Positions 1-64,000 of a stretch of DNA of 64,000 bases are shown here, one piece after another. The stretch spans positions 1,915 to 65,914 of the forward strand of contig JBFKLX010000003.1 of NCBI GenBank assembly GCA_041630155.1, written 5' to 3'. Position 1 is the first letter of the stretch; each line of letters starts with the position of its first letter. This DNA comes from Acidobacteriota bacterium (GTDB taxonomy: Bacteria > Acidobacteriota > UBA6911 > RPQK01 > JANQFM01). The position numbers and the translations under genes were made by a program. A model generated the notes under the pieces. It ran no database searches and was not told where the DNA came from. It was given only the letters and a program-made list of their open reading frames with translations.

Positions 1-706
1 AAGAGGGCGTCCACACGCTTGATCTCGCCGTCGTACAGCTCCTCCAGGAGGGGACGATCCTCCGGCTGGAACTGAACCGAACCGACTGGCACGATTGCGC
101 CGTTGACGATGGCCCGCAAGGCCTCCCGCTCTTCGAACTCCGAAATGGGACGAGTCAGAAAAACGGACGGGGGGCGATAAGGTTGATGAGCCAATGTCGT
201 GTGGTACCAGAGGAAAAAAGGTCCTGCCCCCTCACGCGCCCCTTCCTTCTGCAACCAGTTGAAAAGCTCCTCTCCCGGCGGGTCACCGAAAAACTCTCGC
301 TCGACGGGTCCCATTCCCAGGTTGCGGAAGTAGGGTGAGAAACTGAAGAAGACGAGGTTGGGGACGCGGTAGTTCTCCTTCAGCAGGATTTTGGGCAGAG
401 TCAGCAAGTCCTCGGAACCGGTCTGATCGCGATTGTTGACGGCATGCGTGGGGGGATAGAGGCCCGACAGGATCGACACGACTCCGGGCGCCGTCCAGGC
501 CGAAGTCGAGTAGGCGTCTCGAAACACCGTGCCTCCTTTCGCCCACTCGTCGATGTTGGGGGTGATCGACGGGCTCCGGCCGTACACGCCGAAGCGGTCA
601 GCCCGGCAGGAGTCGATCGAAAAGATCAAGACGTTTTGAGCCATCGACGCAGAAGTACAGAGGACAGCCAGCAGAATCATCTGGAGCAATTGCTTGATCG
701 TCATCC
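1..706 (-). CDS. Sulfatase-family (alkaline phosphatase superfamily) protein, 3' end outside window; signal peptide plus Cys-type sulfatase motif C-R-A-D-R (CxAxR)
   Basis: Revcomp translation from ATG at 706: MTIKQLLQMILLAVLCTSASMAQNVLIFSIDSCRADRFGVYG... matches the sulfatase N-terminal signature (IDSxRADhxGcYG). ORF runs off the window edge, so it is absent from the ORF track. Confidence 0.6.
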
Positions 707-801
707 GGCCCAGGATAGCACGCACCCGATTAGCGGCTGCTGTCCGTCCACGGGGTGGGCCCGAGACCCTGAGACTGGCCCGGTTCGATGGGATTGGGGA
801 G

Positions 802-1380
802 CTAGGAAGGAGGCCGCGGCCGAGAGGATTCGAGGAAATTGTCACCGCCGATCACGAACGTCAAGAACCCCAGGGTCAGAAGTCCGGCCAAAGAGTTGAC
901 CATTGCATCGATCCAGCCAAAATGTCGTCTCTCGAGCATTCCTTGGATGGACTCGTCGCCCACTCCGATCAACGTCACGAGAGCCAGGGTCCAAGCATAA
1001 CGGGACCGCTCCCGGCATCGAAAGCTGACCGCCCGCAGCGTCAGCAAAGTCAGCGGGGCGTATTGGAAGAAATGGATCCGTTTGGCCGGCACTTCCAGTT
1101 GCCAGAGACAGAGGGCGGTGGTCAGAGCGATCAGAAGGAACGCCACCAGGGAGATCATGCGTCGCGAGGAGGCCTGAAACACCCACCCCATGAGCAGCAC
1201 CCCGGCGATCAAGAAGAGCGAGTTGATCGAGAGAGACATGCTGTCCCGTCCGATGCGCCGATAGATCGACATGTACACGTCGAAGGCCAGTGACAAGGTG
1301 CTGTAGAGAAACAGCGTGTAGAGGATCACCGCGATCCAGGCTCGACGCTCGGGAGAGAAGAATCCATTGTTTCCGGCCAT
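802..1380 (-). CDS. VanZ-like family membrane protein
   Basis: Internal ATG at 1380 (MAGNNGFF...) gives a 4-TM protein. C-terminal GDESIQGMLERRHFGWIDAMVNSLAGLLTLG fits the VanZ-like DE..Q...R.....D...N..G..G pattern. TAG stop at 802. Confidence 0.55.
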   Translation of the reverse strand: MAGNNGFFSPERRAWIAVILYTLFLYSTLSLAFDVYMSIYRRIGRDSMSLSINSLFLIAGVLLMGWVFQASSRRMISLVAFLLIALTTALCLWQLEVPAKRIHFFQYAPLTLLTLRAVSFRCRERSRYAWTLALVTLIGVGDESIQGMLERRHFGWIDAMVNSLAGLLTLGFLTFVIGGDNFLESSRPRPPS

Positions 1381-1629
1381 CGACTCCCAGCATAACAGCG
1401 GTGGGGAGGGACCTCGAAGAACCGAATGGCAAGAGGGAAGTCGACCCGCAGTCAGGGGACGAGCTTCCCGGTATCGGGATCGCCCGGGGTGACCAGACGG
1501 GACTGACGACCGGCTGGGAGTGTTCGAGAAGCGACCCCGATTCCGGCCGCTCTGTGTTAGGTTCCCAGTCGAACGCAAGGCGCCCCGCGATTTTCGGGTT
1601 TTCGACCCTACTCCAGAGGAGAGACTCAG

Positions 1630-2487
1630 GTGATGTTTCGAAGGCTGAATTCGGCGGCGAGCTCACTGACTGGTTTCCACTCGAGTCGAGCTCTGTCCTT
1701 CGGGACGGGACTCTGGCTCGTCACAATGACCTTGATGGCACAGCAGGAGCCGGCCCCGTGGGAGAAGACGCTGGAGGTGCGGGGCCGGCAGCTCTCGATC
1801 GTCTGCCGGGGTGAGGGCGCTCCCACTGTGATTCTGGAGAATGGTTACGGCTGGTCCACGACGATCTGGAACGGCATCGACCTGCGCATCGCCGAAGTCA
1901 CGCGCGTCTGTGCCTATGAGCAGCCGGGTCTGCAGCGATCGCCAGAGGGACCCCAACCGCGAACTGCGGGAGAAGTGGCTGACGACCTCGACTACCTGCT
2001 CACCCAGACCCAGGTGAAAGCCCCCTACCTGGTGGTGGGTCATTCGTTCGGCGGATTGGTCGCCCGCCTCTTTGCGGCCCGGCACCTCGACCGGATGGCG
2101 GGGCTGGTACTTCTGGACTCGCCCCACGAGGACATCTACGAAGAATTTGCCCGGGTGATGAAGGAAATTGGAAAGGACCCCACCGAAGCCCAAGGGACGC
2201 CTCAGATCGAGACCAGTTTAGATCAGATTCGAACAGAGGCCGAGTCATTGGACGACCTGCCTCTGGTCGTGATGGGCCACGGGAGGAACCGGCCCCGCCA
2301 GGGGTACACGGCGGACCAGGATGCCAAAATGGAAGCCGTCTGGTCCCTGCTCCAGCAACGCCTGGCCACGATTTCGAGGCAGGGTCGTTACGTCGAAGCG
2401 GAGAAGAGCGGGCATGTGATTTTCCAAGACCAGCCGGATTTGGTCGTCGAGGAAATCACCCGACTGGTCAGGCAGTCTCGCCAGTGA
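1630..2487 (+). CDS. Secreted alpha/beta hydrolase
   Basis: Signal peptide; nucleophile elbow GHSFGG; length 285 aa. Confidence 0.8.
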   Translation: MMFRRLNSAASSLTGFHSSRALSFGTGLWLVTMTLMAQQEPAPWEKTLEVRGRQLSIVCRGEGAPTVILENGYGWSTTIWNGIDLRIAEVTRVCAYEQPGLQRSPEGPQPRTAGEVADDLDYLLTQTQVKAPYLVVGHSFGGLVARLFAARHLDRMAGLVLLDSPHEDIYEEFARVMKEIGKDPTEAQGTPQIETSLDQIRTEAESLDDLPLVVMGHGRNRPRQGYTADQDAKMEAVWSLLQQRLATISRQGRYVEAEKSGHVIFQDQPDLVVEEITRLVRQSRQ

Positions 2488-2700
2488 CACAACCTGACCC
2501 CAACCGATCGGGTTCCCATCGACTTTGCCGGGGGGATCAGCGAAACCGTCCATCCTGACCTCGTATCTCACTTCCTGCCCGGCTCCAGGGACAGAGGCTT
2601 CCGTCTTCCCGCCTCACTCCTGATTACGGACTTCTTCCGGTCGCCCAGAATCCACGCAGCCGTCCTGTCATATGATGGCCCGACTCGGACAACTAAGAAG

Positions 2701-3288
2701 GTGAAAAGAAGAGGAGACCCGCTTTTGGGAGCGATGCGGCACGCTGACATTCTGGTGTTCCTGCAAGAGCATCATCGTTCCGCTTACGGGTGGGCGCTTC
2801 ACTGCTGTGCGGGAGACCGCTGGGATGCGGAAGGAGTCCTTCACGATGCGTACCTTCGCGTATTGCAGGGCGGAAAAGAGTTCCGGGGTGAGTCTCATCC
2901 CAAAACCTGGCTCTTCGCCCTCATTCGCATCACTGCAGCGCAGCGGCGGCGGCGCATTGTCCGGCGGATTCGGCTTCTCCAGACGAAGCTATGGCAGGGC
3001 TCCAGGGTGGCTCATGTTCAACCGGCCGAAGGGGCTCTCGAGAGGGCCCAGCTGCGGGAGCGACTGGAGGCCATGCTCAACCGACTGCCCACCCGCCAAC
3101 GGGAAGTGCTCCACCTGGTCTTTTACCAGGACCTTTCGCTGCGGGAAGTTGCAGAGGTGATGGGTGTTTCAATCGGTACGGTGCGGGTTCACTACCATCG
3201 CGGAAAGGCTGCCTTGCGGCGAGAGATCGAAGAATCGGGGCTAGGCCATGGAAGATCCTGGAAACAATCAAATCCGAAAACTGTTTGA
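2701..3288 (+). CDS. ECF-type RNA polymerase sigma-70 factor
   Basis: Region 2 (DAYLRVLQG...TWLFALIRI) and region 4 HTH (REVLHLVFYQDLSLREVAEVMGVSIGTVRVHYHRGKAALR). GTG start at 2701; alternative ATG at 2734 with GGGAG RBS. Confidence 0.8.
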   Translation: MKRRGDPLLGAMRHADILVFLQEHHRSAYGWALHCCAGDRWDAEGVLHDAYLRVLQGGKEFRGESHPKTWLFALIRITAAQRRRRIVRRIRLLQTKLWQGSRVAHVQPAEGALERAQLRERLEAMLNRLPTRQREVLHLVFYQDLSLREVAEVMGVSIGTVRVHYHRGKAALRREIEESGLGHGRSWKQSNPKTV

Positions 3289-3655
3289 AGAGCTTCGGGA
3301 AGACGACCGGGAGTCTGCCCCCTCCTTCGCACATGTACTGGAAGGGAGGCCGGCAAGATCGTCGCCCTTGCTTTCCGTCCCCGTGCGGGTGGCGGCCGTC
3401 CTGGCAGGCCTGGCTCTGCTGGTCGTCTCCTTCTGGGCGGTCCAAACTCTCACGGAAACACCCCGGGAGGTGGCCGCTCTCTCGGCCTGGCGGGCTCCTA
3501 CAGACTTCCTGCTCGTCCTGCCGGGAAGCGAGCTCCTGGGCCAGCCGCAAATCCTGGAGGGCCAGTTTTCGGCCTGGGGTTTCACTCCCGCCGAACCCGG
3601 AGCCGACGCCGAGACCGGGTCCCGGAAACAGAAGGAGGAACCAGAGAAGCGATGA
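3248..3655 (+). CDS. Putative anti-sigma factor (single-pass membrane protein)
   Basis: Immediately follows and overlaps the ECF sigma gene. 135 aa with one central TM helix (VAAVLAGLALLVVSFWAV). Call rests on position and architecture only. Confidence 0.5.
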   Translation: MEDPGNNQIRKLFEELREDDRESAPSFAHVLEGRPARSSPLLSVPVRVAAVLAGLALLVVSFWAVQTLTETPREVAALSAWRAPTDFLLVLPGSELLGQPQILEGQFSAWGFTPAEPGADAETGSRKQKEEPEKR

Positions 3656-4098
3656 ACAGAAGCATGATCGGAACAATCGTCTTTTTCCTGGCCTGGGTCG
3701 CACTGATGGCTCAGCAACCAGGCCCGGATCCCCTCCAGCGCTACTTGTTTCCCCCGGAGCTGGTGATGCGAAATCAAGAGACTCTGCGGCTGAGCGACGA
3801 GCAGCAAGAGGCCATCATCGCCCGCGTCCAACAGGCCCAACAGCAATTCACCAACTTCCAGTGGAAGTTGCAGCGCGAAGTGCAGCGGCTGGCCGCCTTG
3901 CTGCAGCGAGCTCGAGTCGATGAAGACGAACTGCTCGCACAGCTCGAAGAAGTGTTCGCTTTGGAGATCCAGATCAAGAAGACGCACCTGCTGCTGGTTG
4001 TCGGAATCAAGAATCTACTCACCCGGGAACAGCAGGAGCTGCTGCAGGCACTGAAGGCGAAATCGGATTCGCAACCAACCAAGGAGAAACAGAAATGA
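3652..4098 (+). CDS. Periplasmic LTXXQ-motif protein (Spy/CpxP-like)
   Basis: Signal peptide; helical; LSDEQQEAI and LTREQQELL motifs; 4-bp overlap with the preceding gene. Confidence 0.6.
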   Translation: MNRSMIGTIVFFLAWVALMAQQPGPDPLQRYLFPPELVMRNQETLRLSDEQQEAIIARVQQAQQQFTNFQWKLQREVQRLAALLQRARVDEDELLAQLEEVFALEIQIKKTHLLLVVGIKNLLTREQQELLQALKAKSDSQPTKEKQK

Positions 4099-4571
4099 GA
4101 AGAAGATTGCTATTTTCAATCGTGATGACGCTGGTCCTGGTCGGATCGAGTGCGCTGTCGGCCCAGCAACGAGTCTTCGGCGTGGAGGAGGGCGAAGAGG
4201 TCCAGCCTCCACTGCCGGTGCGGGTGGTTGCTGAATTCCTGGCCCTCTCGGAGGAGCAGCTCAGCCTCTGGGTGGAGCTGCGCGAGGAAACGCAACCCCA
4301 GTTGGAGATGCTCGGCCATGAGGTGAAAGCTCTGGAGCATCGCCTGCAAGAAGAGCTGGAATCCGAGGAACCGGCCGCTCCGATGATCGGGGTCCTGGTG
4401 CTCGAGATTCGAGCCCGGCGCGCCCAGTTCGAGACAATCTTTCGGACTCGTGCTGAGGACTTTGCGGAGGCGCTGGACGACGAACAGCGGGAGCGACTCT
4501 TCCTGATTCATCGCGCTGCCCAACTCCAGCCCCTGCTGCCGGCTTTTCGCCAGTTCGGACTCCTGCCCTGA
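4095..4571 (+). CDS. Periplasmic LTXXQ-motif protein (Spy/CpxP-like), paralogue of the previous gene
   Basis: Signal peptide; LSEEQLSLW and LDDEQRERL motifs; ATGA start/stop overlap with the upstream gene. Confidence 0.6.
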   Translation: MRRRLLFSIVMTLVLVGSSALSAQQRVFGVEEGEEVQPPLPVRVVAEFLALSEEQLSLWVELREETQPQLEMLGHEVKALEHRLQEELESEEPAAPMIGVLVLEIRARRAQFETIFRTRAEDFAEALDDEQRERLFLIHRAAQLQPLLPAFRQFGLLP

Positions 4572-4635
4572 CCGGACGAGGGGCTGCCGGGAGTCACTAG
4601 GCCCGGCTGCCACCGATCGACGTCACGTCAATGCC

Positions 4636-4667
4636 GGCGGGCGGGTTGCTCGATCCGCCCGCCTTTT
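4636..4667 (+). terminator. Rho-independent terminator-like hairpin after the LTXXQ operon
   Basis: GGCGGGCGGG-ttgctcgatcc-GCCCGCC followed by TTTT. Confidence 0.5.
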
Positions 4668-5039
4668 CCAGGCGCCCCTTGGCCTGCTCCGATTGCCTGC
4701 CTCGCCGCCGCACTGGCCTCTCCTGCTCACGTTCCCACCATTCCATCGCAAAAGATCCGGCTGCCCAGCCCCGGTCGCTCTGATCGCTTCGAATCCCGGT
4801 CCCCCGAATCTCATTCATTTGTGCTCAGGCCGAAGGCTCGGCCGGGGGAGAGCTGCAGCCAGGAATAGACTGGGATTTGGAACGCGCAGTGAGATAGGGA
4901 TGTTCGGTATTCCAGTTCTCGTCGTTTCTTCCTTCTTGAGAGCAGTATCGTTTGACAGCGAAGGACTGTCCGGTACCGCCGGCGGTGGTCGGGCCACTGC
5001 CGTGTTCGAACTCAACTATTCTCAACAGGAGGTATTCCC

Positions 5040-5258
5040 ATGGGAGATCATCCAGTCGTGCCGAATCTCGAGCCAATTCTTCGCTTCAACCCCAAGTGGT
5101 GGTGGGATCCGATTCCCCCGTGGTTGCTGGACCGCCTCGACCGGGCGGCCGTCGCCCAGCTCGCTTTGGCTCAGCTGGAACTACAGCGAACCGTGCTGGA
5201 AGGACAGCTGAAGGCCAATGAACGGACCATGGAGGTGATCAAGAGGTTCGGTCAGTAA
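5040..5258 (+). CDS. Small 72-aa protein, Trp/Pro-rich N-terminus (NPKWWWDPIPPWLL) and C-terminal amphipathic helix; candidate partner or substrate of the downstream radical SAM enzyme
   Basis: Strong SD AGGAGG 7 nt upstream of ATG; 48 nt upstream of the radical SAM gene, which has its own SD (AAGGAGGA). Confidence 0.5.
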   Translation: MGDHPVVPNLEPILRFNPKWWWDPIPPWLLDRLDRAAVAQLALAQLELQRTVLEGQLKANERTMEVIKRFGQ

Positions 5259-5306
5259 CCATCACCTCTTCCCTTCTTCCCGGCAGCCGGCTGCCAAGGA
5301 GGACCA

Positions 5307-6914
5307 ATGGAGAAGACAATCGTACTGGTTGGTTTCCAGGATCAGGGCAACCTTGGCATCGGCTACCTGGCGGCGGTATTGAGGCAACGGGGCCACCGGG
5401 TCGAGGTGGCGGATTTCCGCTCCGACCCGGAGGCCCTGCTGCGGTCGATCCGCGCGGCAAACCCGATATTGGTGGGCTTTTCCGTCATCTTTCAATACTT
5501 TCTCCCGGACTTTGCCAAGCTGGCGCAGCATCTCCGTGACGGGGGAATCGACTGCCATTTCACGGCTGGAGGACACTACCCCAGCCTGTGTCACGACGAA
5601 ACCCTTCAGGCCATGCCACAACTGGACAGCGTTGTGCGGTTCGAAGGGGAGTTCACGCTGCTCGAACTGGTGGAGTGCCTGGCTGCGGGCCGTCCGTGGA
5701 GTGAAATCCAGGGCCTCGCTTACTGCCACGAGGATGGGCGGATCCAGGCCACTGAACTGCGGCCGGCGATCCGCGATCTGGACGAGCTGCCCTACCCCTA
5801 TCGCTACTTCGAGCCGGAACAGGTGCTGGGCCGCCGGGCTGAGCCGATCCTGGCCAGCCGGGGTTGTGCTCGAACCTGCTCGTTTTGCTCCATTCACACG
5901 TTCTACCGCGCCGTGCCGGGCAAGATCGTTCGAACCCGGCGTCCCTCGAAAATCGTGGAGGAAATGAAGTTCGTCCACGAAACGCGCGGGATCACGGTGT
6001 TTCTGTTTCAGGACGACGACTTCCCGATGTGGGGAAAGGTGGGCCGGCGCTGGGTCACGGAACTGGCCGACGAGATCCACCGCCAAGGCCTGGCCGAAAA
6101 GGTCATCTGGAAGATCAGCTGCCGGGTCGACTACGTGGAGGCAGAGCTGTTCAGCCGCCTGAGGGATGCCGGCCTCTATCTGGTGTACATGGGCCTGGAA
6201 TCGGGCAACGAGGAAGGCCTCGAGGTTTTGCACAAGCAGGTCAGCGTGGCGCGCAACGAAGAAGCGGTGGCCATTCTGAAGGACATCGGTTTGATGTTCG
6301 AATATGGCTTCATGCTTTTCGACCCCTCGACCACCTTCGAGTCGATCCACTCCAACGTCACATTTCTGAGGCGGATCGTAGGCGACGGCAGCGCGGGGGC
6401 CGTCTTCTGCCGGATGCTGCCCTACGGGGGTACCCCGATCCGGGAACGCCTGGCTCGGGAGGGACGCCTCAAGGGCGATGTGGTCCGGCCCGATTACGAT
6501 TTTCTGGAGCCGGCGATGAACGGCTACTTTCATGCGCTCGACGAAGCCGTGCGGGGTTGGATACACGGGCATGGCGTGTCCCACCAGATCAACTGGGCCT
6601 GGCATGAAGTCGGAGTCATGGAGCGGCTCTTTCCGCCGCTCGGCGGCCTCACCGAATACCGGTCCTTTCTGCGAGAATTGACGCGCGAGAGTAATGGTGT
6701 GCTGTTCGATACGGTCGAGGAGAGCGCTTCGCTCTGGCAGCGGAACGGGCGGTCAGTGTTTCCGCAGGACGATCTGGACCGGACGGCGCGCGGCATCCTG
6801 CAACGCCTGCTGGAGAGCCGCAACGAATTCGTCGCGATGAATCAGAGGACCTTGCTCGCCACGCTGGCCAGCCAACGGATCGACGGACCCATCGTGTCTC
6901 CTCAGATCTTTTGA
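5307..6914 (+). CDS. B12-binding radical SAM protein (class B) with a long C-terminal extension, reminiscent of DUF4070
   Basis: N-terminal B12-binding Rossmann region; CARTCSFCS (Cx3Cx2C) radical SAM cluster motif; ~200-aa C-terminal extension; 535 aa. Confidence 0.8.
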   Translation: MEKTIVLVGFQDQGNLGIGYLAAVLRQRGHRVEVADFRSDPEALLRSIRAANPILVGFSVIFQYFLPDFAKLAQHLRDGGIDCHFTAGGHYPSLCHDETLQAMPQLDSVVRFEGEFTLLELVECLAAGRPWSEIQGLAYCHEDGRIQATELRPAIRDLDELPYPYRYFEPEQVLGRRAEPILASRGCARTCSFCSIHTFYRAVPGKIVRTRRPSKIVEEMKFVHETRGITVFLFQDDDFPMWGKVGRRWVTELADEIHRQGLAEKVIWKISCRVDYVEAELFSRLRDAGLYLVYMGLESGNEEGLEVLHKQVSVARNEEAVAILKDIGLMFEYGFMLFDPSTTFESIHSNVTFLRRIVGDGSAGAVFCRMLPYGGTPIRERLAREGRLKGDVVRPDYDFLEPAMNGYFHALDEAVRGWIHGHGVSHQINWAWHEVGVMERLFPPLGGLTEYRSFLRELTRESNGVLFDTVEESASLWQRNGRSVFPQDDLDRTARGILQRLLESRNEFVAMNQRTLLATLASQRIDGPIVSPQIF

Positions 6915-7135
6915 ACGGCGAGCCCGCTCGTCTGCCCAGCGGTCGATCCGAGAATTCTGGGCTCGATACATCTTGCGCCGGCGCTCTCTCTGGGCCACGC
7001 ATGGGAGCGATGGCGGTCTATGAGCGTGCTCTCACTCATGGCGGCACGACGAGCCGGCCTCCCCGTCCTTTCTCCAGCTCGATCCAACGGCCTGGTGGCC
7101 CTGCGAGCGCTCGAGACCTCGATTCCTGAGAATCT

Positions 7136-7227
7136 GGACAGGGTTACAGGATCTTCAGGATTTTGTTTCGAGTCCCGCGCGGGACCCCCTGGCGAGCCAA
7201 CTTGCCCAGCCAACTTGCCCTGTCCCC
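7136..7227 (+). repeat. Intergenic GC-rich inverted-repeat element (copy A): GGACAGGGTTACAGGATCTTCAGGATTTTG ... tandem AGCCAACTTGCCC x2 ... TGCCCTGTCCCC
   Basis: Core shared with copies at 18669-18749 and 42777-42797; the GGACAGGG and CCCTGTCC ends are reverse complements. Confidence 0.6.
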
Positions 7228-7287
7228 AATGCCCCCAATGGGGATTGAGTTTCCCCAAAGCCCTGCCATTCCCGCTCTGCGGAGGAA

Positions 7288-8253
7288 TCAGCGGCGCAAA
7301 CCCCGGAGAAACTCGGTCACAACCTCCTCGAATTTCTGAGGTTCCTCGAGGGGCGCGAAATGGCCGCTCTTTTCGAAGACCACGAACCGGGACCCCTCGA
7401 TGGCCTGGTGAGTTTCTGCCAGCCGTTCCGGGGGCAGGAGGTCGCTCCGACCGGCGATGAGCAGGACCGGGCAATGGATCTGGGGCAGCCTCGCCCGGGC
7501 GTCCCGCTGTGGGGTGTCGGGTCCGTTGGCGTAGTTCATGTGCCTCCAGCTCAAACCGGTGTCACGGTAGAGCGTGGGAAGAATCTGGCGTCCTTGCCCA
7601 GGGTCGGCGAACAGAAACGGAAACCAGGTCTCGATCACGAACCGGCGGTGTTTGAGCCTGAGTCCCTCCGGCGTCAAGCGCTCCGTGCTCAGCTGAGCTT
7701 GGTAGTTGGCGAAGGCTCGAATCATCTCGGGGCGTTCGCGCTCGACCCTTTCCTGGTCCTCTTCCGAGAAGTTGGCCGACGCGTGGAGGATGATTGCAGC
7801 CGCCACCGAATCCGGGTGTTCGGCCGTGAAGTGCAACAGGTTGATGCCGCCGTTGGACCACCCCAGGATCGGGACTTTGCCCAGGTCGAGGTGCCGGCGC
7901 AATGCCTCCAGATCAGTCCGGACGGCCGCCATCGAGAGATCCTCTTCCTGCATCGCCGGGGCAGAGCCTCCCATGCCGCGTGGGTCGAAATAGACCAGCG
8001 TGAAACTCTTTTCCAGGGGTCGGAAGAGGGCTCTCAAGCCCTGGTGGGTGAGGCCCCACGAGTTGGGCAAGATCATCAGCACGGGTCCTTGCCCGTGAAC
8101 GGCGTAATGAATGGTCGTCCCGTTCAGGTCGGCGTCGAACTCCCCCAGAGGCAGCGCGGCCGGAACCGGCTGGACGGAGGCGAGGGCACAGCTCAGGGTC
8201 AGGCTCAGGACAGCGGTGATCATCAGAGTCCCTTCTTGCACAATAGCGTACAC
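7288..8253 (-). CDS. Secreted alpha/beta hydrolase (prolyl aminopeptidase-like fold)
   Basis: Nucleophile elbow GWSNGG; signal peptide from the alternative start MITAVLSL (8223). Confidence 0.75.
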   Translation of the reverse strand: MYAIVQEGTLMITAVLSLTLSCALASVQPVPAALPLGEFDADLNGTTIHYAVHGQGPVLMILPNSWGLTHQGLRALFRPLEKSFTLVYFDPRGMGGSAPAMQEEDLSMAAVRTDLEALRRHLDLGKVPILGWSNGGINLLHFTAEHPDSVAAAIILHASANFSEEDQERVERERPEMIRAFANYQAQLSTERLTPEGLRLKHRRFVIETWFPFLFADPGQGRQILPTLYRDTGLSWRHMNYANGPDTPQRDARARLPQIHCPVLLIAGRSDLLPPERLAETHQAIEGSRFVVFEKSGHFAPLEEPQKFEEVVTEFLRGLRR

Positions 8254-8553
8254 GATCGAGGTTCAATGCTCGAATATCGTGCCGGGCGCCCCGGTCGCCC
8301 TGCCGGGACGATGGGCCTCCGCGGCGAGAGCCGAACCGCGGGCGGAGGAGTCCGTGAGACGGCGCTCGAGGTCCCGCACCAACCGAGGGCCGCGTTCGGG
8401 ATGAGTGCATCCAAACGGGTTTCTCATGGCCCGGCGCCTTCCGAACGGCTCGTCACACTTTTTCTCGAGTGCTGACCCTTGACTCCGATCTGTGTGGGTG
8501 TTTTTCTTGCTGTGGCCGGATCCATCTGGACGCGCCGAGTCGAGGAGGAAAGC

Positions 8554-9639
8554 ATGGCGGTTTTTCGGGCCTTCGTATGCTGTGGTTGTTTGGCACTGGG
8601 CCTGGGCTCATGCTCGCCGGCCGTCGAAGAATCGGAGTCTCCGAGCTCCATTCCGAAGGTCGACGTGCACGCGCACTACCGGCACTCCCGAACCTACCTG
8701 GAGCCTTTGTTGAGGAGCTGGAACATGCGGGCCGTGCTGGTTGACGTGGCACTTCCCGACCCGGCGGCCCGCCAGGTGAGGTGGGAAGCCATCCGGGAGC
8801 AACGGGCCGCCCTGCCCCACCTCTTCGAGCTCTGCAGCTCGGTTGAACCTTCCCGGATCGACGCCCCGGACTTCGCCGAAGCGGTCGTTTTACGCCTGGC
8901 TGGCGAGATCCGCCAGGGAGCGATCATGGTGAAGGTGTGGAAAGACACGGGGATGGTGGTCCGCGACGAGAGCGGACAGTTCGTCCAGGTGGACGACTCT
9001 CGCCTCCAGCCGGTCTGGGATTATCTGACCGAATCTGGAATCCCGGTTCTGGCCCACATCGGAGAGCCTCTTCAAGCGTGGCGTCCTTTGGAAGAAGGCA
9101 ATCCGCACTACGACTACTACCGCCGCAATCCTCAGTATCACGCCTACCAGCATCCGGAGATTCCCCGCTGGGAGGAAATCATGGCAGCCCGCGACCGGTG
9201 GCTGGCAAGAAACCCCGGCCTGACCGTGATCGGCGCTCACCTGGGGAGCATGGCTCACGACGTGGATCAGGTCTCGCAACGGTTGGAGGCCTATCCCAAC
9301 TTCTACGTCGAGACGGCCGCACGTTTTGGAGACCTGGCTCGCCAGGACAGCCAGAAGGTGCGCAGCTTTTTCCTTCGCTTTCAGGACCGGATTCTGTACG
9401 GTACGGACCTGGGCACACACGAGCCGCAGGGCCAGCTGACGACGGAAGAAGTCAACGGAGAGCGGGAGCGGATCGATCAGACCTTCTCCCTGCATTGGAA
9501 GTACACGAGCGGTGAGGGACCGCTCCAGTTCGACAGGCCGGGGGGTTCCTTTTCGGTCGAGACCGTGTGTCTCGACCTTCCTCCCGAGGTCCTGAGAAAG
9601 TTCTACTATGGGAACGCAGCCCGACTGCTCGGGCTTTAG
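8554..9639 (+). CDS. Amidohydrolase-2 family metal-dependent hydrolase (TIM barrel), secreted/lipoprotein-like
   Basis: VDVHAHY and YGTDLG motifs; ATG at 8554 with GAGGAGGA RBS; TAG stop. Confidence 0.75.
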   Translation: MAVFRAFVCCGCLALGLGSCSPAVEESESPSSIPKVDVHAHYRHSRTYLEPLLRSWNMRAVLVDVALPDPAARQVRWEAIREQRAALPHLFELCSSVEPSRIDAPDFAEAVVLRLAGEIRQGAIMVKVWKDTGMVVRDESGQFVQVDDSRLQPVWDYLTESGIPVLAHIGEPLQAWRPLEEGNPHYDYYRRNPQYHAYQHPEIPRWEEIMAARDRWLARNPGLTVIGAHLGSMAHDVDQVSQRLEAYPNFYVETAARFGDLARQDSQKVRSFFLRFQDRILYGTDLGTHEPQGQLTTEEVNGERERIDQTFSLHWKYTSGEGPLQFDRPGGSFSVETVCLDLPPEVLRKFYYGNAARLLGL

Positions 9640-9644
9640 AAGCG

Positions 9645-10790
9645 ATGCAAACGCCTTCTTCCGACCCCCCATTGAACGGTTCGGCCTCCCCTGTGGGAGA
9701 GAGGCTGGTGTCCCTGGACTTCTTTCGCGGTTTCACCATGTTTCTGCTGGTCGCGGAAGGAGCCGGGGTATACGAGGCACTGGGCGGGATCACTTCCCAG
9801 CCGAGCCTGGCTGGGCATTTGCTCACTCAGTTCCATCACCATCCTTGGAACGGGCTGCGCTTCTGGGACCTGGTCCAACCCTTCTTCATGTTCATCGTGG
9901 GCGTCGCCATGTGGTTTTCTGTGAACAAACGCATGGCTCGGGGGCAATCCTGGGAGCAGGTTCTCGTCCATATGGTGCGACGCTGTGCCACCCTGCTCGC
10001 TCTGGGCGTCGTCCTGCATATCGGTTACAGCGGTCGATTGGTGTGGGAGCTCTGGAACGTACTTTCACAGCTTTCCTTCACCATCCTGGTGGCCTTTCTG
10101 ATCATGTTTCGGCCCGTCAGGACTCAGTTGGCGATTTCGTTTGCCCTGCTGCTGCTCACCGAAGTCCTGTACCGCTTCACGGGAATTCCCGGCTATGACC
10201 AGCCTTTCGTGAAGGACCAGAATTTCGGCTCTTTCATGGACATGGTCTTAATGGGAAAGCTGAATGCCGGAGGAGGTTGGGTCACCATCAATTGCATTCC
10301 CACAGCGGCGCATACGATCTGGGGAGTCCTGGCCGGGCGGCTTCTGGCTGGCGACAGCACGGCCAGTCGGAAGATCCGCGTCCTGCTTCTGGGCGGCATC
10401 TTGGCGCTGGTCGTCGGCTATTCGATGGACTGGACCGCAATCACGCCGATCATCAAGCGGATCTGTACGAGTTCGTTCGTGATCGTTTCCGGCGGTTGGT
10501 GCCTGGTGGCCCTGGCCCTCTGTTACGGATTGATCGACGTCAAGAACCAGAAGCGCGGGACGCTTTTCTTCATCATCGTGGGCTCCAATCCCATCTTTAT
10601 TTACGTCTTCATGGAGACGGCCGGCAAGCAGTGGTTTCGGGACTTTGTTTCCATATTCGTCCACGGAGTGCTCGGCTGGTTCGGCATTGCCGAGGCTGCC
10701 CAGGAAACAGCCAATGCGTTGGTGGTTCTGGGATTGGCATGGTACCTCTGTTATTGGCTCTACCGTCGGCGAATCTTCATCAAGATTTGA
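9645..10790 (+). CDS. DUF1624/HGSNAT-like integral membrane acyltransferase (heparan-alpha-glucosaminide N-acetyltransferase homologue)
   Basis: N-terminal LVSLDFFRGFTMFLLV motif typical of the family; ~10 TM helices; starts 6 nt after the amidohydrolase stop. Confidence 0.6.
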   Translation: MQTPSSDPPLNGSASPVGERLVSLDFFRGFTMFLLVAEGAGVYEALGGITSQPSLAGHLLTQFHHHPWNGLRFWDLVQPFFMFIVGVAMWFSVNKRMARGQSWEQVLVHMVRRCATLLALGVVLHIGYSGRLVWELWNVLSQLSFTILVAFLIMFRPVRTQLAISFALLLLTEVLYRFTGIPGYDQPFVKDQNFGSFMDMVLMGKLNAGGGWVTINCIPTAAHTIWGVLAGRLLAGDSTASRKIRVLLLGGILALVVGYSMDWTAITPIIKRICTSSFVIVSGGWCLVALALCYGLIDVKNQKRGTLFFIIVGSNPIFIYVFMETAGKQWFRDFVSIFVHGVLGWFGIAEAAQETANALVVLGLAWYLCYWLYRRRIFIKI

Positions 10791-10941
10791 CGCAACCCTG
10801 AGTCGCGAGCAACCTTCCGGCGCCGAAGCTTTACGGAGCCGCGCCCGTGAAGAGGGTGTTTGCGTAGATGAACCGTCGCGCTAGCGATCCGTCCAAGGCG
10901 GCATTTTAGACTTCAGGAGAGGGCTCCGGAGAGGAGGAGGC

Positions 10942-11280
10942 ATGCGCTGCCAAACGTGTGGAAAGGACTGGCCCTCGAGACATTACTTCGTCACCGACTC
11001 GCTCTGCAACGAGTGTTTCGGACAAATACCAGAGGCAGAGCAGAAGGCGGTCCGTGCAGACGTGGAGAGTCTCAACCGGGAGGGAGCCGCAAGACGCGTC
11101 GTGGGCGGCTGGGATCTGGAGTGCCCGATCTGCGGCCACCGAGAGTTTTGGAAGCGGAAGACGCTGATGAACACGCCGGGCCTGACTTTCTTCGGAGTGG
11201 AATGGGCGAACCGCCAAGCCGACAATTATGTCTGCGATGCCTGCGGGCACGTGCTGTGGTTTGTGCGCGAGGGCAGCTGA
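10942..11280 (+). CDS. Small zinc-ribbon protein (four CxxC pairs)
   Basis: MRCQTCG...CNEC...CPICG...CDACG; strong RBS GGAGGAGG upstream. Confidence 0.5.
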   Translation: MRCQTCGKDWPSRHYFVTDSLCNECFGQIPEAEQKAVRADVESLNREGAARRVVGGWDLECPICGHREFWKRKTLMNTPGLTFFGVEWANRQADNYVCDACGHVLWFVREGS

Positions 11281-11377
11281 CCCCGGAAGTGCGATCAGTC
11301 CTCGGATGGACTGTCGATACTGGGCTCGAGCGCGGCGACTTCCGAGAAGCCCGAGCCGGTGTCCGGCCGCTTCGGCT

Positions 11378-12619
11378 TTACAGGTTACGCAGGTAGTCCA
11401 AGAGATTCGCGAGTTCCTGGGGCGGCAGGCGGGTGGGAGGCATGGCCGTTCGAGGGTACGATTCCCCAGGTCTGAGAACGACTGCTTCTAGATACGGGAC
11501 AGTTCGCAGCCGGCCGATACCCTGCAGGGCCGGCCCCGCCATGGCTCCAAACTCCCCCGTGGTTTCGTGACAATCGGCGCAACCCTCTTCGCGGTAGATC
11601 GCAATACCCGTCCGCGCGGCGGCGGCGGGTCGCTGCAGAGACATCAGATACTCGACCAGCGCCTCCACAGCCTCTCCGGTCTGGGAGCCCTCCGGCATTC
11701 TGGAGGTCCGGTTGACCGCTCTCGGCGCTTCGATGACCCGGCGAAGGTACTCGGCGGGCCGCCGGCTGCCGATATGGAGCAAGCCCGGACCGCTCTCCCG
11801 CCAGGCAGTGCTGTCGAGGTCGTGACAGAGGTGGCATTGCTCCTCGAAGAAGAGTTCGCGTCCCCTGTCGCGTGCCATCTTCCCTTTGCGGTAATGGAAA
11901 TGCAGGCTGGCGACTCCCACATGGCCGGCACCATCCTCCACGTTCACAGTGAGGAGGTGATCTCCCGGCTCGAGTTTGGGGTCGCAGGGGAGGGCGAAAC
12001 TCTCGACCCCTCCCTCCAACCGAGCTTCGCCCTGTAGAGCATAGTCGAGGTAGCAGCGCACGGAGAATCCAGACTCTCGCCCGAGCTGGGTGGCTCGCGT
12101 GAGCCTGGCTGTGATCCCTGAGAGGTCGGGCTCGGTGCCAGCAGCGGAGCTGAGGATCTCGATGCCGAGCTCGTGACAGTCCTCGGCCGGGTGAGCCAGA
12201 TGGCTTGGCTCGTCCCCCTCGAACGAAATGAACGAGTTCCGGTTGTCCACCAGGTTTCCGGAAGCATCGCGGCCGTCCCAGTTCACGCTGTGGAGGCCGA
12301 AGCCCTGATGGGTCCAGTCCAGGAGCGTACGGAGGACCAATGAGGGGTTTGGGCGCCAGACTACTCGGATGCGGATGAGCCCGTCACGGGTCAGGCGGTA
12401 GGAGATGCGGGCGGGTTCGTCCCGCCTCGGATCGAAGCTGAGCGCGGCCGCGGTTGACCGGTCGGTGATGCGAACGGGAAGGTGCAAGTAACCTTTGTCT
12501 GGAGTGTCGATTTCGAGAAGCTCCGCTGTCTCCTCGGCACCAGACTGGAGTCCTTCGCATCCGCCAGCCCCCGAGACGGACAATACGCAGAGCAGGTGAA
12601 AGAAGGTGCAGCGGCACAT
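11378..12619 (-). CDS. Lipoprotein with N-terminal Ig-like (FlgD-Ig-like) domain and C-terminal dihaem cytochrome c
   Basis: Two CxxCH motifs (CHLCH, CADCH). The N-terminal region is paralogous to the 13276-14187 product (WDGRDASGNLVD vs WDGHDYSGNIID). Confidence 0.65.
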   Translation of the reverse strand: MCRCTFFHLLCVLSVSGAGGCEGLQSGAEETAELLEIDTPDKGYLHLPVRITDRSTAAALSFDPRRDEPARISYRLTRDGLIRIRVVWRPNPSLVLRTLLDWTHQGFGLHSVNWDGRDASGNLVDNRNSFISFEGDEPSHLAHPAEDCHELGIEILSSAAGTEPDLSGITARLTRATQLGRESGFSVRCYLDYALQGEARLEGGVESFALPCDPKLEPGDHLLTVNVEDGAGHVGVASLHFHYRKGKMARDRGRELFFEEQCHLCHDLDSTAWRESGPGLLHIGSRRPAEYLRRVIEAPRAVNRTSRMPEGSQTGEAVEALVEYLMSLQRPAAAARTGIAIYREEGCADCHETTGEFGAMAGPALQGIGRLRTVPYLEAVVLRPGESYPRTAMPPTRLPPQELANLLDYLRNL

Positions 12620-12731
12620 GGAGCCTCCCGAGCCTGGAGGATGCCTCGGCCACCGGGCAATCCGGAGCCCCGGTCATGGGGATCGGGGGAGCAGCGGACG
12701 GCCCGGTGCTCGAGGAGAAAGCAACTACCCC

Positions 12732-13250
12732 CTAGCGGCCCCGATCGTGGGGAACGTAGACTTGACAAGACCTTTCGGCGACCAAGGTCTGGAACAGGCC
12801 CCTGGCCCAGGCGCGGACCACTATGGTGTAGGTGCGGCCCATGCCGTACTGGGCGGCCGTGTTGCCGCACCGCTCAGCCCGGGCTCTGACCATCCCGAAC
12901 CCTTGGCCACTGACGGGATCGGTGGTGTAGGCGGTCTGCACGTAACAGTCGTTGGTGGTGTTTCCGTCGCCGACACCTGTTGCGTTGTCAGGCTGGTTGC
13001 TGCTGACGCTGACCACCTGCCAGTCGACTGGCGGGTTGCTGGGATCCCTGGGGTCGGCGGTAACGTTCGCGGTGACCATGATGTCCCGATATTTATGGTT
13101 GGGCGGCCAGAGTTGGTCGGGATCGCACGAGAGTTCGTTGATGGTCGGCGGGTAATACGCCCCGCAGCAGGCCTCCACTTCTGCTACATGGTAACTGCCC
13201 AGGAAAGCCAGTACTGCGGCAGCCCCGATGACCATTGCTAGTCGTTTCAT
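12732..13250 (-). CDS. Small secreted Cys-containing protein with LWPPNHK motif, function unknown
   Basis: Signal peptide MKRLAMVIGAAAVLAFLG; lies between the two paralogous genes. Confidence 0.45.
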   Translation of the reverse strand: MKRLAMVIGAAAVLAFLGSYHVAEVEACCGAYYPPTINELSCDPDQLWPPNHKYRDIMVTANVTADPRDPSNPPVDWQVVSVSSNQPDNATGVGDGNTTNDCYVQTAYTTDPVSGQGFGMVRARAERCGNTAAQYGMGRTYTIVVRAWARGLFQTLVAERSCQVYVPHDRGR

Positions 13251-13275
13251 TTCTAGATCTCCTTTTTCTTGTTTC

Positions 13276-14187
13276 TTACGGGTTTCCGGCCGCGTTCCGG
13301 AAGACTACCGGAACGCTTGCCGAGGTGGCGTGTTGATGGTGATCACACATTCCGATCTGAAGCAGATGCTCGCCATCCGGGAAGGCGGACGTGTCCAGGC
13401 GGTACGCGAACCGTCCGTCGCTCTCGGGCTTGTAAAATTCCTCTCGTGCCAAAACCCCGTCGACGTAGTAGCGCACTCCGTAACCGTACAAATCGCCATA
13501 ACCGCGGCGATTTTCGTCGACTTCAGAGCGGATCAGGAGAAGCCCGCGCGACTCGGCCCGGGGCGCCGGCTCCAGGATTCGAAGATACGGCACCTCTTCG
13601 GCCCAGGCATGATGAGTGCCGTGCTCGTGTTCCTCCTCGCTGTGCACGATCTCCTCGGGACTTCGTGAATCAAGGGGCATCAGTTCCGACCCGTGCTCCG
13701 GCTTGCGGGCGATGAGTGTGATGGTTGCCCGTGACATGTCGATGATGTTGCCCGAGTAGTCGTGACCGTCCCAAATCTCGGTATGCTCCCCGGGCTCCCG
13801 CAAATCCCAGTTCAGGATGGTCGCCAGAAAGAGCTCGCGGGTCTCTGCATCCTTGACGCGTATCTGAACTCGCGCAGGTTCTGTCAGTCGGTAGTGGAGG
13901 AGGGCCGTTTCGCCGCGTTCCGGGCTGAAGGTGAAGGCCTCTGTGAGATTGACGTCCTGCAATCCTCCCCAATATGTCTCTTCGTGCTGTTCTCCCTCGA
14001 CGTGTACATGTCCGTCCGCGTGCGGATGCTCGTGCCCAGTTTGGGCTGCCTCCCCAAAAGGGCAGACAGTGCCGCTGGAAGGCTCACTCATCGCCTTGGC
14101 TGCTGGCTCTTGGTGAGTCAGGGTCAACAGCCCTGCCCCGACGGCGAACACGGCGATACCGCCGACAATCCAAGTGGAACTCTTCAT
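13276..14187 (-). CDS. Secreted His-rich protein with Ig-like domain (paralogue of the cytochrome c fusion), putative metal-binding
   Basis: Signal peptide; HEHPHADGHVHVEGEQHEE and HSEEEHEHGTHH tracts; central domain homologous to the N-terminal region of 11378-12619. Confidence 0.6.
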   Translation of the reverse strand: MKSSTWIVGGIAVFAVGAGLLTLTHQEPAAKAMSEPSSGTVCPFGEAAQTGHEHPHADGHVHVEGEQHEETYWGGLQDVNLTEAFTFSPERGETALLHYRLTEPARVQIRVKDAETRELFLATILNWDLREPGEHTEIWDGHDYSGNIIDMSRATITLIARKPEHGSELMPLDSRSPEEIVHSEEEHEHGTHHAWAEEVPYLRILEPAPRAESRGLLLIRSEVDENRRGYGDLYGYGVRYYVDGVLAREEFYKPESDGRFAYRLDTSAFPDGEHLLQIGMCDHHQHATSASVPVVFRNAAGNP

Positions 14188-14432
14188 GGGCTACCTCCCG
14201 TGGCGTTGTTTGGAAAGCTGGTGGGTTCAGATTACGGCCGCCTGCTAACGATGTCGATGAGCCCGGTGGCCCATTCTTGGCACTAATTCGTGAGCCATTT
14301 GACCTGGCCCGCGCTTCTCGTGAGGGTTGGTCGGGAAGCGTCCGAAGAGTCGCGCGACTAGAAGGGCCGGGGAGTCCGTGAAGGCTCTGCGAGAAGGCTC
14401 TTGAAGGGACCCGGCGCTCCCTGCCGGAGTGC

Positions 14433-15077
14433 TCAAATCAAGCGGCGGCGCCGGGCACAGGAAACCGCCTCCAGGCGGCTGTGCACTCCCAGCTTGCTCA
14501 GAATGCTTTGGATGTGGTTCCGGACGGTATGCGAGGAGATGAACAGGAGCTCCGAGATCTCCTTGGTGCCTTCTCCCGCAGCCAGCAGCCTCAGAATCTC
14601 CAGCTCGCGCCGAGTCAAGCGCCGGTTCATGGCAGCATACCGCTGGGCTTGCGAAGGGGGAGCCGAAGCATCAGCTCTCCGCGAGCGATTGGAACTGCTC
14701 TTGGGACGACGGGAGGATTTCGTGATCAGACTGAGCACGTGAACGAGGTCGAACTCAGAGTGATCACTTCGGGGGAGTACGATGATGGTGACCCATGCTT
14801 GGATGTATTGGCAGTAGGCGGTTTGCAGATTCAGCCTGAACCGGTGAATCGGCTCTTGCCGGCGAGCCATCCTCTGCACTGGACAATCCGTTCCGCAGTA
14901 ACGGTTGCCGAAGGAATCCGTGCCACAAATGACTCGATGGCACAGTCTCCCGAGGGCCTCGCTCTCTTTCACACCGACGAGTCGCGAAATGGCAGCGTTC
15001 CAAGCACCAATCCTGCCCTCGTGATCGACTGCGAATGCGGCTTCGTCGGTACCCGACACTATGTCGAGGATGTCCAT
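14433..15077 (-). CDS. PAS-domain / LuxR-family HTH one-component transcriptional regulator; PAS carries four clustered cysteines
   Basis: C-terminal GerE/LuxR HTH (LTRRELEILRLLAAGEGTKEISELLFISSHTVRNHIQSILSKLGV); N-terminal PAS-like region with CHRVICGTDSFGNRYCGTDCP; start at MDILDIV. Confidence 0.7.
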   Translation of the reverse strand: MDILDIVSGTDEAAFAVDHEGRIGAWNAAISRLVGVKESEALGRLCHRVICGTDSFGNRYCGTDCPVQRMARRQEPIHRFRLNLQTAYCQYIQAWVTIIVLPRSDHSEFDLVHVLSLITKSSRRPKSSSNRSRRADASAPPSQAQRYAAMNRRLTRRELEILRLLAAGEGTKEISELLFISSHTVRNHIQSILSKLGVHSRLEAVSCARRRRLI

Positions 15078-15451
15078 GTCCACTCCCAGTGACGGTTTCG
15101 GCGCGGCTGTCCTTCGGAATGACCGTTTCGCAGAATAGAGGAGAGCCTCTGGCCTGTGCCACTGAGTCTTACTCCAAATCATACCACGGGCTGCTCCAAG
15201 GACGTTTCAACTCAGACAATATCCTTCCGATCCGAATGCGGCTTGGGCCGGCAAAGCCCGGGGAATTCGGAATACCCGATCCTGTCCATCCCGGGATCCG
15301 GTCAAGACTCGAGATTTGGATGCCGGGGAATTTGGGACAGGATCACCGAGTCGCTTGGTGACTCGTGGATGGCGCGATTCTCACCGGCCGACCCTGTGAC
15401 ATAGGTCTGGCCAGGCTCGTGCGGCTCGGAGCTGGCCCGCAGATGAAACTG

Positions 15452-15859
15452 TCATTGTTCATTCTGAGGCCGTGAGCCAGTCGGCAAAAGCTGTTGCGTC
15501 TCCTCCTGAACCAATACCCAGACCGCGTAGGCCCCCACGAGGGTGCCGTGAGGGAAGACTGGCAGGTTCAGAATGGCCACGATGAGCGTGAGGATCCGGG
15601 CCCAGCTCCGTCTCTTCAGCAATCCGTAGGCAGCGGCAAAGTTGGGGATCGTCGTCAGCGCGATGATGAGGGCGATGAAGGCCCCGAAGGCCGCCGGCAG
15701 AAAAACGAGCGGAAGCGGCACATCGCCTTCTCGAACAGCAACCGTGCCCAGAACAGCGCTTCCCAGGCCGAAAACGATCAGAACCACCAGAATTCCAATC
15801 AACCCCAGAATTCCCAACCCAATGAAGAGTGCACCCAGAGCAGTTATGTGTTTGTCCAT
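15452..15859 (-). CDS. Small integral membrane protein (4 TM), function unknown
   Basis: Hydrophobic 135-aa ORF. Confidence 0.45.
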   Translation of the reverse strand: MDKHITALGALFIGLGILGLIGILVVLIVFGLGSAVLGTVAVREGDVPLPLVFLPAAFGAFIALIIALTTIPNFAAAYGLLKRRSWARILTLIVAILNLPVFPHGTLVGAYAVWVLVQEETQQLLPTGSRPQNEQ

Positions 15860-16259
15860 TCGTACGTCCCCGTTTCAAGCAGCACGTTCTGTGAGAGAGT
15901 ACTCCTGAGCCGGCTCCTTTATTTGGTGGTGGGTCCTTTTCCAGGCGTGGAGAACGCTCGCCACCATCGAGGCCCCTTCGAAATGACATTTGACACAAGT
16001 GGCTGGGGGAAACCACGCACCCTCCCCCTCCCGCCGACTTGGTCGAATCTCGAAAGCCACCTCGCTTTGAGCAGTTTGCCGGACACCTCACCCAGGCTGG
16101 ACCCGGGCACGGAGATTGCGTTGAATTCAGGCAGACGTCGCCCACGTAGGCCTGACGGCTCGAAAACCGCTTCAGCGAAGTGTCGTCTTCCTCCGTGCGA
16201 CTTTCTCGCCGGGCGCCCGTAAAGAGCGTTGTCGGCCTGGGTGTCTTCCGCTTTGGGTC

Positions 16260-17204
16260 ATGTTGGACTTGGCACTTCTTTTGACGGGTCTGGCGGCGAT
16301 AGCCTGGGGGACCACTCTGGCGATCAACAATGCCATCGTGATCGCCGAGCGACGCGGGCTTTCCGACTTCTTTGTCGGCTTCGCCCTCTTGGCCGTCGGA
16401 AGTGATCTGCCGGAGTTGGTCGTCTCGGTCGATGCTGCACTTCGCAACCTGTTCGGAGGTCCGGACACGTCCAGTCTCATCGTTGGCAATGCCATCGGGA
16501 GCTGTTTCGGGCAATTCGGGCTCGTGATGGGATTCTCCGGCCTAGTCGGCTATCATACGCTGCCCCGACGCTACATCTGGCGCCACGGTTCTGCACTGCT
16601 CGGTGGCATCCTGTTCTTGGCGCTCACGGGGCTGGACGGGACGGTCTCCCGCATCGAGGGCGCCATTCTCACCGGCGCTTTCCTGGTCTACCTGGCGTCG
16701 CTGATCGGCGAGGAGCGGGCCCTGGAGAAGACAGAGAAAGCTCCCCAGAATGGCATTGGCCGTGCCTGGCTGCTACTCTTTGTCGGGATGGTGACGGTGC
16801 TCGCGAGCTCCGAGCTGATCGTCGGTTCGGCGGTCAGGCTGGCGGAAGCATGGAACGTCAGACAATCGCTGATCGCCATCTGCATCATTGGGATTGGAAC
16901 GAGCCTCCCGGAACTCTCGATCTGCGTGGTAGCCATCCGTAAGTCGCGGCGCGGCATCTCGGTCGGCAACATGGTCGGCAGCAATATCCTCGATACTCTG
17001 CTCCCTGTGGGTCTGGCTGCTCTCATCCACCCAGTAGGCTTCGAGGCCTCACTGCTGCGATTCGATCTTCCCATTCTGCTGTTGCTGACCTTCTTGGTCC
17101 TGGCGTTTTTCGTCCGACGTCGCGGTTTGCAGAGAGGGGAGGCAATCCTGCTGCTGGTTTTCTATGCCGGCTACATTCTGTTGAAGCTGCTTGGAGTGCA
17201 GTGA
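16260..17204 (+). CDS. Cation/Ca2+ exchanger (CaCA family, YrbG-like)
   Basis: Two alpha-repeat motifs (GSDLPELVVSV and GTSLPELSICVVA); ~10 TM; 314 aa. Confidence 0.8.
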   Translation: MLDLALLLTGLAAIAWGTTLAINNAIVIAERRGLSDFFVGFALLAVGSDLPELVVSVDAALRNLFGGPDTSSLIVGNAIGSCFGQFGLVMGFSGLVGYHTLPRRYIWRHGSALLGGILFLALTGLDGTVSRIEGAILTGAFLVYLASLIGEERALEKTEKAPQNGIGRAWLLLFVGMVTVLASSELIVGSAVRLAEAWNVRQSLIAICIIGIGTSLPELSICVVAIRKSRRGISVGNMVGSNILDTLLPVGLAALIHPVGFEASLLRFDLPILLLLTFLVLAFFVRRRGLQRGEAILLLVFYAGYILLKLLGVQ

Positions 17205-17356
17205 CCTGCGGAAGTCGGGCGCCGGGCAAGGGAGTTGTCCAGGCTCTTGGCTCCACCGAAAATGGCCTGGTGCAACCTGGGCTCCCTCCTGGACAATTGA
17301 ATCACCGCCAAGATGCCAGTGTCACGACCGCGCAGGCGAGGGACCCGGGCTCTCGG

Positions 17357-17965
17357 CTACTTCATCAGTCGAGCAAGTCGAGCCGAGCTTTCGGCAACAC
17401 CTTCTTGCACGTTGACGGCTGCGTAGAGATCGCGGGCTTCCTCCCACAACCGGCAAGCTTCTTCGCTTTGTCCACGAGATTCCTCCAGTATTGCCAAGGG
17501 CCGAATTGCGTTCGCGAGATCGAGCGGGTGAGTTTGCTCATGCCCGCGATAGATCGCGAGCGCTTCGTGATAGCAGGTCTCCGCGAGTTTCGCGCGGCCC
17601 GCATCCTGGTGGATGTCACCGAGATGCCGAACGGTGTGGGCAAGTGTGAGAGGGTCGCCATCTTCGCGGCAAATGGCGACGGCTTCTTCGTAAAACGCCC
17701 GCGCAGCGTCGCTGTGCCCCAGGTCTCGTTCGATCTGGCCGAGTCGCTTGAGTGCCTGGATCAATTCGTGGCCCACGCCAGCCTGGCGACAGAGTGCCAC
17801 GGCCTCGACGAGATTCCGGTGCGCATCGGCCATTCGATCCTGAGCTCGTTGGGAGCGAGGCCCAAGAGAAAGTGCCTCTCGTCGCGCGCGATCGGCTAAT
17901 CGAATGAGTTCTGCGGCATCTTCTGCCATCGATCCCTCCAGGTACTCCCTTCTGGTCTGCAACAA
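17357..17965 (-). CDS. TPR-repeat protein
   Basis: Repeated A..Y..AL..y helical pairs. Confidence 0.55.
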   Translation of the reverse strand: MLQTRREYLEGSMAEDAAELIRLADRARREALSLGPRSQRAQDRMADAHRNLVEAVALCRQAGVGHELIQALKRLGQIERDLGHSDAARAFYEEAVAICREDGDPLTLAHTVRHLGDIHQDAGRAKLAETCYHEALAIYRGHEQTHPLDLANAIRPLAILEESRGQSEEACRLWEEARDLYAAVNVQEGVAESSARLARLMK

Positions 17966-18049
17966 GTGTCCACGGACGTCCCGATCGCCCTCAAGCGGGT
18001 CGGTCTGGCCGTACCCAGCGTGTCATACGATTTCGAAACCTGCGTGAGC

Positions 18050-18379
18050 CTATTCAGCGCGTCGATTTGCCATTTCACCAGCTGCGCCGACAACCAACCG
18101 ATGACAGCTCCGCCCAGGAGTCCCATGACCCAGGATCGGCAGGTGAGTCTTGGAGATGATCGCGGACGGCAGACTCACCAACAGGCCGACCAGCGCTCCG
18201 CGCGCCCACCCCGGCCAGGGAAAGCCTACCAGAGGCACCAGAAAACCGCTGGCGAACCGGTCCGTGAAGGCGCCCAAGAGCGCTACCGTCTTGTCCGGAA
18301 GGTCCAATGGCAACATCAGACCCACCGACAAAGCTCCGACTGCAAGGCCCGCCACGATACCGAATAGAATCGCGTTCAT
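18050..18379 (-). CDS. Hypothetical membrane protein, possibly frameshifted (hydrophobic continuation in the adjacent frame 17896-18126)
   Basis: TM-rich ORF; the neighbouring frame continues GLLGGAVIGWLSAQL. Confidence 0.3.
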   Translation of the reverse strand: MNAILFGIVAGLAVGALSVGLMLPLDLPDKTVALLGAFTDRFASGFLVPLVGFPWPGWARGALVGLLVSLPSAIISKTHLPILGHGTPGRSCHRLVVGAAGEMANRRAE

Positions 18380-18575
18380 TCCGCACCTCGCCAGGCTTGG
18401 TAACCAATCATTGTTCTTCAGTATTCACGGAATGGTGGAGCTCGCCAAGTCATTGGATTCCATTTCTGGTTTGCTGCGACTCGCGGACGGGCAGGGCTCG
18501 GTCGGCTCGCTGAACGCAGGAGGCAAACCTCGTTGCGCCTCCGCAGGATGCCAGGAGTCAGAATCGTCGACTTGG

Positions 18576-18653
18576 CCGACCTCGTGAGGTGCCTTGCCAG
18601 GACGCCGCAATTCACACGCAGCACCTGCCGCAAAGAGGGCGGTCAAATTCCCC
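18576..18653 (+). repeat. ~80-bp conserved intergenic motif, copy R1 (3' side of alr)
   Basis: CCGACCTCGTGAGGTGCCTTGCCAGGACGCCGCAATTCACACGCAGCACCTGCCGC...TCAAATTCC; ~75% identical to 20343-20429; contains a GGTGCC/GGCACC stem. Confidence 0.6.
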
Positions 18654-18668
18654 CGTCCCACTCGAGCA

Positions 18669-18749
18669 AAACTTGCCCTGTCCCCGAACGGGAGGGGGGT
18701 CTTCCTGCGCAGAATATCGGACAGGATTACAGGATCTTCTAGGATTTCG
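18669..18749 (+). repeat. Intergenic GC-rich inverted-repeat element (copy B): AAACTTGCCCTGTCCCC ... GGACAGGATTACAGGATCTTCTAGGATTTCG
   Basis: Shares both sub-motifs with copy A, in swapped order. Confidence 0.6.
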
Positions 18750-18871
18750 TTGAGGTCCAGCCCGGGGCCCACGGTCTGTTTTGGACAGGGCAGTTCCAGG
18801 GCGCACAACGTTTGGGACGTCGCCTCGGCCGGTGCCATCGCACACGAGACGATGTTTACGGATCACGGTAC

Positions 18872-20098
18872 TCAGGCGAGCCGTCTCGGCAAGAGTGGAT
18901 TCAAGTGCATGGTGAGATCGTAGACGGAGGCCCCACAGGCCGCGGAGACATCTTCCGGCCGAGAGCCCGCCCGCCAGTCGAACACCGTGGCAACGTCACC
19001 GACCCCCACCCGAGGGTCGGTGCCAATCTCTACGATGCAGTGGCTCGCCGACACGCTCGCGACAATGGGATAGAATTCGTCTCCGATCCGGACCTTGACA
19101 CTGTTTGCCGCCGAGCGCGGGAGGCCGTCTCCGTGACCCAGCGGCAGCGTTGCCACCCAAACGTCGCGCTCAGCTCGATAGGCGCGGTTGTATCCCGCAC
19201 TATCGCCCCGGCGAAGCTGCTTCACATAGACGACTCGAGTCTTGAGCGCCAGCGCAGGCCTCAGTTCCATGGCGCCGAGCTGTGCGAACTCCGGCTCCGG
19301 GTAGACTCCATAGATTGCCATGCCGGGTCGCACCATGTCGAGAAAGGCTTTGGGATGCTGGAAGAGGGCGTAGCTGGAGGCGGCGTGCTTCTTTCCCAGC
19401 GGAATCCCCTCCGAAGCGAGTCTTCCGCAGAGCGCTTGGAAGCGACCCAGCTGCTCGATGTCGAACTCTGGATCCTCGGTAAATGTCATCATGATGCCAT
19501 CCATCCGAACCGAACTCCGGCTCGCCAGCTCTCGGACCAGCATCGCTGCTTCTCGATGCGGAACACCGACGCGTCCAATGCCGGTGTCGACGCAGACCTG
19601 AATCGGGACGGGTTTTTGTCTCTTGACGGCGAGCCGGTCGAGAGAGTCGCCGATGGGCGTGTACACCATCGGAGTGATTTCGCGCTGGACCGCCTCCTCG
19701 AGGTTCCGGTCGTCGAATGGGCCCATGAGGAGAATGGGTTTCTGAATACCTGCATCTCGAAGCACCATCGCCTCTTGAAGTTTCACCACGGCAACTCCTC
19801 CGATCCCGGCGAGCGGCCCCAGCTGTCGAGCTGCGTTGACCGCTCCCAGGCCGTAACCATTGTTCTTGATGACAGCCAGAATAGGTCGCTTCGAGACGCG
19901 GCGGTGAATCTGGTCGACGTTGTGGCGAAGGTTCTCGCGGTGGATCTCCACCCAGGGATCGAAGGAGGAGCTGCTCTCGTCTGCTGACTGAGGAAGCGTG
20001 CTTCCAGCTGCCGAAGAAAGCGTGTGCGAAGTACGGGCCGTTGCGGCGAGTGCCGCTCCCGCAGTGAGGAACGATCGGCGCGAGAGAGTCATGGTCAC
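18872..20098 (-). CDS. alr: Alanine racemase family PLP enzyme with twin-arginine (TAT) signal peptide, predicted periplasmic
   Basis: SRRSFLTAGAALAA TAT motif; PLP-lysine region AVIKNNGYGLG; 408 aa. Confidence 0.75.
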   Translation of the reverse strand: MTMTLSRRSFLTAGAALAATARTSHTLSSAAGSTLPQSADESSSSFDPWVEIHRENLRHNVDQIHRRVSKRPILAVIKNNGYGLGAVNAARQLGPLAGIGGVAVVKLQEAMVLRDAGIQKPILLMGPFDDRNLEEAVQREITPMVYTPIGDSLDRLAVKRQKPVPIQVCVDTGIGRVGVPHREAAMLVRELASRSSVRMDGIMMTFTEDPEFDIEQLGRFQALCGRLASEGIPLGKKHAASSYALFQHPKAFLDMVRPGMAIYGVYPEPEFAQLGAMELRPALALKTRVVYVKQLRRGDSAGYNRAYRAERDVWVATLPLGHGDGLPRSAANSVKVRIGDEFYPIVASVSASHCIVEIGTDPRVGVGDVATVFDWRAGSRPEDVSAACGASVYDLTMHLNPLLPRRLA

Positions 20099-20342
20099 CT
20101 CCCCGAGAATTCTGGACCAACCGCACTATAACGTTCCCGGAGAAGGGCGGCAATTCAATGAGCTCGAGCCCCCTCCGCCAGTCTTTTTTATAGATGGCAG
20201 GGCTACGCATGACTCATTCGGCCTAATGAGGATGGCAGGCGGGTATACTCGGTGGGCGAGCAGCGCACGGGTGTGGAGCCGCGTCGCGCCACCGCAGAAT
20301 GCCGGCGCGCCGCACGAGTATCGAAACTCTGGCGAAATGCGA

Positions 20343-20429
20343 CCGACCTCGCGAGGTGCCGTGCCAGGGCAGCGCAATTCGCGCGCGGCACCGGCCGCGA
20401 GGGTGGGAGAGGCGGATCGTCAAAGCTCC
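20343..20429 (+). repeat. ~85-bp conserved intergenic motif, copy R2 (5' side of alr)
   Basis: CCGACCTCGCGAGGTGCCGTGCCAGGGCAGCGCAATTCGCGCGCGGCACCGGCCGCGAGGG...TCAAAGCTCC; same orientation as R1. Confidence 0.6.
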
Positions 20430-20450
20430 TTCGCAGTCGCCGACTGAGGC

Positions 20451-21194
20451 TTGCAGATGCTTTTGCCGACCGTGTTCGATCACCTGCTGGCGAGCCTGAT
20501 CTGCCTCGTCTTGCCCGCCGTTGGAGCAATGCAACAACGAGGATCGACCACCCAGGCGGAGCCTGCTGAGTTCGAGCCGTGGGAAAAGATCGCGACCTAC
20601 TGGAGCAACAGCGCCGTGTTGGCCCTGCTCGCCGCTTTGGGGTTACTGACCTGGTGGGCCGCCGGTCGAACCTGGCATGACCTCGGCCTGACGGCGCCAC
20701 CGGCTCGGCTCGGTTGGGGCCTCCTGCTGGCACTGCTCTTTCTCCTCGTGTACGCACTCGATACCTGGCGGCAGCTCATTCCGGAGCGTCTCCCTGCAAC
20801 CAGAGCGAGGTGGCGCCGCGACACCCCTTTCATGCCGCAAACTGCTCTCGAGGTGCGCTACTCCTTGGTGCTGGTGAGTACGGCTGCAGTCGCCGAGGAG
20901 ATTCTCTACCGCGGCTTCCTGATCGCCTACGCGGCGCACTTCACGGGCCCGTCGGCTCTCGGACTTGCGGCGGCAGTCGCCCTGCCGGCCGCGGTTTTCG
21001 GTTTCAGCCATTTCTATCAGGGGTGGCGCGCCGTGTTCAAGATTCTGCTCCTGGCGACTGTGTTCGGCGCGATTTTCCTGGTAACACACTCGCTGTGGAT
21101 CCCCATCCTTCTGCACTTTCTGGTGGATCTCATCGGGATGTTGCTCGGGCCGAAGCTGCTGGGGCCTGGGAAGGGTGGCGCCGCCTCGACGTGA
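20451..21194 (+). CDS. CPBP family intramembrane metalloprotease (CAAX protease-like)
   Basis: EEILYRGF, FGFSH and HFLVD motifs in a polytopic membrane protein. Confidence 0.75.
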   Translation: MQMLLPTVFDHLLASLICLVLPAVGAMQQRGSTTQAEPAEFEPWEKIATYWSNSAVLALLAALGLLTWWAAGRTWHDLGLTAPPARLGWGLLLALLFLLVYALDTWRQLIPERLPATRARWRRDTPFMPQTALEVRYSLVLVSTAAVAEEILYRGFLIAYAAHFTGPSALGLAAAVALPAAVFGFSHFYQGWRAVFKILLLATVFGAIFLVTHSLWIPILLHFLVDLIGMLLGPKLLGPGKGGAAST

Positions 21195-21375
21195 GGTGGG
21201 CTGCTGCGGGGTCCTGATTGAGCGCTGGCCCTGTCTTTCGCATCTTCGATCCTGGACCGGAACCCCGCCGGTTGGAAAGGCCGCCGCTGCCACTGGATCT
21301 TTTGTTTCCGTGGGCCGGAAGCCAACGGCGGCCACGGCCCGCCGCCGCAACCCCGAATCGGGTAAGCTTGCGCCG

Positions 21376-22444
21376 GATGTGGGGACGGGTGGCTCTCGGG
21401 TCGTCGAAATGGTCCGGGCCGCGCCCCGAGCCTTCGACCAGTCTCGATGGAGGATGCATCGTGGAACCGCTTCGTCTCGGGTTCATCGGCGCCGGTGTAA
21501 TGGCGTCCCATACCACCTACCCGAGCCTGCATTTCGCTCCGATCCAGCTGCGAGCCGTCTGTGATGTCGATGAGGCGCGCGCCCGCGCGGCGGCAGAAAA
21601 GTTCGCGAACGGCCGCTGGTACACCGATTTCCGCACCATGTGGGACAAAGAGGATCTCGAGGCGGTGATCGTCCAGATGCACCCGAGCCCGCGCCAGCCG
21701 ATCGTCCTGGAAGCGCTGCGGGCCGGCCTCCATGTCTTCGTGCCCAAGCCTCCGGCCTTCTCGCTGACGGAAGCCCAAGAGTTGTCCGAGGTGTCCCGCC
21801 AGACGGGCAGAACGCTGATGGTCAACTTCCAGCGGCGGTTCAGCTTCGGCGTGTCGCGCGCCCGGCAGATCATGTCGGACCCCGCTTTCGGAAAGCTGAC
21901 TCAGCTCTGCTGTTCCTTCTGCAGCGGCGCCTATGACGAGATCAGGGGAGGCGGCTACGACACGCCGGTTCAGGCCTACGTCCTCGACTTCGCTCTTCAT
22001 CACCTGGATTTGGCTCGATATCTGGGAGGAGAGGTGGCACAGATGTCACTCTTTCACAACCAACTGGAGGGCCGGATCTCGATCGCGGTGGCTCTTCGGT
22101 TCGCCCAGGGAGCCGTGGGGACGCTCCAACTCAACAGTCAGCGCATCTGGTGGCGGAACTACGACCGAATCGAAATCACGGGGCAAGGGGAGTACCTGGT
22201 CGTGGACGGCCTCTGGTCTGTCAAGCACTACACCGAGGCGCGCAACACCTTCACCGAGAACTACAGCGATCAGCGCAGCGGCGAGCTGACCGGCGACGCT
22301 TCGAGCTTGATCGAGTTCGTCGAGGCGATCCGTGAAGCCCGTGAACCGATCTCCAGCATCCGCGATGCGGTCGAGACCATGAGACTCTATCAGGCCGTCT
22401 ACGACGCGCTCCTCGAGGGCTCCGAAGGAGTAATTCCCATCTGA
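21376..22444 (+). CDS. Gfo/Idh/MocA-family NAD(P)-dependent oxidoreductase (start uncertain; GTG near 21460 possible)
   Basis: Rossmann LRLGFIGAGVMAS and EKP-like VFVPKP motifs. Confidence 0.65.
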
Positions 22445-22600
22445 GCCTTCGGTGCAGGAACGCTCGCGGGGACGGCCTCACGGCTCGCCAGACGCGAGCA
22501 ATCCCGCTTCCGGCCCTCCGATTCTCTCGCACAATATTGTTAGTATGATCGGGCACTGGTCAGTAAAACACAGACCTCGACGCGCGCGGAGCAGGCGAGC

Positions 22601-23347
22601 ATGATCGAACTCGAGAACGTCACCAAGTCCTTTGGCCGCCAGCGTGCAGTCGATCGGGTCACGAGCCGTTTCGAGCCGGGCCGCACCCACGTTCTGCTGG
22701 GATCCAGCGGCTGTGGCAAATCCACAATTCTGCGCTTGATCCTGGGGCTTCTGAGGCCCGATTCTGGCGAGATTCGGGTCGACGGTGTCCTGATGGGCCC
22801 CGCCACCCGATCGAAATTGCTGGGGAAAATGGGGTACGTGGTGCAGGAGGGGGGACTCTACCCGCACCTGACCGCCTGCCAAAACGTCACCTTGGGAGCC
22901 GAGGCCCAGAGGTGGCCTCCGGAGCAGACTCGGGAACGAGTGCAGGTCCTGGCGGAGATGGTCGGGTTCCACGACGGAATCCTGGGGCGTTTTCCCAATG
23001 AGCTGAGTGGAGGCCAGCGCCAGAGAGTAGGCCTGATGCGGGCCTTGATGCTCGATCCCCCGCTCCTGTTGCTGGACGAGCCGCTGGCCGCCCTGGACCC
23101 GCTGGTTCGGTCCGATCTGCAGAAGCAGCTCAAAGAGATCTTCATCGCACTGAGCAAGACCGTTCTCCTCGTCACCCACGATATCCGCGAAGCGGTGATC
23201 CTGGGCGAGACCATCACGCTCATGACTGCGGGAAGGGTGGTGCAGCAGGGGACCTTCTCCGATCTGGCCCATCGGCCCTCCACAGCCTTCGTGACGGAAT
23301 TCCTCAACGCCCAGAAGCCCCCACCCGAAATTCAGGAGCAACTCTGA
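22601..23347 (+). CDS. Osmoprotectant (glycine betaine/choline-type) ABC transporter ATP-binding protein
   Basis: Walker A GSSGCGKST, signature LSGGQRQRVGLMRAL, Walker B LLLDEP. Confidence 0.85.
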   Translation: MIELENVTKSFGRQRAVDRVTSRFEPGRTHVLLGSSGCGKSTILRLILGLLRPDSGEIRVDGVLMGPATRSKLLGKMGYVVQEGGLYPHLTACQNVTLGAEAQRWPPEQTRERVQVLAEMVGFHDGILGRFPNELSGGQRQRVGLMRALMLDPPLLLLDEPLAALDPLVRSDLQKQLKEIFIALSKTVLLVTHDIREAVILGETITLMTAGRVVQQGTFSDLAHRPSTAFVTEFLNAQKPPPEIQEQL

Positions 23348-23350
23348 CCC

Positions 23351-24931
23351 ATGGCGCCGAACGCCTGCCGACCCAGTTCGTCGAAGAGAGGCCGCGCCGG
23401 TAGTGTCCGGACGCATCTGACCCTGACGCTCCTGCTGCTCGCGGGCTGCGTCATTCGGGCCGGATGGGCAGCGCCGGAGTCCGTCGTCCGGGTGGGCTCG
23501 AAATCGTTCACCGAAAGCTACATCCTGGGCGAGATCATCGCCCGGATCATCGAGCAGAGCGGGGAAACAAAGGTGAACCGCAGGCTGGGGCTCGGCGGTA
23601 CCGGCATCACCTACCGGGCGATCGCCAATGGAGACATCGACATCTACCCGGAATACACAGGGACGATCACTCGAGCCATTCTCCAGGACCCTTCCGTTCA
23701 GACCGTGGAGGAGATCCGGCGGAGCCTGAAGGCAAACGGGCTGACGATTGGCGATCCGCTGGGGTTCAACAACACCTATGCCTTGGCCGTTCGCCGGGAG
23801 ATGGCCACGCGACTCGAGCTGAACGCCATCAGCGACCTGGGGCGGCATCCCGGTTTGACTGGGGCTTTCAGCGCCGGGTTCCTGGAGCGCGACGACGGCT
23901 GGCCCGGCCTGAGCCGTCATTACGGTTTGAAGTTGGCCGAGGTGCGCCTCATCGAGCATGCGCTGGTCTATGAGGCGCTGGCTCAGGGCAAGGTCGACGT
24001 CATCGACGTCTTTTCCACCGATGGCAAGATCGATCGCCTGGACCTGCAGATCCTGCGCGACGACCGGGGCTTTTTCCCGTCCTACGAAGCCGTCCTGCTC
24101 GTTCGCGAAGATTTCATCGCTCGCTTTCCCGCCACCTGGCAAGCACTCCAACGCACTCTCGCCGGTCGGATCGACCACCGGGAGATGGCGCATTTGAACG
24201 CCCTGGCCGATCTGGAGGGAAAAGGCCTGGCCGAGGTCGGCGCTGCTTTCCTGGGGCAGAGCACTTCGAGTCCGGACCTGCAAACAGAGTGGCAGGGGAC
24301 CCCTCTGCTGGAGGAAATCCTGGTGCTCAGTGTCGATCACCTGTACCTGGTGATTCTCGCGTTGGCGGCCGCCGCGGGGCTGGGCATACCCATGGGAATC
24401 GCCGCCGCCCGCTTCGAGAGACTGGCTCAGTTGGAGCTGATGTCGATCGGTGTGCTGCAGACGATCCCTTCACTGGCCTTGCTTTGCTTCATGATTCCTC
24501 TGTTCGGGATCGGAAAGCTGCCGGCGCTGGTTGCGCTTTTTCTCTATGCGCTGCTACCCATCGTCAGGAACACGTACACGGGCATGATCTCTCTGGACCG
24601 CCGACTTCGGGAGATCGCCATCGTGCTCGGATTGAACGCTTGGCAACGACTGCTGCGGATCGAACTGCCGCTGGCCTCGATGCACATCATGGCCGGCGTG
24701 AAAACCTCTGCCGTCTTCACGGTGGGAACCGCCACCCTGGCGGCCTTCATCGGGGGCGGAGGCTACGGAACGCTGATCGTGCGGGGGCTGGCTCTGGACG
24801 ATCTCTCCACCATCCTGGCCGGTGCAGTGCCGGCAGCACTGATGGCGATGGTGATGCATGGACTGTTCGAGGTGACCGATCGCTTCGTGATTCCCCGGGG
24901 ACTGCGCAAGGACCTCGGTCGTTCCATTTGA
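23351..24931 (+). CDS. Fused substrate-binding domain (OpuAC-like) + permease of osmoprotectant ABC transporter
   Basis: N-terminal signal peptide and binding domain (GSKSFTESYILGEI, YPEYTGT); C-terminal permease with EAA-like loop; 526 aa. Confidence 0.75.
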   Translation: MAPNACRPSSSKRGRAGSVRTHLTLTLLLLAGCVIRAGWAAPESVVRVGSKSFTESYILGEIIARIIEQSGETKVNRRLGLGGTGITYRAIANGDIDIYPEYTGTITRAILQDPSVQTVEEIRRSLKANGLTIGDPLGFNNTYALAVRREMATRLELNAISDLGRHPGLTGAFSAGFLERDDGWPGLSRHYGLKLAEVRLIEHALVYEALAQGKVDVIDVFSTDGKIDRLDLQILRDDRGFFPSYEAVLLVREDFIARFPATWQALQRTLAGRIDHREMAHLNALADLEGKGLAEVGAAFLGQSTSSPDLQTEWQGTPLLEEILVLSVDHLYLVILALAAAAGLGIPMGIAAARFERLAQLELMSIGVLQTIPSLALLCFMIPLFGIGKLPALVALFLYALLPIVRNTYTGMISLDRRLREIAIVLGLNAWQRLLRIELPLASMHIMAGVKTSAVFTVGTATLAAFIGGGGYGTLIVRGLALDDLSTILAGAVPAALMAMVMHGLFEVTDRFVIPRGLRKDLGRSI

Positions 24932-25166
24932 GAACCTTCGGGATGGGCAGCTGGTGCCGTCTCCGATGGTGGGCGACCTCCGTTGGAAGTCTCGAAGAAC
25001 CTCCTCGGCGCGACCGTTGTTGCCGCCCGTTGCACCGGCTGCTATGCTCGGCTCGGAAAGAACCAGGGCCCACCTGCACGGTGAGGCGGTGCGAGCCGTC
25101 GACCGCCCGGCCCTGACACCTTGGGGGCCTTGTCCATACACGGTCGTGCACGGCAATGAGGGGGGC

Positions 25167-26429
25167 ATGGACTCGAACGGGACCGTCACTCTGACGCCCA
25201 CCCGGCGTCGGGAACGCATTCAATCGCTGGACGTGCTGCGGGGATTCGCATTGCTCGGCATCCTGGTCATGAACATCCAGCTCTTCTCGATGATCGAGGC
25301 GGCCTACTTCAACCCCACCGCCTACGGTGACCTGAGCGGCCCCAACTTGTGGGTGTGGATCCTCAGCCACTCGCTGGCGGATCAGAAGTTCATGACGCTA
25401 TTCTCGATCTTGTTTGGAGCTGGGGTCGTGCTGATGAGTTCCCGAGTCGAGTCGCGGGGAGCCAGTGCCGCCCCCGTGCATTATCGTCGGACCCTGGGAC
25501 TGCTCCTGTTCGGCATCATCCACGCCTACTGCTTCTGGTATGGAGACATCCTCGTCTGGTACAGCCTCTGTTCCTTGGTGGTCTTTCTGTTTCGCAGGAA
25601 GAGCCCGCGAACGCTGGTCACCCTGGGCCTGCTCAGCGTGTTGGTTCCCTCGCTGCTCTACGTTCTCTTCGGCCTGGGCATACAGCACATGCCGGAGGAA
25701 GGCCGTCAGGAATTCCTTCAGGATTGGAGGCCGAGCGAGGAGGCGGTGGAAGAGGAGGTCCGAATCTACCGCTCGGGATGGGTGGCCCAGATGGAACATC
25801 GCGTTCCACAGGCCCTCGTCATGCATTCACTGGTCTTCCTGGTTTGGGCCGGCTGGAGAGCGGGGGGGCTCATGCTGGTGGGGATGGCTCTGTTCAAATG
25901 GGGAATCCTCTCGGCCCACCGCTCCGTGAGATTCTATGTGACGATGTCGGTTCTCGGTCTCGGCCTCGGTTGGCCCTTGGTGGGTTACGGGATCAGCCGC
26001 AATTTTGCCGAGGGCTGGTCACTCGAGTTTTCGCGGTTCACGGGCTATCAGTTCAACTACTGGGGGAGCCTGCTCGTCAGTATGGGTTATCTGGGCTTGG
26101 TGATGCTGATCTGCAAGGCCGGGGCCGTGGCGTGGCTGCTGGACGCGCTCGCGTCAGTGGGCCGCCTGGCTCTCACCAATTACCTGTTGCAGACCCTGAT
26201 CTGCACCAGCCTCTTTTACGGCCACGGTCTGGGCCTCTTCGGAAGCGTCGAAAGGATCGGGCAAATCGGGATCGTGGCGGCGATCTGGGTGGTTCAACTC
26301 ATTGCCTCTTCGCTCTGGCTGAGGCGCTTCCAACTGGGGCCCTTCGAATGGCTGTGGCGCTCCATGACCTACCGGCGCTGGCAGCCGCTCGTTTCGTCTG
26401 GAGCCAATCTTGCTGCTGAGAATCCGTGA
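25167..26429 (+). CDS. DUF418/YeiB-family membrane protein
   Basis: SLDVLRGFALLGILVMN at the N-terminus and C-terminal GPFEWLWR motif; start MDSNGT at 25167. Confidence 0.65.
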   Translation: MDSNGTVTLTPTRRRERIQSLDVLRGFALLGILVMNIQLFSMIEAAYFNPTAYGDLSGPNLWVWILSHSLADQKFMTLFSILFGAGVVLMSSRVESRGASAAPVHYRRTLGLLLFGIIHAYCFWYGDILVWYSLCSLVVFLFRRKSPRTLVTLGLLSVLVPSLLYVLFGLGIQHMPEEGRQEFLQDWRPSEEAVEEEVRIYRSGWVAQMEHRVPQALVMHSLVFLVWAGWRAGGLMLVGMALFKWGILSAHRSVRFYVTMSVLGLGLGWPLVGYGISRNFAEGWSLEFSRFTGYQFNYWGSLLVSMGYLGLVMLICKAGAVAWLLDALASVGRLALTNYLLQTLICTSLFYGHGLGLFGSVERIGQIGIVAAIWVVQLIASSLWLRRFQLGPFEWLWRSMTYRRWQPLVSSGANLAAENP

Positions 26430-26551
26430 GACCTGCGCTGGCTGAGGCGTCATCGCGGGACCCCGCAGGAGAGCCGCGAAAGAAAGAACTGCCCTGTCTC
26501 CGTTTCAGCAATCACGCTTCAGCGGAGGGGTGCTCCGAGTTCGAGGACGTC

Positions 26552-27451
26552 TCACCGGACGACCAGGCTGTTGATCGAGAGCAGGCGGCCCTCGAAGCGG
26601 AGCCCGATGTCTCGACCGTTTCTCCTGGCGGAAATGTGCAGGTGCGGTTCGAGCGTGTTGCCCGAGTTGCCGACTCGGCCCAGCAACTGACCGGTTCTGG
26701 AGATCTCGCCCTCGGCTACTGCGATGCTGCCTTGCCTCAGGTGTGCCAATACGACCTCGGCATCTCCACAGTCCAGGACCACGTGGTTGCCCCTCGAGTG
26801 CTCTCTGTCCGGACGGCCGGGCGGGTTGTCCGGCAGGTCGCTTCGCAGCATCGAAACCCTCCCGTCGCAAGGGCTGAACACCTGGTTGCCAAAGATCTGG
26901 TAGGCCTCGAGGATGCCGGGTGCGATCCCGGCAGCGCGATTTCCGAAACGGTTCAGCTCGACAATGTCCAGAGCCAGGCTGTTTCCACTCATCGCATGAA
27001 ACGGATTCGTGATTACGCTGTTGCCTCCCTGCACCACGCAAAAGGTGCCCGAGCTCAGCGGAAAGGACAAGGGAAGCGAATCCGCCTCCCGAAGAAGCGA
27101 GTCGATGAGCCAGAAATCCAGTGCCGCGAAGAGCAGCAGGACGGGCAGTGAAATGCCGAGGCGGGCAAATCTCCGAGGGTTGACCGCAGGTTCGGCGCCC
27201 GCCGGCTGCAGACGCCGATAGGAGCGCAGTACGGCGAATCCGAACACCGCGAGCAGGGCGTACCGCAGGTAGTAACTCGTGAACGCCCAAGGGGCGGCGA
27301 GAAAGGCAAAGACGACGATGCTCCCGGAGGCAAGGACATCGACCATCCAGTGAAGCTGGCGCTCGACTCTCGTCCCCAGGAGCCAAGCGACGCCGATGGT
27401 CCCCACGACTATGGGGGAGACTGCGAAGACCGTCGTAAGAAGCGCATTCAT
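26552..27451 (-). CDS. Membrane-anchored M23 family metallopeptidase
   Basis: N-terminal TM region from MNALLTT; C-terminal GNHVVLD...GNSGNTLEPHLHIS M23 motifs. Confidence 0.7.
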   Translation of the reverse strand: MNALLTTVFAVSPIVVGTIGVAWLLGTRVERQLHWMVDVLASGSIVVFAFLAAPWAFTSYYLRYALLAVFGFAVLRSYRRLQPAGAEPAVNPRRFARLGISLPVLLLFAALDFWLIDSLLREADSLPLSFPLSSGTFCVVQGGNSVITNPFHAMSGNSLALDIVELNRFGNRAAGIAPGILEAYQIFGNQVFSPCDGRVSMLRSDLPDNPPGRPDREHSRGNHVVLDCGDAEVVLAHLRQGSIAVAEGEISRTGQLLGRVGNSGNTLEPHLHISARRNGRDIGLRFEGRLLSINSLVVR

Positions 27452-27617
27452 GGCACGACTCTGCAGCGGTTCTTCCGGGCGGCAGGGAGTCGAAGCCGGA
27501 TTGCGGCGGCTCAGCTTTCCACGCCTGTTCCCGCCACTGCCCGGATCGGAGCTTACTATAGACGAGTGTCGGCCATCGCTGCGAGGGCGATCCAAAAGCT
27601 GATAGCATGCAGAACCA

Positions 27618-28358
27618 ATGGACCACAAGAGAATAGTGCTGCTGGCGTTGATGCCGGTGCTGCTGCTGTGCCTCTCCGGTGCGGCCCGGCTGGCGGCAGA
27701 GGCCGAAGACCAGGAGGTGGGGGGCGAGCGCTCCGGCTTCGTCTTCGCCCGCGTGCAGTTCAATTCCTCGGGGCGGTGGAGCCGCACCCCCGGTTGGGCT
27801 CACGATTACCCGAGGGCCGAGCGAAACTTCCTGAAAATCCTGACGGAAGTCACCAACGTCGATACCGGCCCGGAATCCCACGTGGTCGTACGGTTGGACG
27901 ATCCCGAGATCATGCACTACCCGCTGCTCTATTTCAGCGAGCCGGGAACCTGGAGGATTACCGAAGCCGAAGCCGCGAACTTCCGCCAATACCTGGACCG
28001 GGGTGGATTCGCCATCTTCGACGACTTTGACGGCCGCCGGGACTGGAACATTTTCTACAATTGCCTGAAGCGCGTTGTTCCCGAGCGTGAACTGGAACTG
28101 CTCACCGTGCACGACCCGATCTTTCAATGCTTCTACGACATCGAGACGCTGGACATGGTCCCCCCCTTTCGCTACCGCGACGACCCTCTCTTTTACGGCC
28201 TTCGGGACGAGGTGGGAAGGCTGCAAATCATCGTCAATTTCAACAATGACATCGGGGACTTCTGGGAGTGGTCCGACGAATCCTTGTTTCCCGTCGCCCT
28301 TTCGAACGAAGCCTACAAGCTGGGAATCAACTACGTGGTCTATGCTCTCAGCCACTGA
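27618..28358 (+). CDS. Secreted DUF4159-like protein (conserved EPG motif)
   Basis: Signal peptide; YFSEPGTW; FDDFDG. Confidence 0.45.
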   Translation: MDHKRIVLLALMPVLLLCLSGAARLAAEAEDQEVGGERSGFVFARVQFNSSGRWSRTPGWAHDYPRAERNFLKILTEVTNVDTGPESHVVVRLDDPEIMHYPLLYFSEPGTWRITEAEAANFRQYLDRGGFAIFDDFDGRRDWNIFYNCLKRVVPERELELLTVHDPIFQCFYDIETLDMVPPFRYRDDPLFYGLRDEVGRLQIIVNFNNDIGDFWEWSDESLFPVALSNEAYKLGINYVVYALSH

Positions 28359-28457
28359 GTCGGAGAGCGGGAATCAGGAATTCACGATGTCCCGAGGGCG
28401 GGAGTAGCTGTAAGACCGGGCTTTCTTCCCCGGGCTCGGCTGCCTCTTGGCGAGCCT

Positions 28458-28916
28458 TCAATCCTCATCCTTTTCCACACCTTCGGGAAGCGGGGGAACT
28501 CCGGCCACGTCGAGGGCCGGATTCAATGCCTTCAACTCCCGAACGACTGTGGCCACCTGAACGGGATCCTGGAACAGGAGCTCCCAGCCGCGGGCATGCC
28601 TCAGCACGAAGTTGCTCCTGGAGACAAGCAACCAGGGCCGAACGCGTTTCAGTTCGTTCGACTGAATCTCGCGCCGGCCCAGACCGCGGATGAAGACGAT
28701 GGATCCGTCCGGCTCCAGGGTGATGATTCTCACGGGCGCGAGCCTCACGTACCAGATGTAAGCAATACCCGCCCCCGCAACGAAGGCCACCCACCATGGC
28801 AGCTGACCACTGATCGCTTGAGTGATCCGCCAGAGGAAGTAAAGCGTGCAGAGAACGAACAGAGCCGTGAACCAGACCCCGAAGAGGCCGCCGCGCCGAA
28901 ACTTGAACTCATGCAT
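28458..28916 (-). CDS. Membrane protein with two TM helices and PH-like soluble domain (YdbS/DUF304-like)
   Basis: Start MHEFKFRRG; topology only. Confidence 0.35.
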   Translation of the reverse strand: MHEFKFRRGGLFGVWFTALFVLCTLYFLWRITQAISGQLPWWVAFVAGAGIAYIWYVRLAPVRIITLEPDGSIVFIRGLGRREIQSNELKRVRPWLLVSRSNFVLRHARGWELLFQDPVQVATVVRELKALNPALDVAGVPPLPEGVEKDED

Positions 28917-29611
28917 TTCGCCCTTCCCTGCCAGCGACCTCCCGGGAACGCGCTGGCGTCGCACCAGGCCGGTGGAGCGGAACCACGGTCCCCTCCAGGA
29001 TACAACGACGATGCAGTCGGTGGAGTCCGGCGTGTCAGATCGGCGAGATGTCCGTTCTCGAGCGCCCTTTCAACTGCGGGGAATCGGTGCGACAGCGAAA
29101 TCCGCTTCCGTGTCCAATTCGGCCCCCTCTTGGCCGTCCTGGAGGACGAAGCCGAACGAGTAACCCGGTATATGGGGGGCCACGCCGTGGCAGCCCATAC
29201 AGCCTTTGTCGTGGGCCCTGCCGCGACAGCCAGGTTGGCCATGTCGCGCTGATACGTGGTGCCGTCGTTGGGTGGAACCTGCTCGTAGACCGACCTGGTC
29301 AATCCGGGTGGTTGGCCCTGGAAGAACTGCACCCAGAGGCGTTTCAAAGCCGAAGCCCAAAAAGGCGAAGAGAGAGGGCAGAAGAGACGCCACGCGAACC
29401 ATGGCGGCCCGGGAATCGAAGGAGACCAAGTCTTCGGGCAGACAGGGGTAGATCTAGCGGAGATTCGGCTCTTCGGCCCCCACGAGATCCTCGGCTGCGG
29501 ATTCTATGTGCTGCCCCGGCAAGGCTCAGGGCCAGCCGGCTGGGGCTCGAGACTGGAGGGCCGGGCGGCTGAGCGCCCGGCCCCTTCGAGTCGAAGCACC
29601 GAGAATCGAGA

Positions 29612-30196
29612 TCAGAACGTGAAGGTCAGCCCTCCGGTCATCTCCAGCCAGGTCGAGGACTCACCCAGCAGATTGGGAAGCGTCCGGCCGCGGATGTCCG
29701 TCCGCAGACCCACCGGCCCCCAGATCGCGGGCGCCTTGATCCCGCCGCCGTAGCTGAAAGTCAGGAAGGTGGCCCGATTGTCCAACAGGGGGACCGGCGG
29801 GACCACTTGCACGGTGACCGGGTCGCGGTCAACGGTGATGCCCCCGACACTCACTCCCAGGAAGGGCTTGAACTTCTCCAGGTCGAACCGGTAATTCCCG
29901 TTGGCTTCCCACAAGTAACCCCGGCTGTTCCAATCACTGTTCTCGAACTCAAAGTGATTCAAGTAGGCGAAGTTGCCGCCCAGTTCGATTCTCCGCGTGA
30001 CGAAGAAATCGGCACGGATGCCGAAGATTCCCTGGTTCTTCAATTCAAAGCTGGAAGAACCAGAGTTGATGCTGCTGGGGCCCAAGGCTCCGCCCGCATA
30101 GGGGTGAAGCTCAAAGGTCTGAGCCCGCAGTCCGGCCATCGAAAAGAAGATCACCACAAAACCAAAGACCCCCAGGGATCTCAACAGGCATTTCAT
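29612..30196 (-). CDS. Outer-membrane beta-barrel protein (OmpW/OmpA-like)
   Basis: Signal peptide; alternating amphipathic strands; C-terminal TFTF ending in Phe. Confidence 0.6.
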   Translation of the reverse strand: MKCLLRSLGVFGFVVIFFSMAGLRAQTFELHPYAGGALGPSSINSGSSSFELKNQGIFGIRADFFVTRRIELGGNFAYLNHFEFENSDWNSRGYLWEANGNYRFDLEKFKPFLGVSVGGITVDRDPVTVQVVPPVPLLDNRATFLTFSYGGGIKAPAIWGPVGLRTDIRGRTLPNLLGESSTWLEMTGGLTFTF

Positions 30197-30731
30197 GGTT
30201 CACCTCCAAATGTTCGTCCGCCAGCCCTCGAAAACGCTTCGCGGGACTCTCCAGCGGAATTTCATGGTAATTGGATGCAGGTGGCCCATCCGAGATTTCA
30301 ATAAATCGCAATGTGCGGCTTCTGACCTGGCCGCCTCGGCAGCTGAGCGTGACTCTGTTTACATACTGTTTTCAGCAGCTTACGACGCAGTCGGAAACCC
30401 TGTCCGAGGAAGCGTCAGATATGCGGGTAGTCGACTTTCCGACGGAAAATATGGGGAAGCTGGGCCCCAGCCTCCCGGCCCACACACCTCAAAAGAAATC
30501 TCCCACCTCCGGCGAGCCTGTTCGCATGGAAGGAAATAGGTGGAAACGCCCAGCACGAAAATGCCCTGTCCCCACTTGGTTTCCCCGAAAAGCGTGTTTT
30601 CCTCGGGGTGATCATCGCGAGGGTCGAAGGGGGCCGCTGAAGGGATGACCAGGGCTGCGACGGCGGCGACCCGGAAAGAGAGCACTTGACACTGTGCCGA
30701 CTTTGCGGCACCAAGAGCCTGAGCCGGCTCA

Positions 30732-31850
30732 ATGATTTCGATCTTCGATGCACATCTGGATTTGGCCTGGAACGCGCTTTCGTTCAACCGCGACCTGACG
30801 CTTCCCGTCGAGGAAACCCGCAGGCGAGAACGGCTCATGAGCGACCACCCCTCCCGGGGCGGTTGTACGACCAGCATCCCCGAACTGCGCCGAGCCGGCG
30901 TCGGCGCCTGCGTGGCCACATTGCTGGCGCGAGCGGGGCCCGAGCAGGACCCGCGGGACGGTTACAGCCGAACCGACCTGGATCATGCCGCTCCAGCCAT
31001 CGCCTACGCAGTGGCCCAGGGCCAGCTTGCCTATTATCGTTGGTTGCAGGAGCAGGGACACCTGCGCATCATCCGAACAGCGCAGGAGCTGGAACGTCAC
31101 TGGAGTGAGTGGACGCTGCGGCGGGACTCGACTCCGATCGGCATCATTCTCGGCATGGAAGGGACCGACCCGGTGGTGGCGCCGCAACAGCTCGAAGCCT
31201 GGTGGCGCGACGGGTTGCGGGTGGCGGGACTGGCTCATTACGGCCTGAGCCACCACGCCGGGGGCACTGGAACAGACGGCCCCATCAGCCGGCTCGGACG
31301 CGAACTCCTGAAGCAATTCGAAGCACTGGGGATGGTTCTGGACGCGACGCATCTCTGCGACCGGAGCCTGGAGCAGGCTTTGGATGTCTATGGCGGCCCG
31401 GTCATGGCCAGCCACCACAACTGCCGGGCGCTGGTGCCGGGAGACCGGCAGCTCACCGATCAGCAGATTCGGTTGCTGATCCAGCGGGGAGCCGTGATCG
31501 GCACGGCTTTGGACGCCTGGATGCTGGTGCCCGGGTGGAAGCGGGGAGCGACTTCCCCAGAAGTCGTCGGCATCCAGGCGGCCGCCGATCATATCGACCA
31601 CGTGTGTCAGCTCGCCGGCGATGTGCGGCACGCGGGCATCGGAAGCGATCTGGACGGTGGCTTCGGCCGGGAGCAAACACCACACGATCTGGACACCATC
31701 GCGGATCTGCAGAAGTTGTCTGCGATCCTGCAGAAGCGCGGCTACAGTGCCCGGGAAGTCGCGGCGGTGTTTCACGACAACTGGCTCCGCTTCTTTCATG
31801 ACGCGCTGCCGGCCTCGTCGCCGACCGAGGGCTCCGGAGCCGTGCCATGA
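30732..31850 (+). CDS. Membrane dipeptidase (peptidase family M19)
   Basis: DAHLDLAWN N-terminus and HxD...H metal ligands pattern; 372 aa. Confidence 0.75.
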   Translation: MISIFDAHLDLAWNALSFNRDLTLPVEETRRRERLMSDHPSRGGCTTSIPELRRAGVGACVATLLARAGPEQDPRDGYSRTDLDHAAPAIAYAVAQGQLAYYRWLQEQGHLRIIRTAQELERHWSEWTLRRDSTPIGIILGMEGTDPVVAPQQLEAWWRDGLRVAGLAHYGLSHHAGGTGTDGPISRLGRELLKQFEALGMVLDATHLCDRSLEQALDVYGGPVMASHHNCRALVPGDRQLTDQQIRLLIQRGAVIGTALDAWMLVPGWKRGATSPEVVGIQAAADHIDHVCQLAGDVRHAGIGSDLDGGFGREQTPHDLDTIADLQKLSAILQKRGYSAREVAAVFHDNWLRFFHDALPASSPTEGSGAVP

Positions 31851-32191
31851 AGGAGTCGAAGAAGACCCGCCGTTCTCACCAGTCAGATCCTGACATCCGC
31901 TACGGCCGGAACTTCCTGAACGCCCGCTTCGAGGCTGCCCTGATCCTGGCCGCCTGGTCCGTCTGCCTGGTCTGGACGGTCGGGTACTCAGGGCTGGGGG
32001 CCTATGATTCGTCGCACCAGCACTTGGCCCTCATCCTCGGCATCCCCGGCTGGGTGTTCTGGGGTGTGGTGGTCCCCTGGGTGGCGGCCGTCCTGTTCAG
32101 CGTCTGGTTCAGCCTCTTCTTCATGGCCGACGACGACCTGGGCGAGAGCGACGCCGAAACGGACGAGGAGGAAACGTCACGTCCCGATTGA
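31847..32191 (+). CDS. YhdT-like (DUF997) small membrane protein, typical companion of SSS symporters
   Basis: Two TM helices then acidic tail (ADDDLGESDAETDEEE); overlaps the upstream and downstream genes by 4 nt. Confidence 0.5.
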   Translation: MKESKKTRRSHQSDPDIRYGRNFLNARFEAALILAAWSVCLVWTVGYSGLGAYDSSHQHLALILGIPGWVFWGVVVPWVAAVLFSVWFSLFFMADDDLGESDAETDEEETSRPD

Positions 32192-34128
32192 ACCTGATAC
32201 AGCCAGTCCTGGCGATCGACTCCGGTGCGGCCGGCTCCCTGGCAGCCCTGGCGGTGTTTCTCCTCTACACGGCCACGGTTCTGCTCCTGGCGTTTTTCTC
32301 GCACCGCAGGCTGGCCACCAGACGTTTCTTGAATGAATACTTCCTGGGCAGCAGAGGGCTGGGTGCGATCGCACTGGCTCTCACCTTCGGAGCAACCAGC
32401 GCCTCCGCCGGTTCCTTCGCCGGATTCCCGTCGCTCATTTACACGCACGGCTGGACGCTGGCGCTGTGGATTGCCAGCTACATGATTTTTCCTCTCTGCG
32501 GGATGGGCCTGCTGGGCAAACGACTCAACCGAATTTCCCGCCAGACGGGCGCCATCACACTGCCGGAGGTTCTACGAGAGCGTTTCGAGAGCCGGGCCCT
32601 GGGCCTCTTGAGCACGCTCCTCATGGCCTTCATGCTGACCGTTTACCTGATCCCCCAGTGTACCTTGGGTGCTTTGATCGTCCGGCAGTTGCTGGGCGAC
32701 ATCCCGCTCTACCAGCGGGCTGCCCTCGGGCTGGCGAGTGTGGCGGAAGGCTGGCTCCCGGTGGGGGTGAGCGCCGACTACCTGCTGGGACTGCTTCTGT
32801 TCGCGGTTCTGGTGGTGGTCTACACCACTGTGGGCGGCTTCCGAGCCGTGGTCTGGACCGACGTGCTGCAGGGGCTGGTCATGCTGGCGGGGGTCTGGCT
32901 GATGCTGATTCTGGCTCTGGCCCAGACCGGGGGCCTCAGCGAGGCGACGGCGAAGATGGCGGCGATGACTCCGCCCCGCCTGGGAGAGGTGGTCTTCGAA
33001 TCTTCCGTCCCCGCCCCCCCCGGGGGTTACCGAATCGCCTCCGACGTCTGGCTCGAGCTGGCCGACTCGTCCGGGGAGTCCCGGCTCGTGCGCACCAATC
33101 AGCCGGCCGTGATTCTGGGCGGCCGGACCCAGTCGGCCCCCGTCAAGGCTGTGGAGATCACCTCGCCCTCGGAGATCGAAAGGGTCCTCCGGGAACGGGA
33201 ACTCGCTTCGCCCGATCTTCCGGGCGCGGTGACGCCTCGCATCGTTGAAATGAACCCATACGCGAGGGGCGCGGGGCAGCCTGGTGTCTACGTGACAGCC
33301 CCTGGCCCAAGCGCCGGGGAGGAGACTGGTTTCCTGCCCCTCGGTCTGGCCGTTTCTTTTTTCGTGTTCTGGGCACTCTCGGGGACCGGCCAGCCCGGCA
33401 ACATGGTTCGCTTGATGGCATTCGACACGACGGCCAGCCTGAGACGAGCCATTGCGGGCCTGTCCATCTATTCGGCGCTGATCTATTTTCCCCTCGTGGT
33501 GATCTTCTGCTGCGCTCGCGTCCTGGTCCCGGGTCTGGACCAGACGCCCGACCGCATCATGCCGGTGATGGCCTTCCACCTGACCGACGCAGTCGATCTG
33601 CGCTGGCTCGCCGGTCTGATCATCGCCGCACCCTTTGCGGCTGCCATGTCCACGGTCGACAGCTTCATGCTGATGATTTCGTCGTCCGTGGTGAGGGATG
33701 TGTACCAGCAGAACCTCAACCCTCGCGCCCGGGAACGAACGCTCCGGCGAATGAGCTACCTGTGCACCGTGGCGATCGGCTTCGTGGCGGTTCTGGGAGC
33801 CGTCAACCCGCCGCGCTTCCTTCAATACCTGATCGTCTTCACCGGAGGCGGCCTCTCCGTCTCATTCCTCACTCCCGTGGCGCTGGCTCTGTACTGGCCG
33901 CGCTTCAACCGGGCCGGCGCTCTAGCGGCCATGGTCGGCGGGCTGGCCGCCTATCTGGGACTGTATCTCGCCGGATTCGCGCTCTATCAGAGCACGATTC
34001 CCGTCCGGCCGCTCGGCTTCGATCCGTTGATCTGGGGCTTTGTCGCGTCCCTGGTCTCAGGCTACCTGGGCGCTAAAGCGACGGAGGCGCCGCCGCGCCG
34101 CCTGGTGCGAAAGTTCTTCGGCCAGTGA
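32188..34128 (+). CDS. Sodium:solute symporter family (PanF/PutP-like) transporter with a ~130-aa soluble insertion
   Basis: SSS-type TM core; TTG start; insertion ATAKMAAMTPP...GLAVSFFVFWA between helices. Confidence 0.75.
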   Translation: MNLIQPVLAIDSGAAGSLAALAVFLLYTATVLLLAFFSHRRLATRRFLNEYFLGSRGLGAIALALTFGATSASAGSFAGFPSLIYTHGWTLALWIASYMIFPLCGMGLLGKRLNRISRQTGAITLPEVLRERFESRALGLLSTLLMAFMLTVYLIPQCTLGALIVRQLLGDIPLYQRAALGLASVAEGWLPVGVSADYLLGLLLFAVLVVVYTTVGGFRAVVWTDVLQGLVMLAGVWLMLILALAQTGGLSEATAKMAAMTPPRLGEVVFESSVPAPPGGYRIASDVWLELADSSGESRLVRTNQPAVILGGRTQSAPVKAVEITSPSEIERVLRERELASPDLPGAVTPRIVEMNPYARGAGQPGVYVTAPGPSAGEETGFLPLGLAVSFFVFWALSGTGQPGNMVRLMAFDTTASLRRAIAGLSIYSALIYFPLVVIFCCARVLVPGLDQTPDRIMPVMAFHLTDAVDLRWLAGLIIAAPFAAAMSTVDSFMLMISSSVVRDVYQQNLNPRARERTLRRMSYLCTVAIGFVAVLGAVNPPRFLQYLIVFTGGGLSVSFLTPVALALYWPRFNRAGALAAMVGGLAAYLGLYLAGFALYQSTIPVRPLGFDPLIWGFVASLVSGYLGAKATEAPPRRLVRKFFGQ

Positions 34129-34157
34129 GCCAGCCCCGGGGGTGGGTCGCCTGCATC

Positions 34158-34189
34158 AGATGCCCTGTGCCCGGTATGGTGACAGGGCA
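34158..34189 (+). repeat. Compact copy of the GCCCTGT/ACAGGGC inverted repeat (hairpin) after the symporter gene
   Basis: AGATGCCCTGTGCCC-ggtatggt-GACAGGGCA. Confidence 0.45.
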
Positions 34190-34253
34190 GTTCAGGGAAG
34201 GGATGTGGGGAAGGGGAATCATCCCAACTCCGCGGCGGGGGCGCGCGCCTGAA

Positions 34254-34622
34254 TCAGGGCGATTGCCTCCTCGGCCCGCGTGCAGTGACTGCGCTGCTGA
34301 GAGAGGCCAGCAGCAGCACCAGGGCGAAGACTGCGGCGGCCACGACTCGCCAGCTCGTGGAGGTCGCGAGGAGCGCAAGCATCAGCGCCAGCCACAGGAG
34401 ATTCGCCACACAAACACTCCACCTGCGCCAGGCTGACGCCGCGGCCCGCTCCTCCAGGTTCAGGAGACCGAGAAACATCATGGCCAGTCCGGCTCCCCCA
34501 AACCAGACCATGTCCTGAGAAATCGCGCTGTAGAGCGCAGGGGTGCCCAGGAAGGTGTGGCCCGCTCCTTGAGCGATCACCAGCACCGCCGTGATCTGCT
34601 GCAGGCGTCTCATCATCATGAT
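34254..34622 (-). CDS. Small hydrophobic membrane protein (start at MMMRRL)
   Basis: ~120 aa, 3-4 TM. Confidence 0.4.
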   Translation of the reverse strand: MMMMRRLQQITAVLVIAQGAGHTFLGTPALYSAISQDMVWFGGAGLAMMFLGLLNLEERAAASAWRRWSVCVANLLWLALMLALLATSTSWRVVAAAVFALVLLLASLSSAVTARGPRRQSP

Positions 34623-35056
34623 CGGCTCCTCGTGGTGGGCAAGGCTTTCGACCTGGCTCCGGCGCGGTCCAGAACGCTTCCGGCAAGGGAACCGGCAAAC
34701 CCCCAGGTGGCTGCCGTCCAGAGGACCGGGATGAATTGCCGCACTGCCGTCGCTTCGACCATGGCGTAGAGGTGGAGGTGCTCCGGCAGCGCCACGAACG
34801 CGCCCAGCATGGTTCCCGCCAAGGCTCCCGACCGCCATCCAGGCTCAGCTCCCAGGAGTCTCTTGATCAGATAGGTCAGAAACACCGCGGTCCCGAGGAA
34901 TGCCGCCCAGTGGAAGCCGTTCAAAGGCGCTGGCCGGGCGTTCGCAAATTTCTCGGCCAACCCGTCGGAAAAGACCGAGGGGAAGATCACTCCGTTGACG
35001 AGGATCAGAAAGGAAAAAACCATCAGTGAAGCGGTGACGAACCCACTCGGGATCAT
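34616..35056 (-). CDS. Small membrane protein (DUF1761-like), overlapping the downstream gene
   Basis: 146 aa, 4 TM. Confidence 0.4.
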   Translation of the reverse strand: MIPSGFVTASLMVFSFLILVNGVIFPSVFSDGLAEKFANARPAPLNGFHWAAFLGTAVFLTYLIKRLLGAEPGWRSGALAGTMLGAFVALPEHLHLYAMVEATAVRQFIPVLWTAATWGFAGSLAGSVLDRAGARSKALPTTRSRS

Positions 35057-35090
35057 CGCGCCCTCCAGCTCGACTTCTCTTCCGGTCGAC

Positions 35091-35882
35091 TCACGATCTG
35101 AAGCTGGCTCCCTCCGCCAGGGCCGCCACCAGCCGCTCCGCAGCCCCTTCCAGGCCCGTTTCGATGATGGCCGACTGCCCGGCGGCGGCTCCCCAAGCCG
35201 ATCCGCGCAAGCAGACGGCCTGGAACTGCGGCATGGCGATGCCCTTCAGCTCGATCGCACCGTTGATCTCCTTCCAGCTCAGCGCCAGCTCTCGGCCGCT
35301 GTCGGCGAGCAGGCGACCGGTCAGCGAGGTCCCGTCCCGCAGCACGAGATGCACCTTTTCGCCGACTTCCGTGCCGGCCAGCTCCCCGCTTCTCGTCAGC
35401 CAGCGGGCCAGGCCCTCCCGCCGGCGGTAGAAATTCTGTAGTTCGGCGAACGAGAAGCTGGCGGGCCGCATGACCATGAAGATGCCGCGCCTCTGGCCGA
35501 AATGATTCTCCAGGTAGTGCTGGAGAATTGCGAGGGCCAGCTTCCAGCCCGAGTCGATGCCCTCGTATTCATCACCCCAGTCACTGTCCTCCCCGAAGCC
35601 GGAGTGGATGAGCCGCATCACGGTCTCTCCGCCCTGCCGCTCGATTACGATCTCCTCGCGAAATGGGAAGCCGAAGGGGCTCCGGCCTTCCACGAGCAGG
35701 TAGGACCCAGGCTCGGCCTCGAGCACTTCGTAGGCGATCTCGAAACCCATCCGGCGCCACACGTGAATGATCTGCTTTCCAGGAGTAGCCTCGCCGGATG
35801 CCTCGTCGGGGAACCACTGGGCGAGCTTTTCCGGGTCGGCCCAGGCATCCCAGACGTCTTGCGGGGAGGCGCTCGTACGCAT
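35091..35882 (-). CDS. SRPBCC-superfamily protein (Aha1/AhSA1-like)
   Basis: WDAWADPEKLAQWF N-terminus; paired with the upstream ArsR regulator; start MRTSASP chosen to avoid overlap with arsR. Confidence 0.6.
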   Translation of the reverse strand: MRTSASPQDVWDAWADPEKLAQWFPDEASGEATPGKQIIHVWRRMGFEIAYEVLEAEPGSYLLVEGRSPFGFPFREEIVIERQGGETVMRLIHSGFGEDSDWGDEYEGIDSGWKLALAILQHYLENHFGQRRGIFMVMRPASFSFAELQNFYRRREGLARWLTRSGELAGTEVGEKVHLVLRDGTSLTGRLLADSGRELALSWKEINGAIELKGIAMPQFQAVCLRGSAWGAAAGQSAIIETGLEGAAERLVAALAEGASFRS

Positions 35883-35941
35883 CTCCCGCACGTCTCGTCT
35901 CGATTCTTCACGGGTCTGCTTCTTCGGTGGACTGGGGTCGC

Positions 35942-36592
35942 TCACGATAGTCCTCCTCGAGAGCGGTCGGGTACAGGCTCCTGCGCCGGTGGCGCGGGAT
36001 AACAGCCCACTACGAGGCGATAAGGCCGCCCTGGTCCGGCCAGACCGTCGGGGCCGCGGTGCGGGGAGGTGTGGCTCGCGATGACTCGAGCGACGGCGTC
36101 GCGCAGGGCGCGGGTGAATGCGGCCCGCTGCTGGGCACTGATGAACCGTATTTCGCTCGCCAGCGAGAGCGTGGGCAAACGCTTCGCCTGTTCCCGGGCC
36201 TCTCCCAGGGCACGCGCGATATCCGTCTGGATCTGGCAAGTCAGGGCCAGAAGGCGGCTGGCGCTCTGCTCGTCGGCGCTGCTCTCCGAGCCGGCGGACA
36301 GGGGCCCGATGACCCCCGGTGTGAGCACGTAGGAGCGGGCCGTCGCGACGTAGCGCTGTTCTATGAGGTTTCCCTTGCGGCGCTGCTCGGCCGCGACCAG
36401 CAGGCCGGCACGGGCCAGCCGTCGAACGTGGTAGTTCACCTTTTGACGGGGCTCGCCGAGGCGCCCGGCAATTTCAGTCGCCGAAGCCGGCTCACGCGCC
36501 CCCGCCAAGATCTCGAGCCTCAAGGGATTCAGCAAGGCACCCGCGGGCTCCAGCTCCCCTATGCATTCGATGTCAACAGGATGCGGTTGCAT
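35942..36592 (-). CDS. ArsR/SmtB-family transcriptional regulator with C-terminal extension
   Basis: LLNPLRLEILAGAREPASATEIAGRLGEPRQKVNYHVRRLARAGLL winged HTH. Confidence 0.75.
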   Translation of the reverse strand: MQPHPVDIECIGELEPAGALLNPLRLEILAGAREPASATEIAGRLGEPRQKVNYHVRRLARAGLLVAAEQRRKGNLIEQRYVATARSYVLTPGVIGPLSAGSESSADEQSASRLLALTCQIQTDIARALGEAREQAKRLPTLSLASEIRFISAQQRAAFTRALRDAVARVIASHTSPHRGPDGLAGPGRPYRLVVGCYPAPPAQEPVPDRSRGGLS

Positions 36593-36629
36593 TGAAAAAT
36601 ATCATATACCGGAAAAAATAATTTGTCAA
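36593..36629 (+). promoter_or_regulatory. AT-rich imperfect inverted repeat (TTGAAAAATAT...ATAATTTGTCAA) in the divergent arsR / SSS-symporter intergenic region; candidate operator/promoter
   Basis: Local GC ~25% in a ~67% GC genome; abuts the arsR start codon. Confidence 0.4.
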
Positions 36630-36830
36630 TGGATCGCGTGTCGGAATCTGGTGCGGTGAGGAAGCCGTGGCGTTGAGCATGACGGCGCCTGGAGCCGCGA
36701 GGGGCGCGGACACGTGAAGGCTGAGAATGGGCAGCTGGGTTCCCTCAGCCAATTGCAGAAGGCGGGTGAGTGTGGTCTCCTCGCATTGAGGTTGGGGCAA
36801 GCCGTGATCGAGACTCTCGAAAAGTACTGG

Positions 36831-38261
36831 ATGGTTCACCTCCTGCTTGTGGCTTACACGATTCTGTTGGCCTATCATGCCTGGGCCGGCGGACGGCAGA
36901 CTCGGGGTCTGGCAGACTATTACATCGGAGGCCGCAGGATGGGGGGGCTCGCCATCGGACTCTCCTTCTTCGCGACCTACTCGAGCACCAACAGTTTCGT
37001 CGGTTTCTCGGGACAGAGCTACGCCTGGGGAGCAGCCTGGCTCTGGCTCGTCCCATTCATCGTCGGATTCACCCTCTTGTCCTGGCTGCTCGTCGCGCCG
37101 CGCCTCCGCCTCCTCACCGAATCACTGGACTCACTGACGATCCCCGATTTCATCGGTTTCCGCTTCCGCAGCACGGCGTCACGGTTGGCGGCAGCGGTGA
37201 TCGTCCTCTTCGCCAGCCTCTTCTACATGACGGCCGTTTTCAAAGGCATCGGGAATCTCCTGGAAGCCTTCCTCGAAATCCCATACGAGAGCTCCATTCT
37301 GCTCGTCTTCCTGATCGTGATGCTGTACACGGCAGTGGGTGGATTCATTTCGGTCGTGAAAACGGACACCGTCCAGGGAGTGGTCATGATCGCGGCGGCC
37401 GTGCTGCTGTTCGCCGGCGCCACTCGCGCGGCCGGCGGAGTCGAGACGCTCTTCATGAATCCCGATCCCTCGGCCGGTCCGGAGTTCTCTCCGGGGGATG
37501 GAGGAATCGCCTTTCCCCTTCTGTTGGGAGTGCTTTTTTCGGCGACGGTCAAGACCCTCGTCGAACCTCGGCAGCTCTCTCGATTCTACGCCCTGAACAC
37601 GCCCTCGGACATTCGCGTGGGAATCTGGGTTTCCGGTCTCAGCTTCGCCCTGGTCTATACGCTCTTGACGCCGATCGGACTCTACGCGCGCCGAATCCTC
37701 CCGCCCGGAATCAGTGAAAGTGACCTGGTGGTGCCGACCTTGCTGCGCACCGAAGGGGTCTTCTCGGACGGCGCCAGCGCTTTTCTGCTGCTGGCCATGG
37801 TGGCGGCGGCGATGTCCTCGTTGGACAGCGTCCTTCTGGTGATGGCTTCCACGGCCGAGCGCGACGTGATGGGGGTCTTCAGACGGCGTCCGCTCAGTGA
37901 AGGCGCATCGGTGCGCAGCACCCGGCTCTACGTGGTGCTGTTCGCTTTTCTCACCATGCTGATGGCCCTCCGTCCACCCGGGGGCATCGTGACATTGACG
38001 GCCCTCTCGGGAGCAGTCTATGCGACCTGTTTCTGCCCCGCCCTTCTCCTGGGGCTCTACTGGCGGCGGGGCAACGGAGCCGCGGTCATGAGTTCATTCG
38101 CGGCCGGGCTTCTGGTGCTCTTTTCCTGGAGACTGACTCCCCTTGGCAACACGATTCATGAGGTCTTTCCGGCGGTCCTGCTGTCGTTGCTGGTCTTCGT
38201 GGCCGTCGCGGTCGTCACGCCGCCCAGGATGAGTCACGACGCGGTCGCTCATTTCGAGTGA
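36831..38261 (+). CDS. Sodium:solute symporter family transporter
   Basis: 13 TM SSS core; ATG at 36831. Confidence 0.75.
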   Translation: MVHLLLVAYTILLAYHAWAGGRQTRGLADYYIGGRRMGGLAIGLSFFATYSSTNSFVGFSGQSYAWGAAWLWLVPFIVGFTLLSWLLVAPRLRLLTESLDSLTIPDFIGFRFRSTASRLAAAVIVLFASLFYMTAVFKGIGNLLEAFLEIPYESSILLVFLIVMLYTAVGGFISVVKTDTVQGVVMIAAAVLLFAGATRAAGGVETLFMNPDPSAGPEFSPGDGGIAFPLLLGVLFSATVKTLVEPRQLSRFYALNTPSDIRVGIWVSGLSFALVYTLLTPIGLYARRILPPGISESDLVVPTLLRTEGVFSDGASAFLLLAMVAAAMSSLDSVLLVMASTAERDVMGVFRRRPLSEGASVRSTRLYVVLFAFLTMLMALRPPGGIVTLTALSGAVYATCFCPALLLGLYWRRGNGAAVMSSFAAGLLVLFSWRLTPLGNTIHEVFPAVLLSLLVFVAVAVVTPPRMSHDAVAHFE

Positions 38262-38449
38262 GACGTAGCTCGCCCTGCGGCGACTCCCGGAGCGGATTTT
38301 TGCCCGGTCGTGTCGCCTCAGGGCCCGGGGCATCTGACTGCGCCGCTGGGGCATTCGGCCCGGAAGGGAGAACCTGATGTCCGGAACAGCGCATTGGCCG
38401 ACGCTCTAGGTTATCGGCGGGTACTGCGTCCCCCACTCTTGCCATTCTC

Positions 38450-38465
38450 TGGCACATCCCTTGCT
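38450..38465 (+). promoter_or_regulatory. Sigma-54 (-24/-12) promoter consensus TGGCACatcccTTGCT
   Basis: Exact GG-N10-GC spacing; ~180 nt upstream of the giant-protein ATG. Confidence 0.55.
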
Positions 38466-38645
38466 CGCAATAGCGGCAAATTCACGTTCTTTGCCCGCCT
38501 GACCTCGGGAAGAGGGGCCATGAGCCAATCCGCCAGCCTGTGTTCCGGACCAACCGAAGGGCCATTGGCTCGTCTCTGGCTTCACCCTCGGATGCCGTTC
38601 TCGGGGTGCCTGCGAGCAGCATCGAGAAACAGTCGGGAGACCGCC

Positions 38646-41600
38646 ATGGCCGAGCCGAGATTCAAGTTCAATTCTAGCCAAATCGTGCTTCTGCTGGGAT
38701 TCTGGGTTGCCCTTGCAGGCGTTGCCGAGCCGGCCCTCGCGGGCACGTACTCCAATGGGGTTTACGAGGAACAGTACTTCGGCGGCCAGGCGACACTGCG
38801 GTTCGAGTTCCGGGCCGATGAAGCCATCCCGATCTCGATCCGGGAGGTAGTCGAAAACTACGGCGGGTACGTTTATCCCTACACTTACTTTCTGATTCAT
38901 CACGAATTGCGTGCGAGCATCATCACCTACTCCGTCTCGGGGTCTGCCCAGGTGACCTTGACCCGTTCCAGCGAACAATTCGACTGGAGTTCCCGAAGGC
39001 TGATCTCCGCCAATCCCTTCCGCATGCAGGTCAACACGTATTACCGTTTCCAGCTGCGCGCCAGTGGGCAGCCGGACGTGTACGCGTACTTCACCCTGGA
39101 GCAGACGCAAGCCCCGCCCAATGTCGAGATGGAAGTCTCGGCCACTCCCTGGCTGGATCTGGAGGAGCCGACTCGGGCCTTGATTCCCGCCGACCGGCGA
39201 TTCCCGGCGAAGTTCAAGATCAGCCTGGTGGATGCCGACAGCTACCCCAAAGAGCCGTTCACCGAGCCCCAATCCGTATTCGTGACCCTCGCGGACAGCG
39301 AGAGGGGAACGCTGGAGTCATTGCAGACGTCGGCATCGGGCCGGCAAATCACTTTGACCACCGACGACAAAGGTGAAGCGGAGTTCCAATACGTGTATCT
39401 GGGAAACGCCCCCCAAAGCCAGCCTTTGCAGGAGTCGATTGCGATCGAATGTCCCGCGCTCGGCCTGGAGGAGTCTGCCAGCGTGTCCATCGGATTGAAA
39501 CCGGAAATCCTGGAGGTGGTCAAGCGCTGGGATAGCAGAACCCAGTTGCCCCGAACGATGGGGCTTCGGGTCCAGGTGCGAGACGAGTTCTGGCCCGATC
39601 TGGACTACCTGGAATACAATCGGCGGCTGAGTCTTGCCGACCCGGAAGGCGAGACGCTGGGTGTCTTCCTGACCACCACCTGGCTCAACCCCCCCGATGA
39701 GGAAGGGCACATCGCCGATTTCCTGGAGTACCTGCAGATGGGCTTCGCCTTGAGCGATGAGGACGAATTCTACGACGGGCGGGGGTACGTCGAGATACTC
39801 AAGGGCAGATACCTGTTCAAGGCTATCGACAGCCCCGCGGTGACCCTGGAAATGCGTTTTCCGGCGCACGTCTTCGTCCGCCCGGGGACACGCTGGTTGA
39901 CGGCTCAACTCGAGCTGATCGTGGCGCCCGAGGAAGTCGCCAGTCCGCTCGAAAAGATCTTCGGCACCCAGAGCAATACGATCATCTACGCGGTCGACGT
40001 GATGCGTGGGGGGGAAAGTGTCCTGCAGTCGATTGCCTGTTCGTTTCAGCCGACGACCTCGGCTCAATACTGGGTGAAGTACACGCTCAATCACGACTAT
40101 TTCAAGCATGCCTTGGAGGTCGGCGGGGGCGCCGGATACATCGTGAGCATGCGAACGGTGCAGTTGTTCGACCTGACCTGTGAATACCTGCAGGGCAACT
40201 ACTTCAACGTCATGCAAGCCCTCGTCGGGGAATACCTCAGCAACCTGGACGCCCTTCGTGAGTCGGGGGAGCTCGAGTTGAGTGCAGGGGAGGCGCGGCA
40301 GCTGGCTCGCTACCTCACTGTCAGTGAAGGCAAGGACATGTACGACGTCCTGAATTTCACGGCCGACGAAATACTGGGGAATCAGGACTCACGGTTTTCG
40401 AGCTGGCCGCCGCGGGGACGGCGATTCACCCGGCCCAGCGAGTCGCTACCGGAAATCCCTCCCGGCGTGGACCTGGCCGAGTTGAGGCAAATCTTCAACG
40501 AGTCGCTCCTGGGGTTGCTGGCGGGGATGGGTGAGGAGGGACTCGAGATCATCGCCGTCTCCAATGGAACCGTTCAACTGCTCAGTCCCGACTCGAGTCC
40601 CTACCCGGAGGAGTCGATTCTCGCTGCCGTCGAGAGCGAGGGGAGCAAGATCTACCTCCTCCCGGAGAACACGGCGCTTCTGGCCGTGGAGCACTCGGGA
40701 GCGCTTCAGATCAATCGTTTTCTGTACGGCCCGGGCGCGACCATGGAGACCGCCTGGTACTCGGTGGGAGACCCGCAGGCACCGGCCACCAGCAGCCTGG
40801 ATTGTTCTCAGGGCCTGAATGCGCAGCTTCTGGTCGACGCGGGGTCCAACGGCTCGGTCGATGAGACCTTGGCTCCCGCCACCACTTCCTACACCCCCTC
40901 TCCGGACGATCTGGACGGGGTGGCGGCAGTCGTGGAGGACCAGGGCCCCAACGGCGGAGATGCCAACCGTGACGGTCTCTTGGACAGCACTCAGCCGAAC
41001 GTGGCTTCGTTGCCCAACGCGGTCGATTCCCGGTATGTGACGCTGGTCTCGCCCGCAGGGACTCGTCTCCGCGGCGTACAGGCCTTGGAGCAGATCGAGG
41101 CCGATCCCGCTCCCGAAGGCGTCAGCTTCCCGCTCGGGCTGTTCGAATTTCACGTCGAAGGGTTGGAAACCGGAGGGTCGACCACCGTTGAGATGCTCCT
41201 GCCCGAGGGAGTGCAAGTCAACTCGTACTACATTCGCGGGTCGACGACCGGGGAAGGCACGGACCACTGGTACGCCTTTCCCTACGACCAGGAAACCGGT
41301 TCGGAACTGGAAGAAGACCTGGTTCGGCTGCATTTTCGAGATGCCGGCAGAGGCGACAGCTACCCATTTCCGGACGGAGTGATCATCGAGCCTGGCGGAC
41401 CGGCTTTCGTGATCCGAGAGGATCGCCTGAACTTCGCCCAGTTCGCCACCGGCGGAGGGCTCTTCAGTGAAGTGGTCCTGTTGAATCTGGATGCGGAAAC
41501 CGAGGCGGACGTGGAGGTCTACTTTCGGGACGACGACGGCCAGCCTCTGAGCTACCAAGCCGGCAGCAGGGAGGTGCCTGGATTCATGCACCTTTCGATT

Positions 41601-42743
41601 CCGGCTGCGGGAATGAGAGTGTTTCAAACCGACGGAGGAGGAGTTGGAGTGGCAGGATCGGCCGATGTTCGTTCCAGCCGTCCGCTGGCCGGAGTCTTGA
41701 TCTTCGGCGGTGCTTTCGGCTTGGCAGGTGTCGGCGACAGCCAGGATTTGACGGTATTCTCAGCACCCATGGAGAAAACCGATTCCCGTGGAATCAACAC
41801 CGGGATCGCTGTGATGAACGCAGCCGACGCGCCCACCGACCTCGACCTGCGTCTCCGTGGCGCCGACGGAGAGGAGCTGGCAACCGCCTCGGAAAACCTT
41901 CCGGGGAGGGGACACAAAGCGGTTTTTGTCGACCAGTTCGACTGGAGTCCGCCGGTCGACTTCAGCGACTTTCGGGGAGTCCTGGAGGCGAGCAGCAGCG
42001 GACCCATCGGAGTCACGGTCCTGCAGACCAGGCCGGGGCAGTTCGCCACCATGCCGGTGGCCCCGCCGCCGGGTGGCAGCGGATCGGCCTCTCCCGACCT
42101 GAATTTTGCTCAATTCGCCACCGGTGGAGGGCTGTCCAGTGAGATCATCCTTCTGAATCTGGACGCCGGAACCGAAGCCCAGGCGGAGGTGCATTTTCGG
42201 GACGACGTGGGGAATCCCTCGAGCTTCGAGCTGGACGGCGCCAGCGTCGACGGCCAGCTGCAGCTCTCGATTCCGGCGTCGGGGGTGAGGGTCCTCCAGA
42301 CGGACGGGAGCGGCCCGCCGGTCTCGGGCTCGGCCCGGGTCAGCTCCGATGCGCCACTGGCTGGGGTGCTGGTCTTCGGCGGCAGCTTCGGTCTCGCCGG
42401 TGTCGGGAGCAGCCAGGAGCTGACGGGTTTTCTGGCTCCGATGGAAAGGATCGCGTCCGCCGGCATCAATACGGGAATCGCAGTCATGAATGGGGACGAC
42501 TCACCGGTGAATCTGGACCTGCGGCTGCTGGACGTGGACGGCCGGGAACTGGCGACGGCCAATGAGACGATTCCCGCTCGAGGACACAAAGCGGTCTTCG
42601 TCAACCAGTTCGACTGGAGCCCGGCGATGGCTCTCGCGGACTTTCGCGGAATCATGGAAGTCACCAGCAGTGGGCGAATCGCCGTCACGGTCCTGCAAAT
42701 CCGCCCCGGCCAGTATGCGACGATGCCGGTGGGGAGCAGGTGA
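38646..42743 (+). CDS. Giant secreted protein (1,366 aa): novel N-terminal region, a Ca-binding D-x-N-x-D-G loop + beta-sandwich domain ending ...RGDSYPFPDGVIIEPGGPA, then a tandemly duplicated two-domain C-terminal module
   Basis: Signal peptide MAEPRFKFNSSQIVLLLGFWVALAGVAEPALA. Internal repeats LNFAQFATGGGL...(x2) and GINTGIAVMN...GHKAVFV.QFDWSP...(x2). Confidence 0.7.
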   Translation: MAEPRFKFNSSQIVLLLGFWVALAGVAEPALAGTYSNGVYEEQYFGGQATLRFEFRADEAIPISIREVVENYGGYVYPYTYFLIHHELRASIITYSVSGSAQVTLTRSSEQFDWSSRRLISANPFRMQVNTYYRFQLRASGQPDVYAYFTLEQTQAPPNVEMEVSATPWLDLEEPTRALIPADRRFPAKFKISLVDADSYPKEPFTEPQSVFVTLADSERGTLESLQTSASGRQITLTTDDKGEAEFQYVYLGNAPQSQPLQESIAIECPALGLEESASVSIGLKPEILEVVKRWDSRTQLPRTMGLRVQVRDEFWPDLDYLEYNRRLSLADPEGETLGVFLTTTWLNPPDEEGHIADFLEYLQMGFALSDEDEFYDGRGYVEILKGRYLFKAIDSPAVTLEMRFPAHVFVRPGTRWLTAQLELIVAPEEVASPLEKIFGTQSNTIIYAVDVMRGGESVLQSIACSFQPTTSAQYWVKYTLNHDYFKHALEVGGGAGYIVSMRTVQLFDLTCEYLQGNYFNVMQALVGEYLSNLDALRESGELELSAGEARQLARYLTVSEGKDMYDVLNFTADEILGNQDSRFSSWPPRGRRFTRPSESLPEIPPGVDLAELRQIFNESLLGLLAGMGEEGLEIIAVSNGTVQLLSPDSSPYPEESILAAVESEGSKIYLLPENTALLAVEHSGALQINRFLYGPGATMETAWYSVGDPQAPATSSLDCSQGLNAQLLVDAGSNGSVDETLAPATTSYTPSPDDLDGVAAVVEDQGPNGGDANRDGLLDSTQPNVASLPNAVDSRYVTLVSPAGTRLRGVQALEQIEADPAPEGVSFPLGLFEFHVEGLETGGSTTVEMLLPEGVQVNSYYIRGSTTGEGTDHWYAFPYDQETGSELEEDLVRLHFRDAGRGDSYPFPDGVIIEPGGPAFVIREDRLNFAQFATGGGLFSEVVLLNLDAETEADVEVYFRDDDGQPLSYQAGSREVPGFMHLSIPAAGMRVFQTDGGGVGVAGSADVRSSRPLAGVLIFGGAFGLAGVGDSQDLTVFSAPMEKTDSRGINTGIAVMNAADAPTDLDLRLRGADGEELATASENLPGRGHKAVFVDQFDWSPPVDFSDFRGVLEASSSGPIGVTVLQTRPGQFATMPVAPPPGGSGSASPDLNFAQFATGGGLSSEIILLNLDAGTEAQAEVHFRDDVGNPSSFELDGASVDGQLQLSIPASGVRVLQTDGSGPPVSGSARVSSDAPLAGVLVFGGSFGLAGVGSSQELTGFLAPMERIASAGINTGIAVMNGDDSPVNLDLRLLDVDGRELATANETIPARGHKAVFVNQFDWSPAMALADFRGIMEVTSSGRIAVTVLQIRPGQYATMPVGSR

Positions 42744-42776
42744 ACACTGGCTCAACCGGACTCAGACAAGACCCTG

Positions 42777-42797
42777 AAGATCCTGTAATCCTGTCCA
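42777..42797 (-). repeat. Intergenic repeat element (copy C, inverted orientation): revcomp = GGACAGGATTACAGGATCTTC
   Basis: 21/21 identity to the copy B core. Confidence 0.55.
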
Positions 42798-42891
42798 GGC
42801 TCTCCGGAAACGGGCAGGTTGGTTTGACTGTGCCTTCCCCCAAAACCCCTGCTGGATTCCCGTTTGGACCCGGGCCAGCTACACTAACGCC

Positions 42892-45225
42892 ATGACAGCG
42901 AAGTTGCCTCCGCTCCCCAAATTCCTGGGGGCCCGTGTGCCCCGCAGGGAAGATCCCGATTTGATCACGGGCCGGGCCCGTTTCGTGGCCGACATTGCAG
43001 TGGACGAGCCGCTGCATCTGGCTTTCTGGCGCAGCCCGCAGGCGCACGCGCGGATCGCGGGAATCGACCGCCGCCAGGCCCTGGACTTGCCGGGAGTGGT
43101 GGCCGTCCTGGCCGCCGACGAACTGAATCCCTTGGTCAGAAAACCATTTCCCACGCTCAGTGGAGCCATGTCGGGAGCTTACGAGAGTCTCACGATTCCC
43201 AAGCGATTCCCCCTGGCCCAGCAGTACGTCCGGTTCGCGGGGGAGGCCGTGGCGCTGGTCCTGGCTGAGGACCCGGCCATCGCGCTGGATGCGGTGGAAT
43301 TGATCCAGGTGGAGCTGCAGCCCTTGCCGGTGCTCACCGAACCCGCTCAGGCGCTCCGGGACGACGCTCCTGTGCTGCACGAAGGCATGGACGACAATCT
43401 GAGCTTCGTCTGGAAGGCTCAAAACGGCGACGTGGACGAAATCTTCGAGAGCGCGGAGGTGGCAATCGATTTGGAAGCCCGAGTCCAGCGGCTCGTCCCG
43501 ACCGCGATGGAACCTCGGGCGGTTTTGGCTTCGTTCGACCCCGAACGAGAAACCTTCACTGTCTGGTCCACGACCCAGATTCCTCACCAGGTGCGAGACG
43601 ATCTGGCCCAGATGTTGGACCTGCCGCCGGCGCGAATCAGAGTCATCGCTCCGGATGTCGGGGGAGGCTTCGGCGCCAAGGCCAACGTCTATCCGGAAGA
43701 GGTGCTGGCCCCTCTGCTGGCGCGCAAGTTCCAGCGGCCGGTGCGCTGGGTGGCCGGTCGCAGCGAAGATGCTCTTGCGACCTCTCAGGGGCGGGACCAG
43801 CGGAACCTGATTCGCCTGGCGGCTGACCGTGACGGTAGGGTCAGGGCAGCGGAACTCACCGTGCAGGCTGACTGCGGGGCCTATCTCACCCGCGTCACCG
43901 CCGCCGTCACGCCCTTCACCGGCATGATGGTGACCGGCGTCTACGACATCCCCAGCGTCCGGGCCGAAGCCATGGGAGTGCTGACCAACCGATCGCCGGT
44001 CGAACCCTACCGCGGGGCGGGCAGGCCCGAGGCTGCCTACATGATCGAACGCGCCATGGACGTGCTGGCTCACCGTCTCGATCTGGACCCTGCAGAAGTT
44101 CGCCGCCGCAACTTCGTCCCGCCACAACGATTCCCCTACCGCAACGCCCTGGGACTGGAATACGACAGCGGCGACTACGCCAGGACGCTCGACAAGGCCC
44201 TCGAATTGGTGGACTATGGCGCCCTGCGCCGGGAGCAGGAAGGACGCCGCCAAAGCGGCTCCGCGAGGCTGCTGGGAATCGGGTTGGCCTGTTACGTGGA
44301 AATCTGCGGCTTCGGCCCCTGGGAAGCCGGCGGCGTAAAGGTCGAGCCCGATGGGCAGGTCACCGTCCTCAGCGGTACCTCGCCTCACGGCCAGGGACAC
44401 CAGACCAGCTGGGCCCAGATCGCGGCGGAGGTGCTGCAGGTGCCTCTGGAACGCATCACGGTCAAGCACGGCGATACGGCCATCGTTCCCGCCGGCATCG
44501 GTACCTTCGGCAGCCGCAGCGCTCCGGTGGGAGGTTCCGCCGTCTTCCGGTCGTCCGAATCCGTGCAGCGCGGAGCCAAGGCCATCGCAGCCCATCTGCT
44601 GGAAGCGTCCCCGGAAGACCTCCGGCTCCAGGAGGGCAGATTCTTCGTGGTGGGGGCTCCTCAATTCAGCGTGGGCTGGAACGAGGTGGTCGCCGCCGCG
44701 CATTCGAACGACCTGCCCGAGGAACTGCGGGGAACACTCGAAGCAGAGACCCGCTACGAGCCGGAGGGGGAGACGTATCCGTTCGGCACCCACGTCTGTG
44801 TCGTCGAGGTGGATCGTGACACGGGCGGCGTCGAGATCTTGCGCTACCTGAGCGTGGACGACTGTGGACGGGTCATCAATCCCCTGATCGTGGAGGGCCA
44901 GGTGCAAGGAGGAGCCGCGCAGGGAATCGGACAGGCCCTCTGGGAAGAGGCCCGCTACGACGAAGTCGGGAATTTGTTGACGGCGAATCTGACCGAGTAC
45001 GCCCTGGCCCGAGCCGATTCACTGCCGGCCCTGGAGTCTCACCGCACGGAAACGCCCAGCCCCTTGAACCCGCTGGGTGTCAAAGGTATCGGGGAGGCGG
45101 CCACGATCGGCTCCACCCCGGCGGTGGTCAACGCCGTGATGGACGCGCTGGCCCACCTGGGCGTCACACACATCGACACCCCCCTCACGCCTGCCAGGAT
45201 CTGGCGCGCGCTCTCGCGCGGGTGA
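42892..45225 (+). CDS. Xanthine dehydrogenase/CO dehydrogenase family molybdopterin-binding large subunit (orphan: no adjacent FAD or 2Fe-2S subunits)
   Basis: N-terminal VPRREDPDLITGRARFVADI and AFWRSPQAHARI motifs; 777 aa. Confidence 0.8.
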   Translation: MTAKLPPLPKFLGARVPRREDPDLITGRARFVADIAVDEPLHLAFWRSPQAHARIAGIDRRQALDLPGVVAVLAADELNPLVRKPFPTLSGAMSGAYESLTIPKRFPLAQQYVRFAGEAVALVLAEDPAIALDAVELIQVELQPLPVLTEPAQALRDDAPVLHEGMDDNLSFVWKAQNGDVDEIFESAEVAIDLEARVQRLVPTAMEPRAVLASFDPERETFTVWSTTQIPHQVRDDLAQMLDLPPARIRVIAPDVGGGFGAKANVYPEEVLAPLLARKFQRPVRWVAGRSEDALATSQGRDQRNLIRLAADRDGRVRAAELTVQADCGAYLTRVTAAVTPFTGMMVTGVYDIPSVRAEAMGVLTNRSPVEPYRGAGRPEAAYMIERAMDVLAHRLDLDPAEVRRRNFVPPQRFPYRNALGLEYDSGDYARTLDKALELVDYGALRREQEGRRQSGSARLLGIGLACYVEICGFGPWEAGGVKVEPDGQVTVLSGTSPHGQGHQTSWAQIAAEVLQVPLERITVKHGDTAIVPAGIGTFGSRSAPVGGSAVFRSSESVQRGAKAIAAHLLEASPEDLRLQEGRFFVVGAPQFSVGWNEVVAAAHSNDLPEELRGTLEAETRYEPEGETYPFGTHVCVVEVDRDTGGVEILRYLSVDDCGRVINPLIVEGQVQGGAAQGIGQALWEEARYDEVGNLLTANLTEYALARADSLPALESHRTETPSPLNPLGVKGIGEAATIGSTPAVVNAVMDALAHLGVTHIDTPLTPARIWRALSRG

Positions 45226-45387
45226 GCCCCCGACCCGAGGGCATCACCTCGGGGCGGGGACAGGGCGACTTTTCCCGCCTGAAAACTCGTCTCCCCGCTA
45301 AGGGCGGAAAAAGCCCGCAGCAGGTCTCGGCGAAGTCGGCCGAGTCCGATAGAAAGTCGTTCCTTCTGCGGTCCAGGACGGGTGCCG

Positions 45388-45822
45388 TCAGCGACCCATT
45401 TTTTCGATTGCGCCGGACAGCTCCATCATCTCTCCGAAGCTGACCGTTTCGACCTTGTTGAGCCGCTCCCGGAAGTCGGCGACCAACTCCGTGGAAAACA
45501 CCCTCCACTGCTCCGGGTTGACCGGGTAGATATGCCCTTCGAAGTGCAGATGTGCAGCCCGTATGCCGCCGGGAAAGGGTCGCGGCCATCGGATCGCGGC
45601 GGCACTCGCCTCGGTAGTCCCTCCTCCCGATAACTGCCCGACGATCGGTACCGGATCATCCCGGTAGAGATGGTCAGGGTTGATGCGCTGCAGTTGATGC
45701 TCTTTGATGAACGCACCAATGAACTCCCGCCTCGTGACCCAAATGTCGGCCGGCAGGCCCCAGATCCAACGCCAATGCCACCAGGCCACGCGCGGCCGGA
45801 TCAACTCGTATACTCCATCCAT
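45388..45822 (-). CDS. Hypothetical 144-aa protein, co-directional and immediately downstream of the radical SAM/SPASM gene
   Basis: No recognisable motifs; Trp-rich N-terminus. Confidence 0.4.
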   Translation of the reverse strand: MDGVYELIRPRVAWWHWRWIWGLPADIWVTRREFIGAFIKEHQLQRINPDHLYRDDPVPIVGQLSGGGTTEASAAAIRWPRPFPGGIRAAHLHFEGHIYPVNPEQWRVFSTELVADFRERLNKVETVSFGEMMELSGAIEKMGR

Positions 45823-45874
45823 AATTGCCTCCTATGCGGGTGGCGTTGCAGTTCGAGCGGTCAATGGTCGCCCG

Positions 45875-47011
45875 TCACAGGCTCTTTGCCTGGGGGCTCA
45901 GCAGACTGTTCACCAACGGCGCGCCACCCAGATGTTCAAAAAAGGTCGCACCTACTTTCTTCTCGAGGATCTGAAAAGCGTCGAAGGCTGCGCCAATGGC
46001 GGCTTTCTCCGAAGCACACAGGAAGGGGCCTACCCGGTTGTAGTACCCGGTCGAAAAATAGTTCGAGCAGCCGCACCAGTTCATGCAGTAGTCTCGCAAG
46101 CCGCAACTCGAGCACTCAGAATTGACGGATTCGCCCGCGGCCGTGTGGCAAAGCATCTTCCGGGGCTTGATCCCCTCGTGAACGTTGCCGATGCAGTGCC
46201 CGTTGGCTCCGTCACCGACGAGCCGCTCGCAGGGGTAGATGTCTCCGTTGGGTGTGAACGCGAATTCCCCGCGGCCCATACGGCAGCGCTCGAGCGGATC
46301 ATAGCCCTTGCGGAGGATCACGCTGATCTTGCTGTCGATGGGGCTGATGAAGTGGGGATCCTGGCGCAGGTAGTAGTCTACGTAAAGCTTCCCGATGGCA
46401 CCAAAGACCTGTGGAAGCGAGGCGACTTCGGCCGGTGTCCAGCGGGCGCTGAAATCGGGGTTGAGGTAAATCTGCCTCACGCCGAGTGAAGAAAAATACT
46501 CCACGGTGCGAGGCAGCTGGGCCAGGTTTTTGGGGCCGTAGACCGCGTTGACCATGACGGCCGAAAAAGCCTCCAGAGCCTCCCGAATCGTTCTCTCGAC
46601 GCGATCAGCGGTGCCGCGTCCGGAATGGAAGCGGCGAAACATGTTCTGGACGTCGGGTGGTCCGTCGCAGCTGATCCCGAAGCCCATGTCGTGCCGGGTA
46701 ACGAAGTCGGCGATTTCCGGTGAGAAGATGGTACCGTTCGTGACAATCGTGAGCTGCACGCGAGTCTCGTCGAAACGAGGGTGGCTCTCGATCAGCTTCG
46801 TGATTTCCTTGACGAGGTCGAACTCCAGGAGCGGTTCGCCTCCAAAGAAACCGACCTCCATCTTTTCGCTGAGCGGAGTGTGCCGGTACATGAACTCGAC
46901 TACGTCTCTTGCGACCGAGCGCGTCATGCGCGCCTTACGCTGACCGATGTAACAGTACCGGCAGGCCAGATTGCAGGATTGTGTCACCAGCAGAGTGTGT
47001 TTCATTCCCAT
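45875..47011 (-). CDS. Radical SAM enzyme with C-terminal SPASM domain, anaerobic sulfatase-maturating enzyme (anSME)-like
   Basis: CNLACRYC (Cx3Cx2C); anSME-like ISCDGPPDVQNMFRRFHSGRGTADRV; C-terminal Cys cluster CIGNV...CHTAAG...CSSCGLRDYCMNWCGC. Track ORF starts at GTG 47053; ATG MGMKHT at 47011. Confidence 0.8.
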   Translation of the reverse strand: MGMKHTLLVTQSCNLACRYCYIGQRKARMTRSVARDVVEFMYRHTPLSEKMEVGFFGGEPLLEFDLVKEITKLIESHPRFDETRVQLTIVTNGTIFSPEIADFVTRHDMGFGISCDGPPDVQNMFRRFHSGRGTADRVERTIREALEAFSAVMVNAVYGPKNLAQLPRTVEYFSSLGVRQIYLNPDFSARWTPAEVASLPQVFGAIGKLYVDYYLRQDPHFISPIDSKISVILRKGYDPLERCRMGRGEFAFTPNGDIYPCERLVGDGANGHCIGNVHEGIKPRKMLCHTAAGESVNSECSSCGLRDYCMNWCGCSNYFSTGYYNRVGPFLCASEKAAIGAAFDAFQILEKKVGATFFEHLGGAPLVNSLLSPQAKSL

Positions 47012-47489
47012 CCACAAACGGACTCGCGACTGCTCGCCGCGGGATGATCGCACCCCAATCGAAGACGATCAGGGGTGAGCGAAATTGCCCGACCCACTCG
47101 GTCCGCCTTCCGAGTCGTCAGGGTGAGCAGGCACAAGAGGGCGACCAGTCACCGGGTCTCCGACGAGTTCCCACATTGAGAAAACTCAATTCTGTTTCGT
47201 GTGACTACTAATGGCGCAGTTGGACTAATGAGTCAATAGCCATCTCTGAAGTGAATTGACACAAAAGTCAAAACAAGTCGGCATTGGGACAGCGGGCGGG
47301 GGTGACCGCCGGAAGGGTGTGTCCAAGGTTGGCTGAGTACGGACTGGTGGAAGGGGTCTTTCCCCGGCGGTACGAGCTCTCCACGTCCCGCCAAGGAGCC
47401 TGACGAAACGCCGAGGGTCTTCGACCCGCATCCGTCGCGTCGCCGTGCGACCCTTCGGCCTGTCTGCGGAAGTGCCCGTCGAGGGCGGC

Positions 47490-49961
47490 TTAGGGTGTTG
47501 TGGTGGGCTCAGGATCGGCAACGATCTGCGGAACCAGTGTGAGATTGCGGGTGATCGTCTGGCTGAAAGCGGCCACGGCCACCGGGCGGGAAGCTCGGAC
47601 GACCAACGAACGGGCAGGAGTTCTGGGATGCACGGGGAACCACCGGGGCAGGCGAGCTTCGAGTCGCTCGCGGGGGCCCAGTGTCGCTTTTCGGACGATC
47701 AGGGTATAGTTGCGACCTCTGTCCAGCTCCAGTTCGACCTGGGCACTCTCTTCGGACGAATTCAGGATGTAAAGGAACAAATCCGCTGCGCTTTCGGGTC
47801 GCAGCTCGAATTGGAACTGGGAGGCGAAGCGGGCCGCCGGAAACAAGACACTTCCTCGACCTGCCCCTTCCGTTTTCACGAACCCGGTCAGGGCTTCATC
47901 AGCGTTGACCTCGAGCCACCCGGTCCGACTGGCCCCTTCCCAGCTGGCAGGCCAGGAACGCACCTCGAGCGGTGCAAGCCGAAACATTATTTCGGTCGGA
48001 CTCGCCCCTGCCAGGAGCGGCATCTCAGCCTCGCTTCCATCGGTTCCGCCCAAACGCAGCGTTCCCTGCGCAGTCTCCAGCCCAGGATTGAACAGGACCA
48101 GACGGGTGTCCCAGCCCGGACGCGCTTGGAAGTACGGAAAAACGAGGTGGGTCTGGCGAGCCGCCAATCCCGCCAGCGGCACCTCTGCCGCACCCCACGG
48201 CCCCAGGAAGAGCAGGTGCGCGCTCACCGGGGAATCCGACCGCAGCCCGAGCCATCCCAGATCAGCAGGCCCGCCTCCCGGCAACCCGGTCGCGTCGTTG
48301 GCCGGCCAGAGCAGGCGGCCGGGGGGAAGGGTGATCGTTTCGCGTCCTCCTTTCGATTCACTCCAGCGGGAGCCGCGAATCTCCAAGATAGTAGTTGATT
48401 CGCTGGAATTCTCGAACAGCAAACGAGAACTGGTCTTGTCTCGTTCGGTAACAGGGAAGGAGGCCTCTTGGACCGGCTCGTCGTCCAAGACGGCCTGTTC
48501 CTTCATCCCGGCGAAGGCTACCTCCAGGAAGGCGGGATTCGAAGAGTCCGGTGGAAGATTCGTCTCGAACTTCCCGTTCCGGTAGAGCAAATGATAGCTG
48601 GATTTGGAGTCGGACGAATTGCGGCGCAGATAATCGTTCCAGTGGGGATAGACCTGCAGGCGGGAGGAGCCATAGGCGAGCCTGAGCAGGAATACTTGAT
48701 GATAGCGAGGGATGGGGGAGTTTTCGATCACCAGGACCGCATCCGGTGGAAGATCCGGATGCCTCTCGAACAGTGCAGTTGCAAACCCCCGCCACAGCTT
48801 GCCCCGGTAGAGAAAACTCCGCCGGCCGCGGTCGAAAGCGTCCCAATGCCAGGTGGCCAAGAGGACCAGAAGGACGCCGAAGGCTCCCAACTGGAGCCCC
48901 CGCCTGTCTCTGAACCGCTCTGTGGAAACGAGGCGAACCCCTTGCAGCAGGAGGGCAGCCAGGTAGAGGGCAAGGCCGAGAGCGGGGATGTAGAGAAAGA
49001 GTCCCCAAACACGAGGAAGCGGAAGCACCGGCGCCAGGACGAGCAGGAACCAGGCCAGGCCGAAAATCATGTGCCGGTTGCGCAGCATCAAAGCCAGGAG
49101 GGCGGCCATGGCGAGTCCGATCGACGCGCCGAGAGCCGAGAGTTCGAACCAGCCACCAGCCAGCTGTTCCAAATATTGAGCGAGGTTGTGAGGAATTGTC
49201 GCGTCGAGGTGGTAACGGTACAGAGGGTTTGTTGTGAAGCGGGTTGTTGGACCCCAGATTTTGCCCACGGCGTCGATCAGAGAGATCAGGAAGAAGGGGG
49301 ATAGCCGGACGGCGGATGCCGCCAGCACCCGCCTTTTCGGAGAGCAGTAGAGCAGCTGATAGAGCAGCAGGATCGCCGGCAGGAGAGCCGCAATTTCCTT
49401 GGCGCCGAGGGCCATCCCGAAACTGAGAAAAGAGAGAATGTAGGCCTTTTTCCGCCCACCCTCGAGATAGTTGAGGTAGAAGTGGAAACTGGCGCACATC
49501 AAACCCAGCGCCAGGGTCTCGTAAACCGCACCAAAGTTGTACCAGACGGTCACGTAGGCGGGGTGAATCGCCGCCAGCGCAACCGCGGTGGCAGCCAGGA
49601 AGCGCTGCTTCGTGATGCGCAGCAACAGGGTGAAAGCCAACACCAGATTGAGACTCGTCAGGATCAAGCCCGTCAGGTAGTAGGCCAGTGGATTCACCCC
49701 GAAGAGATCGTAGAGGATCACGTAGACGAGCCCGCCCACAGGGCGCTTGTAGTCCACCCAGAAATGAAGGTTGGCGAGCAGCGCGTCCTGCCAAGGCCTG
49801 AAGACGTAGTAGTGCAGGTTGCTGACGTCGTCGCCGGAAAGGTAAGCGCCCAGCATGGGGAGGACGAACGGCACTGAATAGAGGAGGATCAGAGCAAGCA
49901 GCAACGCCGAAAACCAGGAAGTTCGAAGACGAGAGTCCGGAGTTCGGCGGCGATCGTCCAT
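47490..49961 (-). CDS. Large polytopic membrane protein (PMT/ArnT/YfhO-like glycosyltransferase-type topology, family uncertain) with a C-terminal soluble module homologous to the giant-protein repeat module
   Basis: ~12 TM helices then LVFPYFQARPGWDTRLVLFNPGL... and FLYILNSSEESAQVELEL... segments resembling the 38646-42743 repeats; start MDDRRR at 49961. Confidence 0.55.
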   Translation of the reverse strand: MDDRRRTPDSRLRTSWFSALLLALILLYSVPFVLPMLGAYLSGDDVSNLHYYVFRPWQDALLANLHFWVDYKRPVGGLVYVILYDLFGVNPLAYYLTGLILTSLNLVLAFTLLLRITKQRFLAATAVALAAIHPAYVTVWYNFGAVYETLALGLMCASFHFYLNYLEGGRKKAYILSFLSFGMALGAKEIAALLPAILLLYQLLYCSPKRRVLAASAVRLSPFFLISLIDAVGKIWGPTTRFTTNPLYRYHLDATIPHNLAQYLEQLAGGWFELSALGASIGLAMAALLALMLRNRHMIFGLAWFLLVLAPVLPLPRVWGLFLYIPALGLALYLAALLLQGVRLVSTERFRDRRGLQLGAFGVLLVLLATWHWDAFDRGRRSFLYRGKLWRGFATALFERHPDLPPDAVLVIENSPIPRYHQVFLLRLAYGSSRLQVYPHWNDYLRRNSSDSKSSYHLLYRNGKFETNLPPDSSNPAFLEVAFAGMKEQAVLDDEPVQEASFPVTERDKTSSRLLFENSSESTTILEIRGSRWSESKGGRETITLPPGRLLWPANDATGLPGGGPADLGWLGLRSDSPVSAHLLFLGPWGAAEVPLAGLAARQTHLVFPYFQARPGWDTRLVLFNPGLETAQGTLRLGGTDGSEAEMPLLAGASPTEIMFRLAPLEVRSWPASWEGASRTGWLEVNADEALTGFVKTEGAGRGSVLFPAARFASQFQFELRPESAADLFLYILNSSEESAQVELELDRGRNYTLIVRKATLGPRERLEARLPRWFPVHPRTPARSLVVRASRPVAVAAFSQTITRNLTLVPQIVADPEPTTTP

Positions 49962-50097
49962 GTCGGAGCATTGTACATTTGAGCCCCGGGAGAGGCGACC
50001 AGTCCCCGGCCCGAACAGTTTCGCCCCAGCCTCTGGGCGCCCGGCCCACTCTCCAGCTGCCGGTTGCAGAGGATTGTCTTGGGGGAGTGCTGTCCGG

Positions 50098-50769
50098 TCA
50101 CCAGGGCGGTGAGATGATCGCATCTACCGGGGGCGCCGGATAGTACTGCATCGTTCGCTTGACCTTGCGCGCCATGTCGGGCGATGCAAAGCGCGCGACG
50201 AAATGCAGCGACATGTCGATGCCGGCGCTGATGCCCGCGGAGCTCAGGCATTTGCCATCATCCACGAAGCGGTCGTCGCCGCGAACGTCGATGTCGGTGC
50301 CCAGCCCCGCCAGCAGATCGAGACATTTGAAGTGCGTCGTGGCGCCCCGACCGTCGAAGACTCCGTAGGCGGCGTAAACGAGGGCCCCCACGCACACGCT
50401 GACCGGCATGGCGCCCGAGTCGAAGGCAGCCTCGAGCATCGCTTCGATGTCCGGTCGCAGACCTTTGTCGTAGTTGCAATCCACGAAGTGGGACTCCATG
50501 TTCTGCCCACCCAGGTAGAAAAGGGCATCCAGCGGCAGGACGTTGTCGGGCCAGATTTTGTCCGGGATGAGCTTCATTCCCTTGGCGCCCACGACGTGGT
50601 CGCGGCCGCCCGGCAAGGGAAGGGAGAAGGTGAAGAGGTCCACCTGGCGCTCTTCCGTTGAGCCCTTGGCCAGGAAGCGCCACCAGCCGAGAACCTCCAG
50701 GGGGCCGACCACATCCATCTCGTCGACGCGATCGAAAACGAAGATCCCGATGCGGAAGGGATTGGCCAT
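50098..50769 (-). CDS. DJ-1/PfpI family protein
   Basis: MANPFRIGIFVFDRVDEMDVVGPLEVL; nucleophile-elbow Cys in SVCVGALVY. Confidence 0.7.
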   Translation of the reverse strand: MANPFRIGIFVFDRVDEMDVVGPLEVLGWWRFLAKGSTEERQVDLFTFSLPLPGGRDHVVGAKGMKLIPDKIWPDNVLPLDALFYLGGQNMESHFVDCNYDKGLRPDIEAMLEAAFDSGAMPVSVCVGALVYAAYGVFDGRGATTHFKCLDLLAGLGTDIDVRGDDRFVDDGKCLSSAGISAGIDMSLHFVARFASPDMARKVKRTMQYYPAPPVDAIISPPW

Positions 50770-51179
50770 GTCGAACCTCCAGGGTCGTGAACCGTGCGAA
50801 GGCTCGCGAAACCGGATCGCCGGAGCCTCGATCCACGGTTTTCCTGAGCAAACCCACACGAAGTCCGTCGGGAGGATCTGCAGTCTCGGCGACTGGCTAC
50901 TCTGATGGAGCCCTCGACGGACCTCTTGCCACCCCCGGGGCCGTCCGTGGCGACGCCTGGTCAGCGCGGCGCTTCCGGCGCCCCGTCGACGAGGAACGAT
51001 AGAAAGATCGCCCACGACCCCTGCAACATATGTGACTGTGATTGATGATTCCAGCATTACGATATGCGGACGGAAGAGGCGGCGTCAAGGGGAATCTGGG
51101 GAACGGAAACGGACCGCACCCACGGCGCGGCCAGACCGAACCCCACTCGTGAAACCTCAACTGGAAAGTTCGAACTCCC

Positions 51180-51484
51180 CTACCATCCCTGGGGGAGTCT
51201 TTGCCAGTCGCGCGACAGGTAGTCGCTCATCAGGAAGGCCAGCAGGATCACCAGCCAGAAGAAGCCGGCGCCGGCGTAGACCCAGGTGAGGCGGCTGCTG
51301 TAGCGGACGTGCATGAAGTAGAGGATGACCAGAGTGGCCTTCAGGATGGCGATCGAGAGGGCGAGGATGGTGTTGTAGCTGCCGGGCAGGTCCAGGAAAG
51401 CGGCCCAGACGGTCAAAAGCGTCAGGACCATGAGGGAGGAGAAGATCACCAGATAGACCCTGATCGGGACGACGTGATCGGACA

Positions 51485-51485
<1 letters not shown>
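51180..51485 (-). CDS. Cytochrome c oxidase subunit IV (caa3-type small subunit)
   Basis: 101 aa, 3 TM, last gene of the cox operon; start overlaps the coxC stop. Confidence 0.6.
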
Positions 51486-53827
<2,342 letters not shown>

Positions 53828-53831
<4 letters not shown>

Positions 53832-54802
53832 GGGTTGCTCACGGTCCTTTCCGGGGCGGTCGGCGCCTGGCTGGACGCCTGCAAAGACTTGACATAGGCA
53901 ATGATCTGCAACAGGCCGGTCTCATTGATTTGCCCTTGAAAGGTGGGCATGATCTGGGAGTATCCGGCTACCATCTTGGCGCCTGGATTGAGTATCGACT
54001 CACGAATGTAGGCTTCGTCCGCCAGGACGGTCTGTCCGCCCTGCAGCCGCACCGGCTGGCCCCACAACTGGGCCAGATCGGGGCCGCGAGCGCCCGAGGT
54101 CTCGTTGTGACAGGTGTTGCAGCGCAATTGTTCGAACAGCTTTCGGCCCGACACTTCCAGGGGTTCGCCGGCGCCGGCGCCGCTCAGCCAGCTCTCGTAG
54201 TCGACCGGGTCCATGACCGTCACCCAGCCGATCATTTGCGAATGTTTGGTGCCGCAGTACTCGGTGCAGAACAGGTGGTAGCGGCCCGGCCTGGTGGCCT
54301 CGAACCAGGCGCTGGTCTAGCGTCCCGGCAAGACGTCCATCTTGATGCGAAACGCCGGGATGAAGAAGCTGTGAATGGTGTCTTCGGAGGTCATGGTCAA
54401 GCGCACGGGCTGTCCCACGGGCACGTGCAGGGAGTTGATCTCCCGCTGGCCGCTGGGGTGCTGAATCTTCCACATCCACTGCTTGGCCACCACCAGCATG
54501 TCCAGCGTGTCCGAAGGCGCCCGGTTCATCTTGTAGTAGAGCGACGTCCCCCAGACGAAGATCCCCATGGCGATGACGAAGGGAATGATCGTCCAGGTCA
54601 GCTCCAGCTTGAGCGAACCGACCAGGGGCCTCGGCACTTCGAGCTCGGACTTGCGCCGGTAGCGGATGGCGAAGTACGTCACCAGCGAAAAGATCAGGAC
54701 CGAGAAGAAGAGGCTGACCGCGATCAGGAAAAAGTAGAGGGTGTCGACCTCTCCCGCGATCGTCGAAGCCTGTTCGGGAAACAAGAACGAATCAGACCAC
54801 AT
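53828..54802 (-). pseudogene. coxB: Cytochrome c oxidase subunit II with C-terminal cytochrome c domain (caa3-type), interrupted by one in-frame TAG (plus-strand 54317-54319)
   Basis: Same frame on both sides of the TAG: ...[42 protein letters not shown]... (intact CuA site H-C-E-C-H-M) and CNTCHNE haem motif downstream. Confidence 0.8.
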
Positions 54803-54825
54803 AAGCGTTGAACCCGTATCCTTTG

Positions 54826-55686
54826 TTAGCGGTGCGCAACTCCCCGTCCTGCGGTCACTTCTTTGGCGCGCTCGGCGCGCAGGAACCAGATCATCATGCC
54901 GACCACTCCCAGCAGCGTGAGCAGTGCGGCGATCCGGAGCACGTTCATGATCACCAGGCTGTAGCGGCCCAAAGCGGGATCGTAGCGGAAACAGTACAGC
55001 AGCACCTGGTCCACCGGCGTTCCGATTCTGCCTGAAGCCGCCTCCACCAGGGTCAGCCGCAAATCACGAGGCGAGTACTCGACGCCGAAGAAGTAGCGGG
55101 CGACCTTTCCCTCGGGCGTGAGGACCTGAATGGCGCTGGCGTGGCTGTACAGGTCCGTCTCGGGCTCGTAACGGTAGCGGAAGCCCACCGCGTCGGCCAG
55201 GGCCTGGATAGATGCCTCGGGGCCGGTCAGGAAGTGCCAGCCGGCGGCGCCCTCCGGCCGGCCGTACCCTTTGACGTACACCCCCTTCTTGTCATTCGCC
55301 ATCTGCGCCGTCTCTCCGGGGTCGATACTGACGGTCACGATCCGGTACTCCTCGCCCAGATCGAACTGGAGGGGGCGGATCGCGCGCAGCACTCCGTTGA
55401 GGATTTCCGTGCAGAGCATGGGGCACTCGTAATAGGCGAGGACCAGGACGACCGGCTGCCGGCCGAAGTAGTCGCCCAGCCGGACGGTCCGCCCCTGCTC
55501 GTCGGTGAATTCGGCATCCAGAGGTACCTGGGCGCCCAGCTTCTGGTCGATTCCCACGTTCTGCAGGCCGGGCGGCCGCTGGTCGGCGTTCAAGACTTGG
55601 CCGTGTGCTCCGGACATCAGCGGGCCGAACGCCAGCACCACGGCCGGTGCGGCCAGCCGAAACCAGTTTTGCTTCACTCTTCTCAT
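54826..55686 (-). CDS. SCO1/SenC family copper chaperone (thioredoxin fold, CxxxC), membrane-anchored
   Basis: CPMLC motif; N-terminal signal/anchor from MRRVKQN; C-terminal TM. Confidence 0.75.
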   Translation of the reverse strand: MRRVKQNWFRLAAPAVVLAFGPLMSGAHGQVLNADQRPPGLQNVGIDQKLGAQVPLDAEFTDEQGRTVRLGDYFGRQPVVLVLAYYECPMLCTEILNGVLRAIRPLQFDLGEEYRIVTVSIDPGETAQMANDKKGVYVKGYGRPEGAAGWHFLTGPEASIQALADAVGFRYRYEPETDLYSHASAIQVLTPEGKVARYFFGVEYSPRDLRLTLVEAASGRIGTPVDQVLLYCFRYDPALGRYSLVIMNVLRIAALLTLLGVVGMMIWFLRAERAKEVTAGRGVAHR

Positions 55687-55721
55687 CCGACTCACGTACC
55701 TTCCTCGATGGGCCAGTCCGT

Positions 55722-56072
55722 CTACCGGGCGTCCGGCCTCTGGGGTGGCGCCTGGACTTCCGGCAGACCCCGTTCCAACAGCAACTGCATGGCTCGTTCG
55801 ATGGGAATCCGCACGACTTGGCCGTCCCGGTCGATCCACTGGTAACTCTCCAGCATCTGGGAGCTTCTCATCCGGTACTGCTCCAGGTCGATGCCGGGAG
55901 CGGGCTGCAGTCTCGGCAGCGGGGGCAGGGGATTGGGTTCTGCCAGGGGTGACGGCAGGATGTCGACTGCCGCCTGCCGCTCTTCCAGGAAGTCGAACAT
56001 CCCGATCATGCCCACGAAAGCGATCACCGAAGCCACCGCCAGTATGACGGTCAGCCAGACGATCGGTTTCAT
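55722..56072 (-). CDS. Small membrane-anchored protein within the act-cox operon (possible accessory subunit)
   Basis: Single N-terminal TM (MKPIVWLTVILAVASVIAFVGMIGM), then a Pro-rich linker and soluble domain. Confidence 0.4.
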   Translation of the reverse strand: MKPIVWLTVILAVASVIAFVGMIGMFDFLEERQAAVDILPSPLAEPNPLPPLPRLQPAPGIDLEQYRMRSSQMLESYQWIDRDGQVVRIPIERAMQLLLERGLPEVQAPPQRPDAR

Positions 56073-56124
56073 CTGGACATCGGTTTGTTCGTGTTTGGGA
56101 GGTGCAGGCTTCCCCGGCGTCGGG

Positions 56125-57315
56125 TCAACCATGTTCGACCATCCTCTCTCCGAAGGCCTCTCTCAGGCGCGGATCGTTGATGGGCAGCAGCGCCCGATCC
56201 TTCAGTTTGTGGCACAAGACGGCCAGCCAGAGCCCGCCCAGTCCCAGAAAGGCCACCGGGTCGGTCCACTGCACGTTGAAGCCGGCATGATGATCGATCC
56301 CAGGGACGATCAGGAAGAACAGGTCGGCGATGCGCAGCAACAGCAGCGCCCCGGCCAGCAATCCCAGCACTCGAGCCCGCTGTTTGTTGCTTCGCGAGAG
56401 CAGCAGCGCGAAGGGCAGGGCGAAATGAAAAACGATCAGGAAAATCGCCAGGTACTCCCAGCCGCCGTGGGTGCGGCTGAGATACCAGGGGATTTCCTCC
56501 GGCAGATTGCCCGACCACACGATCAGGTACTGCGAGAAGTTCAGATAGGCCCAGAGCATCACGAAGGCGAGCAGAAGGTTGCCCAAGTCGTGGAAGTGCT
56601 TGGGTTGAACGATCTTGGCCAGCGGCTCGTACGGGCGCAGCCAGCGCAAGCAGAGAACCGCGAACGCCAGGGCCGCCAAACCGTAGCTCTCCAGGAAGAT
56701 CAGGCCGTAGATAGTGGAGAACCAGTGGGGCTCGAGCGACATGGCCCAGTCGATCGAGCTGAAGGTGATGGTGGCGCCCATCAGCAAGATTCCCGGCCCG
56801 CTGATCAGCTGCAGCTGGCGTGTCAGCCCGGGGTCTCCGGTCCGGTCCTGCTGCACCGAGCGCAGGTTCAGGATGTAGGCCCAGGCGATCCAGAGGGCGA
56901 AGTAGAGGGCGGCGCGGCCGATGAAAAAGGGGACGTTCAGGTAAGGCTGCTTGAGCTGCAGGAGTTCGTCCTGCGCGACGGCCTCGGGGCGAGCCCATTC
57001 GAACAGCTCGGGCAGTCCGAACAGCAGCGGGATGAAGAGAACCCCTACCAGAGGAAAGGTCCGCGTGACCGCCTCCAGGATGCGACGGATCACGAAACCC
57101 CAGCCGCCTCCCACCATGTGATGAAGCATGAGAATCGCCAGCGAACCCACCGTGATGCTCAGGAAGAAGAGGTAGCTCAACAGGTAGGATCGGAAGAAAT
57201 GCCCCGGGTGGACGGAGAAGGCCACGGCCAGACCCAGGACGCCCAGGCCGCCGGCGATCAGGAAGCGACCCCGGAGTCGGTCCAGTTGGTTGGCCAGGGC
57301 TTCGGCGACTTTCAT
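56125..57315 (-). CDS. actF: Alternative complex III subunit ActF (NrfD/PsrC-like membrane protein)
   Basis: Polytopic NrfD-like protein following actE. Confidence 0.75.
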   Translation of the reverse strand: MKVAEALANQLDRLRGRFLIAGGLGVLGLAVAFSVHPGHFFRSYLLSYLFFLSITVGSLAILMLHHMVGGGWGFVIRRILEAVTRTFPLVGVLFIPLLFGLPELFEWARPEAVAQDELLQLKQPYLNVPFFIGRAALYFALWIAWAYILNLRSVQQDRTGDPGLTRQLQLISGPGILLMGATITFSSIDWAMSLEPHWFSTIYGLIFLESYGLAALAFAVLCLRWLRPYEPLAKIVQPKHFHDLGNLLLAFVMLWAYLNFSQYLIVWSGNLPEEIPWYLSRTHGGWEYLAIFLIVFHFALPFALLLSRSNKQRARVLGLLAGALLLLRIADLFFLIVPGIDHHAGFNVQWTDPVAFLGLGGLWLAVLCHKLKDRALLPINDPRLREAFGERMVEHG

Positions 57316-57887
57316 GGGCGTTCCTCGATCGTGACTCCCGCCGGCACGTCGGCGGGTGTGGCATTCTGGCTCAGCTGCAGGGCTCGAATGTAGGCGATGA
57401 TCGCCCAGCGGTCCTCCGGTGCGACCCGGGACGCATAACTGTACATGGCCCCGAAGCCGTTGGTGATGACGTCGAAATAGTAGCCGGGCGGCGAGCCGCG
57501 CAGCCGATCGATGTGGAATGAGGGGGGCGGACGCAAGCCACGTTGCACGATCATCCCGTCTCCGTATCCGGCATGCCCATGGCAGGGCGAGCAGAAGATG
57601 TCATAGCGCTCCCGGCCCCGCTCGAGCAGCTCCCGGGTCAATTCCAGCGGGAGGGCGGCGGCCGGCTGACCATTCACCTTGCCCGTGTAGAGATGCTCGT
57701 CTTCGTGGAGCTGGCCACGCGCCACGGTGCCCTCCACGACGGGGCGCGAGGCCCGGCCGTCCCGGAAGAACCGGCTCTCGGCCAGCGGCTTGTAGCGCGG
57801 CTGATCGTGCATGTCCATCCGGCAGCCTCCCGTGAACGCCCCCAGGGCGAGCAGAAGTCCCGCAGCCGGTCCCCTGGGCAGCCTCAT
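57312..57887 (-). CDS. actE: Alternative complex III subunit ActE (monohaem cytochrome c lipoprotein)
   Basis: Lipobox LLLALGAFTGGC; CSPCH haem motif. Confidence 0.75.
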   Translation of the reverse strand: MRLPRGPAAGLLLALGAFTGGCRMDMHDQPRYKPLAESRFFRDGRASRPVVEGTVARGQLHEDEHLYTGKVNGQPAAALPLELTRELLERGRERYDIFCSPCHGHAGYGDGMIVQRGLRPPPSFHIDRLRGSPPGYYFDVITNGFGAMYSYASRVAPEDRWAIIAYIRALQLSQNATPADVPAGVTIEERP

Positions 57888-58423
57888 GACTCCACCTCGT
57901 GGACTCCGTGGGCGCCCAGGCCCTCCAGAAAGTCCCGGGTCTTCTCCCGGTCGTAAAGGGGATCGCCGGCCTCGATGCAGAGGAAGAATCGGTTGCGAGT
58001 GGCCAGCTTGAAGCGATTCACGTTGAACACCGGATGGTACGGCATCGGCAGCCCGTTGAGGGCCAGCATTCCCAGCACGGCGGCCAGAGCGGCTGCCAGG
58101 ACGGTGGTCTCGAAGGTGATGGGAATGAAGGCGGGCCAGCTGTGCAGCGGGCGCCCCCCGATGTTGAGAGGGTACTCGATGACGGTCGCCCAGTACTGCA
58201 GGCCGTAGCCCCCTAGCGCTCCCAGCAGGCCTCCCGTCAGAACGATCAAAGGCAGCCAGGTCCTCTTGAACCCCATCGCTTCGGCCAAGCCGTGCACCGG
58301 CAGCGGCGTGTAGGCGTCCATCTTCCGAAAGCCGGCGGCGTGAGCGGCGGTGGCAGCCTGGAGAATCTCCCCCTGGCTGCGGAATTCCGCCAGCATGCCG
58401 TAAGCCGGAAGTTCTCGACTCAT
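57884..58423 (-). CDS. actD: Alternative complex III subunit ActD
   Basis: Position and size; two central TM helices; DUF3341-like. Confidence 0.7.
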   Translation of the reverse strand: MSRELPAYGMLAEFRSQGEILQAATAAHAAGFRKMDAYTPLPVHGLAEAMGFKRTWLPLIVLTGGLLGALGGYGLQYWATVIEYPLNIGGRPLHSWPAFIPITFETTVLAAALAAVLGMLALNGLPMPYHPVFNVNRFKLATRNRFFLCIEAGDPLYDREKTRDFLEGLGAHGVHEVES

Positions 58424-58436
58424 GCCTCGTCACTCC

Positions 58437-59810
58437 TCAATGATGCGTCGTGTCCTCGCCATCGCCGCGCCCCGGCAGCAAGGTCCGCATTTCGAAAATG
58501 GAAATCATCGGCAGGACCCGGATGAACAGGAACAGCAAGGACAGAAACAACCCCAATGTGCCGATGTAAATGGCCCAATCCCAGAAGGTGCCGGCATACA
58601 TGCCCCACGAGGAAGGCAGGAAATCGCGGTGCAGGCTGGTCACGACGATCACGTAGCGCTCCAGCCACATGCCCACGTTGACGATCAGCGAGACCACGAA
58701 CAGCATGCCCGCGTGGTTGCGAACCTGCCGGATCCACAGCACCTGGGGCGTCAGGACGTTGCACAGGATCAGCATCCAGTACATGTACCCGTACGGTCCC
58801 GTCATGCGGTTGGCCATCATGTAGCCTTCGTAGATGCTTCCGCTGTACCAGGCGAAGAAGGTTTCCATCATGTAGCCGTAGGCGACGATCAGGCCGGTGG
58901 CCAGCATGATCTTGGCCATGTTGCGCAGGTGGCGCATCGTGATGAAGTCTTCCAGCCCGTAGAGTTTGCGGATCGGGATGGCCAGCGTCATCACCATCGC
59001 GAATCCCGAATAGATCGCTCCGGCCACGAAATAGGGCGGGAAAATGGTGGCGTGCCAGCCGGGAACGATTCCGACCGCGAAGTCGAAGCTGACCACGGTG
59101 TGAACCGACACCACCAGCGGCGTGGCCAGCCCAGCCAGCAGGAGATAGGCCGTTTCATAGCGAAACCAGTGGTACGCCGAGCCCCGCCAGCCCATGGCCA
59201 GCATGCCGTAGACGACGCGCGCCAGCTTGACCTTGGTGCGGTCGCGCAGGGTCGCCAGGTCGGGAATCAGCCCCACGTACCAGAACAGCAGCGAAACCGT
59301 GCCGTAGGTCGATACGGCGAACACGTCCCAGACCAGGGGGCTCCGGAACTGGGGCCACATCAGCATCGTGTTGGGGTAAGGCACCAGCCAGTAAGCCAGC
59401 CAGGGGCGCCCCGTGTGCAGCAGTGGGAAGATTCCCGCGCAAGCCACCGCGAACAACGTCATGGCTTCGGCGAACCGGTTGATCGACGTCCGCCAGTCCT
59501 GCCGCAGCAGCAGCAGGATGGCTGAGATCAACGTTCCGGCATGGCCGATACCGATCCACCAGACGAAGTTGATGATGGCGAATCCCCAGCCCACCGGAAC
59601 GTTGATGCCCCACACGCCCACGCCGATCAGAAGGGTGTAGGCGATGGCGTAAAGCATCAGCATCAGCAGCGTGAAGGCACCGGCGAAGCCGATGAACCAG
59701 CCCAGAGGAGTTCGGCCCGTCAGGACGATCGCGCTGATCTTGTCGGTGACCGAAGCGTAGGAGTGGCCCGGCTCGATCACCGGGGGTGGCAGTTCCGGTG
59801 GGCTACTCAC
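58437..59810 (-). CDS. actC: Alternative complex III subunit ActC (NrfD/PsrC-like quinol-interacting membrane subunit)
   Basis: 10-TM NrfD-like sequence WGINVPVGWGFAIINFVWWIGIGHAG. Confidence 0.85.
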   Translation of the reverse strand: MSSPPELPPPVIEPGHSYASVTDKISAIVLTGRTPLGWFIGFAGAFTLLMLMLYAIAYTLLIGVGVWGINVPVGWGFAIINFVWWIGIGHAGTLISAILLLLRQDWRTSINRFAEAMTLFAVACAGIFPLLHTGRPWLAYWLVPYPNTMLMWPQFRSPLVWDVFAVSTYGTVSLLFWYVGLIPDLATLRDRTKVKLARVVYGMLAMGWRGSAYHWFRYETAYLLLAGLATPLVVSVHTVVSFDFAVGIVPGWHATIFPPYFVAGAIYSGFAMVMTLAIPIRKLYGLEDFITMRHLRNMAKIMLATGLIVAYGYMMETFFAWYSGSIYEGYMMANRMTGPYGYMYWMLILCNVLTPQVLWIRQVRNHAGMLFVVSLIVNVGMWLERYVIVVTSLHRDFLPSSWGMYAGTFWDWAIYIGTLGLFLSLLFLFIRVLPMISIFEMRTLLPGRGDGEDTTHH

Positions 59811-62805
59811 TGCTGATCTCCGGGTTGGGGTTTCTCAGCCGCGCCAGATAGGTCGTCCGCGGCTTGGTGTTCAATTCCGTGAGGATTCCGTAGTTGAGCG
59901 GGTCGGCTTTCCATTGGGAGACCTGGCTGGCGGGATCGTTGATGTCTCCGAATACGATGGCCTGGCTGGGGCAGACCGCCTGGCAGGCCGTCCGCACTTC
60001 GCCGTCCCGGATCTTGCGCTTGGCGACTTTGGCGTCGATGCGAGCCGCGTTGATCCGCTGCACGCAGTAGCTGCACTTCTCCATGACTCCCCGGCTGCGC
60101 ACCGTGACGTCTGGATTTCGCATCAGTTCGAGGCTGCTCGTCTCCCAGTCCTGATACAGGATGAAGTTGAAGCGCCGCACTTTGTAGGGACAGTTGTTGC
60201 TGCAGTAGCGCGTCCCCACGCAGCGGTTGTAGGTCATTTCGTTGAGGCCTTCCGGACTGTGAGTGGTGGCGGCCACCGGGCAAACCACCTCGCAGGGGGC
60301 GTTCTCACAGTGCTGGCAAGGCAAGGGCTGGTGCACGAACTCGGGGTTGTCCAACTCTCCCTTGAAGTAACCGTCGACGCGAATCCAATGCATTTCGCGT
60401 CCCAGAATGACCTGCTCCTTTCCCACCACGGGAATGTTGTTCTCCGACTGGCAGGCCACCACACAGGCGTTGCAGCCCGTGCAGGCGCCCAGGTCGATCG
60501 CCATGCCCCAGGCATACCCGGAGTATTCCCAGGGCGGGTAGAGCGTGAAATCCTCCGGGAACTCGTGCCCCATTTCGTGCACGAACTCCGGGTGGGATCG
60601 ATAGTTCTCCAGAGTTCCCTCGCGGACCAGGTGCCGGCGCTCGGCTTCGGACGAGGCCTCCACCTGAACGGCGAAGTGGCTCTGCGTGGAGGCGAAGCGG
60701 TAGCCGCTGCCGCTGCGCGAGATCTGCACCCCGGAGGCGTGCCAGAGGCCATCGGAAGTCCGCAGCGGGTAGGCGTTGAAGCCCACCCGGTTGCCCACCC
60801 GTCCGGCGTGGGTCCTGCCGAATCCCAGGTGAAGGCAAAGCGTGCCGTCGGCCTGCCCGGGAATGATCCAGGCTGGTCCCTCCACCCGGCGCTCTCCCAG
60901 GCTCAGGACCACCCGGTCGCCCGTCGTGAGGTGGAGGTCTTCGGCGGTGGCCGGGCTCATCAGCACCGCGTTGTCCCAGGTCAGCTTGGTGAACGGTTTG
61001 GGCAGCTCTTGGAGCCAGCCGTTGTTGGAAAGCTCTCCCTGGCCGATGGCAGGGTCGGCGCGAAAAATCACTTCCAATCCGGAGGATGGCGGCTCGCTCG
61101 GCCCGCTGTCCCAATCCGCCTGCAGCGCCACCGTGACTGGAGCCGCCTGGGTGCCGGCCACGACGCCGTCGTGGATGCTCCTCCTCCAGAGCTGATCGAA
61201 ATCGCCGCCCGGGGTCCGCTGCTGCCAGTGCTCCCGGACCAGATCGTAGCTGCGAGCCCCGGGACGGCCCAGCAGGGCGGCCACCACCTCGAGGTCGGTC
61301 TTGCCGCCGTAAAGGGGCTGGATCAAGGGCTGCAGGATCGACGTGGTGCCGTCGAAGGCTCGGGCGTCGCCCCAGCTCTCCAGGTCGTGCGCTGCCGGAA
61401 TGTGCCAATGACAGCGAGCCGAGGTTTCGTCCTCGTAAAGGCTGAGATGAACCCGCAGGGCGACCTTGTCCAGCTCTTCCGAAAACTCCAGATCGGCGGG
61501 CGCGTCGTAAACCGGGTTCCCCCCCAGGATGAGCAACACTTCGACGCGGCCAGCCTGCATATCGTCGGACAGCCGGCGCAGCGATTCCAGCTCAACGGTG
61601 GGCTGGGCTTCCACCGGTTCGGTGTAGTGGATGGTCGTTCCCACCGCTCCCAGGCGTGCGTTGCAGGCGTGGGCCAAAGCGTGGACCGCAGCCGGGGCTT
61701 CCTCCCCGGCAATCACGACGCAGCGCCCGCCGCGCCCGCTCGAGTCGCGCGCCACGCTCCGAATCCAGCTCTCGTGCGCGCTTTGGCCACCCCCCTGGAC
61801 GGCGACACCCAACTCGGCCGCCAGCGACCGTGCCAGGCCTTCCAATTCGCCGGCCTGTGCGGCCAGCCGGTGGTCGGCCATGGAGCCGGTGACCGTGGGC
61901 GTCGCCTCCACTACGTAGAGGCGGTTCATCTCCCCGTCTCCCCCGTGGACCCGGCGCCCGGCGGCGAAATCGCGCGCGTAACGCAGGCTGCCCGGGCCGC
62001 TGAACAGGAAGTCGGCGCCCAGCGAGACGATCACCTCTGCGCGACTCAAGTCGTAGCGGGTTTCGACGAAGCGCCCGAAGGCCCGGCGAGCCCCTTGGCG
62101 GACCGAGTCCCGGCCGGCCGCCCTCCACTGATGCCAACGCGCCTGGGGAAACTGCTGCAGCAACTCTGCCAGCAGGGCGCCGAGGGTCGGTGAGGTGACG
62201 GTCTCGGTGAGAATCCGCAGTCCGCCGCCGCCACCCGCCTTCTGGGTTTGCAGAGGTCCCCCCAACTCCTGCAGGAAGGTGTCCCAGGTGCTGATTCGGC
62301 CCGTCTTGCGGACGACTTGAGAGCGGTCCGGGTCATAGAGCCCCAGGATGGCGGCCTGGACCTGGGCGCTGGTAGCGCCGAGGCTGGCCGGGTGGTCCGG
62401 GTTGCCCTCGATCTTGGTGGGCCTTCCCATGTGGCTCTCCACCAGAATGCCCTGCCCGTAGCCGCCCAGCCTGGAGGCCGTGGCGTAGAAGAGAGGCCGC
62501 CCCGGAATCAGTTCCTCCGGCTGTTTCACGTAGGGGACGATCTTCTCGAGGGGCTGCTTGGTGCAGGCGCCCAATCCGGCCAGCGCCAAAGAGGCGCCCA
62601 TCAAGCGGAGGAAGTTGCGCCGTCCCACAGGATCGGTCCACTCCGAGGCATTCTCGGGGAATTCCCGCTGCAGGAAGGATTTGAACTCTTCAGTTTCAGC
62701 CAGCTCCTCCAGGCTGCGCCAGTATTTTCGACCCCGGAGCCGGTCCAGCTTTCCCCGGATGCGCCGCAAGTCGATGAGTTCCCGTGAATTGGCTTTGTCG
62801 CTCAT
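59803..62805 (-). CDS. actB: Alternative complex III subunit ActB (molybdopterin-oxidoreductase-like domain fused to 4Fe-4S ferredoxin domain), TAT signal
   Basis: RRNFLRLMGASLALAGLGA TAT motif; C-terminal CTGCNACVVAC, CQHCENAPC, CSNNCPYKVRRFN, CSYC ferredoxin clusters. Confidence 0.85.
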   Translation of the reverse strand: MSDKANSRELIDLRRIRGKLDRLRGRKYWRSLEELAETEEFKSFLQREFPENASEWTDPVGRRNFLRLMGASLALAGLGACTKQPLEKIVPYVKQPEELIPGRPLFYATASRLGGYGQGILVESHMGRPTKIEGNPDHPASLGATSAQVQAAILGLYDPDRSQVVRKTGRISTWDTFLQELGGPLQTQKAGGGGGLRILTETVTSPTLGALLAELLQQFPQARWHQWRAAGRDSVRQGARRAFGRFVETRYDLSRAEVIVSLGADFLFSGPGSLRYARDFAAGRRVHGGDGEMNRLYVVEATPTVTGSMADHRLAAQAGELEGLARSLAAELGVAVQGGGQSAHESWIRSVARDSSGRGGRCVVIAGEEAPAAVHALAHACNARLGAVGTTIHYTEPVEAQPTVELESLRRLSDDMQAGRVEVLLILGGNPVYDAPADLEFSEELDKVALRVHLSLYEDETSARCHWHIPAAHDLESWGDARAFDGTTSILQPLIQPLYGGKTDLEVVAALLGRPGARSYDLVREHWQQRTPGGDFDQLWRRSIHDGVVAGTQAAPVTVALQADWDSGPSEPPSSGLEVIFRADPAIGQGELSNNGWLQELPKPFTKLTWDNAVLMSPATAEDLHLTTGDRVVLSLGERRVEGPAWIIPGQADGTLCLHLGFGRTHAGRVGNRVGFNAYPLRTSDGLWHASGVQISRSGSGYRFASTQSHFAVQVEASSEAERRHLVREGTLENYRSHPEFVHEMGHEFPEDFTLYPPWEYSGYAWGMAIDLGACTGCNACVVACQSENNIPVVGKEQVILGREMHWIRVDGYFKGELDNPEFVHQPLPCQHCENAPCEVVCPVAATTHSPEGLNEMTYNRCVGTRYCSNNCPYKVRRFNFILYQDWETSSLELMRNPDVTVRSRGVMEKCSYCVQRINAARIDAKVAKRKIRDGEVRTACQAVCPSQAIVFGDINDPASQVSQWKADPLNYGILTELNTKPRTTYLARLRNPNPEISSE

Positions 62806-63452
62806 CGATGGCAAATCGAACAATTGGTCAAGTTGGCGATTTCGTACGCTTGCATCAGCGCGCGGCCCTGCTCCAGTTGATCGGCCGGCGGCCGCCAGTC
62901 GACGTTGAGCACTTCCGGCAGCGGGCGCACGTATTTCTCGGGGTTGCGGTGGCAGTCCAGACACCACTCCATGAAGAGCGTGTTGGCTTTCCAGACCAAC
63001 GGCATCTGGTCGACCTGGCCGTGGCAGGTGGTGCACCCGATGCCCTTGCTGAGGTGGATGCTGTGGTTGAAGTAGACGAAGTCCGGCAAGTCGTGGACGC
63101 GATTCCAGACCAGGGACTCACCGGAGCGGTAGCTCTCCCGGACCGGTTCCAGCATCGGGCTGTCCGACCAGATCTGGCTGTGGCAGCTCATACAGGTCTC
63201 GGTGGGAGGGATTCCCGCGAAGGCGCTCTCCTCGACCGAGGTGTGGCAGTAGCGGCAGTCCACCCCCAGGCCGTTGACATGGTGCTTATGGCTGAACATC
63301 ACGGGCTGTTCCTTCGACTCGCCCACTTCGGTGAAATAGGCCGAACGGTACACCGTGGCGGCCAGCCAGGCCATCGCCCCGAGTATGAAGACCGCGCCGA
63401 AGATGCTCACACGCGCCAGCGTGTTCGTGCTCCGGTGAAAAGTCTGCCCCAT
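62802..63452 (-). CDS. actA: Alternative complex III subunit ActA (pentahaem cytochrome c, membrane-anchored)
   Basis: Five CxxCH motifs (CRYCH, CMSCH, CTTCH, CLDCH, CSICH); N-terminal TM. Confidence 0.85.
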   Translation of the reverse strand: MGQTFHRSTNTLARVSIFGAVFILGAMAWLAATVYRSAYFTEVGESKEQPVMFSHKHHVNGLGVDCRYCHTSVEESAFAGIPPTETCMSCHSQIWSDSPMLEPVRESYRSGESLVWNRVHDLPDFVYFNHSIHLSKGIGCTTCHGQVDQMPLVWKANTLFMEWCLDCHRNPEKYVRPLPEVLNVDWRPPADQLEQGRALMQAYEIANLTNCSICHR

Positions 63453-63788
63453 AAGCGCCCGATCTTACCATTTCTCCGGGGCGGTTTTAAGCGACAGGCG
63501 GAGAAAGTTTTACAGGAGCATGGGGCATGGGGCGCGGGGCTCCGAGCCGTCAGGCGCGGAGAAGCGAGGCCTTCCTCGAAAATCAACGAACCAAGGCGGA
63601 TCGTCCCGATCATCGAGCTTTTCCAGGGCAAACCCGCAATTTGGGAGTTCGCCCTGTGAGGGGGCGTCGGTGGGGGCTCTCACCCCACGGACTGCCGCCG
63701 GCTAAAGAGAGTATAATTCTGGTTTTCCCTGCAAAAGGCTGCGGGAGGGGTCTCGGGAGGAAGAATCGCAGGAGCTAAGAATCTAAGA

Positions 63789-64000
63789 ATGTTGATTCTC
63801 TTGACCAACGACGACGGGATTGAAGCCCTCGGTTTGAGGTCGCTGCGGCCGATTCTCGAGCAACTGGGCGAAGTCGTCACGGTGGCTCCTTCTGAGGAAC
63901 GGAGCGCCACCAGCCACAGCCTCACGATCCACGATCCGATCCGCATCCTCCCGCAAGGGGAACGGGCCTATGCCGTGACCGGCACTCCGGTGGATTGCGT
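63789..64000 (+). CDS. surE: 5'/3'-nucleotidase SurE (N-terminal fragment; continues beyond window)
   Basis: MLILLTNDDGIEALGL... canonical SurE N-terminus. Confidence 0.8.
   Translation, partial: MLILLTNDDGIEALGLRSLRPILEQLGEVVTVAPSEERSATSHSLTIHDPIRILPQGERAYAVTGTPVDC

What the first reader, a model, noticed from the sequence alone, without database searches (positions are those of the whole stretch)
11378..15077. Redox/metal locus: paralogous secreted Ig-like proteins (one fused to dihaem cytochrome c, one His-rich) plus a 4-Cys PAS-LuxR regulator
Products of 11378-12619 and 13276-14187 share an N-terminal beta-sandwich region (WDGRDASGNLVD / WDGHDYSGNIID). One continues into two CxxCH haem domains. 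The other carries dense HxH tracts (HEHPHADGHVHVEGEQHEE; HSEEEHEHGTHH) typical of Cu/Ni/Zn-binding proteins. A small Cys-containing secreted protein (LWPPNHK) lies between them. Directly upstream on the same strand is a PAS-LuxR regulator whose PAS domain has Cx4Cx9Cx3C, a spacing reminiscent of [Fe-S]-PAS oxygen sensors such as NreB, but here fused straight to a DNA-binding domain with no kinase.
Basis: partly seen in the sequence, partly recalled or inferred. Interest (0 to 1): 0.55.

Follow-up and report, generated by a model that had tools for sequence, protein, structure and literature searches.

The report
Uncharacterised exported metal-handling operon with redox regulator
Four neighbouring genes in a probable Acidobacteriota genome encode two related metal-binding proteins (one fused to a two-haem cytochrome), a small protein predicted to begin with Cys-Cys-Gly once exported, and a sensor-regulator with a conserved cysteine site; cytoplasmic relatives of the first three sit next to nickel-sensing and nickel/cobalt-uptake genes, so this looks like an undescribed metal-handling system.

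Summary

- **The two Ig-like proteins.** They are paralogues over both beta-sandwich domains (hhalign 99.85 %, E 9e-31). Each keeps an invariant His/Cys/Asp set.
- **The operon core.** The two paralogues (A, B) and the small protein (S) form a conserved core with no Pfam, NCBIfam or PDB sequence relatives.
  - In four Acidobacteriota-like loci the order is PAS-LuxR, A, S, B fused to a di-haem cytochrome c.
  - In Nitrospirota, Aerophobetes and many metagenome contigs a version without signal peptides lies in the order methyltransferase, A, CCG-repeat peptide, S, B, NikR, CbiM/Q/O.
- **The Cys-Cys-Gly element.** All stand-alone S homologues with an intact N-terminus have Cys-Cys directly after the signal peptide. 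The cytoplasmic loci instead encode a separate MCCG-repeat peptide.
- **The regulator.** It belongs to a family of more than 1,300 proteins. Three cysteines and one Asp are invariant.

Best reading: an exported metal-binding relay, with nickel favoured and copper possible, coupled to electron transfer and placed beside a probable Fe-S redox sensor. Function and metal are inferred, not shown.

The parts
14433..15077 (-). PAS-LuxR one-component regulator (214 aa; an upstream ATG at 15182 would give 249 aa)
   Evidence: Pfam GerE 70.4 bits and PAS 27.2 bits, both above cut-off. A gene caller on an identical contig uses the 214-aa start. AF2 mean pLDDT 89; closest solved structures are EL222, VqmA and 3clo.
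14883..14942 (-). Cys-rich loop of the PAS domain: C46-x4-C51-x2-D54-x6-C61-x3-C65 (214-aa numbering)
   Evidence: C46, D54, C61 and C65 are invariant in 60 of 60 aligned homologues. The three Cys are invariant in 120 of 120. C51 is present in only 15 of 120; 71 of 120 have Cys at position 47 instead.
14188..14432 (-). Intergenic region between the regulator and gene A (245 nt); presumed promoter/operator
   Evidence: Inferred from gene spacing only. No sigma-70-like hit. Partial conservation with L004, but no clear shared palindrome across four loci.
13276..14187 (-). Protein A: N-terminal hydrophobic helix, disordered His tract, and two Ig-like domains joined by a His-rich linker
13984..14034 (-). 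Variable N-terminal His tract of A (residues 52-68, HEHPHADGHVHVEGEQH)
   Evidence: pLDDT below 50. At least 4 His in the N-terminal segment of 20 of 43 homologues; absent from one clade.
13609..13644 (-). Conserved His linker of A (residues 182-193, HSEEEHEHGTHH)
   Evidence: H187 and H189 are invariant in 43 of 43.
13330..13347 (-). CDHHQH loop in the last beta-hairpin of A domain 2 (residues 281-286)
   Evidence: C281, D282, H283 and H286 are invariant in 43 of 43. D282 and H286 align with the invariant D229 and H233 of B.
12732..13250 (-). Protein S: signal peptide, Cys-Cys-Gly, one peptide-like unit, and the LWPPNHK beta domain
   Evidence: No Pfam, NCBIfam or PDB match. The domain has 2,540 relatives at E<=1e-3 among cluster representatives, mostly inside large PKD/FG-GAP/Ig surface proteins.
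13161..13169 (-). Cys28-Cys29-Gly30 of S, directly after the predicted signal-peptide end VEA
   Evidence: An A-C-C-[G/A/V] motif at the same place occurs in every stand-alone S homologue with an intact N-terminus (7 representatives plus L015, L004, L006 and L021). It does not occur there in the multidomain proteins.
11378..12619 (-). Protein B: signal or lipoprotein-like N-terminus, two Ig-like domains paralogous to A, and two class-I cytochrome c domains
   Evidence: Of the hits, 16 are clear homologues (E <= 5e-48): 9 carry the cytochrome fusion and 7 do not. Invariant residues are H140, H143, C148, D229 and H233.
11822..11836 (-). Haem-binding motif 1, CHLCH (residues 262-266)
   Evidence: Read from the sequence. 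CxxCH appears in the A3 consensus; conservation across the nine fused orthologues was not counted separately.
11567..11581 (-). Haem-binding motif 2, CADCH (residues 347-351)
   Evidence: Read from the sequence. Conserved in the A3 consensus together with a TAMPP Met candidate.

Best explanation
The locus encodes an exported three-protein metal-handling module next to its likely redox regulator.

**Components**
- A and B are paralogous double-Ig proteins. Each is expected to hold a metal at a site built from the inter-domain linker and the last hairpin of domain 2.
  - A: H187, H189, C281, D282, H283, H286.
  - B: H140, H143, C148, D229, H233.
- A also carries a floppy His-rich tract that could gather ions.
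- S, after signal-peptide cleavage, would start with Cys-Cys-Gly. I propose this as a thiolate/amine metal-binding arm that docks on A and/or B.
- The two c-type haems fused to B would link the redox state of the bound metal, or of its cysteine ligands, to the periplasmic electron-transfer chain. Fusions of Sco copper chaperones to cytochrome c are thought to work this way.

**Metal**
Nickel is favoured, because signal-peptide-less homologues of A, S and B are co-operonic with NikR and a CbiM/Q/O-type ECF importer. Copper remains possible for this exported, cytochrome-fused form.

**Regulator**
The PAS-LuxR protein upstream most likely binds an Fe-S cluster through C46, C61, C65 and D54. It would switch DNA binding with O2 or redox state and so control the operon.

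**Shown:** domain content, paralogy, residue invariance and synteny.
**Inferred:** metal binding, metal identity, the processed N-terminus, electron flow, and the regulator's cofactor and target.
For: 1. **Paralogy over both domains:**
2. **Invariant His/Cys/Asp sets** in two small families that otherwise share only 27 % identity at the profile level.
3. **Four distinct loci** keep the order PAS-GerE, A, S, B-cytochrome (window; L004/L005/L012; L006; L021).
4. **Link to nickel genes.** Cytoplasmic homologues lie in the order methyltransferase, A, CCG peptide, S, B, NikR, CbiM, CbiQ, CbiO. This holds in genomes titled Nitrospirae, Nitrospiraceae and Pseudomonadota, partly in Thermodesulfovibrionia (the contig ends within B), and in several assemblies and metagenome contigs. 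NikR is missing from the Nitrospirae locus L013, and the Aerophobetes locus L001 has only methyltransferase, A and the peptide.
   - B is 41 % identical to the 238-aa homologue.
   - NikR scores 208.7 bits against a cut-off of 105.
   - B and nikR are separated by only 2 nt, or overlap by a few nt on the longer nikR ORF.
5. **Peptide-seeded test.** 35 metagenome loci seeded only on the CCG peptide recover the same gene order where the contig is long enough. Six longer contigs carry the peptide without these neighbours.
6. **Cys-Cys directly after the signal peptide** in all stand-alone S homologues with an intact N-terminus, and MCCG at the start of the separate peptide in cytoplasmic loci.
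7. **B must be exported.** It carries two CxxCH haem domains, and c-type haem attachment is periplasmic (established knowledge).
8. **Regulator.** Three Cys and one Asp are invariant.
   - OrpR is an experimentally studied PAS Fe-S centre with three conserved Cys (PMC8359166).
   - NreB of B. licheniformis is another (PMC13478379).
   - From my own knowledge: E. coli HypB binds Ni through an N-terminal CxxCGC motif and its amine, CooT uses Cys2, and Hpn contains GCC pairs.
Against: - There are no experimental data.
- The window itself has no nikR, no nickel transporter and no methyltransferase. The nickel link rests entirely on homologues of about 40 % identity.
- Ni(II) is not redox-active at cytochrome c potentials, so the haem fusion fits nickel poorly unless thiol or cofactor chemistry is involved.
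- Signal-peptide cleavage before Cys-Cys is predicted by eye. Lipoprotein processing (A-C as a lipobox end) is not excluded.
- Regulator homologues occur in many unrelated contexts.
- No shared operator was found.
Confidence: 0.45

Rival explanations
1. A peptide- or protein-maturation (RiPP-like) system. A and/or B are metalloenzymes that chemically modify the N-terminal Cys-Cys of S, or the tandem CCG units of the separate peptide in cytoplasmic loci. The modification could be an oxidative cross-link, or a thiol-derived ligand for a metallophore or cofactor. The cytochrome c domains would carry away or supply the electrons.
For: - The peptide is a tandem repeat of 1-7 near-identical 22-aa units, CCGTAKSPCIEVELHPDV[AE]E[NS]. 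It is conserved across loci titled Aerophobetes and Pseudomonadota and untitled metagenome contigs, like a multi-core precursor.
- A methyltransferase gene ends about 12 nt before A in five of the type-B loci.
- A redox partner fused to B suggests catalysis rather than storage.
- The N-terminus of the window's S protein resembles one repeat unit by eye.
Against: - No recognisable RiPP enzyme, leader peptidase or exporter is present.
- In the window the 'substrate' is a folded 145-aa protein, not a short peptide.
Confidence: 0.2
2. The same architecture, but the metal is copper. The module would be a periplasmic Cu(I)/Cu(II) buffering, detoxification or delivery relay. The haems would reduce or oxidise protein-bound copper, as in Sco-cytochrome c fusions or cupredoxin-cytochrome pairs.
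For: - The C-x-H-x2-H loop lies between the last two strands of a beta-sandwich. By my own knowledge this is the topology of the cupredoxin Cys-His-Met loop.
- The system is exported and fused to class-I cytochrome c.
- The cytochrome region has a weak match to the cytochrome c domain of a Sco/SenC fusion, PDB 2l4d (E 0.004).
- Copper, unlike nickel, exchanges electrons with cytochrome c.
Against: - The only genomic metal marker in the family is NikR with a Ni/Co ECF transporter.
- No cop, cus or pco genes are among the Pfam-scanned neighbours; the rest of the window was not scanned.
- Met, the usual periplasmic Cu(I) ligand, is not enriched (5 Met in A).
- Cytoplasmic homologues would be odd for a copper system.
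Confidence: 0.15
3. The three proteins are ordinary surface or structural Ig-domain proteins. The His tracts are low-complexity noise, and the neighbouring regulator and the cytochrome fusion are unrelated to metal handling.
For: - The S domain occurs mainly in large PKD/FG-GAP surface proteins.
- The N-terminal His tract is variable.
- Neighbours on both sides of the four genes look unrelated to metals.
Against: - His, Cys and Asp are invariant at equivalent positions in both paralogue families.
- The gene order is conserved across phyla.
- Cytoplasmic versions without signal peptides are co-operonic with nikR.
- The Cys-Cys N-terminus is strictly conserved.
Confidence: 0.08
4. The regulator's cysteines do not hold an Fe-S cluster. 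They form a structural Zn site, a thiol-disulfide switch, or a Cys/His (Cys-Pro) haem-binding site.
For: - The fourth ligand position varies (Cys47, Cys51 or His47).
- The last Cys is followed by Pro or His, a haem-regulatory-motif-like pattern.
- A LuxR-type HTH/PAS one-component regulator that binds haem is known, FG214 (bioRxiv 10.64898/2026.03.15.711900).
- The AF2 model places the loop confidently without any cofactor (pLDDT above 90), as expected for a Zn-knuckle-like insert.
Against: - Three invariant Cys plus an invariant acidic residue match the ligand sets reported or proposed for the PAS Fe-S sensor OrpR (PMC8359166). By my own knowledge they also match B. subtilis Fnr.
- FG214 ligates haem with His and Met and has the reverse domain order.
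- Several homologues sit among Usp and CBS genes, which by my own knowledge are typical of hypoxia and redox regulons.
Confidence: 0.3

Closest known systems
Nickel-binding motifs: HypB N-terminal CxxCGC site, CooT Cys2 site, and Hpn His-rich storage protein with GCC pairs (recalled from my own knowledge, not tested here)
   Same: - Cysteines at or next to the N-terminus, used together with the free amine.
- His-rich flexible tracts.
- Genomic association with nickel regulation and uptake in the cytoplasmic homologues.
   Different: - No sequence or fold relationship. A and B are double Ig-like proteins and S is a beta-domain protein.
- No hydrogenase, urease or CODH maturation genes were seen in the neighbourhoods examined.
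- The window version is exported and fused to cytochrome c.
Sco/SenC-cytochrome c fusion proteins (e.g. PDB 2l4d, Pseudomonas putida)
   Same: A Cys/His metal-handling domain fused to a class-I cytochrome c in the periplasm. The cytochrome region has a weak sequence match (E 0.004).
   Different: Sco has a thioredoxin fold with a CxxxC motif. Here the carrier is a double Ig-like module, with two haem domains rather than one. Electron transfer is inferred, not shown.
FlgD Ig-like domain (Pfam PF13860)
   Different: The Pfam score is 16.5 bits against a cut-off of 27. There is no flagellar context. The invariant metal-type residues are absent from the FlgD family definition.
PAS Fe-S sensors: NreB (S. 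carnosus Cx2Cx11Cx2C [4Fe-4S]; B. licheniformis 3-Cys [2Fe-2S], PMC13478379) and OrpR (C52/C61/C65 [4Fe-4S], PMC8359166)
   Same: Three strictly conserved cysteines plus a variable or non-Cys fourth ligand inside a PAS domain. The last pair is Cx3C, as in OrpR. There is a conserved acidic residue near the triad.
   Different: - The spacing is Cx14Cx3C.
- The output is a LuxR HTH, not a kinase or a sigma-54 AAA+ domain.
- No NreB entry appeared among the listed PDB sequence matches.
- The cofactor is not demonstrated.
EL222 and VqmA (PAS/LOV plus LuxR-type HTH one-component regulators)
   Same: The same two-domain order and size. They are the top Foldseek hits (E 3e-8 to 5e-6). EL222 also matches by sequence over both domains (E 2e-5).
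   Different: There is no flavin-binding NCRFLQ-type motif, judged by eye from the sequence. It has a Cys-rich insert between the E-alpha and F-alpha helices instead.
SoxYZ/SoxAX sulfur-carrier system
   Different: - The SoxX score is below its cut-off of 61.
- There is no GGCGG C-terminal arm and no sox genes.
- The Ig similarity is generic.
- The NikR linkage points to metal, not sulfur.

Membership tests
Class-I c-type cytochrome (Pfam PF00034 / PF13442) | CxxCH haem-attachment motif with a distal Met, and a score above the Pfam gathering threshold | tested here: met
   PF00034 scores 55 bits (cut-off 21.3) and PF13442 scores 44.3 bits (cut-off 27), each with two stretches. The motifs are CHLCH and CADCH, with SRMPEG and TAMPP as Met candidates.
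FlgD Ig-like domain (PF13860) | Score above the Pfam gathering threshold (27 bits) | tested here: not met
   16.5 bits for B, covering only 26 residues. No hit for A at E<=0.1. Fold similarity only.
LuxR/GerE HTH regulators (PF00196) | C-terminal GerE helix-turn-helix above threshold | tested here: met
   70.4 bits against 23.5. Many solved LuxR-type HTH domains match at E<=1e-8.
PAS domain (PF00989) | PAS fold above threshold; five-stranded sheet with helical connector | tested here: met
   27.2 bits against 22.6. The AF2 model has PAS topology at pLDDT above 90, with Foldseek hits to FixL, DosP and LOV PAS domains.
NreB-type Fe-S PAS sensor kinases | Cx2Cx11C(x2C) motif in the PAS domain | tested here: not met
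   The spacing here is Cx4Cx9Cx3C, and the conserved core is Cx14Cx3C. The NreB motifs are given in PMC13478379.
NreB-type Fe-S PAS sensor kinases | Histidine-kinase output with NreC partner | tested here: not met
   The output is a fused GerE HTH. There is no HisKA or HATPase domain.
NreB-type Fe-S PAS sensor kinases | Bound [4Fe-4S] or [2Fe-2S] cluster | not testable with these tools
   Needs anaerobic purification with UV-visible and EPR spectroscopy.
LOV photosensors (EL222-like) | Flavin-binding pocket with the conserved adduct-forming Cys (GxNCRFLQ-type motif) | tested here: not met
   The motif is absent from the PAS sequence, by inspection only. Only the architecture and fold match.
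NikR-controlled nickel uptake loci (NikR plus Nik/CbiMNQO) | nikR and ECF Ni/Co transporter genes in the same locus | tested here: not met
   Not met in the window: tblastn finds no NikR or CbiM/Q, only a weak ABC ATPase hit elsewhere. Met in many homologous loci.
Proposed A-S-B module (this report; no existing family) | Adjacent genes for a CDH[HN]xH double-Ig protein, a Cys-Cys-N-terminal protein or peptide, and a DDxxDH/GH double-Ig paralogue | tested here: met
   Window genes 13276-14187, 12732-13250 and 11378-12619. The same triad is in L004, L006, L012, L015, L021, L007, L009 and the type-B loci.

The most novel reading that the evidence does not exclude
A, S and B, together with the CCG-repeat peptide of the cytoplasmic loci, form a previously unrecognised nickel-thiolate system. 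Its working part would be an amino-terminal Cys-Cys-Gly site: amine/amide nitrogens plus thiolates, as in the NiSOD hook or the ACS Cys-Gly-Cys site. Two double-Ig metalloproteins would present or mature it. In Acidobacteriota the system has been exported and wired to c-type haems, which would make it either a new class of nickel chaperone or store, or a new redox-active Ni-S (or Cu-S) centre.
Probability: 0.25. Interest if true: 0.85.

Novelty: new variant of a known kind. Interest (0 to 1): 0.62.

Why it matters
- **Nickel handling.** Few nickel storage and delivery proteins are known (Hpn, HypA/B, SlyD, UreE, CooJ/T, LarC), and none is built on Ig-like domains or an N-terminal Cys-Cys. A conserved, unannotated module co-operonic with nikR in anaerobic lineages would be a concrete new candidate for how these organisms buffer or route nickel. 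The exported cytochrome-fused form is an unusual pairing of a metal carrier with electron transfer.
- **Regulation.** The regulator belongs to a family of more than 1,300 PAS-LuxR proteins with an invariant Cys3-Asp site. That would be a large unstudied class of one-component redox sensors.
- **Testability.** All of these claims can be tested with recombinant proteins.

Tried and rejected
- **PDB sequence searches.** A and S give only chance-level hits.
- **Foldseek against afdb50.** The library was not available.
- **Promoter and terminator scan of 11200-15500.** Nothing above shuffled expectation.
- **Alignment of the regulator-A intergenic regions from four loci.** There is partial conservation between the window and L004, and a CTGGG-N-CCCAG palindrome only in L006 and L021. 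No shared operator can be claimed.
- **NikR operator search.** I looked for a NikR-type palindrome (GTGTTAC-N-GTAACAC) upstream of methyltransferase-A or S-B in the cytoplasmic loci.
  - Only one conserved element per locus was found, just downstream of nikR.
  - Direct NikR control of A/S/B is therefore not shown.
- **Rfam.** Nothing in the window. No NiCo riboswitch in the related loci.
- **tRNA scan of the window.** Nothing.
- **Literature searches.** Searches for PAS-LuxR Fe-S proteins and for the peptide and LWPPNHK motifs found no description of these families.
- **Cable-bacteria nickel paper (PMC11247825).** It does not mention these proteins.
- **Regulator homologues.** Their genomic contexts are heterogeneous, so they give no common target.
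- **Sox-like sulfur-carrier reading.** Considered and set aside:
  - the SoxX score is below its cut-off;
  - the Ig similarity is generic;
  - there are no sox genes.

Full report
**1. What is in the window**

Four co-directional genes lie on the minus strand.
- **Regulator, 14433-15077.** An upstream ATG would extend it to 15182. A gene caller on an identical contig uses the 214-aa form.
- **A, 13276-14187 (303 aa).**
- **S, 12732-13250 (172 aa).**
- **B, 11378-12619 (413 aa).**

The gaps are 245 nt (regulator to A), 25 nt (A to S) and 112 nt (S to B). The next gene downstream is convergent, so A-S-B looks like one operon with the regulator transcribed separately. This is inferred from spacing, and the promoter scan was uninformative. 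Neighbours on both sides look unrelated to metals: an amidohydrolase, a DUF5009-like membrane protein, a zinc-ribbon protein, a small membrane protein and a Na/Ca exchanger. The closest relative with an organism title is an Acidobacteriota MAG (A 64 % identical), so the window is probably acidobacterial. That is an inference.

**2. Checking the observation**

- B ends in two class-I cytochrome c domains above Pfam cut-offs, with CHLCH and CADCH motifs. They are only generically similar to small c555- or SoxX-like cytochromes.
- A has 6.6 % His, including the quoted tracts.
- A and B share 36 % identity over 90 residues (E 3e-15).
- The regulator is PAS plus GerE, with Cx4Cx9Cx3C.

**3. The two Ig-like proteins are paralogues over their whole Ig part, with different invariant residues**

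The families are small. A has 43 cluster representatives and B has 16 clear homologues among about 5.8 billion proteins. Neither carries a Pfam domain, apart from the cytochrome domains on the fused B proteins and a single Big_7 hit among the A homologues.

Profile-profile comparison aligns 211 columns, A residues 68-303 with B residues 43-253 (probability 99.85 %, E 8.7e-31). An AlphaFold2 model of A has mean pLDDT 80.6 and shows these elements:
- an N-terminal helix at 6-23;
- a disordered stretch at 31-67;
- two beta-sandwiches at 76-161 and 202-296;
- a less confident linker between them.

The invariant residues are more informative.
- In A, H187 and H189 (linker) and C281, D282, H283, H286 (last hairpin of domain 2) are identical in all 43 sequences.
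- In B, H140, H143 and C148 (linker) and D229 and H233 (same hairpin) are invariant.
- In the hhalign alignment, A's D282 and H286 fall on B's D229 and H233.

A ligand loop between the last two strands of a beta-sandwich is the arrangement used by cupredoxins and superoxide reductase. That comparison comes from my own knowledge and is an analogy only.

At least 4 His occur in the N-terminal segment of 20 of 43 homologues, and none in one clade. It is best seen as an accessory.

Nine B homologues carry the di-haem fusion and seven do not.

**4. Gene neighbourhoods**

Type-A loci have the window's arrangement: PAS-GerE, A, S, B-cytochrome. They recur in three further lineages: L004/L005/L012, L006 and L021.

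Other exported variants exist.
- L007 and L009 have A, a different 262-275-aa protein, B and a second B paralogue.
- L015 (Vicingus) has A, S, B and B'.

Type-B loci have A, S and B without signal peptides. They occur in genomes titled Nitrospirae, Nitrospiraceae, Thermodesulfovibrionia and Pseudomonadota, and in several assemblies and metagenome contigs. The Aerophobetes genome (L001) has only the methyltransferase, A and the peptide. Details:
- A begins MH(D/E)H.
- S is a 92-99-aa protein that matches an HMM of the S domain at about 1e-5 in five loci.
- B is a 238-aa protein 41 % identical to the window's B.
- The order is Methyltransf_11, A, small peptide, S, B, NikR, CbiM(N), CbiQ, CbiO and a 246-aa protein.
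- NikR is well above the NCBIfam cut-off (208.7 bits against 105).
- One locus also has DUF4198, which I recall as NikK.
- B and nikR are separated by only 2 nt, or overlap by a few nt on the longer nikR ORF, which suggests co-transcription.

This is the only independent functional marker for the family, and it points to nickel. The transporter type also carries cobalt, and NCBI names it CbiM. The window itself has none of these genes.

**5. A conserved Cys-Cys-Gly element**

While reading the A-S intergenic regions of type-B loci I found a tiny gene with a strong ribosome-binding site. It starts MCCG and consists of 1-7 tandem copies of CCGTAKSPCIEVELHPDV[AE]E[NS].

A metagenome scan seeded on this peptide alone returned 35 loci. 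Where enough sequence follows, the order A, peptide, S, B, NikR, CbiM/Q/O is recovered. S follows in about 20 loci and NikR in 8. Six longer contigs carry the peptide without these genes. In the one I read (L053) it lies among PEP-CTERM proteins.

In the exported systems there is no separate peptide. Instead, the protein encoded between A and B has Cys-Cys directly after an AxA-type signal-peptide end.
- Window S: VAEVEA|CCGAYYPP.
- L006, L004 and L021: A[ED]A|CCG.
- L015: TKA|CCG.
- L007 and L009: VWA|CCG, on an unrelated domain.

All seven stand-alone S representatives with an intact N-terminus show the same feature. The multidomain surface proteins that carry the LWPPNHK domain do not have it at that position.

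By eye, the window's CCGAYYPPTINELSCDPD resembles one peptide unit, CCGTAKSPCIEVELHPDV. S may therefore be a fusion of one unit to the S domain. That is inferred and was not tested statistically.

In both compartments the mature product would begin Cys-Cys-Gly, after Met removal or after signal cleavage. That too is an inference.

N-terminal cysteines together with the free amine bind Ni in HypB and CooT, and GCC pairs occur in Hpn. This comes from my own knowledge.

**6. The regulator**

More than 1,364 homologues exist.
- Among the best 120, C46, C61 and C65 (214-aa numbering) are invariant.
- 71 have a Cys at position 47, and 15 (including the window) have His there.
- In a 60-sequence alignment D54 is also invariant.
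- Among the cluster-linked orthologues the fourth Cys is Cx4C (window, L004), CC (L006) or absent (L021).

The AF2 model (mean pLDDT 89) puts the motif in an insert between the E-alpha and F-alpha helices of a normal PAS fold. The best solved matches are EL222, VqmA and 3clo. The PAS-then-LuxR layout is therefore ordinary: over 6,000 PAS+LuxR proteins are in SMART, mostly in this order (bioRxiv 10.64898/2026.03.15.711900).

Three-Cys PAS Fe-S centres have been demonstrated.
- OrpR has C52/C61/C65 and a [4Fe-4S] cluster, with a conserved acidic residue proposed as fourth ligand (PMC8359166).
- B. licheniformis NreB has a CX2CX11C motif and a [2Fe-2S] cluster with a labile sulfur ligand (PMC13478379).

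The family here resembles these in logic but not in spacing or output. No NreB entry appeared among the listed PDB sequence matches.

Zn, a disulfide switch or haem are not excluded. Homologues sit in varied contexts, one of them among Usp and CBS genes. The link to A-S-B is therefore a lineage-specific recruitment.

**7. How it most likely works**

- **Shown:** domain content, paralogy, invariance, synteny and the need for export of a c-type cytochrome.
- **Inferred:**
  - A and B each hold a metal at the linker/hairpin site.
  - S offers a Cys-Cys N-terminal arm.
  - The haems of B tie the redox state of the metal or its thiolates to the periplasmic electron chain, by analogy with Sco-cytochrome c fusions.
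  - The PAS-LuxR protein senses O2 or redox state through an Fe-S cluster and controls the operon.
- **Metal:** nickel is favoured by context, but copper fits the cytochrome better.
- **Rivals:** a RiPP-like maturation system acting on the Cys-Cys element, a copper relay, or plain structural proteins.

**8. Novelty and verdict**

The regulator and the cytochrome domains are members or variants of known kinds. A, S and B belong to no described family. Their conserved association with each other, with a Cys-Cys-Gly element and with NikR in other phyla was not found in the literature searched.

I rate the locus as a new variant of a known kind (metal-handling proteins plus a one-component redox sensor). 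There is a real chance that the core is something new. Everything functional remains to be tested.

Noticed in passing
L017:2166-2450; L002:2970-3434 (-); L010:4811-4912; L001:8862-9095; 35 further loci L024-L058: A tiny gene between A and S in the signal-peptide-less loci encodes 1-7 tandem copies of the 22-aa unit CCGTAKSPCIEVELHPDV[AE]E[NS]. It starts MCCG and follows a strong RBS. It is nearly identical across the loci that carry it, including ones titled Aerophobetes and Pseudomonadota.
   Followed up: yes
L053:5995-6162 (also L054, L055): A two-unit variant of the CCG peptide (MPMCCGTAKSPC...) lies without A, S, B or NikR. In L053 it sits among PEP-CTERM-tailed proteins and next to a sigma-54 activator. 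L054 and L055 lack A/S/B hits, but their neighbours were not read.
   Followed up: partly
L002 ~1352 (-), L010:6471, L011:10503, L014:3498, L017:4517: A conserved element, GT[GA]YTACGAA followed after about 12 nt by T-rich/TTATGC, lies just downstream of nikR and before the next gene. It may be an operator half-site or an RNA element. It matches no Rfam family.
   Followed up: partly
window 12732-13250 and 2,540 database representatives: The LWPPNHK...SN[EQ]PDN...GDG.T..D...RAER.G..GR.YT...VPHD domain of S is widespread as a module of large PKD/FG-GAP/Ig surface proteins. It has no Pfam or NCBIfam model.
   Followed up: partly
window 14433-15077 and homologues P0001-P0120: A family of more than 1,300 PAS-LuxR one-component regulators shares the motif C-[CH]-x4-G-x-D-x2-G-N-R-x-C-x3-C-[HP]. 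They come mostly from Rokubacteria/NC10, Acidobacteriota, Planctomycetota and soil metagenomes. I found no description of it in the papers searched.
   Followed up: partly
window 10942-11280 (+): A small 112-aa protein with four CxxC pairs (CQTC, CNEC, CPIC, CDAC) is convergent with the end of the operon. It gives only weak zinc-ribbon Pfam hits.
   Followed up: no
L010:967-1057: A c-di-GMP-I riboswitch (74.7 bits) lies upstream of an fn3-domain gene, about 3 kb from the A gene of that locus.
   Followed up: no
L007:2146-2934 and L009:1171-1998: In two exported loci the gene between A and B encodes a 262-275-aa protein with the same signal-peptide|CCG start but a different, unannotated beta-rich domain. 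The Cys-Cys start, not the S domain, may therefore be the constant element.
   Followed up: partly

What the first reader, a model, noticed from the sequence alone, without database searches (positions are those of the whole stretch)
18576..20429. TAT-exported alanine racemase bracketed by a conserved ~85-bp direct repeat
Two same-orientation copies (18576-18653 and 20343-20429, ~75% identical, both containing a GGTGCC...GGCACC stem and a GCGCAATTCGCGC near-palindrome) flank the alr gene (18872-20098, minus strand). The racemase itself carries a twin-arginine signal (SRRSFLTAGAALAA), implying a periplasmic, cofactor-loaded racemase (D-amino-acid production in the envelope, as with Bsr-type enzymes). 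Bracketing repeats could be att-like remnants of a cassette insertion, a structured RNA, or regulatory sites.
Basis: seen in the sequence. Interest (0 to 1): 0.5.

Follow-up and report, generated by a model that had tools for sequence, protein, structure and literature searches.

The report
Private hairpin repeat flanking Tat-signal racemase
An alanine racemase gene with a well-conserved twin-arginine export signal lies between two diverged copies of a roughly 130-base hairpin-forming non-coding repeat that was found nowhere else, so the repeat looks like lineage-private repeat DNA, not a conserved switch or a gene cassette.

Summary
Two same-orientation copies of a non-coding element flank alr at 1767-nt spacing. 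The element is larger than reported: a 25-nt block, a variable spacer, then a 65-75-nt imperfect palindrome (18522-18650 and 20273-20414; core 84% identical).

- **Copies:** there is no third copy in the 64 kb.
- **Relatives:** none of 85 alr-ortholog loci has the element, and 70 of them tested for flanking repeats show none. Pattern scans of public genomes and metagenomes gave no real match.
- **Known families:** no Rfam match, no coding signal, no attC core sites, and no integrase or transposase in the window. Folding is no better than shuffled sequence.
- **Constraint:** a 99.8%-identical second assembly has 2 of its 12 SNPs in copy 1, and both break the closing helix.
- **Context:** an unrelated dispersed repeat with three copies shares the same spacer.

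My best reading (about 0.4) is a lineage-private REP/MITE-like repeat or a duplication relic. A shared operator and a recombination footprint remain possible.

The Tat signal is well supported. SRRSFL is present, RR is invariant in 18 homologs, and RRxFL occurs in at least 73 of 80 genome orthologs. The enzyme is a canonical-type Alr, not a Bsr. Interest is low to moderate.

The parts
18522..18650 (+). Repeat element E, copy 1. It consists of block A (18528-18552), a 23-nt spacer with a small hairpin, and an imperfect palindromic core (18572-18646). It lies in the alr-orf109 spacer, downstream of the alr stop and about 150 nt upstream of the orf109 start.
   Evidence: It is the weaker hairpin. 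The near-identical assembly L143 has 2 SNPs here, at 18577 and 18642.
20273..20414 (+). Repeat element E, copy 2. It consists of block A (20279-20303), a 39-nt spacer, and the palindromic core (20343-20408). The core has the helices CCTCGCG/CGCGAGG and GGTGCCGTGC/GCGCGGCACC. It lies in the divergent alr-CPBP spacer, 187 nt upstream of the alr ATG and 43 nt upstream of the CPBP ATG.
18872..20092 (-). alr, a PLP-dependent alanine racemase homolog of 406 aa counted from ATG 20092. The listed ORF starts at GTG 20098.
   Evidence: Pfam Ala_racemase_N and Ala_racemase_C. TIGR00492 equivalog at 238 bits against a cut-off of 168. The catalytic Lys (AVIKNNGYG) and Tyr (SAGYNRAY) align to solved Alr structures.
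20027..20092 (-). Twin-arginine (Tat) signal peptide region, MTLSRRSFLTAGAALAATART. The cleavage site is not determined.
   Evidence: One search gives the sequence. RR is invariant in A3. RRxFL is present in at least 73 of 80 orthologs. Pfam TAT_signal gives 16.6 bits here, and 9 of 18 homologs hit it.
20125..20153 (-). Sigma-70-like promoter candidate for alr (TTGCCG-17-TATAGT). It lies between E copy 2 and the alr start.
   Evidence: This is a consensus match only. If it is real, E copy 2 lies about 125 nt upstream of the -35 hexamer and is not in the alr 5' UTR.
18702..18770 (+). Copy F2 of an unrelated dispersed repeat family F, in the same spacer as E copy 1 and about 50 nt away from it. 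The core is GGACAGGNTTACAGGATCTTC.
   Evidence: The other copies are at 7123-7187 (+) and 42758-42812 (-).
18050..18379 (-). orf109, a small membrane protein gene downstream of E copy 1 on the minus strand. It belongs to a 102-aa family and its C-terminus is frameshifted.
   Evidence: The frameshift is also present in L143.
20457..21194 (+). CPBP/Rce1-like intramembrane protease gene, divergent from alr. E copy 2 ends 43 nt upstream of its ATG.
   Evidence: P0121 is 100% identical and confirms the start.

Best explanation
The two flanking sequences are diverged members of a lineage-private, non-coding, hairpin-forming intergenic repeat. It belongs to the same general class as REP/BIME clusters or small MITE-like elements. 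Each copy is about 130 nt and has a 65-75-nt imperfect palindrome preceded by a shorter block that resembles one palindrome arm. Such DNA multiplies or is duplicated at the DNA level and survives in intergenic spacers, where it does little harm. If transcribed, it can fold into a long imperfect stem-loop.

On this reading the bracketing of alr reflects where the two copies ended up, by local duplication or independent insertion. It is not part of a conserved control or mobility mechanism for alr. The gene itself is an ordinary, chromosomally native member of a large clade of alanine racemases that carry a Tat export signal.

Shown here: the repeat is real, non-coding, rare, absent from relatives, and not under visible structural constraint. 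Inferred: the repeat class and how it spread.
For: - **Real and specific.**
- **Not coding.** Differences between the copies are mostly non-synonymous in every frame, and the frame of the only long ORF has a stop in copy 2. That 137-aa ORF matches only itself and one spurious weak hit among 1.84 billion representative proteins.
- **Not conserved with alr.** A profile search found nothing in 85 ortholog loci covering 672 kb. None of 70 ortholog loci has a comparable upstream/downstream repeat (maximum z 3.9 against 18.6 here). Gene neighbours are not syntenic either.
- **Private to the lineage.** No real match came from pattern scans of 185,579 species genomes or 241 million metagenome records. 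Searches returned nothing, and the two hits do not extend. Plasmids gave nothing.
- **This genome does carry repeats of this kind.** Family F has three dispersed copies of similar length and pairwise identity (80-84%), in both orientations, and one sits 50 nt from E copy 1.
- **No sign of constraint.** Folding is no better than shuffles. Copy 1 is a decayed version of the copy 2 palindrome. In a 99.8%-identical second assembly, 2 of 12 SNPs fall in copy 1 and both break adjacent pairs of the closing helix, raising the MFE from -29.4 to -24.3 kcal/mol. That SNP rate is like the rest of the intergenic DNA (p = 0.075).
- **No mobility genes, attC cores or compositional break.**
Against: - Only two copies are seen, and they sit in adjacent spacers in the same orientation. 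With random placement among the window's 32 spacers this has a probability of about 4-6%, halved again for orientation. That favours a local origin or a shared function over random dispersal.
- The roughly 14-nt arm unit is not enriched in the window (18 hits against 25.6 expected).
- No REP-associated transposase, terminal inverted repeats with target-site duplication, or other hallmark of a mobile repeat was found.
- The genome-wide copy number could not be measured, because the rest of the genome is not available to the tools.
- Two conserved blocks separated by a variable spacer could reflect selection on the blocks.
Confidence: 0.4

Rival explanations
1. Shared cis-regulatory module. The element is an operator or upstream binding array, with two direct sites and one inverted GGTGCC-type site. 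One DNA-binding regulator would use it to co-control neighbouring envelope genes. These would be alr and orf109 on the minus strand, with each copy 150-190 nt upstream of a start codon, and/or the CPBP protease on the plus strand.
For: - Both copies lie upstream of a minus-strand gene at similar distances: 149 nt to orf109 and 187 nt to alr.
- All three adjacent genes encode envelope proteins.
- The architecture is two conserved blocks with a variable spacer, plus palindromic symmetry.
- Adjacency and shared orientation are expected under co-regulation.
Against: - The element is absent upstream of every alr, CPBP and orf109 ortholog examined.
- Distances to the candidate promoters differ, at roughly 125 versus 65 nt.
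- There is no sigma-54 promoter that would make a far-upstream site plausible.
- Copy 1 has lost much of the palindrome, and a sister strain carries two further disruptive SNPs.
- Any direct repeats in these two spacers would lie upstream of minus-strand genes anyway, so the position carries no information.
Confidence: 0.22
2. Recombination footprint. The 1767-bp unit (alr, its promoter and one element copy) entered or moved into an ancestral orf109-E-CPBP spacer by a single crossover at the element, or by a segmental duplication followed by loss. Either route leaves a direct repeat on both sides, as in Campbell-type integration or cassette capture.
For: - Direct repeats in the same orientation that bracket exactly one gene are the topology expected from single-crossover integration.
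- Removing one period would leave a roughly 310-nt divergent spacer of ordinary size.
- The genomic position of alr differs in every relative examined.
- Adjacency is explained without invoking chance.
Against: - No integrase, transposase or relaxase among the ORFs scanned across the 64 kb.
- No attC R'/R'' core sites.
- No identical core segment longer than 9 nt between the copies.
- GC content is native and GC3 is only slightly below that of the neighbouring genes.
- The would-be insert itself contains native dispersed repeats (F2 and the AACTTGCCCTGTCCCC motif), so any such event was intragenomic or ancient.
- No relative with an empty site was found.
Confidence: 0.2
3. Structured non-coding RNA. 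This would be a leader, riboswitch-like element or small RNA present as two paralogs, with alternative pairings between block A, the left arm and the right arm.
For: - RNAalifold finds consensus structures on both strands. These include a long-range helix between block A and the right arm on the minus strand, in which most differences are G-C to G-U changes.
- The spacer forms a small hairpin in both copies despite different sequences.
Against: - With two sequences there is no real covariation test.
- No Rfam match even at E <= 10.
- MFE z-scores of -1.5 to +1.3 against shuffles.
- No terminator or conserved promoter at either copy.
- The strand preference of the wobble pairs is contradictory between helices.
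- Strain SNPs break the closing helix without compensation.
- No homolog in any related locus or public collection.
Confidence: 0.08

Closest known systems
REP elements and BIME clusters (repetitive extragenic palindromes of Proteobacteria)
   Same: Non-coding, extragenic and GC-rich. Built from imperfect palindromic units in direct and inverted orientation separated by short variable spacers. Located between genes, including 3' of a gene.
   Different: REPs occur in tens to hundreds of copies per genome. Here only two copies are seen in 64 kb, and the arm unit is not enriched. No REP-associated tyrosine transposase was seen. The unit is longer and the copies more diverged (84%).
MITE-like small non-autonomous elements (for example Correia elements)
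   Same: Length of about 130 nt. The ends are partly inverse-complementary (block A against the right arm). The location is intergenic, and other repeat families occur in the same spacer.
   Different: No clear terminal inverted repeats with sharp boundaries, no target-site duplication, no parent IS or transposase in the window, and an unknown copy number.
Integron gene cassettes with attC sites (including CALIN arrays)
   Same: Same-orientation imperfect palindromes bracket a single ORF. The palindrome has two stems separated by an asymmetric internal loop.
   Different: The conserved RYYYAAC and GTTRRRY core sites are absent. No IntI was found. There are 180-220-nt spacers and an apparent own promoter instead of a compact promoterless cassette.
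Periplasmic broad-spectrum racemases (BsrV of Vibrio cholerae, Alr/Bar of Pseudomonas putida, ArgR of P. taetrolens)
   Same: A fold-type III PLP racemase carrying an N-terminal export signal, and therefore predicted to act in the envelope (PMC6034422, PMC7890096).
   Different: The signal here is Tat-type. From my own recollection of Matsui et al. 2009, not re-read here, ArgR is exported independently of Tat. In sequence the protein is much closer to canonical Alr and VanT (161-145 bits) than to Bsr structures (83-91 bits). It keeps the Alr-type specificity Tyr.
Canonical cytoplasmic alanine racemases (Alr/DadX, TIGR00492)
   Same: Passes the equivalog model. The catalytic Lys and Tyr, the PLP-binding motif and the Tyr354-equivalent are all conserved.
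   Different: It has an N-terminal extension of about 45 residues containing a conserved twin-arginine signal. This extension is shared by 269 species-level genomes of Acidobacteriota, Gemmatimonadota and Bacteroidota/Ignavibacteria.

Membership tests
Integron attC site / gene cassette | Conserved core sites R'' (RYYYAAC) and R' (GTTRRRY) at the two ends of the palindrome | tested here: not met
   No GTTRRRY on either strand between 16262 and 22129, so none in either copy.
Integron attC site / gene cassette | Integron integrase (IntI) nearby, or an array of several attC sites | tested here: not met
   No recombinase domain in any ORF scanned across the 64 kb. Only two copies are present.
Integron attC site / gene cassette | Imperfect palindrome folding into two stems with unpaired spacer and extrahelical bases | tested here: inconclusive
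   Copy 2 folds as 7 bp, then an asymmetric loop, then 10 bp. Copy 1 is much weaker. This shape is not specific to attC.
REP/BIME | Short imperfect palindromic units in extragenic DNA, clustered in direct and inverted orientation | tested here: met
   Both copies are intergenic and non-coding. The palindromic core plus an arm-like block A are shown.
REP/BIME | High genomic copy number (tens to hundreds) | tested here: inconclusive
   Two copies in 64 kb and no enrichment of the unit. The whole genome is not available to the tools. No translated copies appear among 1.84 billion representative proteins.
MITE | Terminal inverted repeats flanked by a target-site duplication | tested here: inconclusive
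   The ends are partly complementary, but the boundaries are blurred and no duplication is visible on reading the flanks.
Known RNA families (Rfam 15) | Covariance-model match | tested here: not met
   No hit at the gathering threshold in the window, and none at E <= 10 in 18300-20700.
Tat signal peptide | S/T-R-R-x-F-L consensus in the n-region, followed by a weakly hydrophobic h-region | tested here: met
   MTLSRRSFLTAGAALAATART, with a basic residue in the c-region. RR is invariant in 18 homologs. RRxFL is present in at least 73 of 80 orthologs.
Tat signal peptide | Pfam PF10518 TAT_signal above the gathering score | tested here: not met
   16.6 bits against a cut-off of 22.7 for the window protein. 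Nine of 18 homologs hit at E <= 0.05, the best at 1e-5.
Tat signal peptide | Export depends on TatABC and on the RR pair | not testable with these tools
   Requires fractionation and an RR-to-KK mutant.
Alanine racemase (TIGR00492 equivalog) | Score above the curated cut-off and the catalytic Lys/Tyr pair | tested here: met
   238.3 bits against 168. The Lys in AVIKNNGYG and the Tyr in SAGYNRAY align to solved Alr structures and are invariant in A3.
Broad-spectrum racemase (Bsr) family | Closer to Bsr members than to alanine-specific racemases | tested here: not met
   Bsr structures score 83-91 bits (4beu, 4beq, 7agz, 4dyj), against 145-161 bits for Alr and VanT.
Broad-spectrum racemase (Bsr) family | Bsr residue fingerprint that widens the entry channel (Espaillat et al. 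2014, cited in PMC7890096) | not tested
   The fingerprint positions were not available in the papers I could read. The Tyr354-equivalent of strict Alr enzymes is retained (PMC4542195).
Broad-spectrum racemase (Bsr) family | Racemises several amino acids (Lys, Arg, Met, Leu and others) | not testable with these tools
   Needs an enzyme assay.

The most novel reading that the evidence does not exclude
The two elements are the recombination sites of an unrecognised gene-cassette or translocatable-unit system, with the recombinase encoded elsewhere in the genome. This system would have captured or moved the Tat-alr gene. That would explain why a single gene is bracketed by same-orientation palindromes, and why alr sits in a different neighbourhood in every relative.
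Probability: 0.06. Interest if true: 0.65.

Novelty: new member of a known kind. Interest (0 to 1): 0.28.

Why it matters
As it stands, the repeat is a curiosity. It shows that this acidobacterial lineage carries private families of short hairpin repeats in its spacers (E here, and F found in passing). It also shows that a repeat bracketing a gene need not mean mobility or regulation.

The direct repeats could still matter in practice. Sequences of 56-65 nt at 84% identity flanking a single gene are a substrate for recombinational loss or amplification of alr.

The more useful by-product concerns the enzyme. A canonical-type alanine racemase with a conserved twin-arginine signal is widespread, with 269 species-level genomes across Acidobacteriota, Gemmatimonadota and Bacteroidota/Ignavibacteria. 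If export is confirmed, a folded, PLP-loaded racemase would be acting on alanine in the periplasm of abundant soil bacteria. That bears on turnover of D-alanine from peptidoglycan necromass. It would also differ from the known Bsr enzymes. From my own recollection, not re-read here, at least one of these is exported independently of Tat.

Tried and rejected
1. **Known RNA family.** Rfam was searched at the gathering threshold on the whole window and at E <= 10 on 18300-20700, with no hits. There are no tRNA or tmRNA genes in the window.
2. **Thermodynamic signal.** Eight folds, covering both copies, both strands and two lengths, gave z-scores from -1.5 to +1.3.
3. **Coding explanation.** Six-frame comparison of the copies shows mostly non-synonymous differences and a stop in copy 2 in the frame of the 137-aa ORF. 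That ORF has no Pfam or NCBIfam hit. It matches only itself and one spurious weak hit among 1.84 billion representatives.
4. **A third copy.** A profile search with nhmmer --max found none in the window. None was found in 85 alr loci or in 52 further loci.
5. **Public collections.** Four exact-pattern scans were run: genomes 0 hits, metagenomes 0 hits, metagenomes 2 chance hits, and viral contigs chance 15-mer hits only. Plasmid blastn gave none.
6. **Conserved bracketing in relatives.** None of 70 ortholog loci shows it.
7. **Synteny, to find an empty site.** The neighbours of alr, CPBP and orf109 orthologs are all different. The divergent 109-aa gene in L092 looked promising but is an unrelated gene.
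8. **Sigma-54 promoter plus upstream activator site.** No -24/-12 element was found in either spacer.
9. **ECF-type or sigma-70 promoters conserved inside the element.** Reading both copies found none. The only scan hit is the alr promoter candidate, which lies outside the element.
10. **attC sites.** No core sites were found.
11. **Foreign origin of alr.** There is no GC or skew anomaly, and GC3 is only slightly lower than in the neighbours.
12. **The source contig itself.** It could not be retrieved. A sister assembly (L143) covers only copy 1.
Full report
**1. What is in the sequence**

The region holds three genes.
- A minus-strand ORF at 18872-20098 encodes a two-domain alanine racemase (Pfam Ala_racemase_N and Ala_racemase_C; TIGR00492 at 238 bits against a cut-off of 168).
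- A CPBP/Rce1-like intramembrane protease gene is transcribed divergently on the plus strand from ATG 20457.
- A small membrane-protein ORF lies on the minus strand at 18379-18050.

The two spacers on either side of alr each contain one copy of the same sequence, in the same orientation.
- Positions 18576-18631 and 20343-20398 are 84% identical over 56 nt without gaps.
- The gapped local alignment of 18576-18643 against 20343-20407 scores 69, against 21 +/- 2 for shuffles.
- Degenerate consensus patterns of 26 and 28 nt match only these two places in 64 kb, with none expected.

**2. Refined anatomy**

The repeat is larger than reported. With the core removed, the left flanks still share a significant 25-nt block, 18528-18552 against 20279-20303 (21/25 identical; none of 500 shuffles reaches its score). 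The right flanks share nothing. This block A is separated from the core by 23 nt in copy 1 and 39 nt in copy 2. The unit therefore spans about 18522-18650 and 20273-20414 (alignment A2).

The core is a long imperfect palindrome.
- In copy 2 it has the helices CCUCGCG/CGCGAGG and GGUGCCGUGC/GCGCGGCACC plus an outer CC/GG pair (MFE -40 kcal/mol).
- Copy 1 is a decayed version. It has AGCACC instead of GGCACC, an AAA bulge, and has lost the inner GCG...CGC hairpin (-29 kcal/mol).

Block A resembles the left arm and is partly complementary to the right arm, and RNAalifold pairs them on the minus strand. The element thus reads as two direct arm-like units plus one inverted unit. I treat this internal similarity as suggestive only.

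**3. What it is not**

- **Not coding.** In every frame the differences between the copies are mostly amino-acid changing. The frame of the only long ORF across copy 1 (137 aa, 18838-18425) has a stop in copy 2. That ORF has no family match. It matches only itself and one spurious weak hit among 1.84 billion representative proteins.
- **Not a known RNA.** There is no Rfam match at the gathering threshold in the window, and none at E <= 10 in the region.
- **Not unusually stable.** Fold z-scores lie between -1.5 and +1.3.
- **Not an integron attC.** No GTTRRRY or RYYYAAC core occurs anywhere between 16262 and 22129.
- **No mobility genes.** No recombinase or transposase domain occurs in any ORF scanned across the 64 kb. 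The window is core chromosome: alternative complex III, cytochrome oxidase, ABC transporter and sodium:solute symporters.
- **No sigma-54 promoter** that would make a distant upstream activator site plausible.
- **No compositional break**.

**4. Distribution**

A profile of the two copies finds no third copy in the window. The arm unit is not enriched there (18 hits with up to 3 mismatches against 25.6 expected).

The alr protein has thousands of homologs, with the best at 70% identity from Acidobacteriota MAGs. I collected 85 ortholog loci covering 672 kb.
- None contains the element.
- None of 70 testable loci has any comparable repeat between its upstream and downstream spacers (maximum z 3.9 against 18.6 here).
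- None shares the window's neighbouring genes.

The nearest CPBP and orf109 orthologs also lie in different neighbourhoods without the element.

Exact-pattern scans of 185,579 species-representative genomes and 241 million metagenome records returned either nothing or two hits. Those two hits are a simple tandem repeat and a seed-only match. The window's own contig is not in those collections, so the genome-wide copy number could not be measured.

**5. A sister assembly**

The annotated orf109 protein is also on an NCBI contig of another assembly (GCA_041594635.1, 6468 bp). That contig equals window 19571-13104 at 99.8% identity, with 12 substitutions and no gaps. It covers copy 1 only.

Two of the 12 substitutions fall in copy 1 (18577 C>A and 18642 G>T). 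They hit adjacent base pairs of the closing helix on opposite arms and are not compensatory. The predicted MFE rises from -29.4 to -24.3 kcal/mol and the fold changes.

The enrichment is nominal against the whole contig (p = 0.023) but not against intergenic DNA alone (p = 0.075). Copy 1 therefore evolves like unconstrained spacer DNA.

**6. Context that changes the picture**

Self-comparison of the window turned up a second, unrelated repeat family, F. Its invariant core, GGACAGGNTTACAGGATCTTC, occurs at 7136-7156 (+), 18719-18739 (+) and 42776-42796 (-), with 0.01 expected by chance. Extended pairwise identity is 80-84%.

A short motif, AACTTGCCCTGTCCCC, also recurs at 7212, at 18670 and, inverted, at 45255.

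F2 and this motif sit in the same spacer as E copy 1, about 50 nt away. So this genome does carry private, dispersed, short intergenic repeats with the same length range and divergence as E, and the alr-orf109 spacer is a patchwork of them.

**7. Most likely explanation and its rivals**

I favour, at about 0.4, the reading that E is another lineage-private hairpin repeat of the REP/BIME or MITE kind, or a relic of a local duplication of such DNA, with no conserved role in alr biology.

The main weakness is that the two copies lie in adjacent spacers in the same orientation. That has only about a 4-6% chance under random placement, halved again for orientation.

This keeps two local explanations alive.
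- **A shared operator for neighbouring envelope genes (0.22).** Each copy lies 150-190 nt upstream of a minus-strand start codon. Against it, there is no conservation, distances to the promoter candidates are unequal, and copy 1 is decaying.
- **A recombination footprint left when alr moved into an orf109-E-CPBP spacer (0.2).** The topology fits. Against it, there are no recombinase, no core sites, no identical core, native composition, and native repeats inside the would-be insert.

A structured RNA (0.08) has no positive support beyond RNAalifold output on two sequences.

**8. The racemase**

The N-terminus MTLSRRSFLTAGAALAATART fits the Tat consensus.
- The RR pair is invariant in 18 aligned homologs.
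- RRxFL is found in at least 73 of 80 orthologs from genome assemblies. Most of the rest carry variants that my pattern missed.
- Pfam TAT_signal hits 9 of 18 members, although the window protein is below the cut-off.

The clade was found in 269 species genomes. Among the 80 listed are Acidobacteriota classes, Gemmatimonadota and Bacteroidota/Ignavibacteria.

The mature part is a canonical-type Alr.
- The best solved relatives are Alr and VanT at 145-161 bits, whereas Bsr structures score 83-91 bits.
- The catalytic Lys and Tyr are present.
- The Tyr equivalent to Tyr354 of the Geobacillus enzyme is retained. Replacing that Tyr with Asn opens the site to serine (PMC4542195). Here it lies in SVYDL, which aligns to INYEV.

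Export to the periplasm is therefore a well-supported inference. Broad specificity is not supported, and the analogy with Bsr enzymes holds only for location. I found no paper describing a Tat-dependent alanine racemase in the searchable library. From my own recollection, not re-read here, the periplasmic ArgR of Pseudomonas taetrolens was shown to be Tat-independent.

**9. Verdict**

The repeat is best filed as a new, private member of the known class of intergenic palindromic repeats, with low to moderate interest.

The decisive missing datum is the copy number of E in the complete genome. After that come an empty-site comparison in a close relative and transcript mapping.

Noticed in passing
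window 7123-7187 (+), 18702-18770 (+), 42758-42812 (-): A second, unrelated dispersed intergenic repeat family (F). Its invariant 21-nt core GGACAGGNTTACAGGATCTTC occurs three times, with 0.01 expected by chance. In each case its reverse complement lies downstream of a gene's stop codon: 133 nt after alr, 132 nt after the hydrolase gene 7288..8253, and 33 nt after 38310..42743. It has no Rfam match and is absent from the 142 loci fetched up to that call.
   Followed up: partly
window 7212-7227 (+), 18670-18685 (+), 45255-45273 (-): The short motif AACTTGCCCTGTCCCC recurs in three spacers. On the minus strand at 18697-18664 it is part of a hairpin followed by GUUUUG, which could be the alr terminator. 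At 45228-45259 it lies in a palindrome just after the stop codon of the 42892..45225 gene.
   Followed up: partly
window 18050-18379 (-) and 17896-18126 (-): orf109 belongs to a family of 102-aa, four-helix membrane proteins of unknown function, with homologs in Thermoanaerobaculia and other Acidobacteriota MAGs. It appears frameshifted near codon 83, because homologs align to the next frame. The same frameshift is present in the sister assembly, so it is probably real.
   Followed up: partly
L143 (GCA_041594635.1, JBFHLZ010000176.1) = window 19571-13104: A second public assembly carries this region at 99.8% identity with 12 SNPs. Its contig ends inside alr at window position 19571, so copy 2 and the CPBP gene are not covered.
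   Followed up: yes
window 18425-18838 (-): A 137-aa ORF is called as a gene in the record of the sister assembly. It is made almost entirely of repeat elements E and F and the short motif. It matches only itself and one spurious weak hit among 1.84 billion representative proteins, so it is probably a spurious call.
   Followed up: yes
window 38310-42743 (+): A 1477-aa ORF with no Pfam match contains an internal tandem duplication of about 635 nt (41426-42060 against 42098-42732, 68% identical).
   Followed up: no
L001 7290-8984 and L002 1703-3397: In one of the closest alr orthologs (69% identity), the Tat-signal racemase gene is followed about 95 nt later, on the same strand, by a 564-aa Amidohydro_3 protein. 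From memory, that family includes D-aminoacylases, so this may be a functional link to D-amino-acid metabolism. It is not present in the window.
   Followed up: no
L006-L085 (80 genome loci): The Tat-signal alanine racemase clade is not confined to Acidobacteriota. Orthologs at 60-69% identity, each with an RRxFL N-terminus, occur in MAGs labelled Gemmatimonadota, Bacteroidota and Ignavibacteria.
   Followed up: partly

Follow-up and report, generated by a model that had tools for sequence, protein, structure and literature searches.

A large, putatively exported Acidobacteriota protein ending in a tetrad of ASRT/TM1070-like β-sandwich domains

Choice-of-anchor domains owe their name to the sorting signal that normally comes after them, which can be any of several kinds, and in one such family, choice-of-anchor U (NCBIfam NF041766), the protein usually terminates in a short signal of this sort, for example PEP-CTERM or a related tail. 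A different kind of module is the ~100-residue ASRT/TM1070 domain (ASRAH; PDB 1NC7, 2II7; de Souza, Iyer and Aravind 2009), for whose superfamily sugar binding was predicted (PMC2739507). TM1070 and ASRT are homotetramers, the ASRT binding cleft is completed at the dimer interface, and secreted versions were noted in 2009 only as dyads or tetrads (PMC2739507). At that time, the domain was described as a stand-alone protein of the cytoplasm, as a fusion to amidases in Chloroflexi and as part of actinobacterial lipoproteins (PMC2739507). Here, we describe a gene of an uncultured Acidobacteriota bacterium, located in a window of 64 kb (the whole stretch of DNA analysed), whose product carries a choice-of-anchor U domain and, behind it, a tail that is a tetrad of the ASRT/TM1070 fold.

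Gene and domain layout

The coding sequence (38646..42743, + strand; 1,365 codons plus stop) is predicted to yield a large, acidic, putatively exported protein. GC3 is coding-like along its entire length, an NCBI MAG carries an annotated protein that is 99% identical (P0001), and an Acidobacteriota MAG encodes an orthologue of 50% identity (P0002). An earlier note on this DNA had described a giant secreted protein of 1,366 residues; the description stands and the anatomy given was accurate, with the length to be corrected to 1,365. The ATG at 38646 is preceded, 6 nt upstream, by GGGAG (38635-38639). The in-frame extension further upstream (38310-38645) does not look coding, because its GC by codon position (0.67/0.61/0.63 in 38310-38519 and 0.57/0.69/0.64 in 38520-38645) differs from that within the gene (0.64/0.46/0.77). 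The upstream neighbour, a sodium:solute symporter gene on the same strand, stops at 38261, leaving a gap of 384 nt to the ATG.

Residues 1-32 (38646..38741, +) form a predicted Sec-type signal peptide, MAEPRFKFNSSQ-IVLLLGFWVALAGVA-EPALA, with cleavage predicted between ALA and the following G, a site conserved in P0002. Inspection and a hydropathy window revealed a basic n-region, a hydrophobic h-region (core 2.77 on the Kyte-Doolittle scale) and the AxA motif of SPase I substrates. The passenger region of ~735 residues that follows (residues 33-769; 38742..40952, +) is an orphan: it has no Pfam, NCBIfam or PDB sequence match—in agreement with the earlier statement that nothing in the N-terminal part could be placed—and among 5.8 billion proteins searched, one other species has a relative, P0002, its sole real homologue. 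Neither HExxH nor GDSL nor any comparable catalytic motif was found in this region, and its AlphaFold model (β-rich, then helical over residues ~485-625, then β again) is unusable at a pLDDT of 31.6. Together, homologue, PDB and model searches give no clue to the function of the passenger. A small domain within it (residues 63-154, VENYGGYVYPY...QFDWSS...; 38832..39107, +) recurs at the C-terminus of P0198, an unrelated DUF4214 protein (BLASTP, 42% identity over 104 residues, E 7e-6).

Behind the passenger lies the loop GGDANRDGLLD (residues 770-780; 40953..40985, +), with its D-x-N-x-D-G motif at residue 772 and the counterpart DCNQDGIPD in P0002; it precedes a β-sandwich, as had been noted, and judging from the motif it may bind calcium. 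The β-sandwich (residues 823-920; 41112..41405, +) matches NF041766 at E 8e-16 and 58.7 bits (cut-off 32; profile positions 2-91 of 92) and bears the family signature ...GDxxPxPDGxIxxPGGPA, here RGDSYPFPDG at residue 902. The signature previously described as seen in some surface proteins is therefore present, the vaguer label giving way to a defined family, NCBIfam choice-of-anchor U. Unlike the usual members of that family, however, this protein continues after the domain with a cassette of 440 residues.

The cassette consists of a 217-residue module that occurs twice with a period of 224 residues, the copies being 67% identical over 211 residues without gaps (E 5e-101), with LNFAQFATGGG at residues 928 and 1152 and GINTGIAVMN at 1049 and 1273. 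Module 1 spans residues 925-1141 (41418..42068, +; sub-domain A 41418-41753, B 41754-42068), and module 2 spans residues 1149-1365 (42090..42740, +; A 42090-42425, B 42426-42740) and ends at the C-terminus. The duplication had been claimed before and is borne out, as is the division of the module into two sub-domains; these are, however, no unrelated pair, but mutually homologous (hhalign E 2.8e-5), diverged and distinct types that alternate in the order A-B-A-B. Since A is homologous to B and each is an ASRT/TM1070-like β-sandwich, the tail is a tetrad of one known fold. Whole-protein NCBIfam and Pfam scans returned choice_anch_U only, known sorting-signal models (type IX C-terminal domain, PEP-CTERM, LPXTG and the like) remained without a match, and the C-terminus (...RPGQYATMPVGSR) lacks a terminal hydrophobic helix.

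An ASRT-like cassette shared by many secreted proteins

How closely does the cassette resemble ASRT and TM1070? The structure model (pLDDT 96.3, pTM 0.89) shows the eight-stranded β-sandwich with ASRT/TM1070 topology, and Foldseek retrieved both ASRT and TM1070 at a probability of 1.00. As far as the model goes, the connection is by fold alone, no sequence-level link having been found: Pfam gave no match to the tail at E<=1, DUF1362 included, and a 43-sequence profile searched against PDB sequences recovered neither 1NC7 nor 2II7 at E<=10. That the repeat belongs to a well-characterised family of known function, which the earlier note had said would speak against its reading, is true only by half: the fold family is a known one, whereas the function of that family is predicted only.

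With ASRT/TM1070, the cassette shares the domain size of ~100 residues, the tetrad of the secreted versions and the asparagine at the end of strand 2, with strand positions taken from the structure model. This residue closes ...VVLLN in A (N23) and ...IAVMN in B (N134); N134 is kept in 90% or more of 43 sequences, and neither asparagine varies in a six-sequence alignment. A predicted role in sugar binding is likewise common to the two. Unlike in ASRT, other residues take the place of the His and Cys ligands, and the first strands carry Phe (F6/F9, F114) instead of the Trp that in ASRT follows a polar residue at the start of strand 1. A 'GW' does occur in distant relatives, namely P0004 (GAGWTSQIVLTN) and the PMT_2 protein of the window (RPGWDTRLVLFN), as read from the sequences. 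The latter, a membrane glycosyltransferase that carries a related domain, is encoded 4.7 kb away. Also in contrast to the contexts described in 2009, it is the extreme C-terminus of Acidobacteriota passengers of great diversity that carries the cassette.

The duplication is not confined to this protein: the same pair ends the members of a large Acidobacteriota secreted family. An exhaustive search yielded 3,143 cluster representatives at E<=1e-3, of which 338 remain when E<=1e-30 is required, and all 77 of the 77 genome loci recovered belong to Acidobacteriota MAGs, with up to seven loci per genome. Two modules, that is four domains, are present in 139 of 197 retrieved members, and in 126 of the 140 best representatives (~90%) the module lies no more than 10 residues from the C-terminus, mostly as a tandem pair; in most members, 0-2 residues follow the conserved ending ...RPGQ[FY]ATxPV. 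Repeats at the same position in different proteins are usually mutual best matches (127/214), indicating that both modules are inherited together. A crude test detected a signal-peptide-like N-terminus in 57 of 91 full-length-like members. In the 45 members surveyed, the regions before the cassette hold very diverse extracellular domains, among them SBBP and BNR/sortilin propellers, DUF11, LRR, LamG, cohesin, GH5 cellulase, cadherin-like, FG-GAP and NosD domains; apart from the protein described here, 4 of 45 members have choice-of-anchor U directly before the cassette, and choice-of-anchor U or L is found in 5 of 45. Some proteins consist of a signal peptide and the cassette alone (P0013, P0017, P0160). 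Single- and double-dyad members both exist, with most short single-dyad entries resembling truncated gene calls, and no conserved neighbouring gene was seen at the family loci. In all, the cassette is an unnamed, very common four-domain tail, terminal throughout the family and variable in its partners.

What might such a tail do?

We envisage a Sec-exported multi-domain protein with a glycan-binding or surface-retention cassette of the ASRT type, an explanation to which, taken as a whole, we would give an even chance; by analogy, glycan binding or surface retention is the most likely role of the cassette itself. A lineage-restricted passenger is followed by the Ca-loop and choice-of-anchor U and then by the four β-sandwiches, a ready-made tail carried by many different secreted passengers of Acidobacteriota. 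Each A-B pair would pack as a rigid dyad, and the two dyads would probably assemble into an intrachain pseudo-tetramer, in analogy to the TM1070 and ASRT homotetramers. Most likely, the cassette would bind a carbohydrate, be it a glycan of the environment or the envelope or exopolysaccharide of its own cell, and such binding would keep the passenger on the cell surface or attached to a substrate. The sugar-binding analogy draws on the prediction for the superfamily (PMC2739507), on the retained asparagines (N23, N134) and on the PMT_2-linked related domain, but the loss of the ASRT His/Cys ligand residues and the apparent absence of the strand-1 Trp would seem to weaken it.

A β-sandwich tail can just as well act in secretion or in assembly. 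In a first alternative, the cassette could be a C-terminal sorting or secretion domain that is recognised by an outer-membrane export or attachment machinery of Acidobacteriota, in the manner of the type IX secretion C-terminal domain or PEP-CTERM, and perhaps removed afterwards. While its strictly terminal position, the extreme diversity of its passengers, its placement behind choice-of-anchor domains and the apparent limitation to a single phylum whose genomes carry many copies would all fit a sorting role, ~440 residues in four folded domains would be very large for a signal, no NCBIfam or Pfam sorting-signal model matched, no conserved machinery gene adjoins the family loci, the closest relatives by fold are predicted to bind small molecules, and a protein made of signal peptide and cassette alone would make little sense if the cassette were purely a signal; we deem this reading unlikely. 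Similarly doubtful is the notion of an address tag, built from ASRT-fold domains, of an unrecognised Acidobacteriota-specific display or sorting system—a functional analogue of the type IX secretion C-terminal domain or of PEP-CTERM/exosortase. Like the cassette, the type IX domain is a β-sandwich that, in a single phylum, forms the very C-terminus of many secreted passengers unrelated to each other, but it is a single domain of ~80-100 residues in Bacteroidota, whereas the cassette comprises four domains of another fold family, has no NCBIfam or Pfam match to such domains and is seen without associated machinery. If true, each genome would have many secreted enzymes, propellers, adhesin-like and LRR proteins that rely on the tag to get to the cell surface or its polysaccharide coat, or to be fixed there. 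Assembly, in turn, would mean that the cassette associates with itself and, via intermolecular dyad-dyad contacts, builds up a surface layer or matrix of protein instead of binding glycans. The homotetrameric state of TM1070 and ASRT (PMC2739507) and the many paralogues per genome are compatible with this, and intermolecular contacts are conceivable given that single- and double-dyad members exist. Two dyads per chain can, however, satisfy a tetramer within a single molecule, and the likely truncation of most short single-dyad entries speaks against it as well, making this the least probable of the readings considered.

A sigma-54-type element upstream of the gene

The consensus of sigma-54 (RpoN) promoters is YTGGCACGrNNNTTGCW, and the bacterial enhancer-binding proteins (bEBPs) need not be encoded near their promoters. 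On the + strand at 38450-38465, the sequence TGGCACATCCCTTGCT reads directly as TGGCAC-ATCCC-TTGCT, a sigma-54-type -24/-12 element that is intergenic, correctly oriented and located exactly 180 nt before the ATG, just as the earlier note had proposed (~180 nt). GG at -24, GC at -12 and the spacing between them conform to sigma-54 promoters. Transcription would be expected to start near 38476, and if the element is used, a putative leader of 170 nt (38476..38645, +) would result, which contains the ribosome-binding site GGGAG and lacks a coding-like codon-position GC. No Rfam match was obtained in this putative leader, and its fold is no more stable than that of shuffled sequence (z -0.2). What sets the locus apart from sigma-54 promoters is this rather long leader, the loss of the -12 element in an orthologue, and a window without an activator gene or recognisable enhancer: consistent with the reported absence of a bEBP, the motifs GAFTGA, ESELFGH and GExGxGK are missing from all six frames of the 64-kb window, and Sigma54_activat had no match in four Pfam batches covering 40 ORFs of the window.

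We suggest that the gene is transcribed from its own promoter, with sigma-54 and a distant enhancer-binding activator as the leading candidate because of the exact -24/-12 match; use of the element by sigma-54 is plausible but unproven. That the match is due to chance, and that expression instead depends on a housekeeping-type promoter that went unrecognised or on transcription reading through from the symporter gene, is a serious alternative of only slightly less than even probability. The exact match TGGCAC-N5-TTGC occurs once in the 64 kb on both strands, at 38450-38465, but shuffled windows contain 0.19 on average and 18 of 100 contain at least one, and with one mismatch allowed there is no enrichment in the window (6 versus 4.1 expected). 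Across the family, one of 79 loci has an exact match, with no enrichment upstream of other family genes. In the sole independent orthologue compared (L001, the same as L006), conservation of the whole element was not found: TGGCAC-AGAGA-TACAC keeps the -24 part but has TACA at the TTGC position, and hence no GC at -12. The absence of a bEBP within 64 kb and the long, unstructured putative leader would likewise suit a chance match, and read-through would be favoured by the same-strand symporter gene and by a gap to the ATG in which no intrinsic terminator was found. Against chance, the shuffling figure covers the whole window and both strands, and a match in this very gap and orientation would by our estimate be some ten or more times less likely; moreover, no sigma-70-like site was found in 38000-43200, and bEBP genes may lie far from their targets. 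Finally, the 5.6-kb orthologue locus, for which 2.65 copies of TGGCAC are expected, contains a single one, and this falls inside the equivalent 180-nt upstream gap, where we estimate that ~0.04 would be expected.

The cassette and its family

The large exported protein encoded at 38646-42743 (+) ends in two 217-residue modules (residues 925-1141 and 1149-1365) that align without gaps at 67% identity, each module consisting of sub-domains A and B. The earlier note had read this tail as a tandem duplication of a two-domain unit; both copies are indeed present, but they form a cassette that is found family-wide and not a local duplication. When looked for elsewhere, as the note had proposed, the module proved widespread: 1.84 billion cluster representatives, searched exhaustively with a profile, yielded 3,143 matches at E 1e-3, 1,511 at E 1e-10 and 338 at E 1e-30. 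Nearly all of the best matches contain two matched stretches, two module copies are present in 139 of 197 retrieved proteins, and in 126 of the 140 best representatives the module ends at most 10 residues, usually 0-2, from the C-terminus. The regions 5′ of the cassette are mutually unrelated across family members and include SBBP and BNR/sortilin propellers, DUF11, LRR, LamG, cohesin, GH5 cellulase, cadherin-like repeats, FG-GAP, NosD, astacin protease and a multicopper-oxidase domain, with choice-of-anchor U or L among the partners in 5 of 45 members. Signal-peptide-like N-termini were scored, by a crude test, in 57 of 91 full-length-looking members. The cassette represents a large, unnamed family, apparently centred on Acidobacteriota and located nearly always at the end of secreted proteins.

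A pattern-seeded genome scan (one genome per species, 6-sequence alignment) recovered 77 loci, all in Acidobacteriota MAGs and up to seven per genome; since pattern seeding favours close relatives, this does not show that the cassette is missing in other phyla. An operon partner for cassette genes was rejected. The one conserved neighbour cluster (28 loci) consisted of antisense shadow ORFs over module genes, and the next-largest cluster covered only 8 of the 77 loci. Stand-alone cassette proteins were dropped as an argument because the majority of short entries resemble truncated gene calls; just three relatives (P0013, P0017 and P0160) appear to be genuine combinations of signal peptide and cassette.

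Acidobacteriota are among the most abundant bacteria of soils and sediments, yet the ways in which they retain extracellular proteins or display them are poorly understood. The cassette occurs in more than 3,000 sequence clusters, and for it we found neither a Pfam or NCBIfam model in the libraries searched nor a description in the literature searched. Its position at the end of secreted proteins with diverse heads points to a common anchoring or sorting of the phylum's exoproteome. The pieces of the present protein and its promoter region are of known kinds (signal peptide, choice-of-anchor U, ASRT fold, sigma-54 consensus), the head is an orphan, and the main interest lies with the cassette family, little of it with the regulation of this gene.

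Fold, history and possible role of the cassette

The AlphaFold model of the module, built from a 43-sequence alignment (pLDDT 96.3, pTM 0.89), predicts an all-beta structure of two sandwiches in fixed relative orientation. A Foldseek comparison of the repeat unit, also proposed in the note, retrieved ASRT and TM1070 chains (PDB 1NC7, 2II7) at probability 1.00, and at the sequence level no ASRT link was found. Halves A and B are themselves related in profile-profile comparison (E 2.8e-5 over 72 columns), and the tail therefore consists of four copies of one ancestral domain. The domains of the ASRT superfamily are probably sugar binders whose cleft is completed by a dimer interface, a near-invariant Asn ends their strand 2, and secreted versions "always occur either as dyads or as tetrads" (PMC2739507, 2009). 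The cassette shares the Asn at the end of strand 2 (...LLN and ...VMN) and obeys the dyad/tetrad rule; it represents a different, much larger and Acidobacteriota-centred branch, distinguished by alternating A/B types and a strictly terminal position. Its conserved residues include His166, Trp176 and an NTG motif. It thereby extends a superfamily whose function is only predicted.

How old is the tandem arrangement? Same-position repeats of different proteins are usually mutually best matches (127 of 214), and the pair is therefore old and inherited as a unit. The identity between the two modules is unusually high here (67%, vs a family median of 48%), and reaches 62% in the astacin protein P0003, which suggests later homogenisation, through gene conversion or re-duplication inside some family genes.

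The protein carries an export signal, and its tail is an ASRT-fold tetrad common to many secreted proteins with interchangeable heads. We propose that the two dyads would associate within one chain into a pseudo-tetramer, that this assembly may bind carbohydrate, and that binding could retain the head on the cell envelope, on exopolysaccharide or on substrate. The main rival is a role of the cassette in sorting, as a signal read by an as yet unrecognised machinery for export or attachment. Its strictly terminal location and its apparent restriction to one phylum would favour this, yet such a signal would be unusually large and no machinery is linked to it. Retention by carbohydrate binding, in turn, is consistent with sugars being the predicted ligand class of the fold family, with cassettes that follow choice-of-anchor domains, with the few proteins made of signal peptide and cassette alone, and with a PMT_2-type membrane glycosyltransferase, encoded 4.7 kb away, that carries a distantly related copy of the domain. 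The fold link turns carbohydrate binding by a single-chain pseudo-tetramer into a testable idea.

The coding region and the orphan head

Although the open frame runs from 38310 in the ORF list, we assign the start to ATG 38646 because GGGAG precedes it by 6 nt, the signal peptide starts immediately, the NCBI annotation and the orthologue share this start, and codon-position GC differs between the upstream stretch (0.57/0.69/0.64) and the gene (0.64/0.46/0.77). Codon-position GC also ruled against starting translation earlier, at 38520, a choice that would give a shorter leader. Translation yields 1,365 residues, not the 1,366 reported before, and the previously noted signal peptide, of the Sec type, was recognised by inspection at residues 1-32, with predicted cleavage between ALA and G. 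Antisense ORFs of 142-393 residues cover the whole gene (38406-42688, -); these are not genes but the shadow ORFs that GC-rich DNA typically produces.

The N-terminal ~900 residues had been described as devoid of placeable motifs, and for the head (residues 33-769) searches of Pfam, NCBIfam and PDB sequences were indeed empty, nor was a catalytic motif recognised. Among 5.8 billion proteins, the near-identical P0001 matches the entire protein, and only the orthologue P0002, from an Acidobacteriota MAG, is otherwise related along the full head (45% identity). A small domain at residues 63-154 (38832-39107, +; motif VENYGGYVYPY...QFDWSS...YYR...YF.LE) has a counterpart, at 42% identity, in the last 100 residues of P0198 (an otherwise unrelated DUF4214 protein, JGI metagenome), and looks like a rare mobile domain without a family model. 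Structure prediction, which the note had put forward for the N-terminal region, failed: the AlphaFold model of residues 34-925, from a 3-sequence alignment, was unusable (pLDDT 31.6). We can only say that the head is acidic, that it is beta-rich apart from a helical stretch in its middle, and that it is restricted to a single small lineage. It is followed by the Ca-binding-like loop recognised earlier, D-x-N-x-D-G at residues 770-780, and what had been called a surface-protein signature is the named NCBIfam family choice-of-anchor U (residues 823-920, well above cut-off).

The orthologue was recovered twice with the same upstream DNA, at loci L001 (2149-5600) and L006 (3235-6649), in MAGs JARRKB and JARRKC of one study. 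In L006 a stop at residue 962 interrupts the reading, and the module goes on in another frame, probably owing to an assembly or frameshift error.

Upstream region and neighbouring genes

The sequence cTGGCACATCCCTTGCTc (38449-38466, +) contains the -24/-12 element placed by the earlier note at 38450-38465, about 180 nt upstream of the gene. It is the only match to TGGCAC-N5-TTGC on either strand of the 64-kb window, compared with a mean of 0.19 per window, and at least one match in 18 of 100, in dinucleotide-preserving shuffles of the window. One-mismatch sites number 6 against 4.1 expected, and sigma-54-like sites are therefore not generally enriched. A gap of 384 nt, in which a simple scan found no intrinsic terminator, separates a sodium:solute symporter gene (36714-38261) from ATG 38646; the element is located there, faces the ATG and stops 180 nt short of it.

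Does the element work as a sigma-54 promoter? We consider this a little better than an even bet. In its favour, the element matches exactly and is well placed, a simple scan found no sigma-70-like alternative in 38000-43200, and the orthologue locus has a single TGGCAC in 5.6 kb, located in the equivalent 180-nt gap (chance expectation ~0.04, estimated from 2.65 per locus). However, the orthologue carries TACA in place of TTGC at the -12 position, only 1 of 79 family loci has a matching element, and the window, as stated before, encodes no enhancer-binding protein. Use of the site would also imply a 170-nt leader without an Rfam match or unusual structure; a riboswitch or structured leader was rejected, folding stability not being in excess. 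L006 was discarded as a second test of promoter conservation, its upstream DNA being identical to that of L001. If real, sigma-54 control of this gene would be ordinary biology. Elsewhere in the window, GGGCACGGAGATTGC (16105-16119, +), with one mismatch and both the GG and GC doublets kept, lies ~140 nt 5′ of a Na+/Ca2+ exchanger gene (16260-17204) and could be a second such promoter.

The PMT_2-type glycosyltransferase (877 residues; 47490-50123, -) ends in ~350 residues of beta-sandwich repeats matching the cassette profile. A six-frame search of the window aligned its residues 654-753 with module positions 48-148 (domain E 3.6e-5), and both the Trp and the Asn that mark the ASRT signature occur in its motif RPGWDTRLVLFN; fusion of a glycosyltransferase to an ASRT-like fold fits a sugar-related role. 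A GT-C-type membrane glycosyltransferase also lies within a few kb of the orthologue (YfhO, L001 1-465). Shared context was rejected, YfhO and PMT_2 not being homologous; gene order around them is not conserved, and their proximity may be coincidence. Further along, a respiratory cluster (51485-63036, -) contains an alternative-complex-III-like pair (molybdopterin/4Fe-4S protein of 1,077 residues; NrfD-type membrane subunit), after which come SCO1/SenC, cytochrome c oxidase subunits II, I and III and a c-type cytochrome, consistent with an aerobic Acidobacteriota genome. Finally, within 45388-47053 (-), a radical SAM enzyme (392 residues, with Fer4_12) precedes a co-oriented 144-residue ORF without a family match, and the two could form a peptide-maturation pair.
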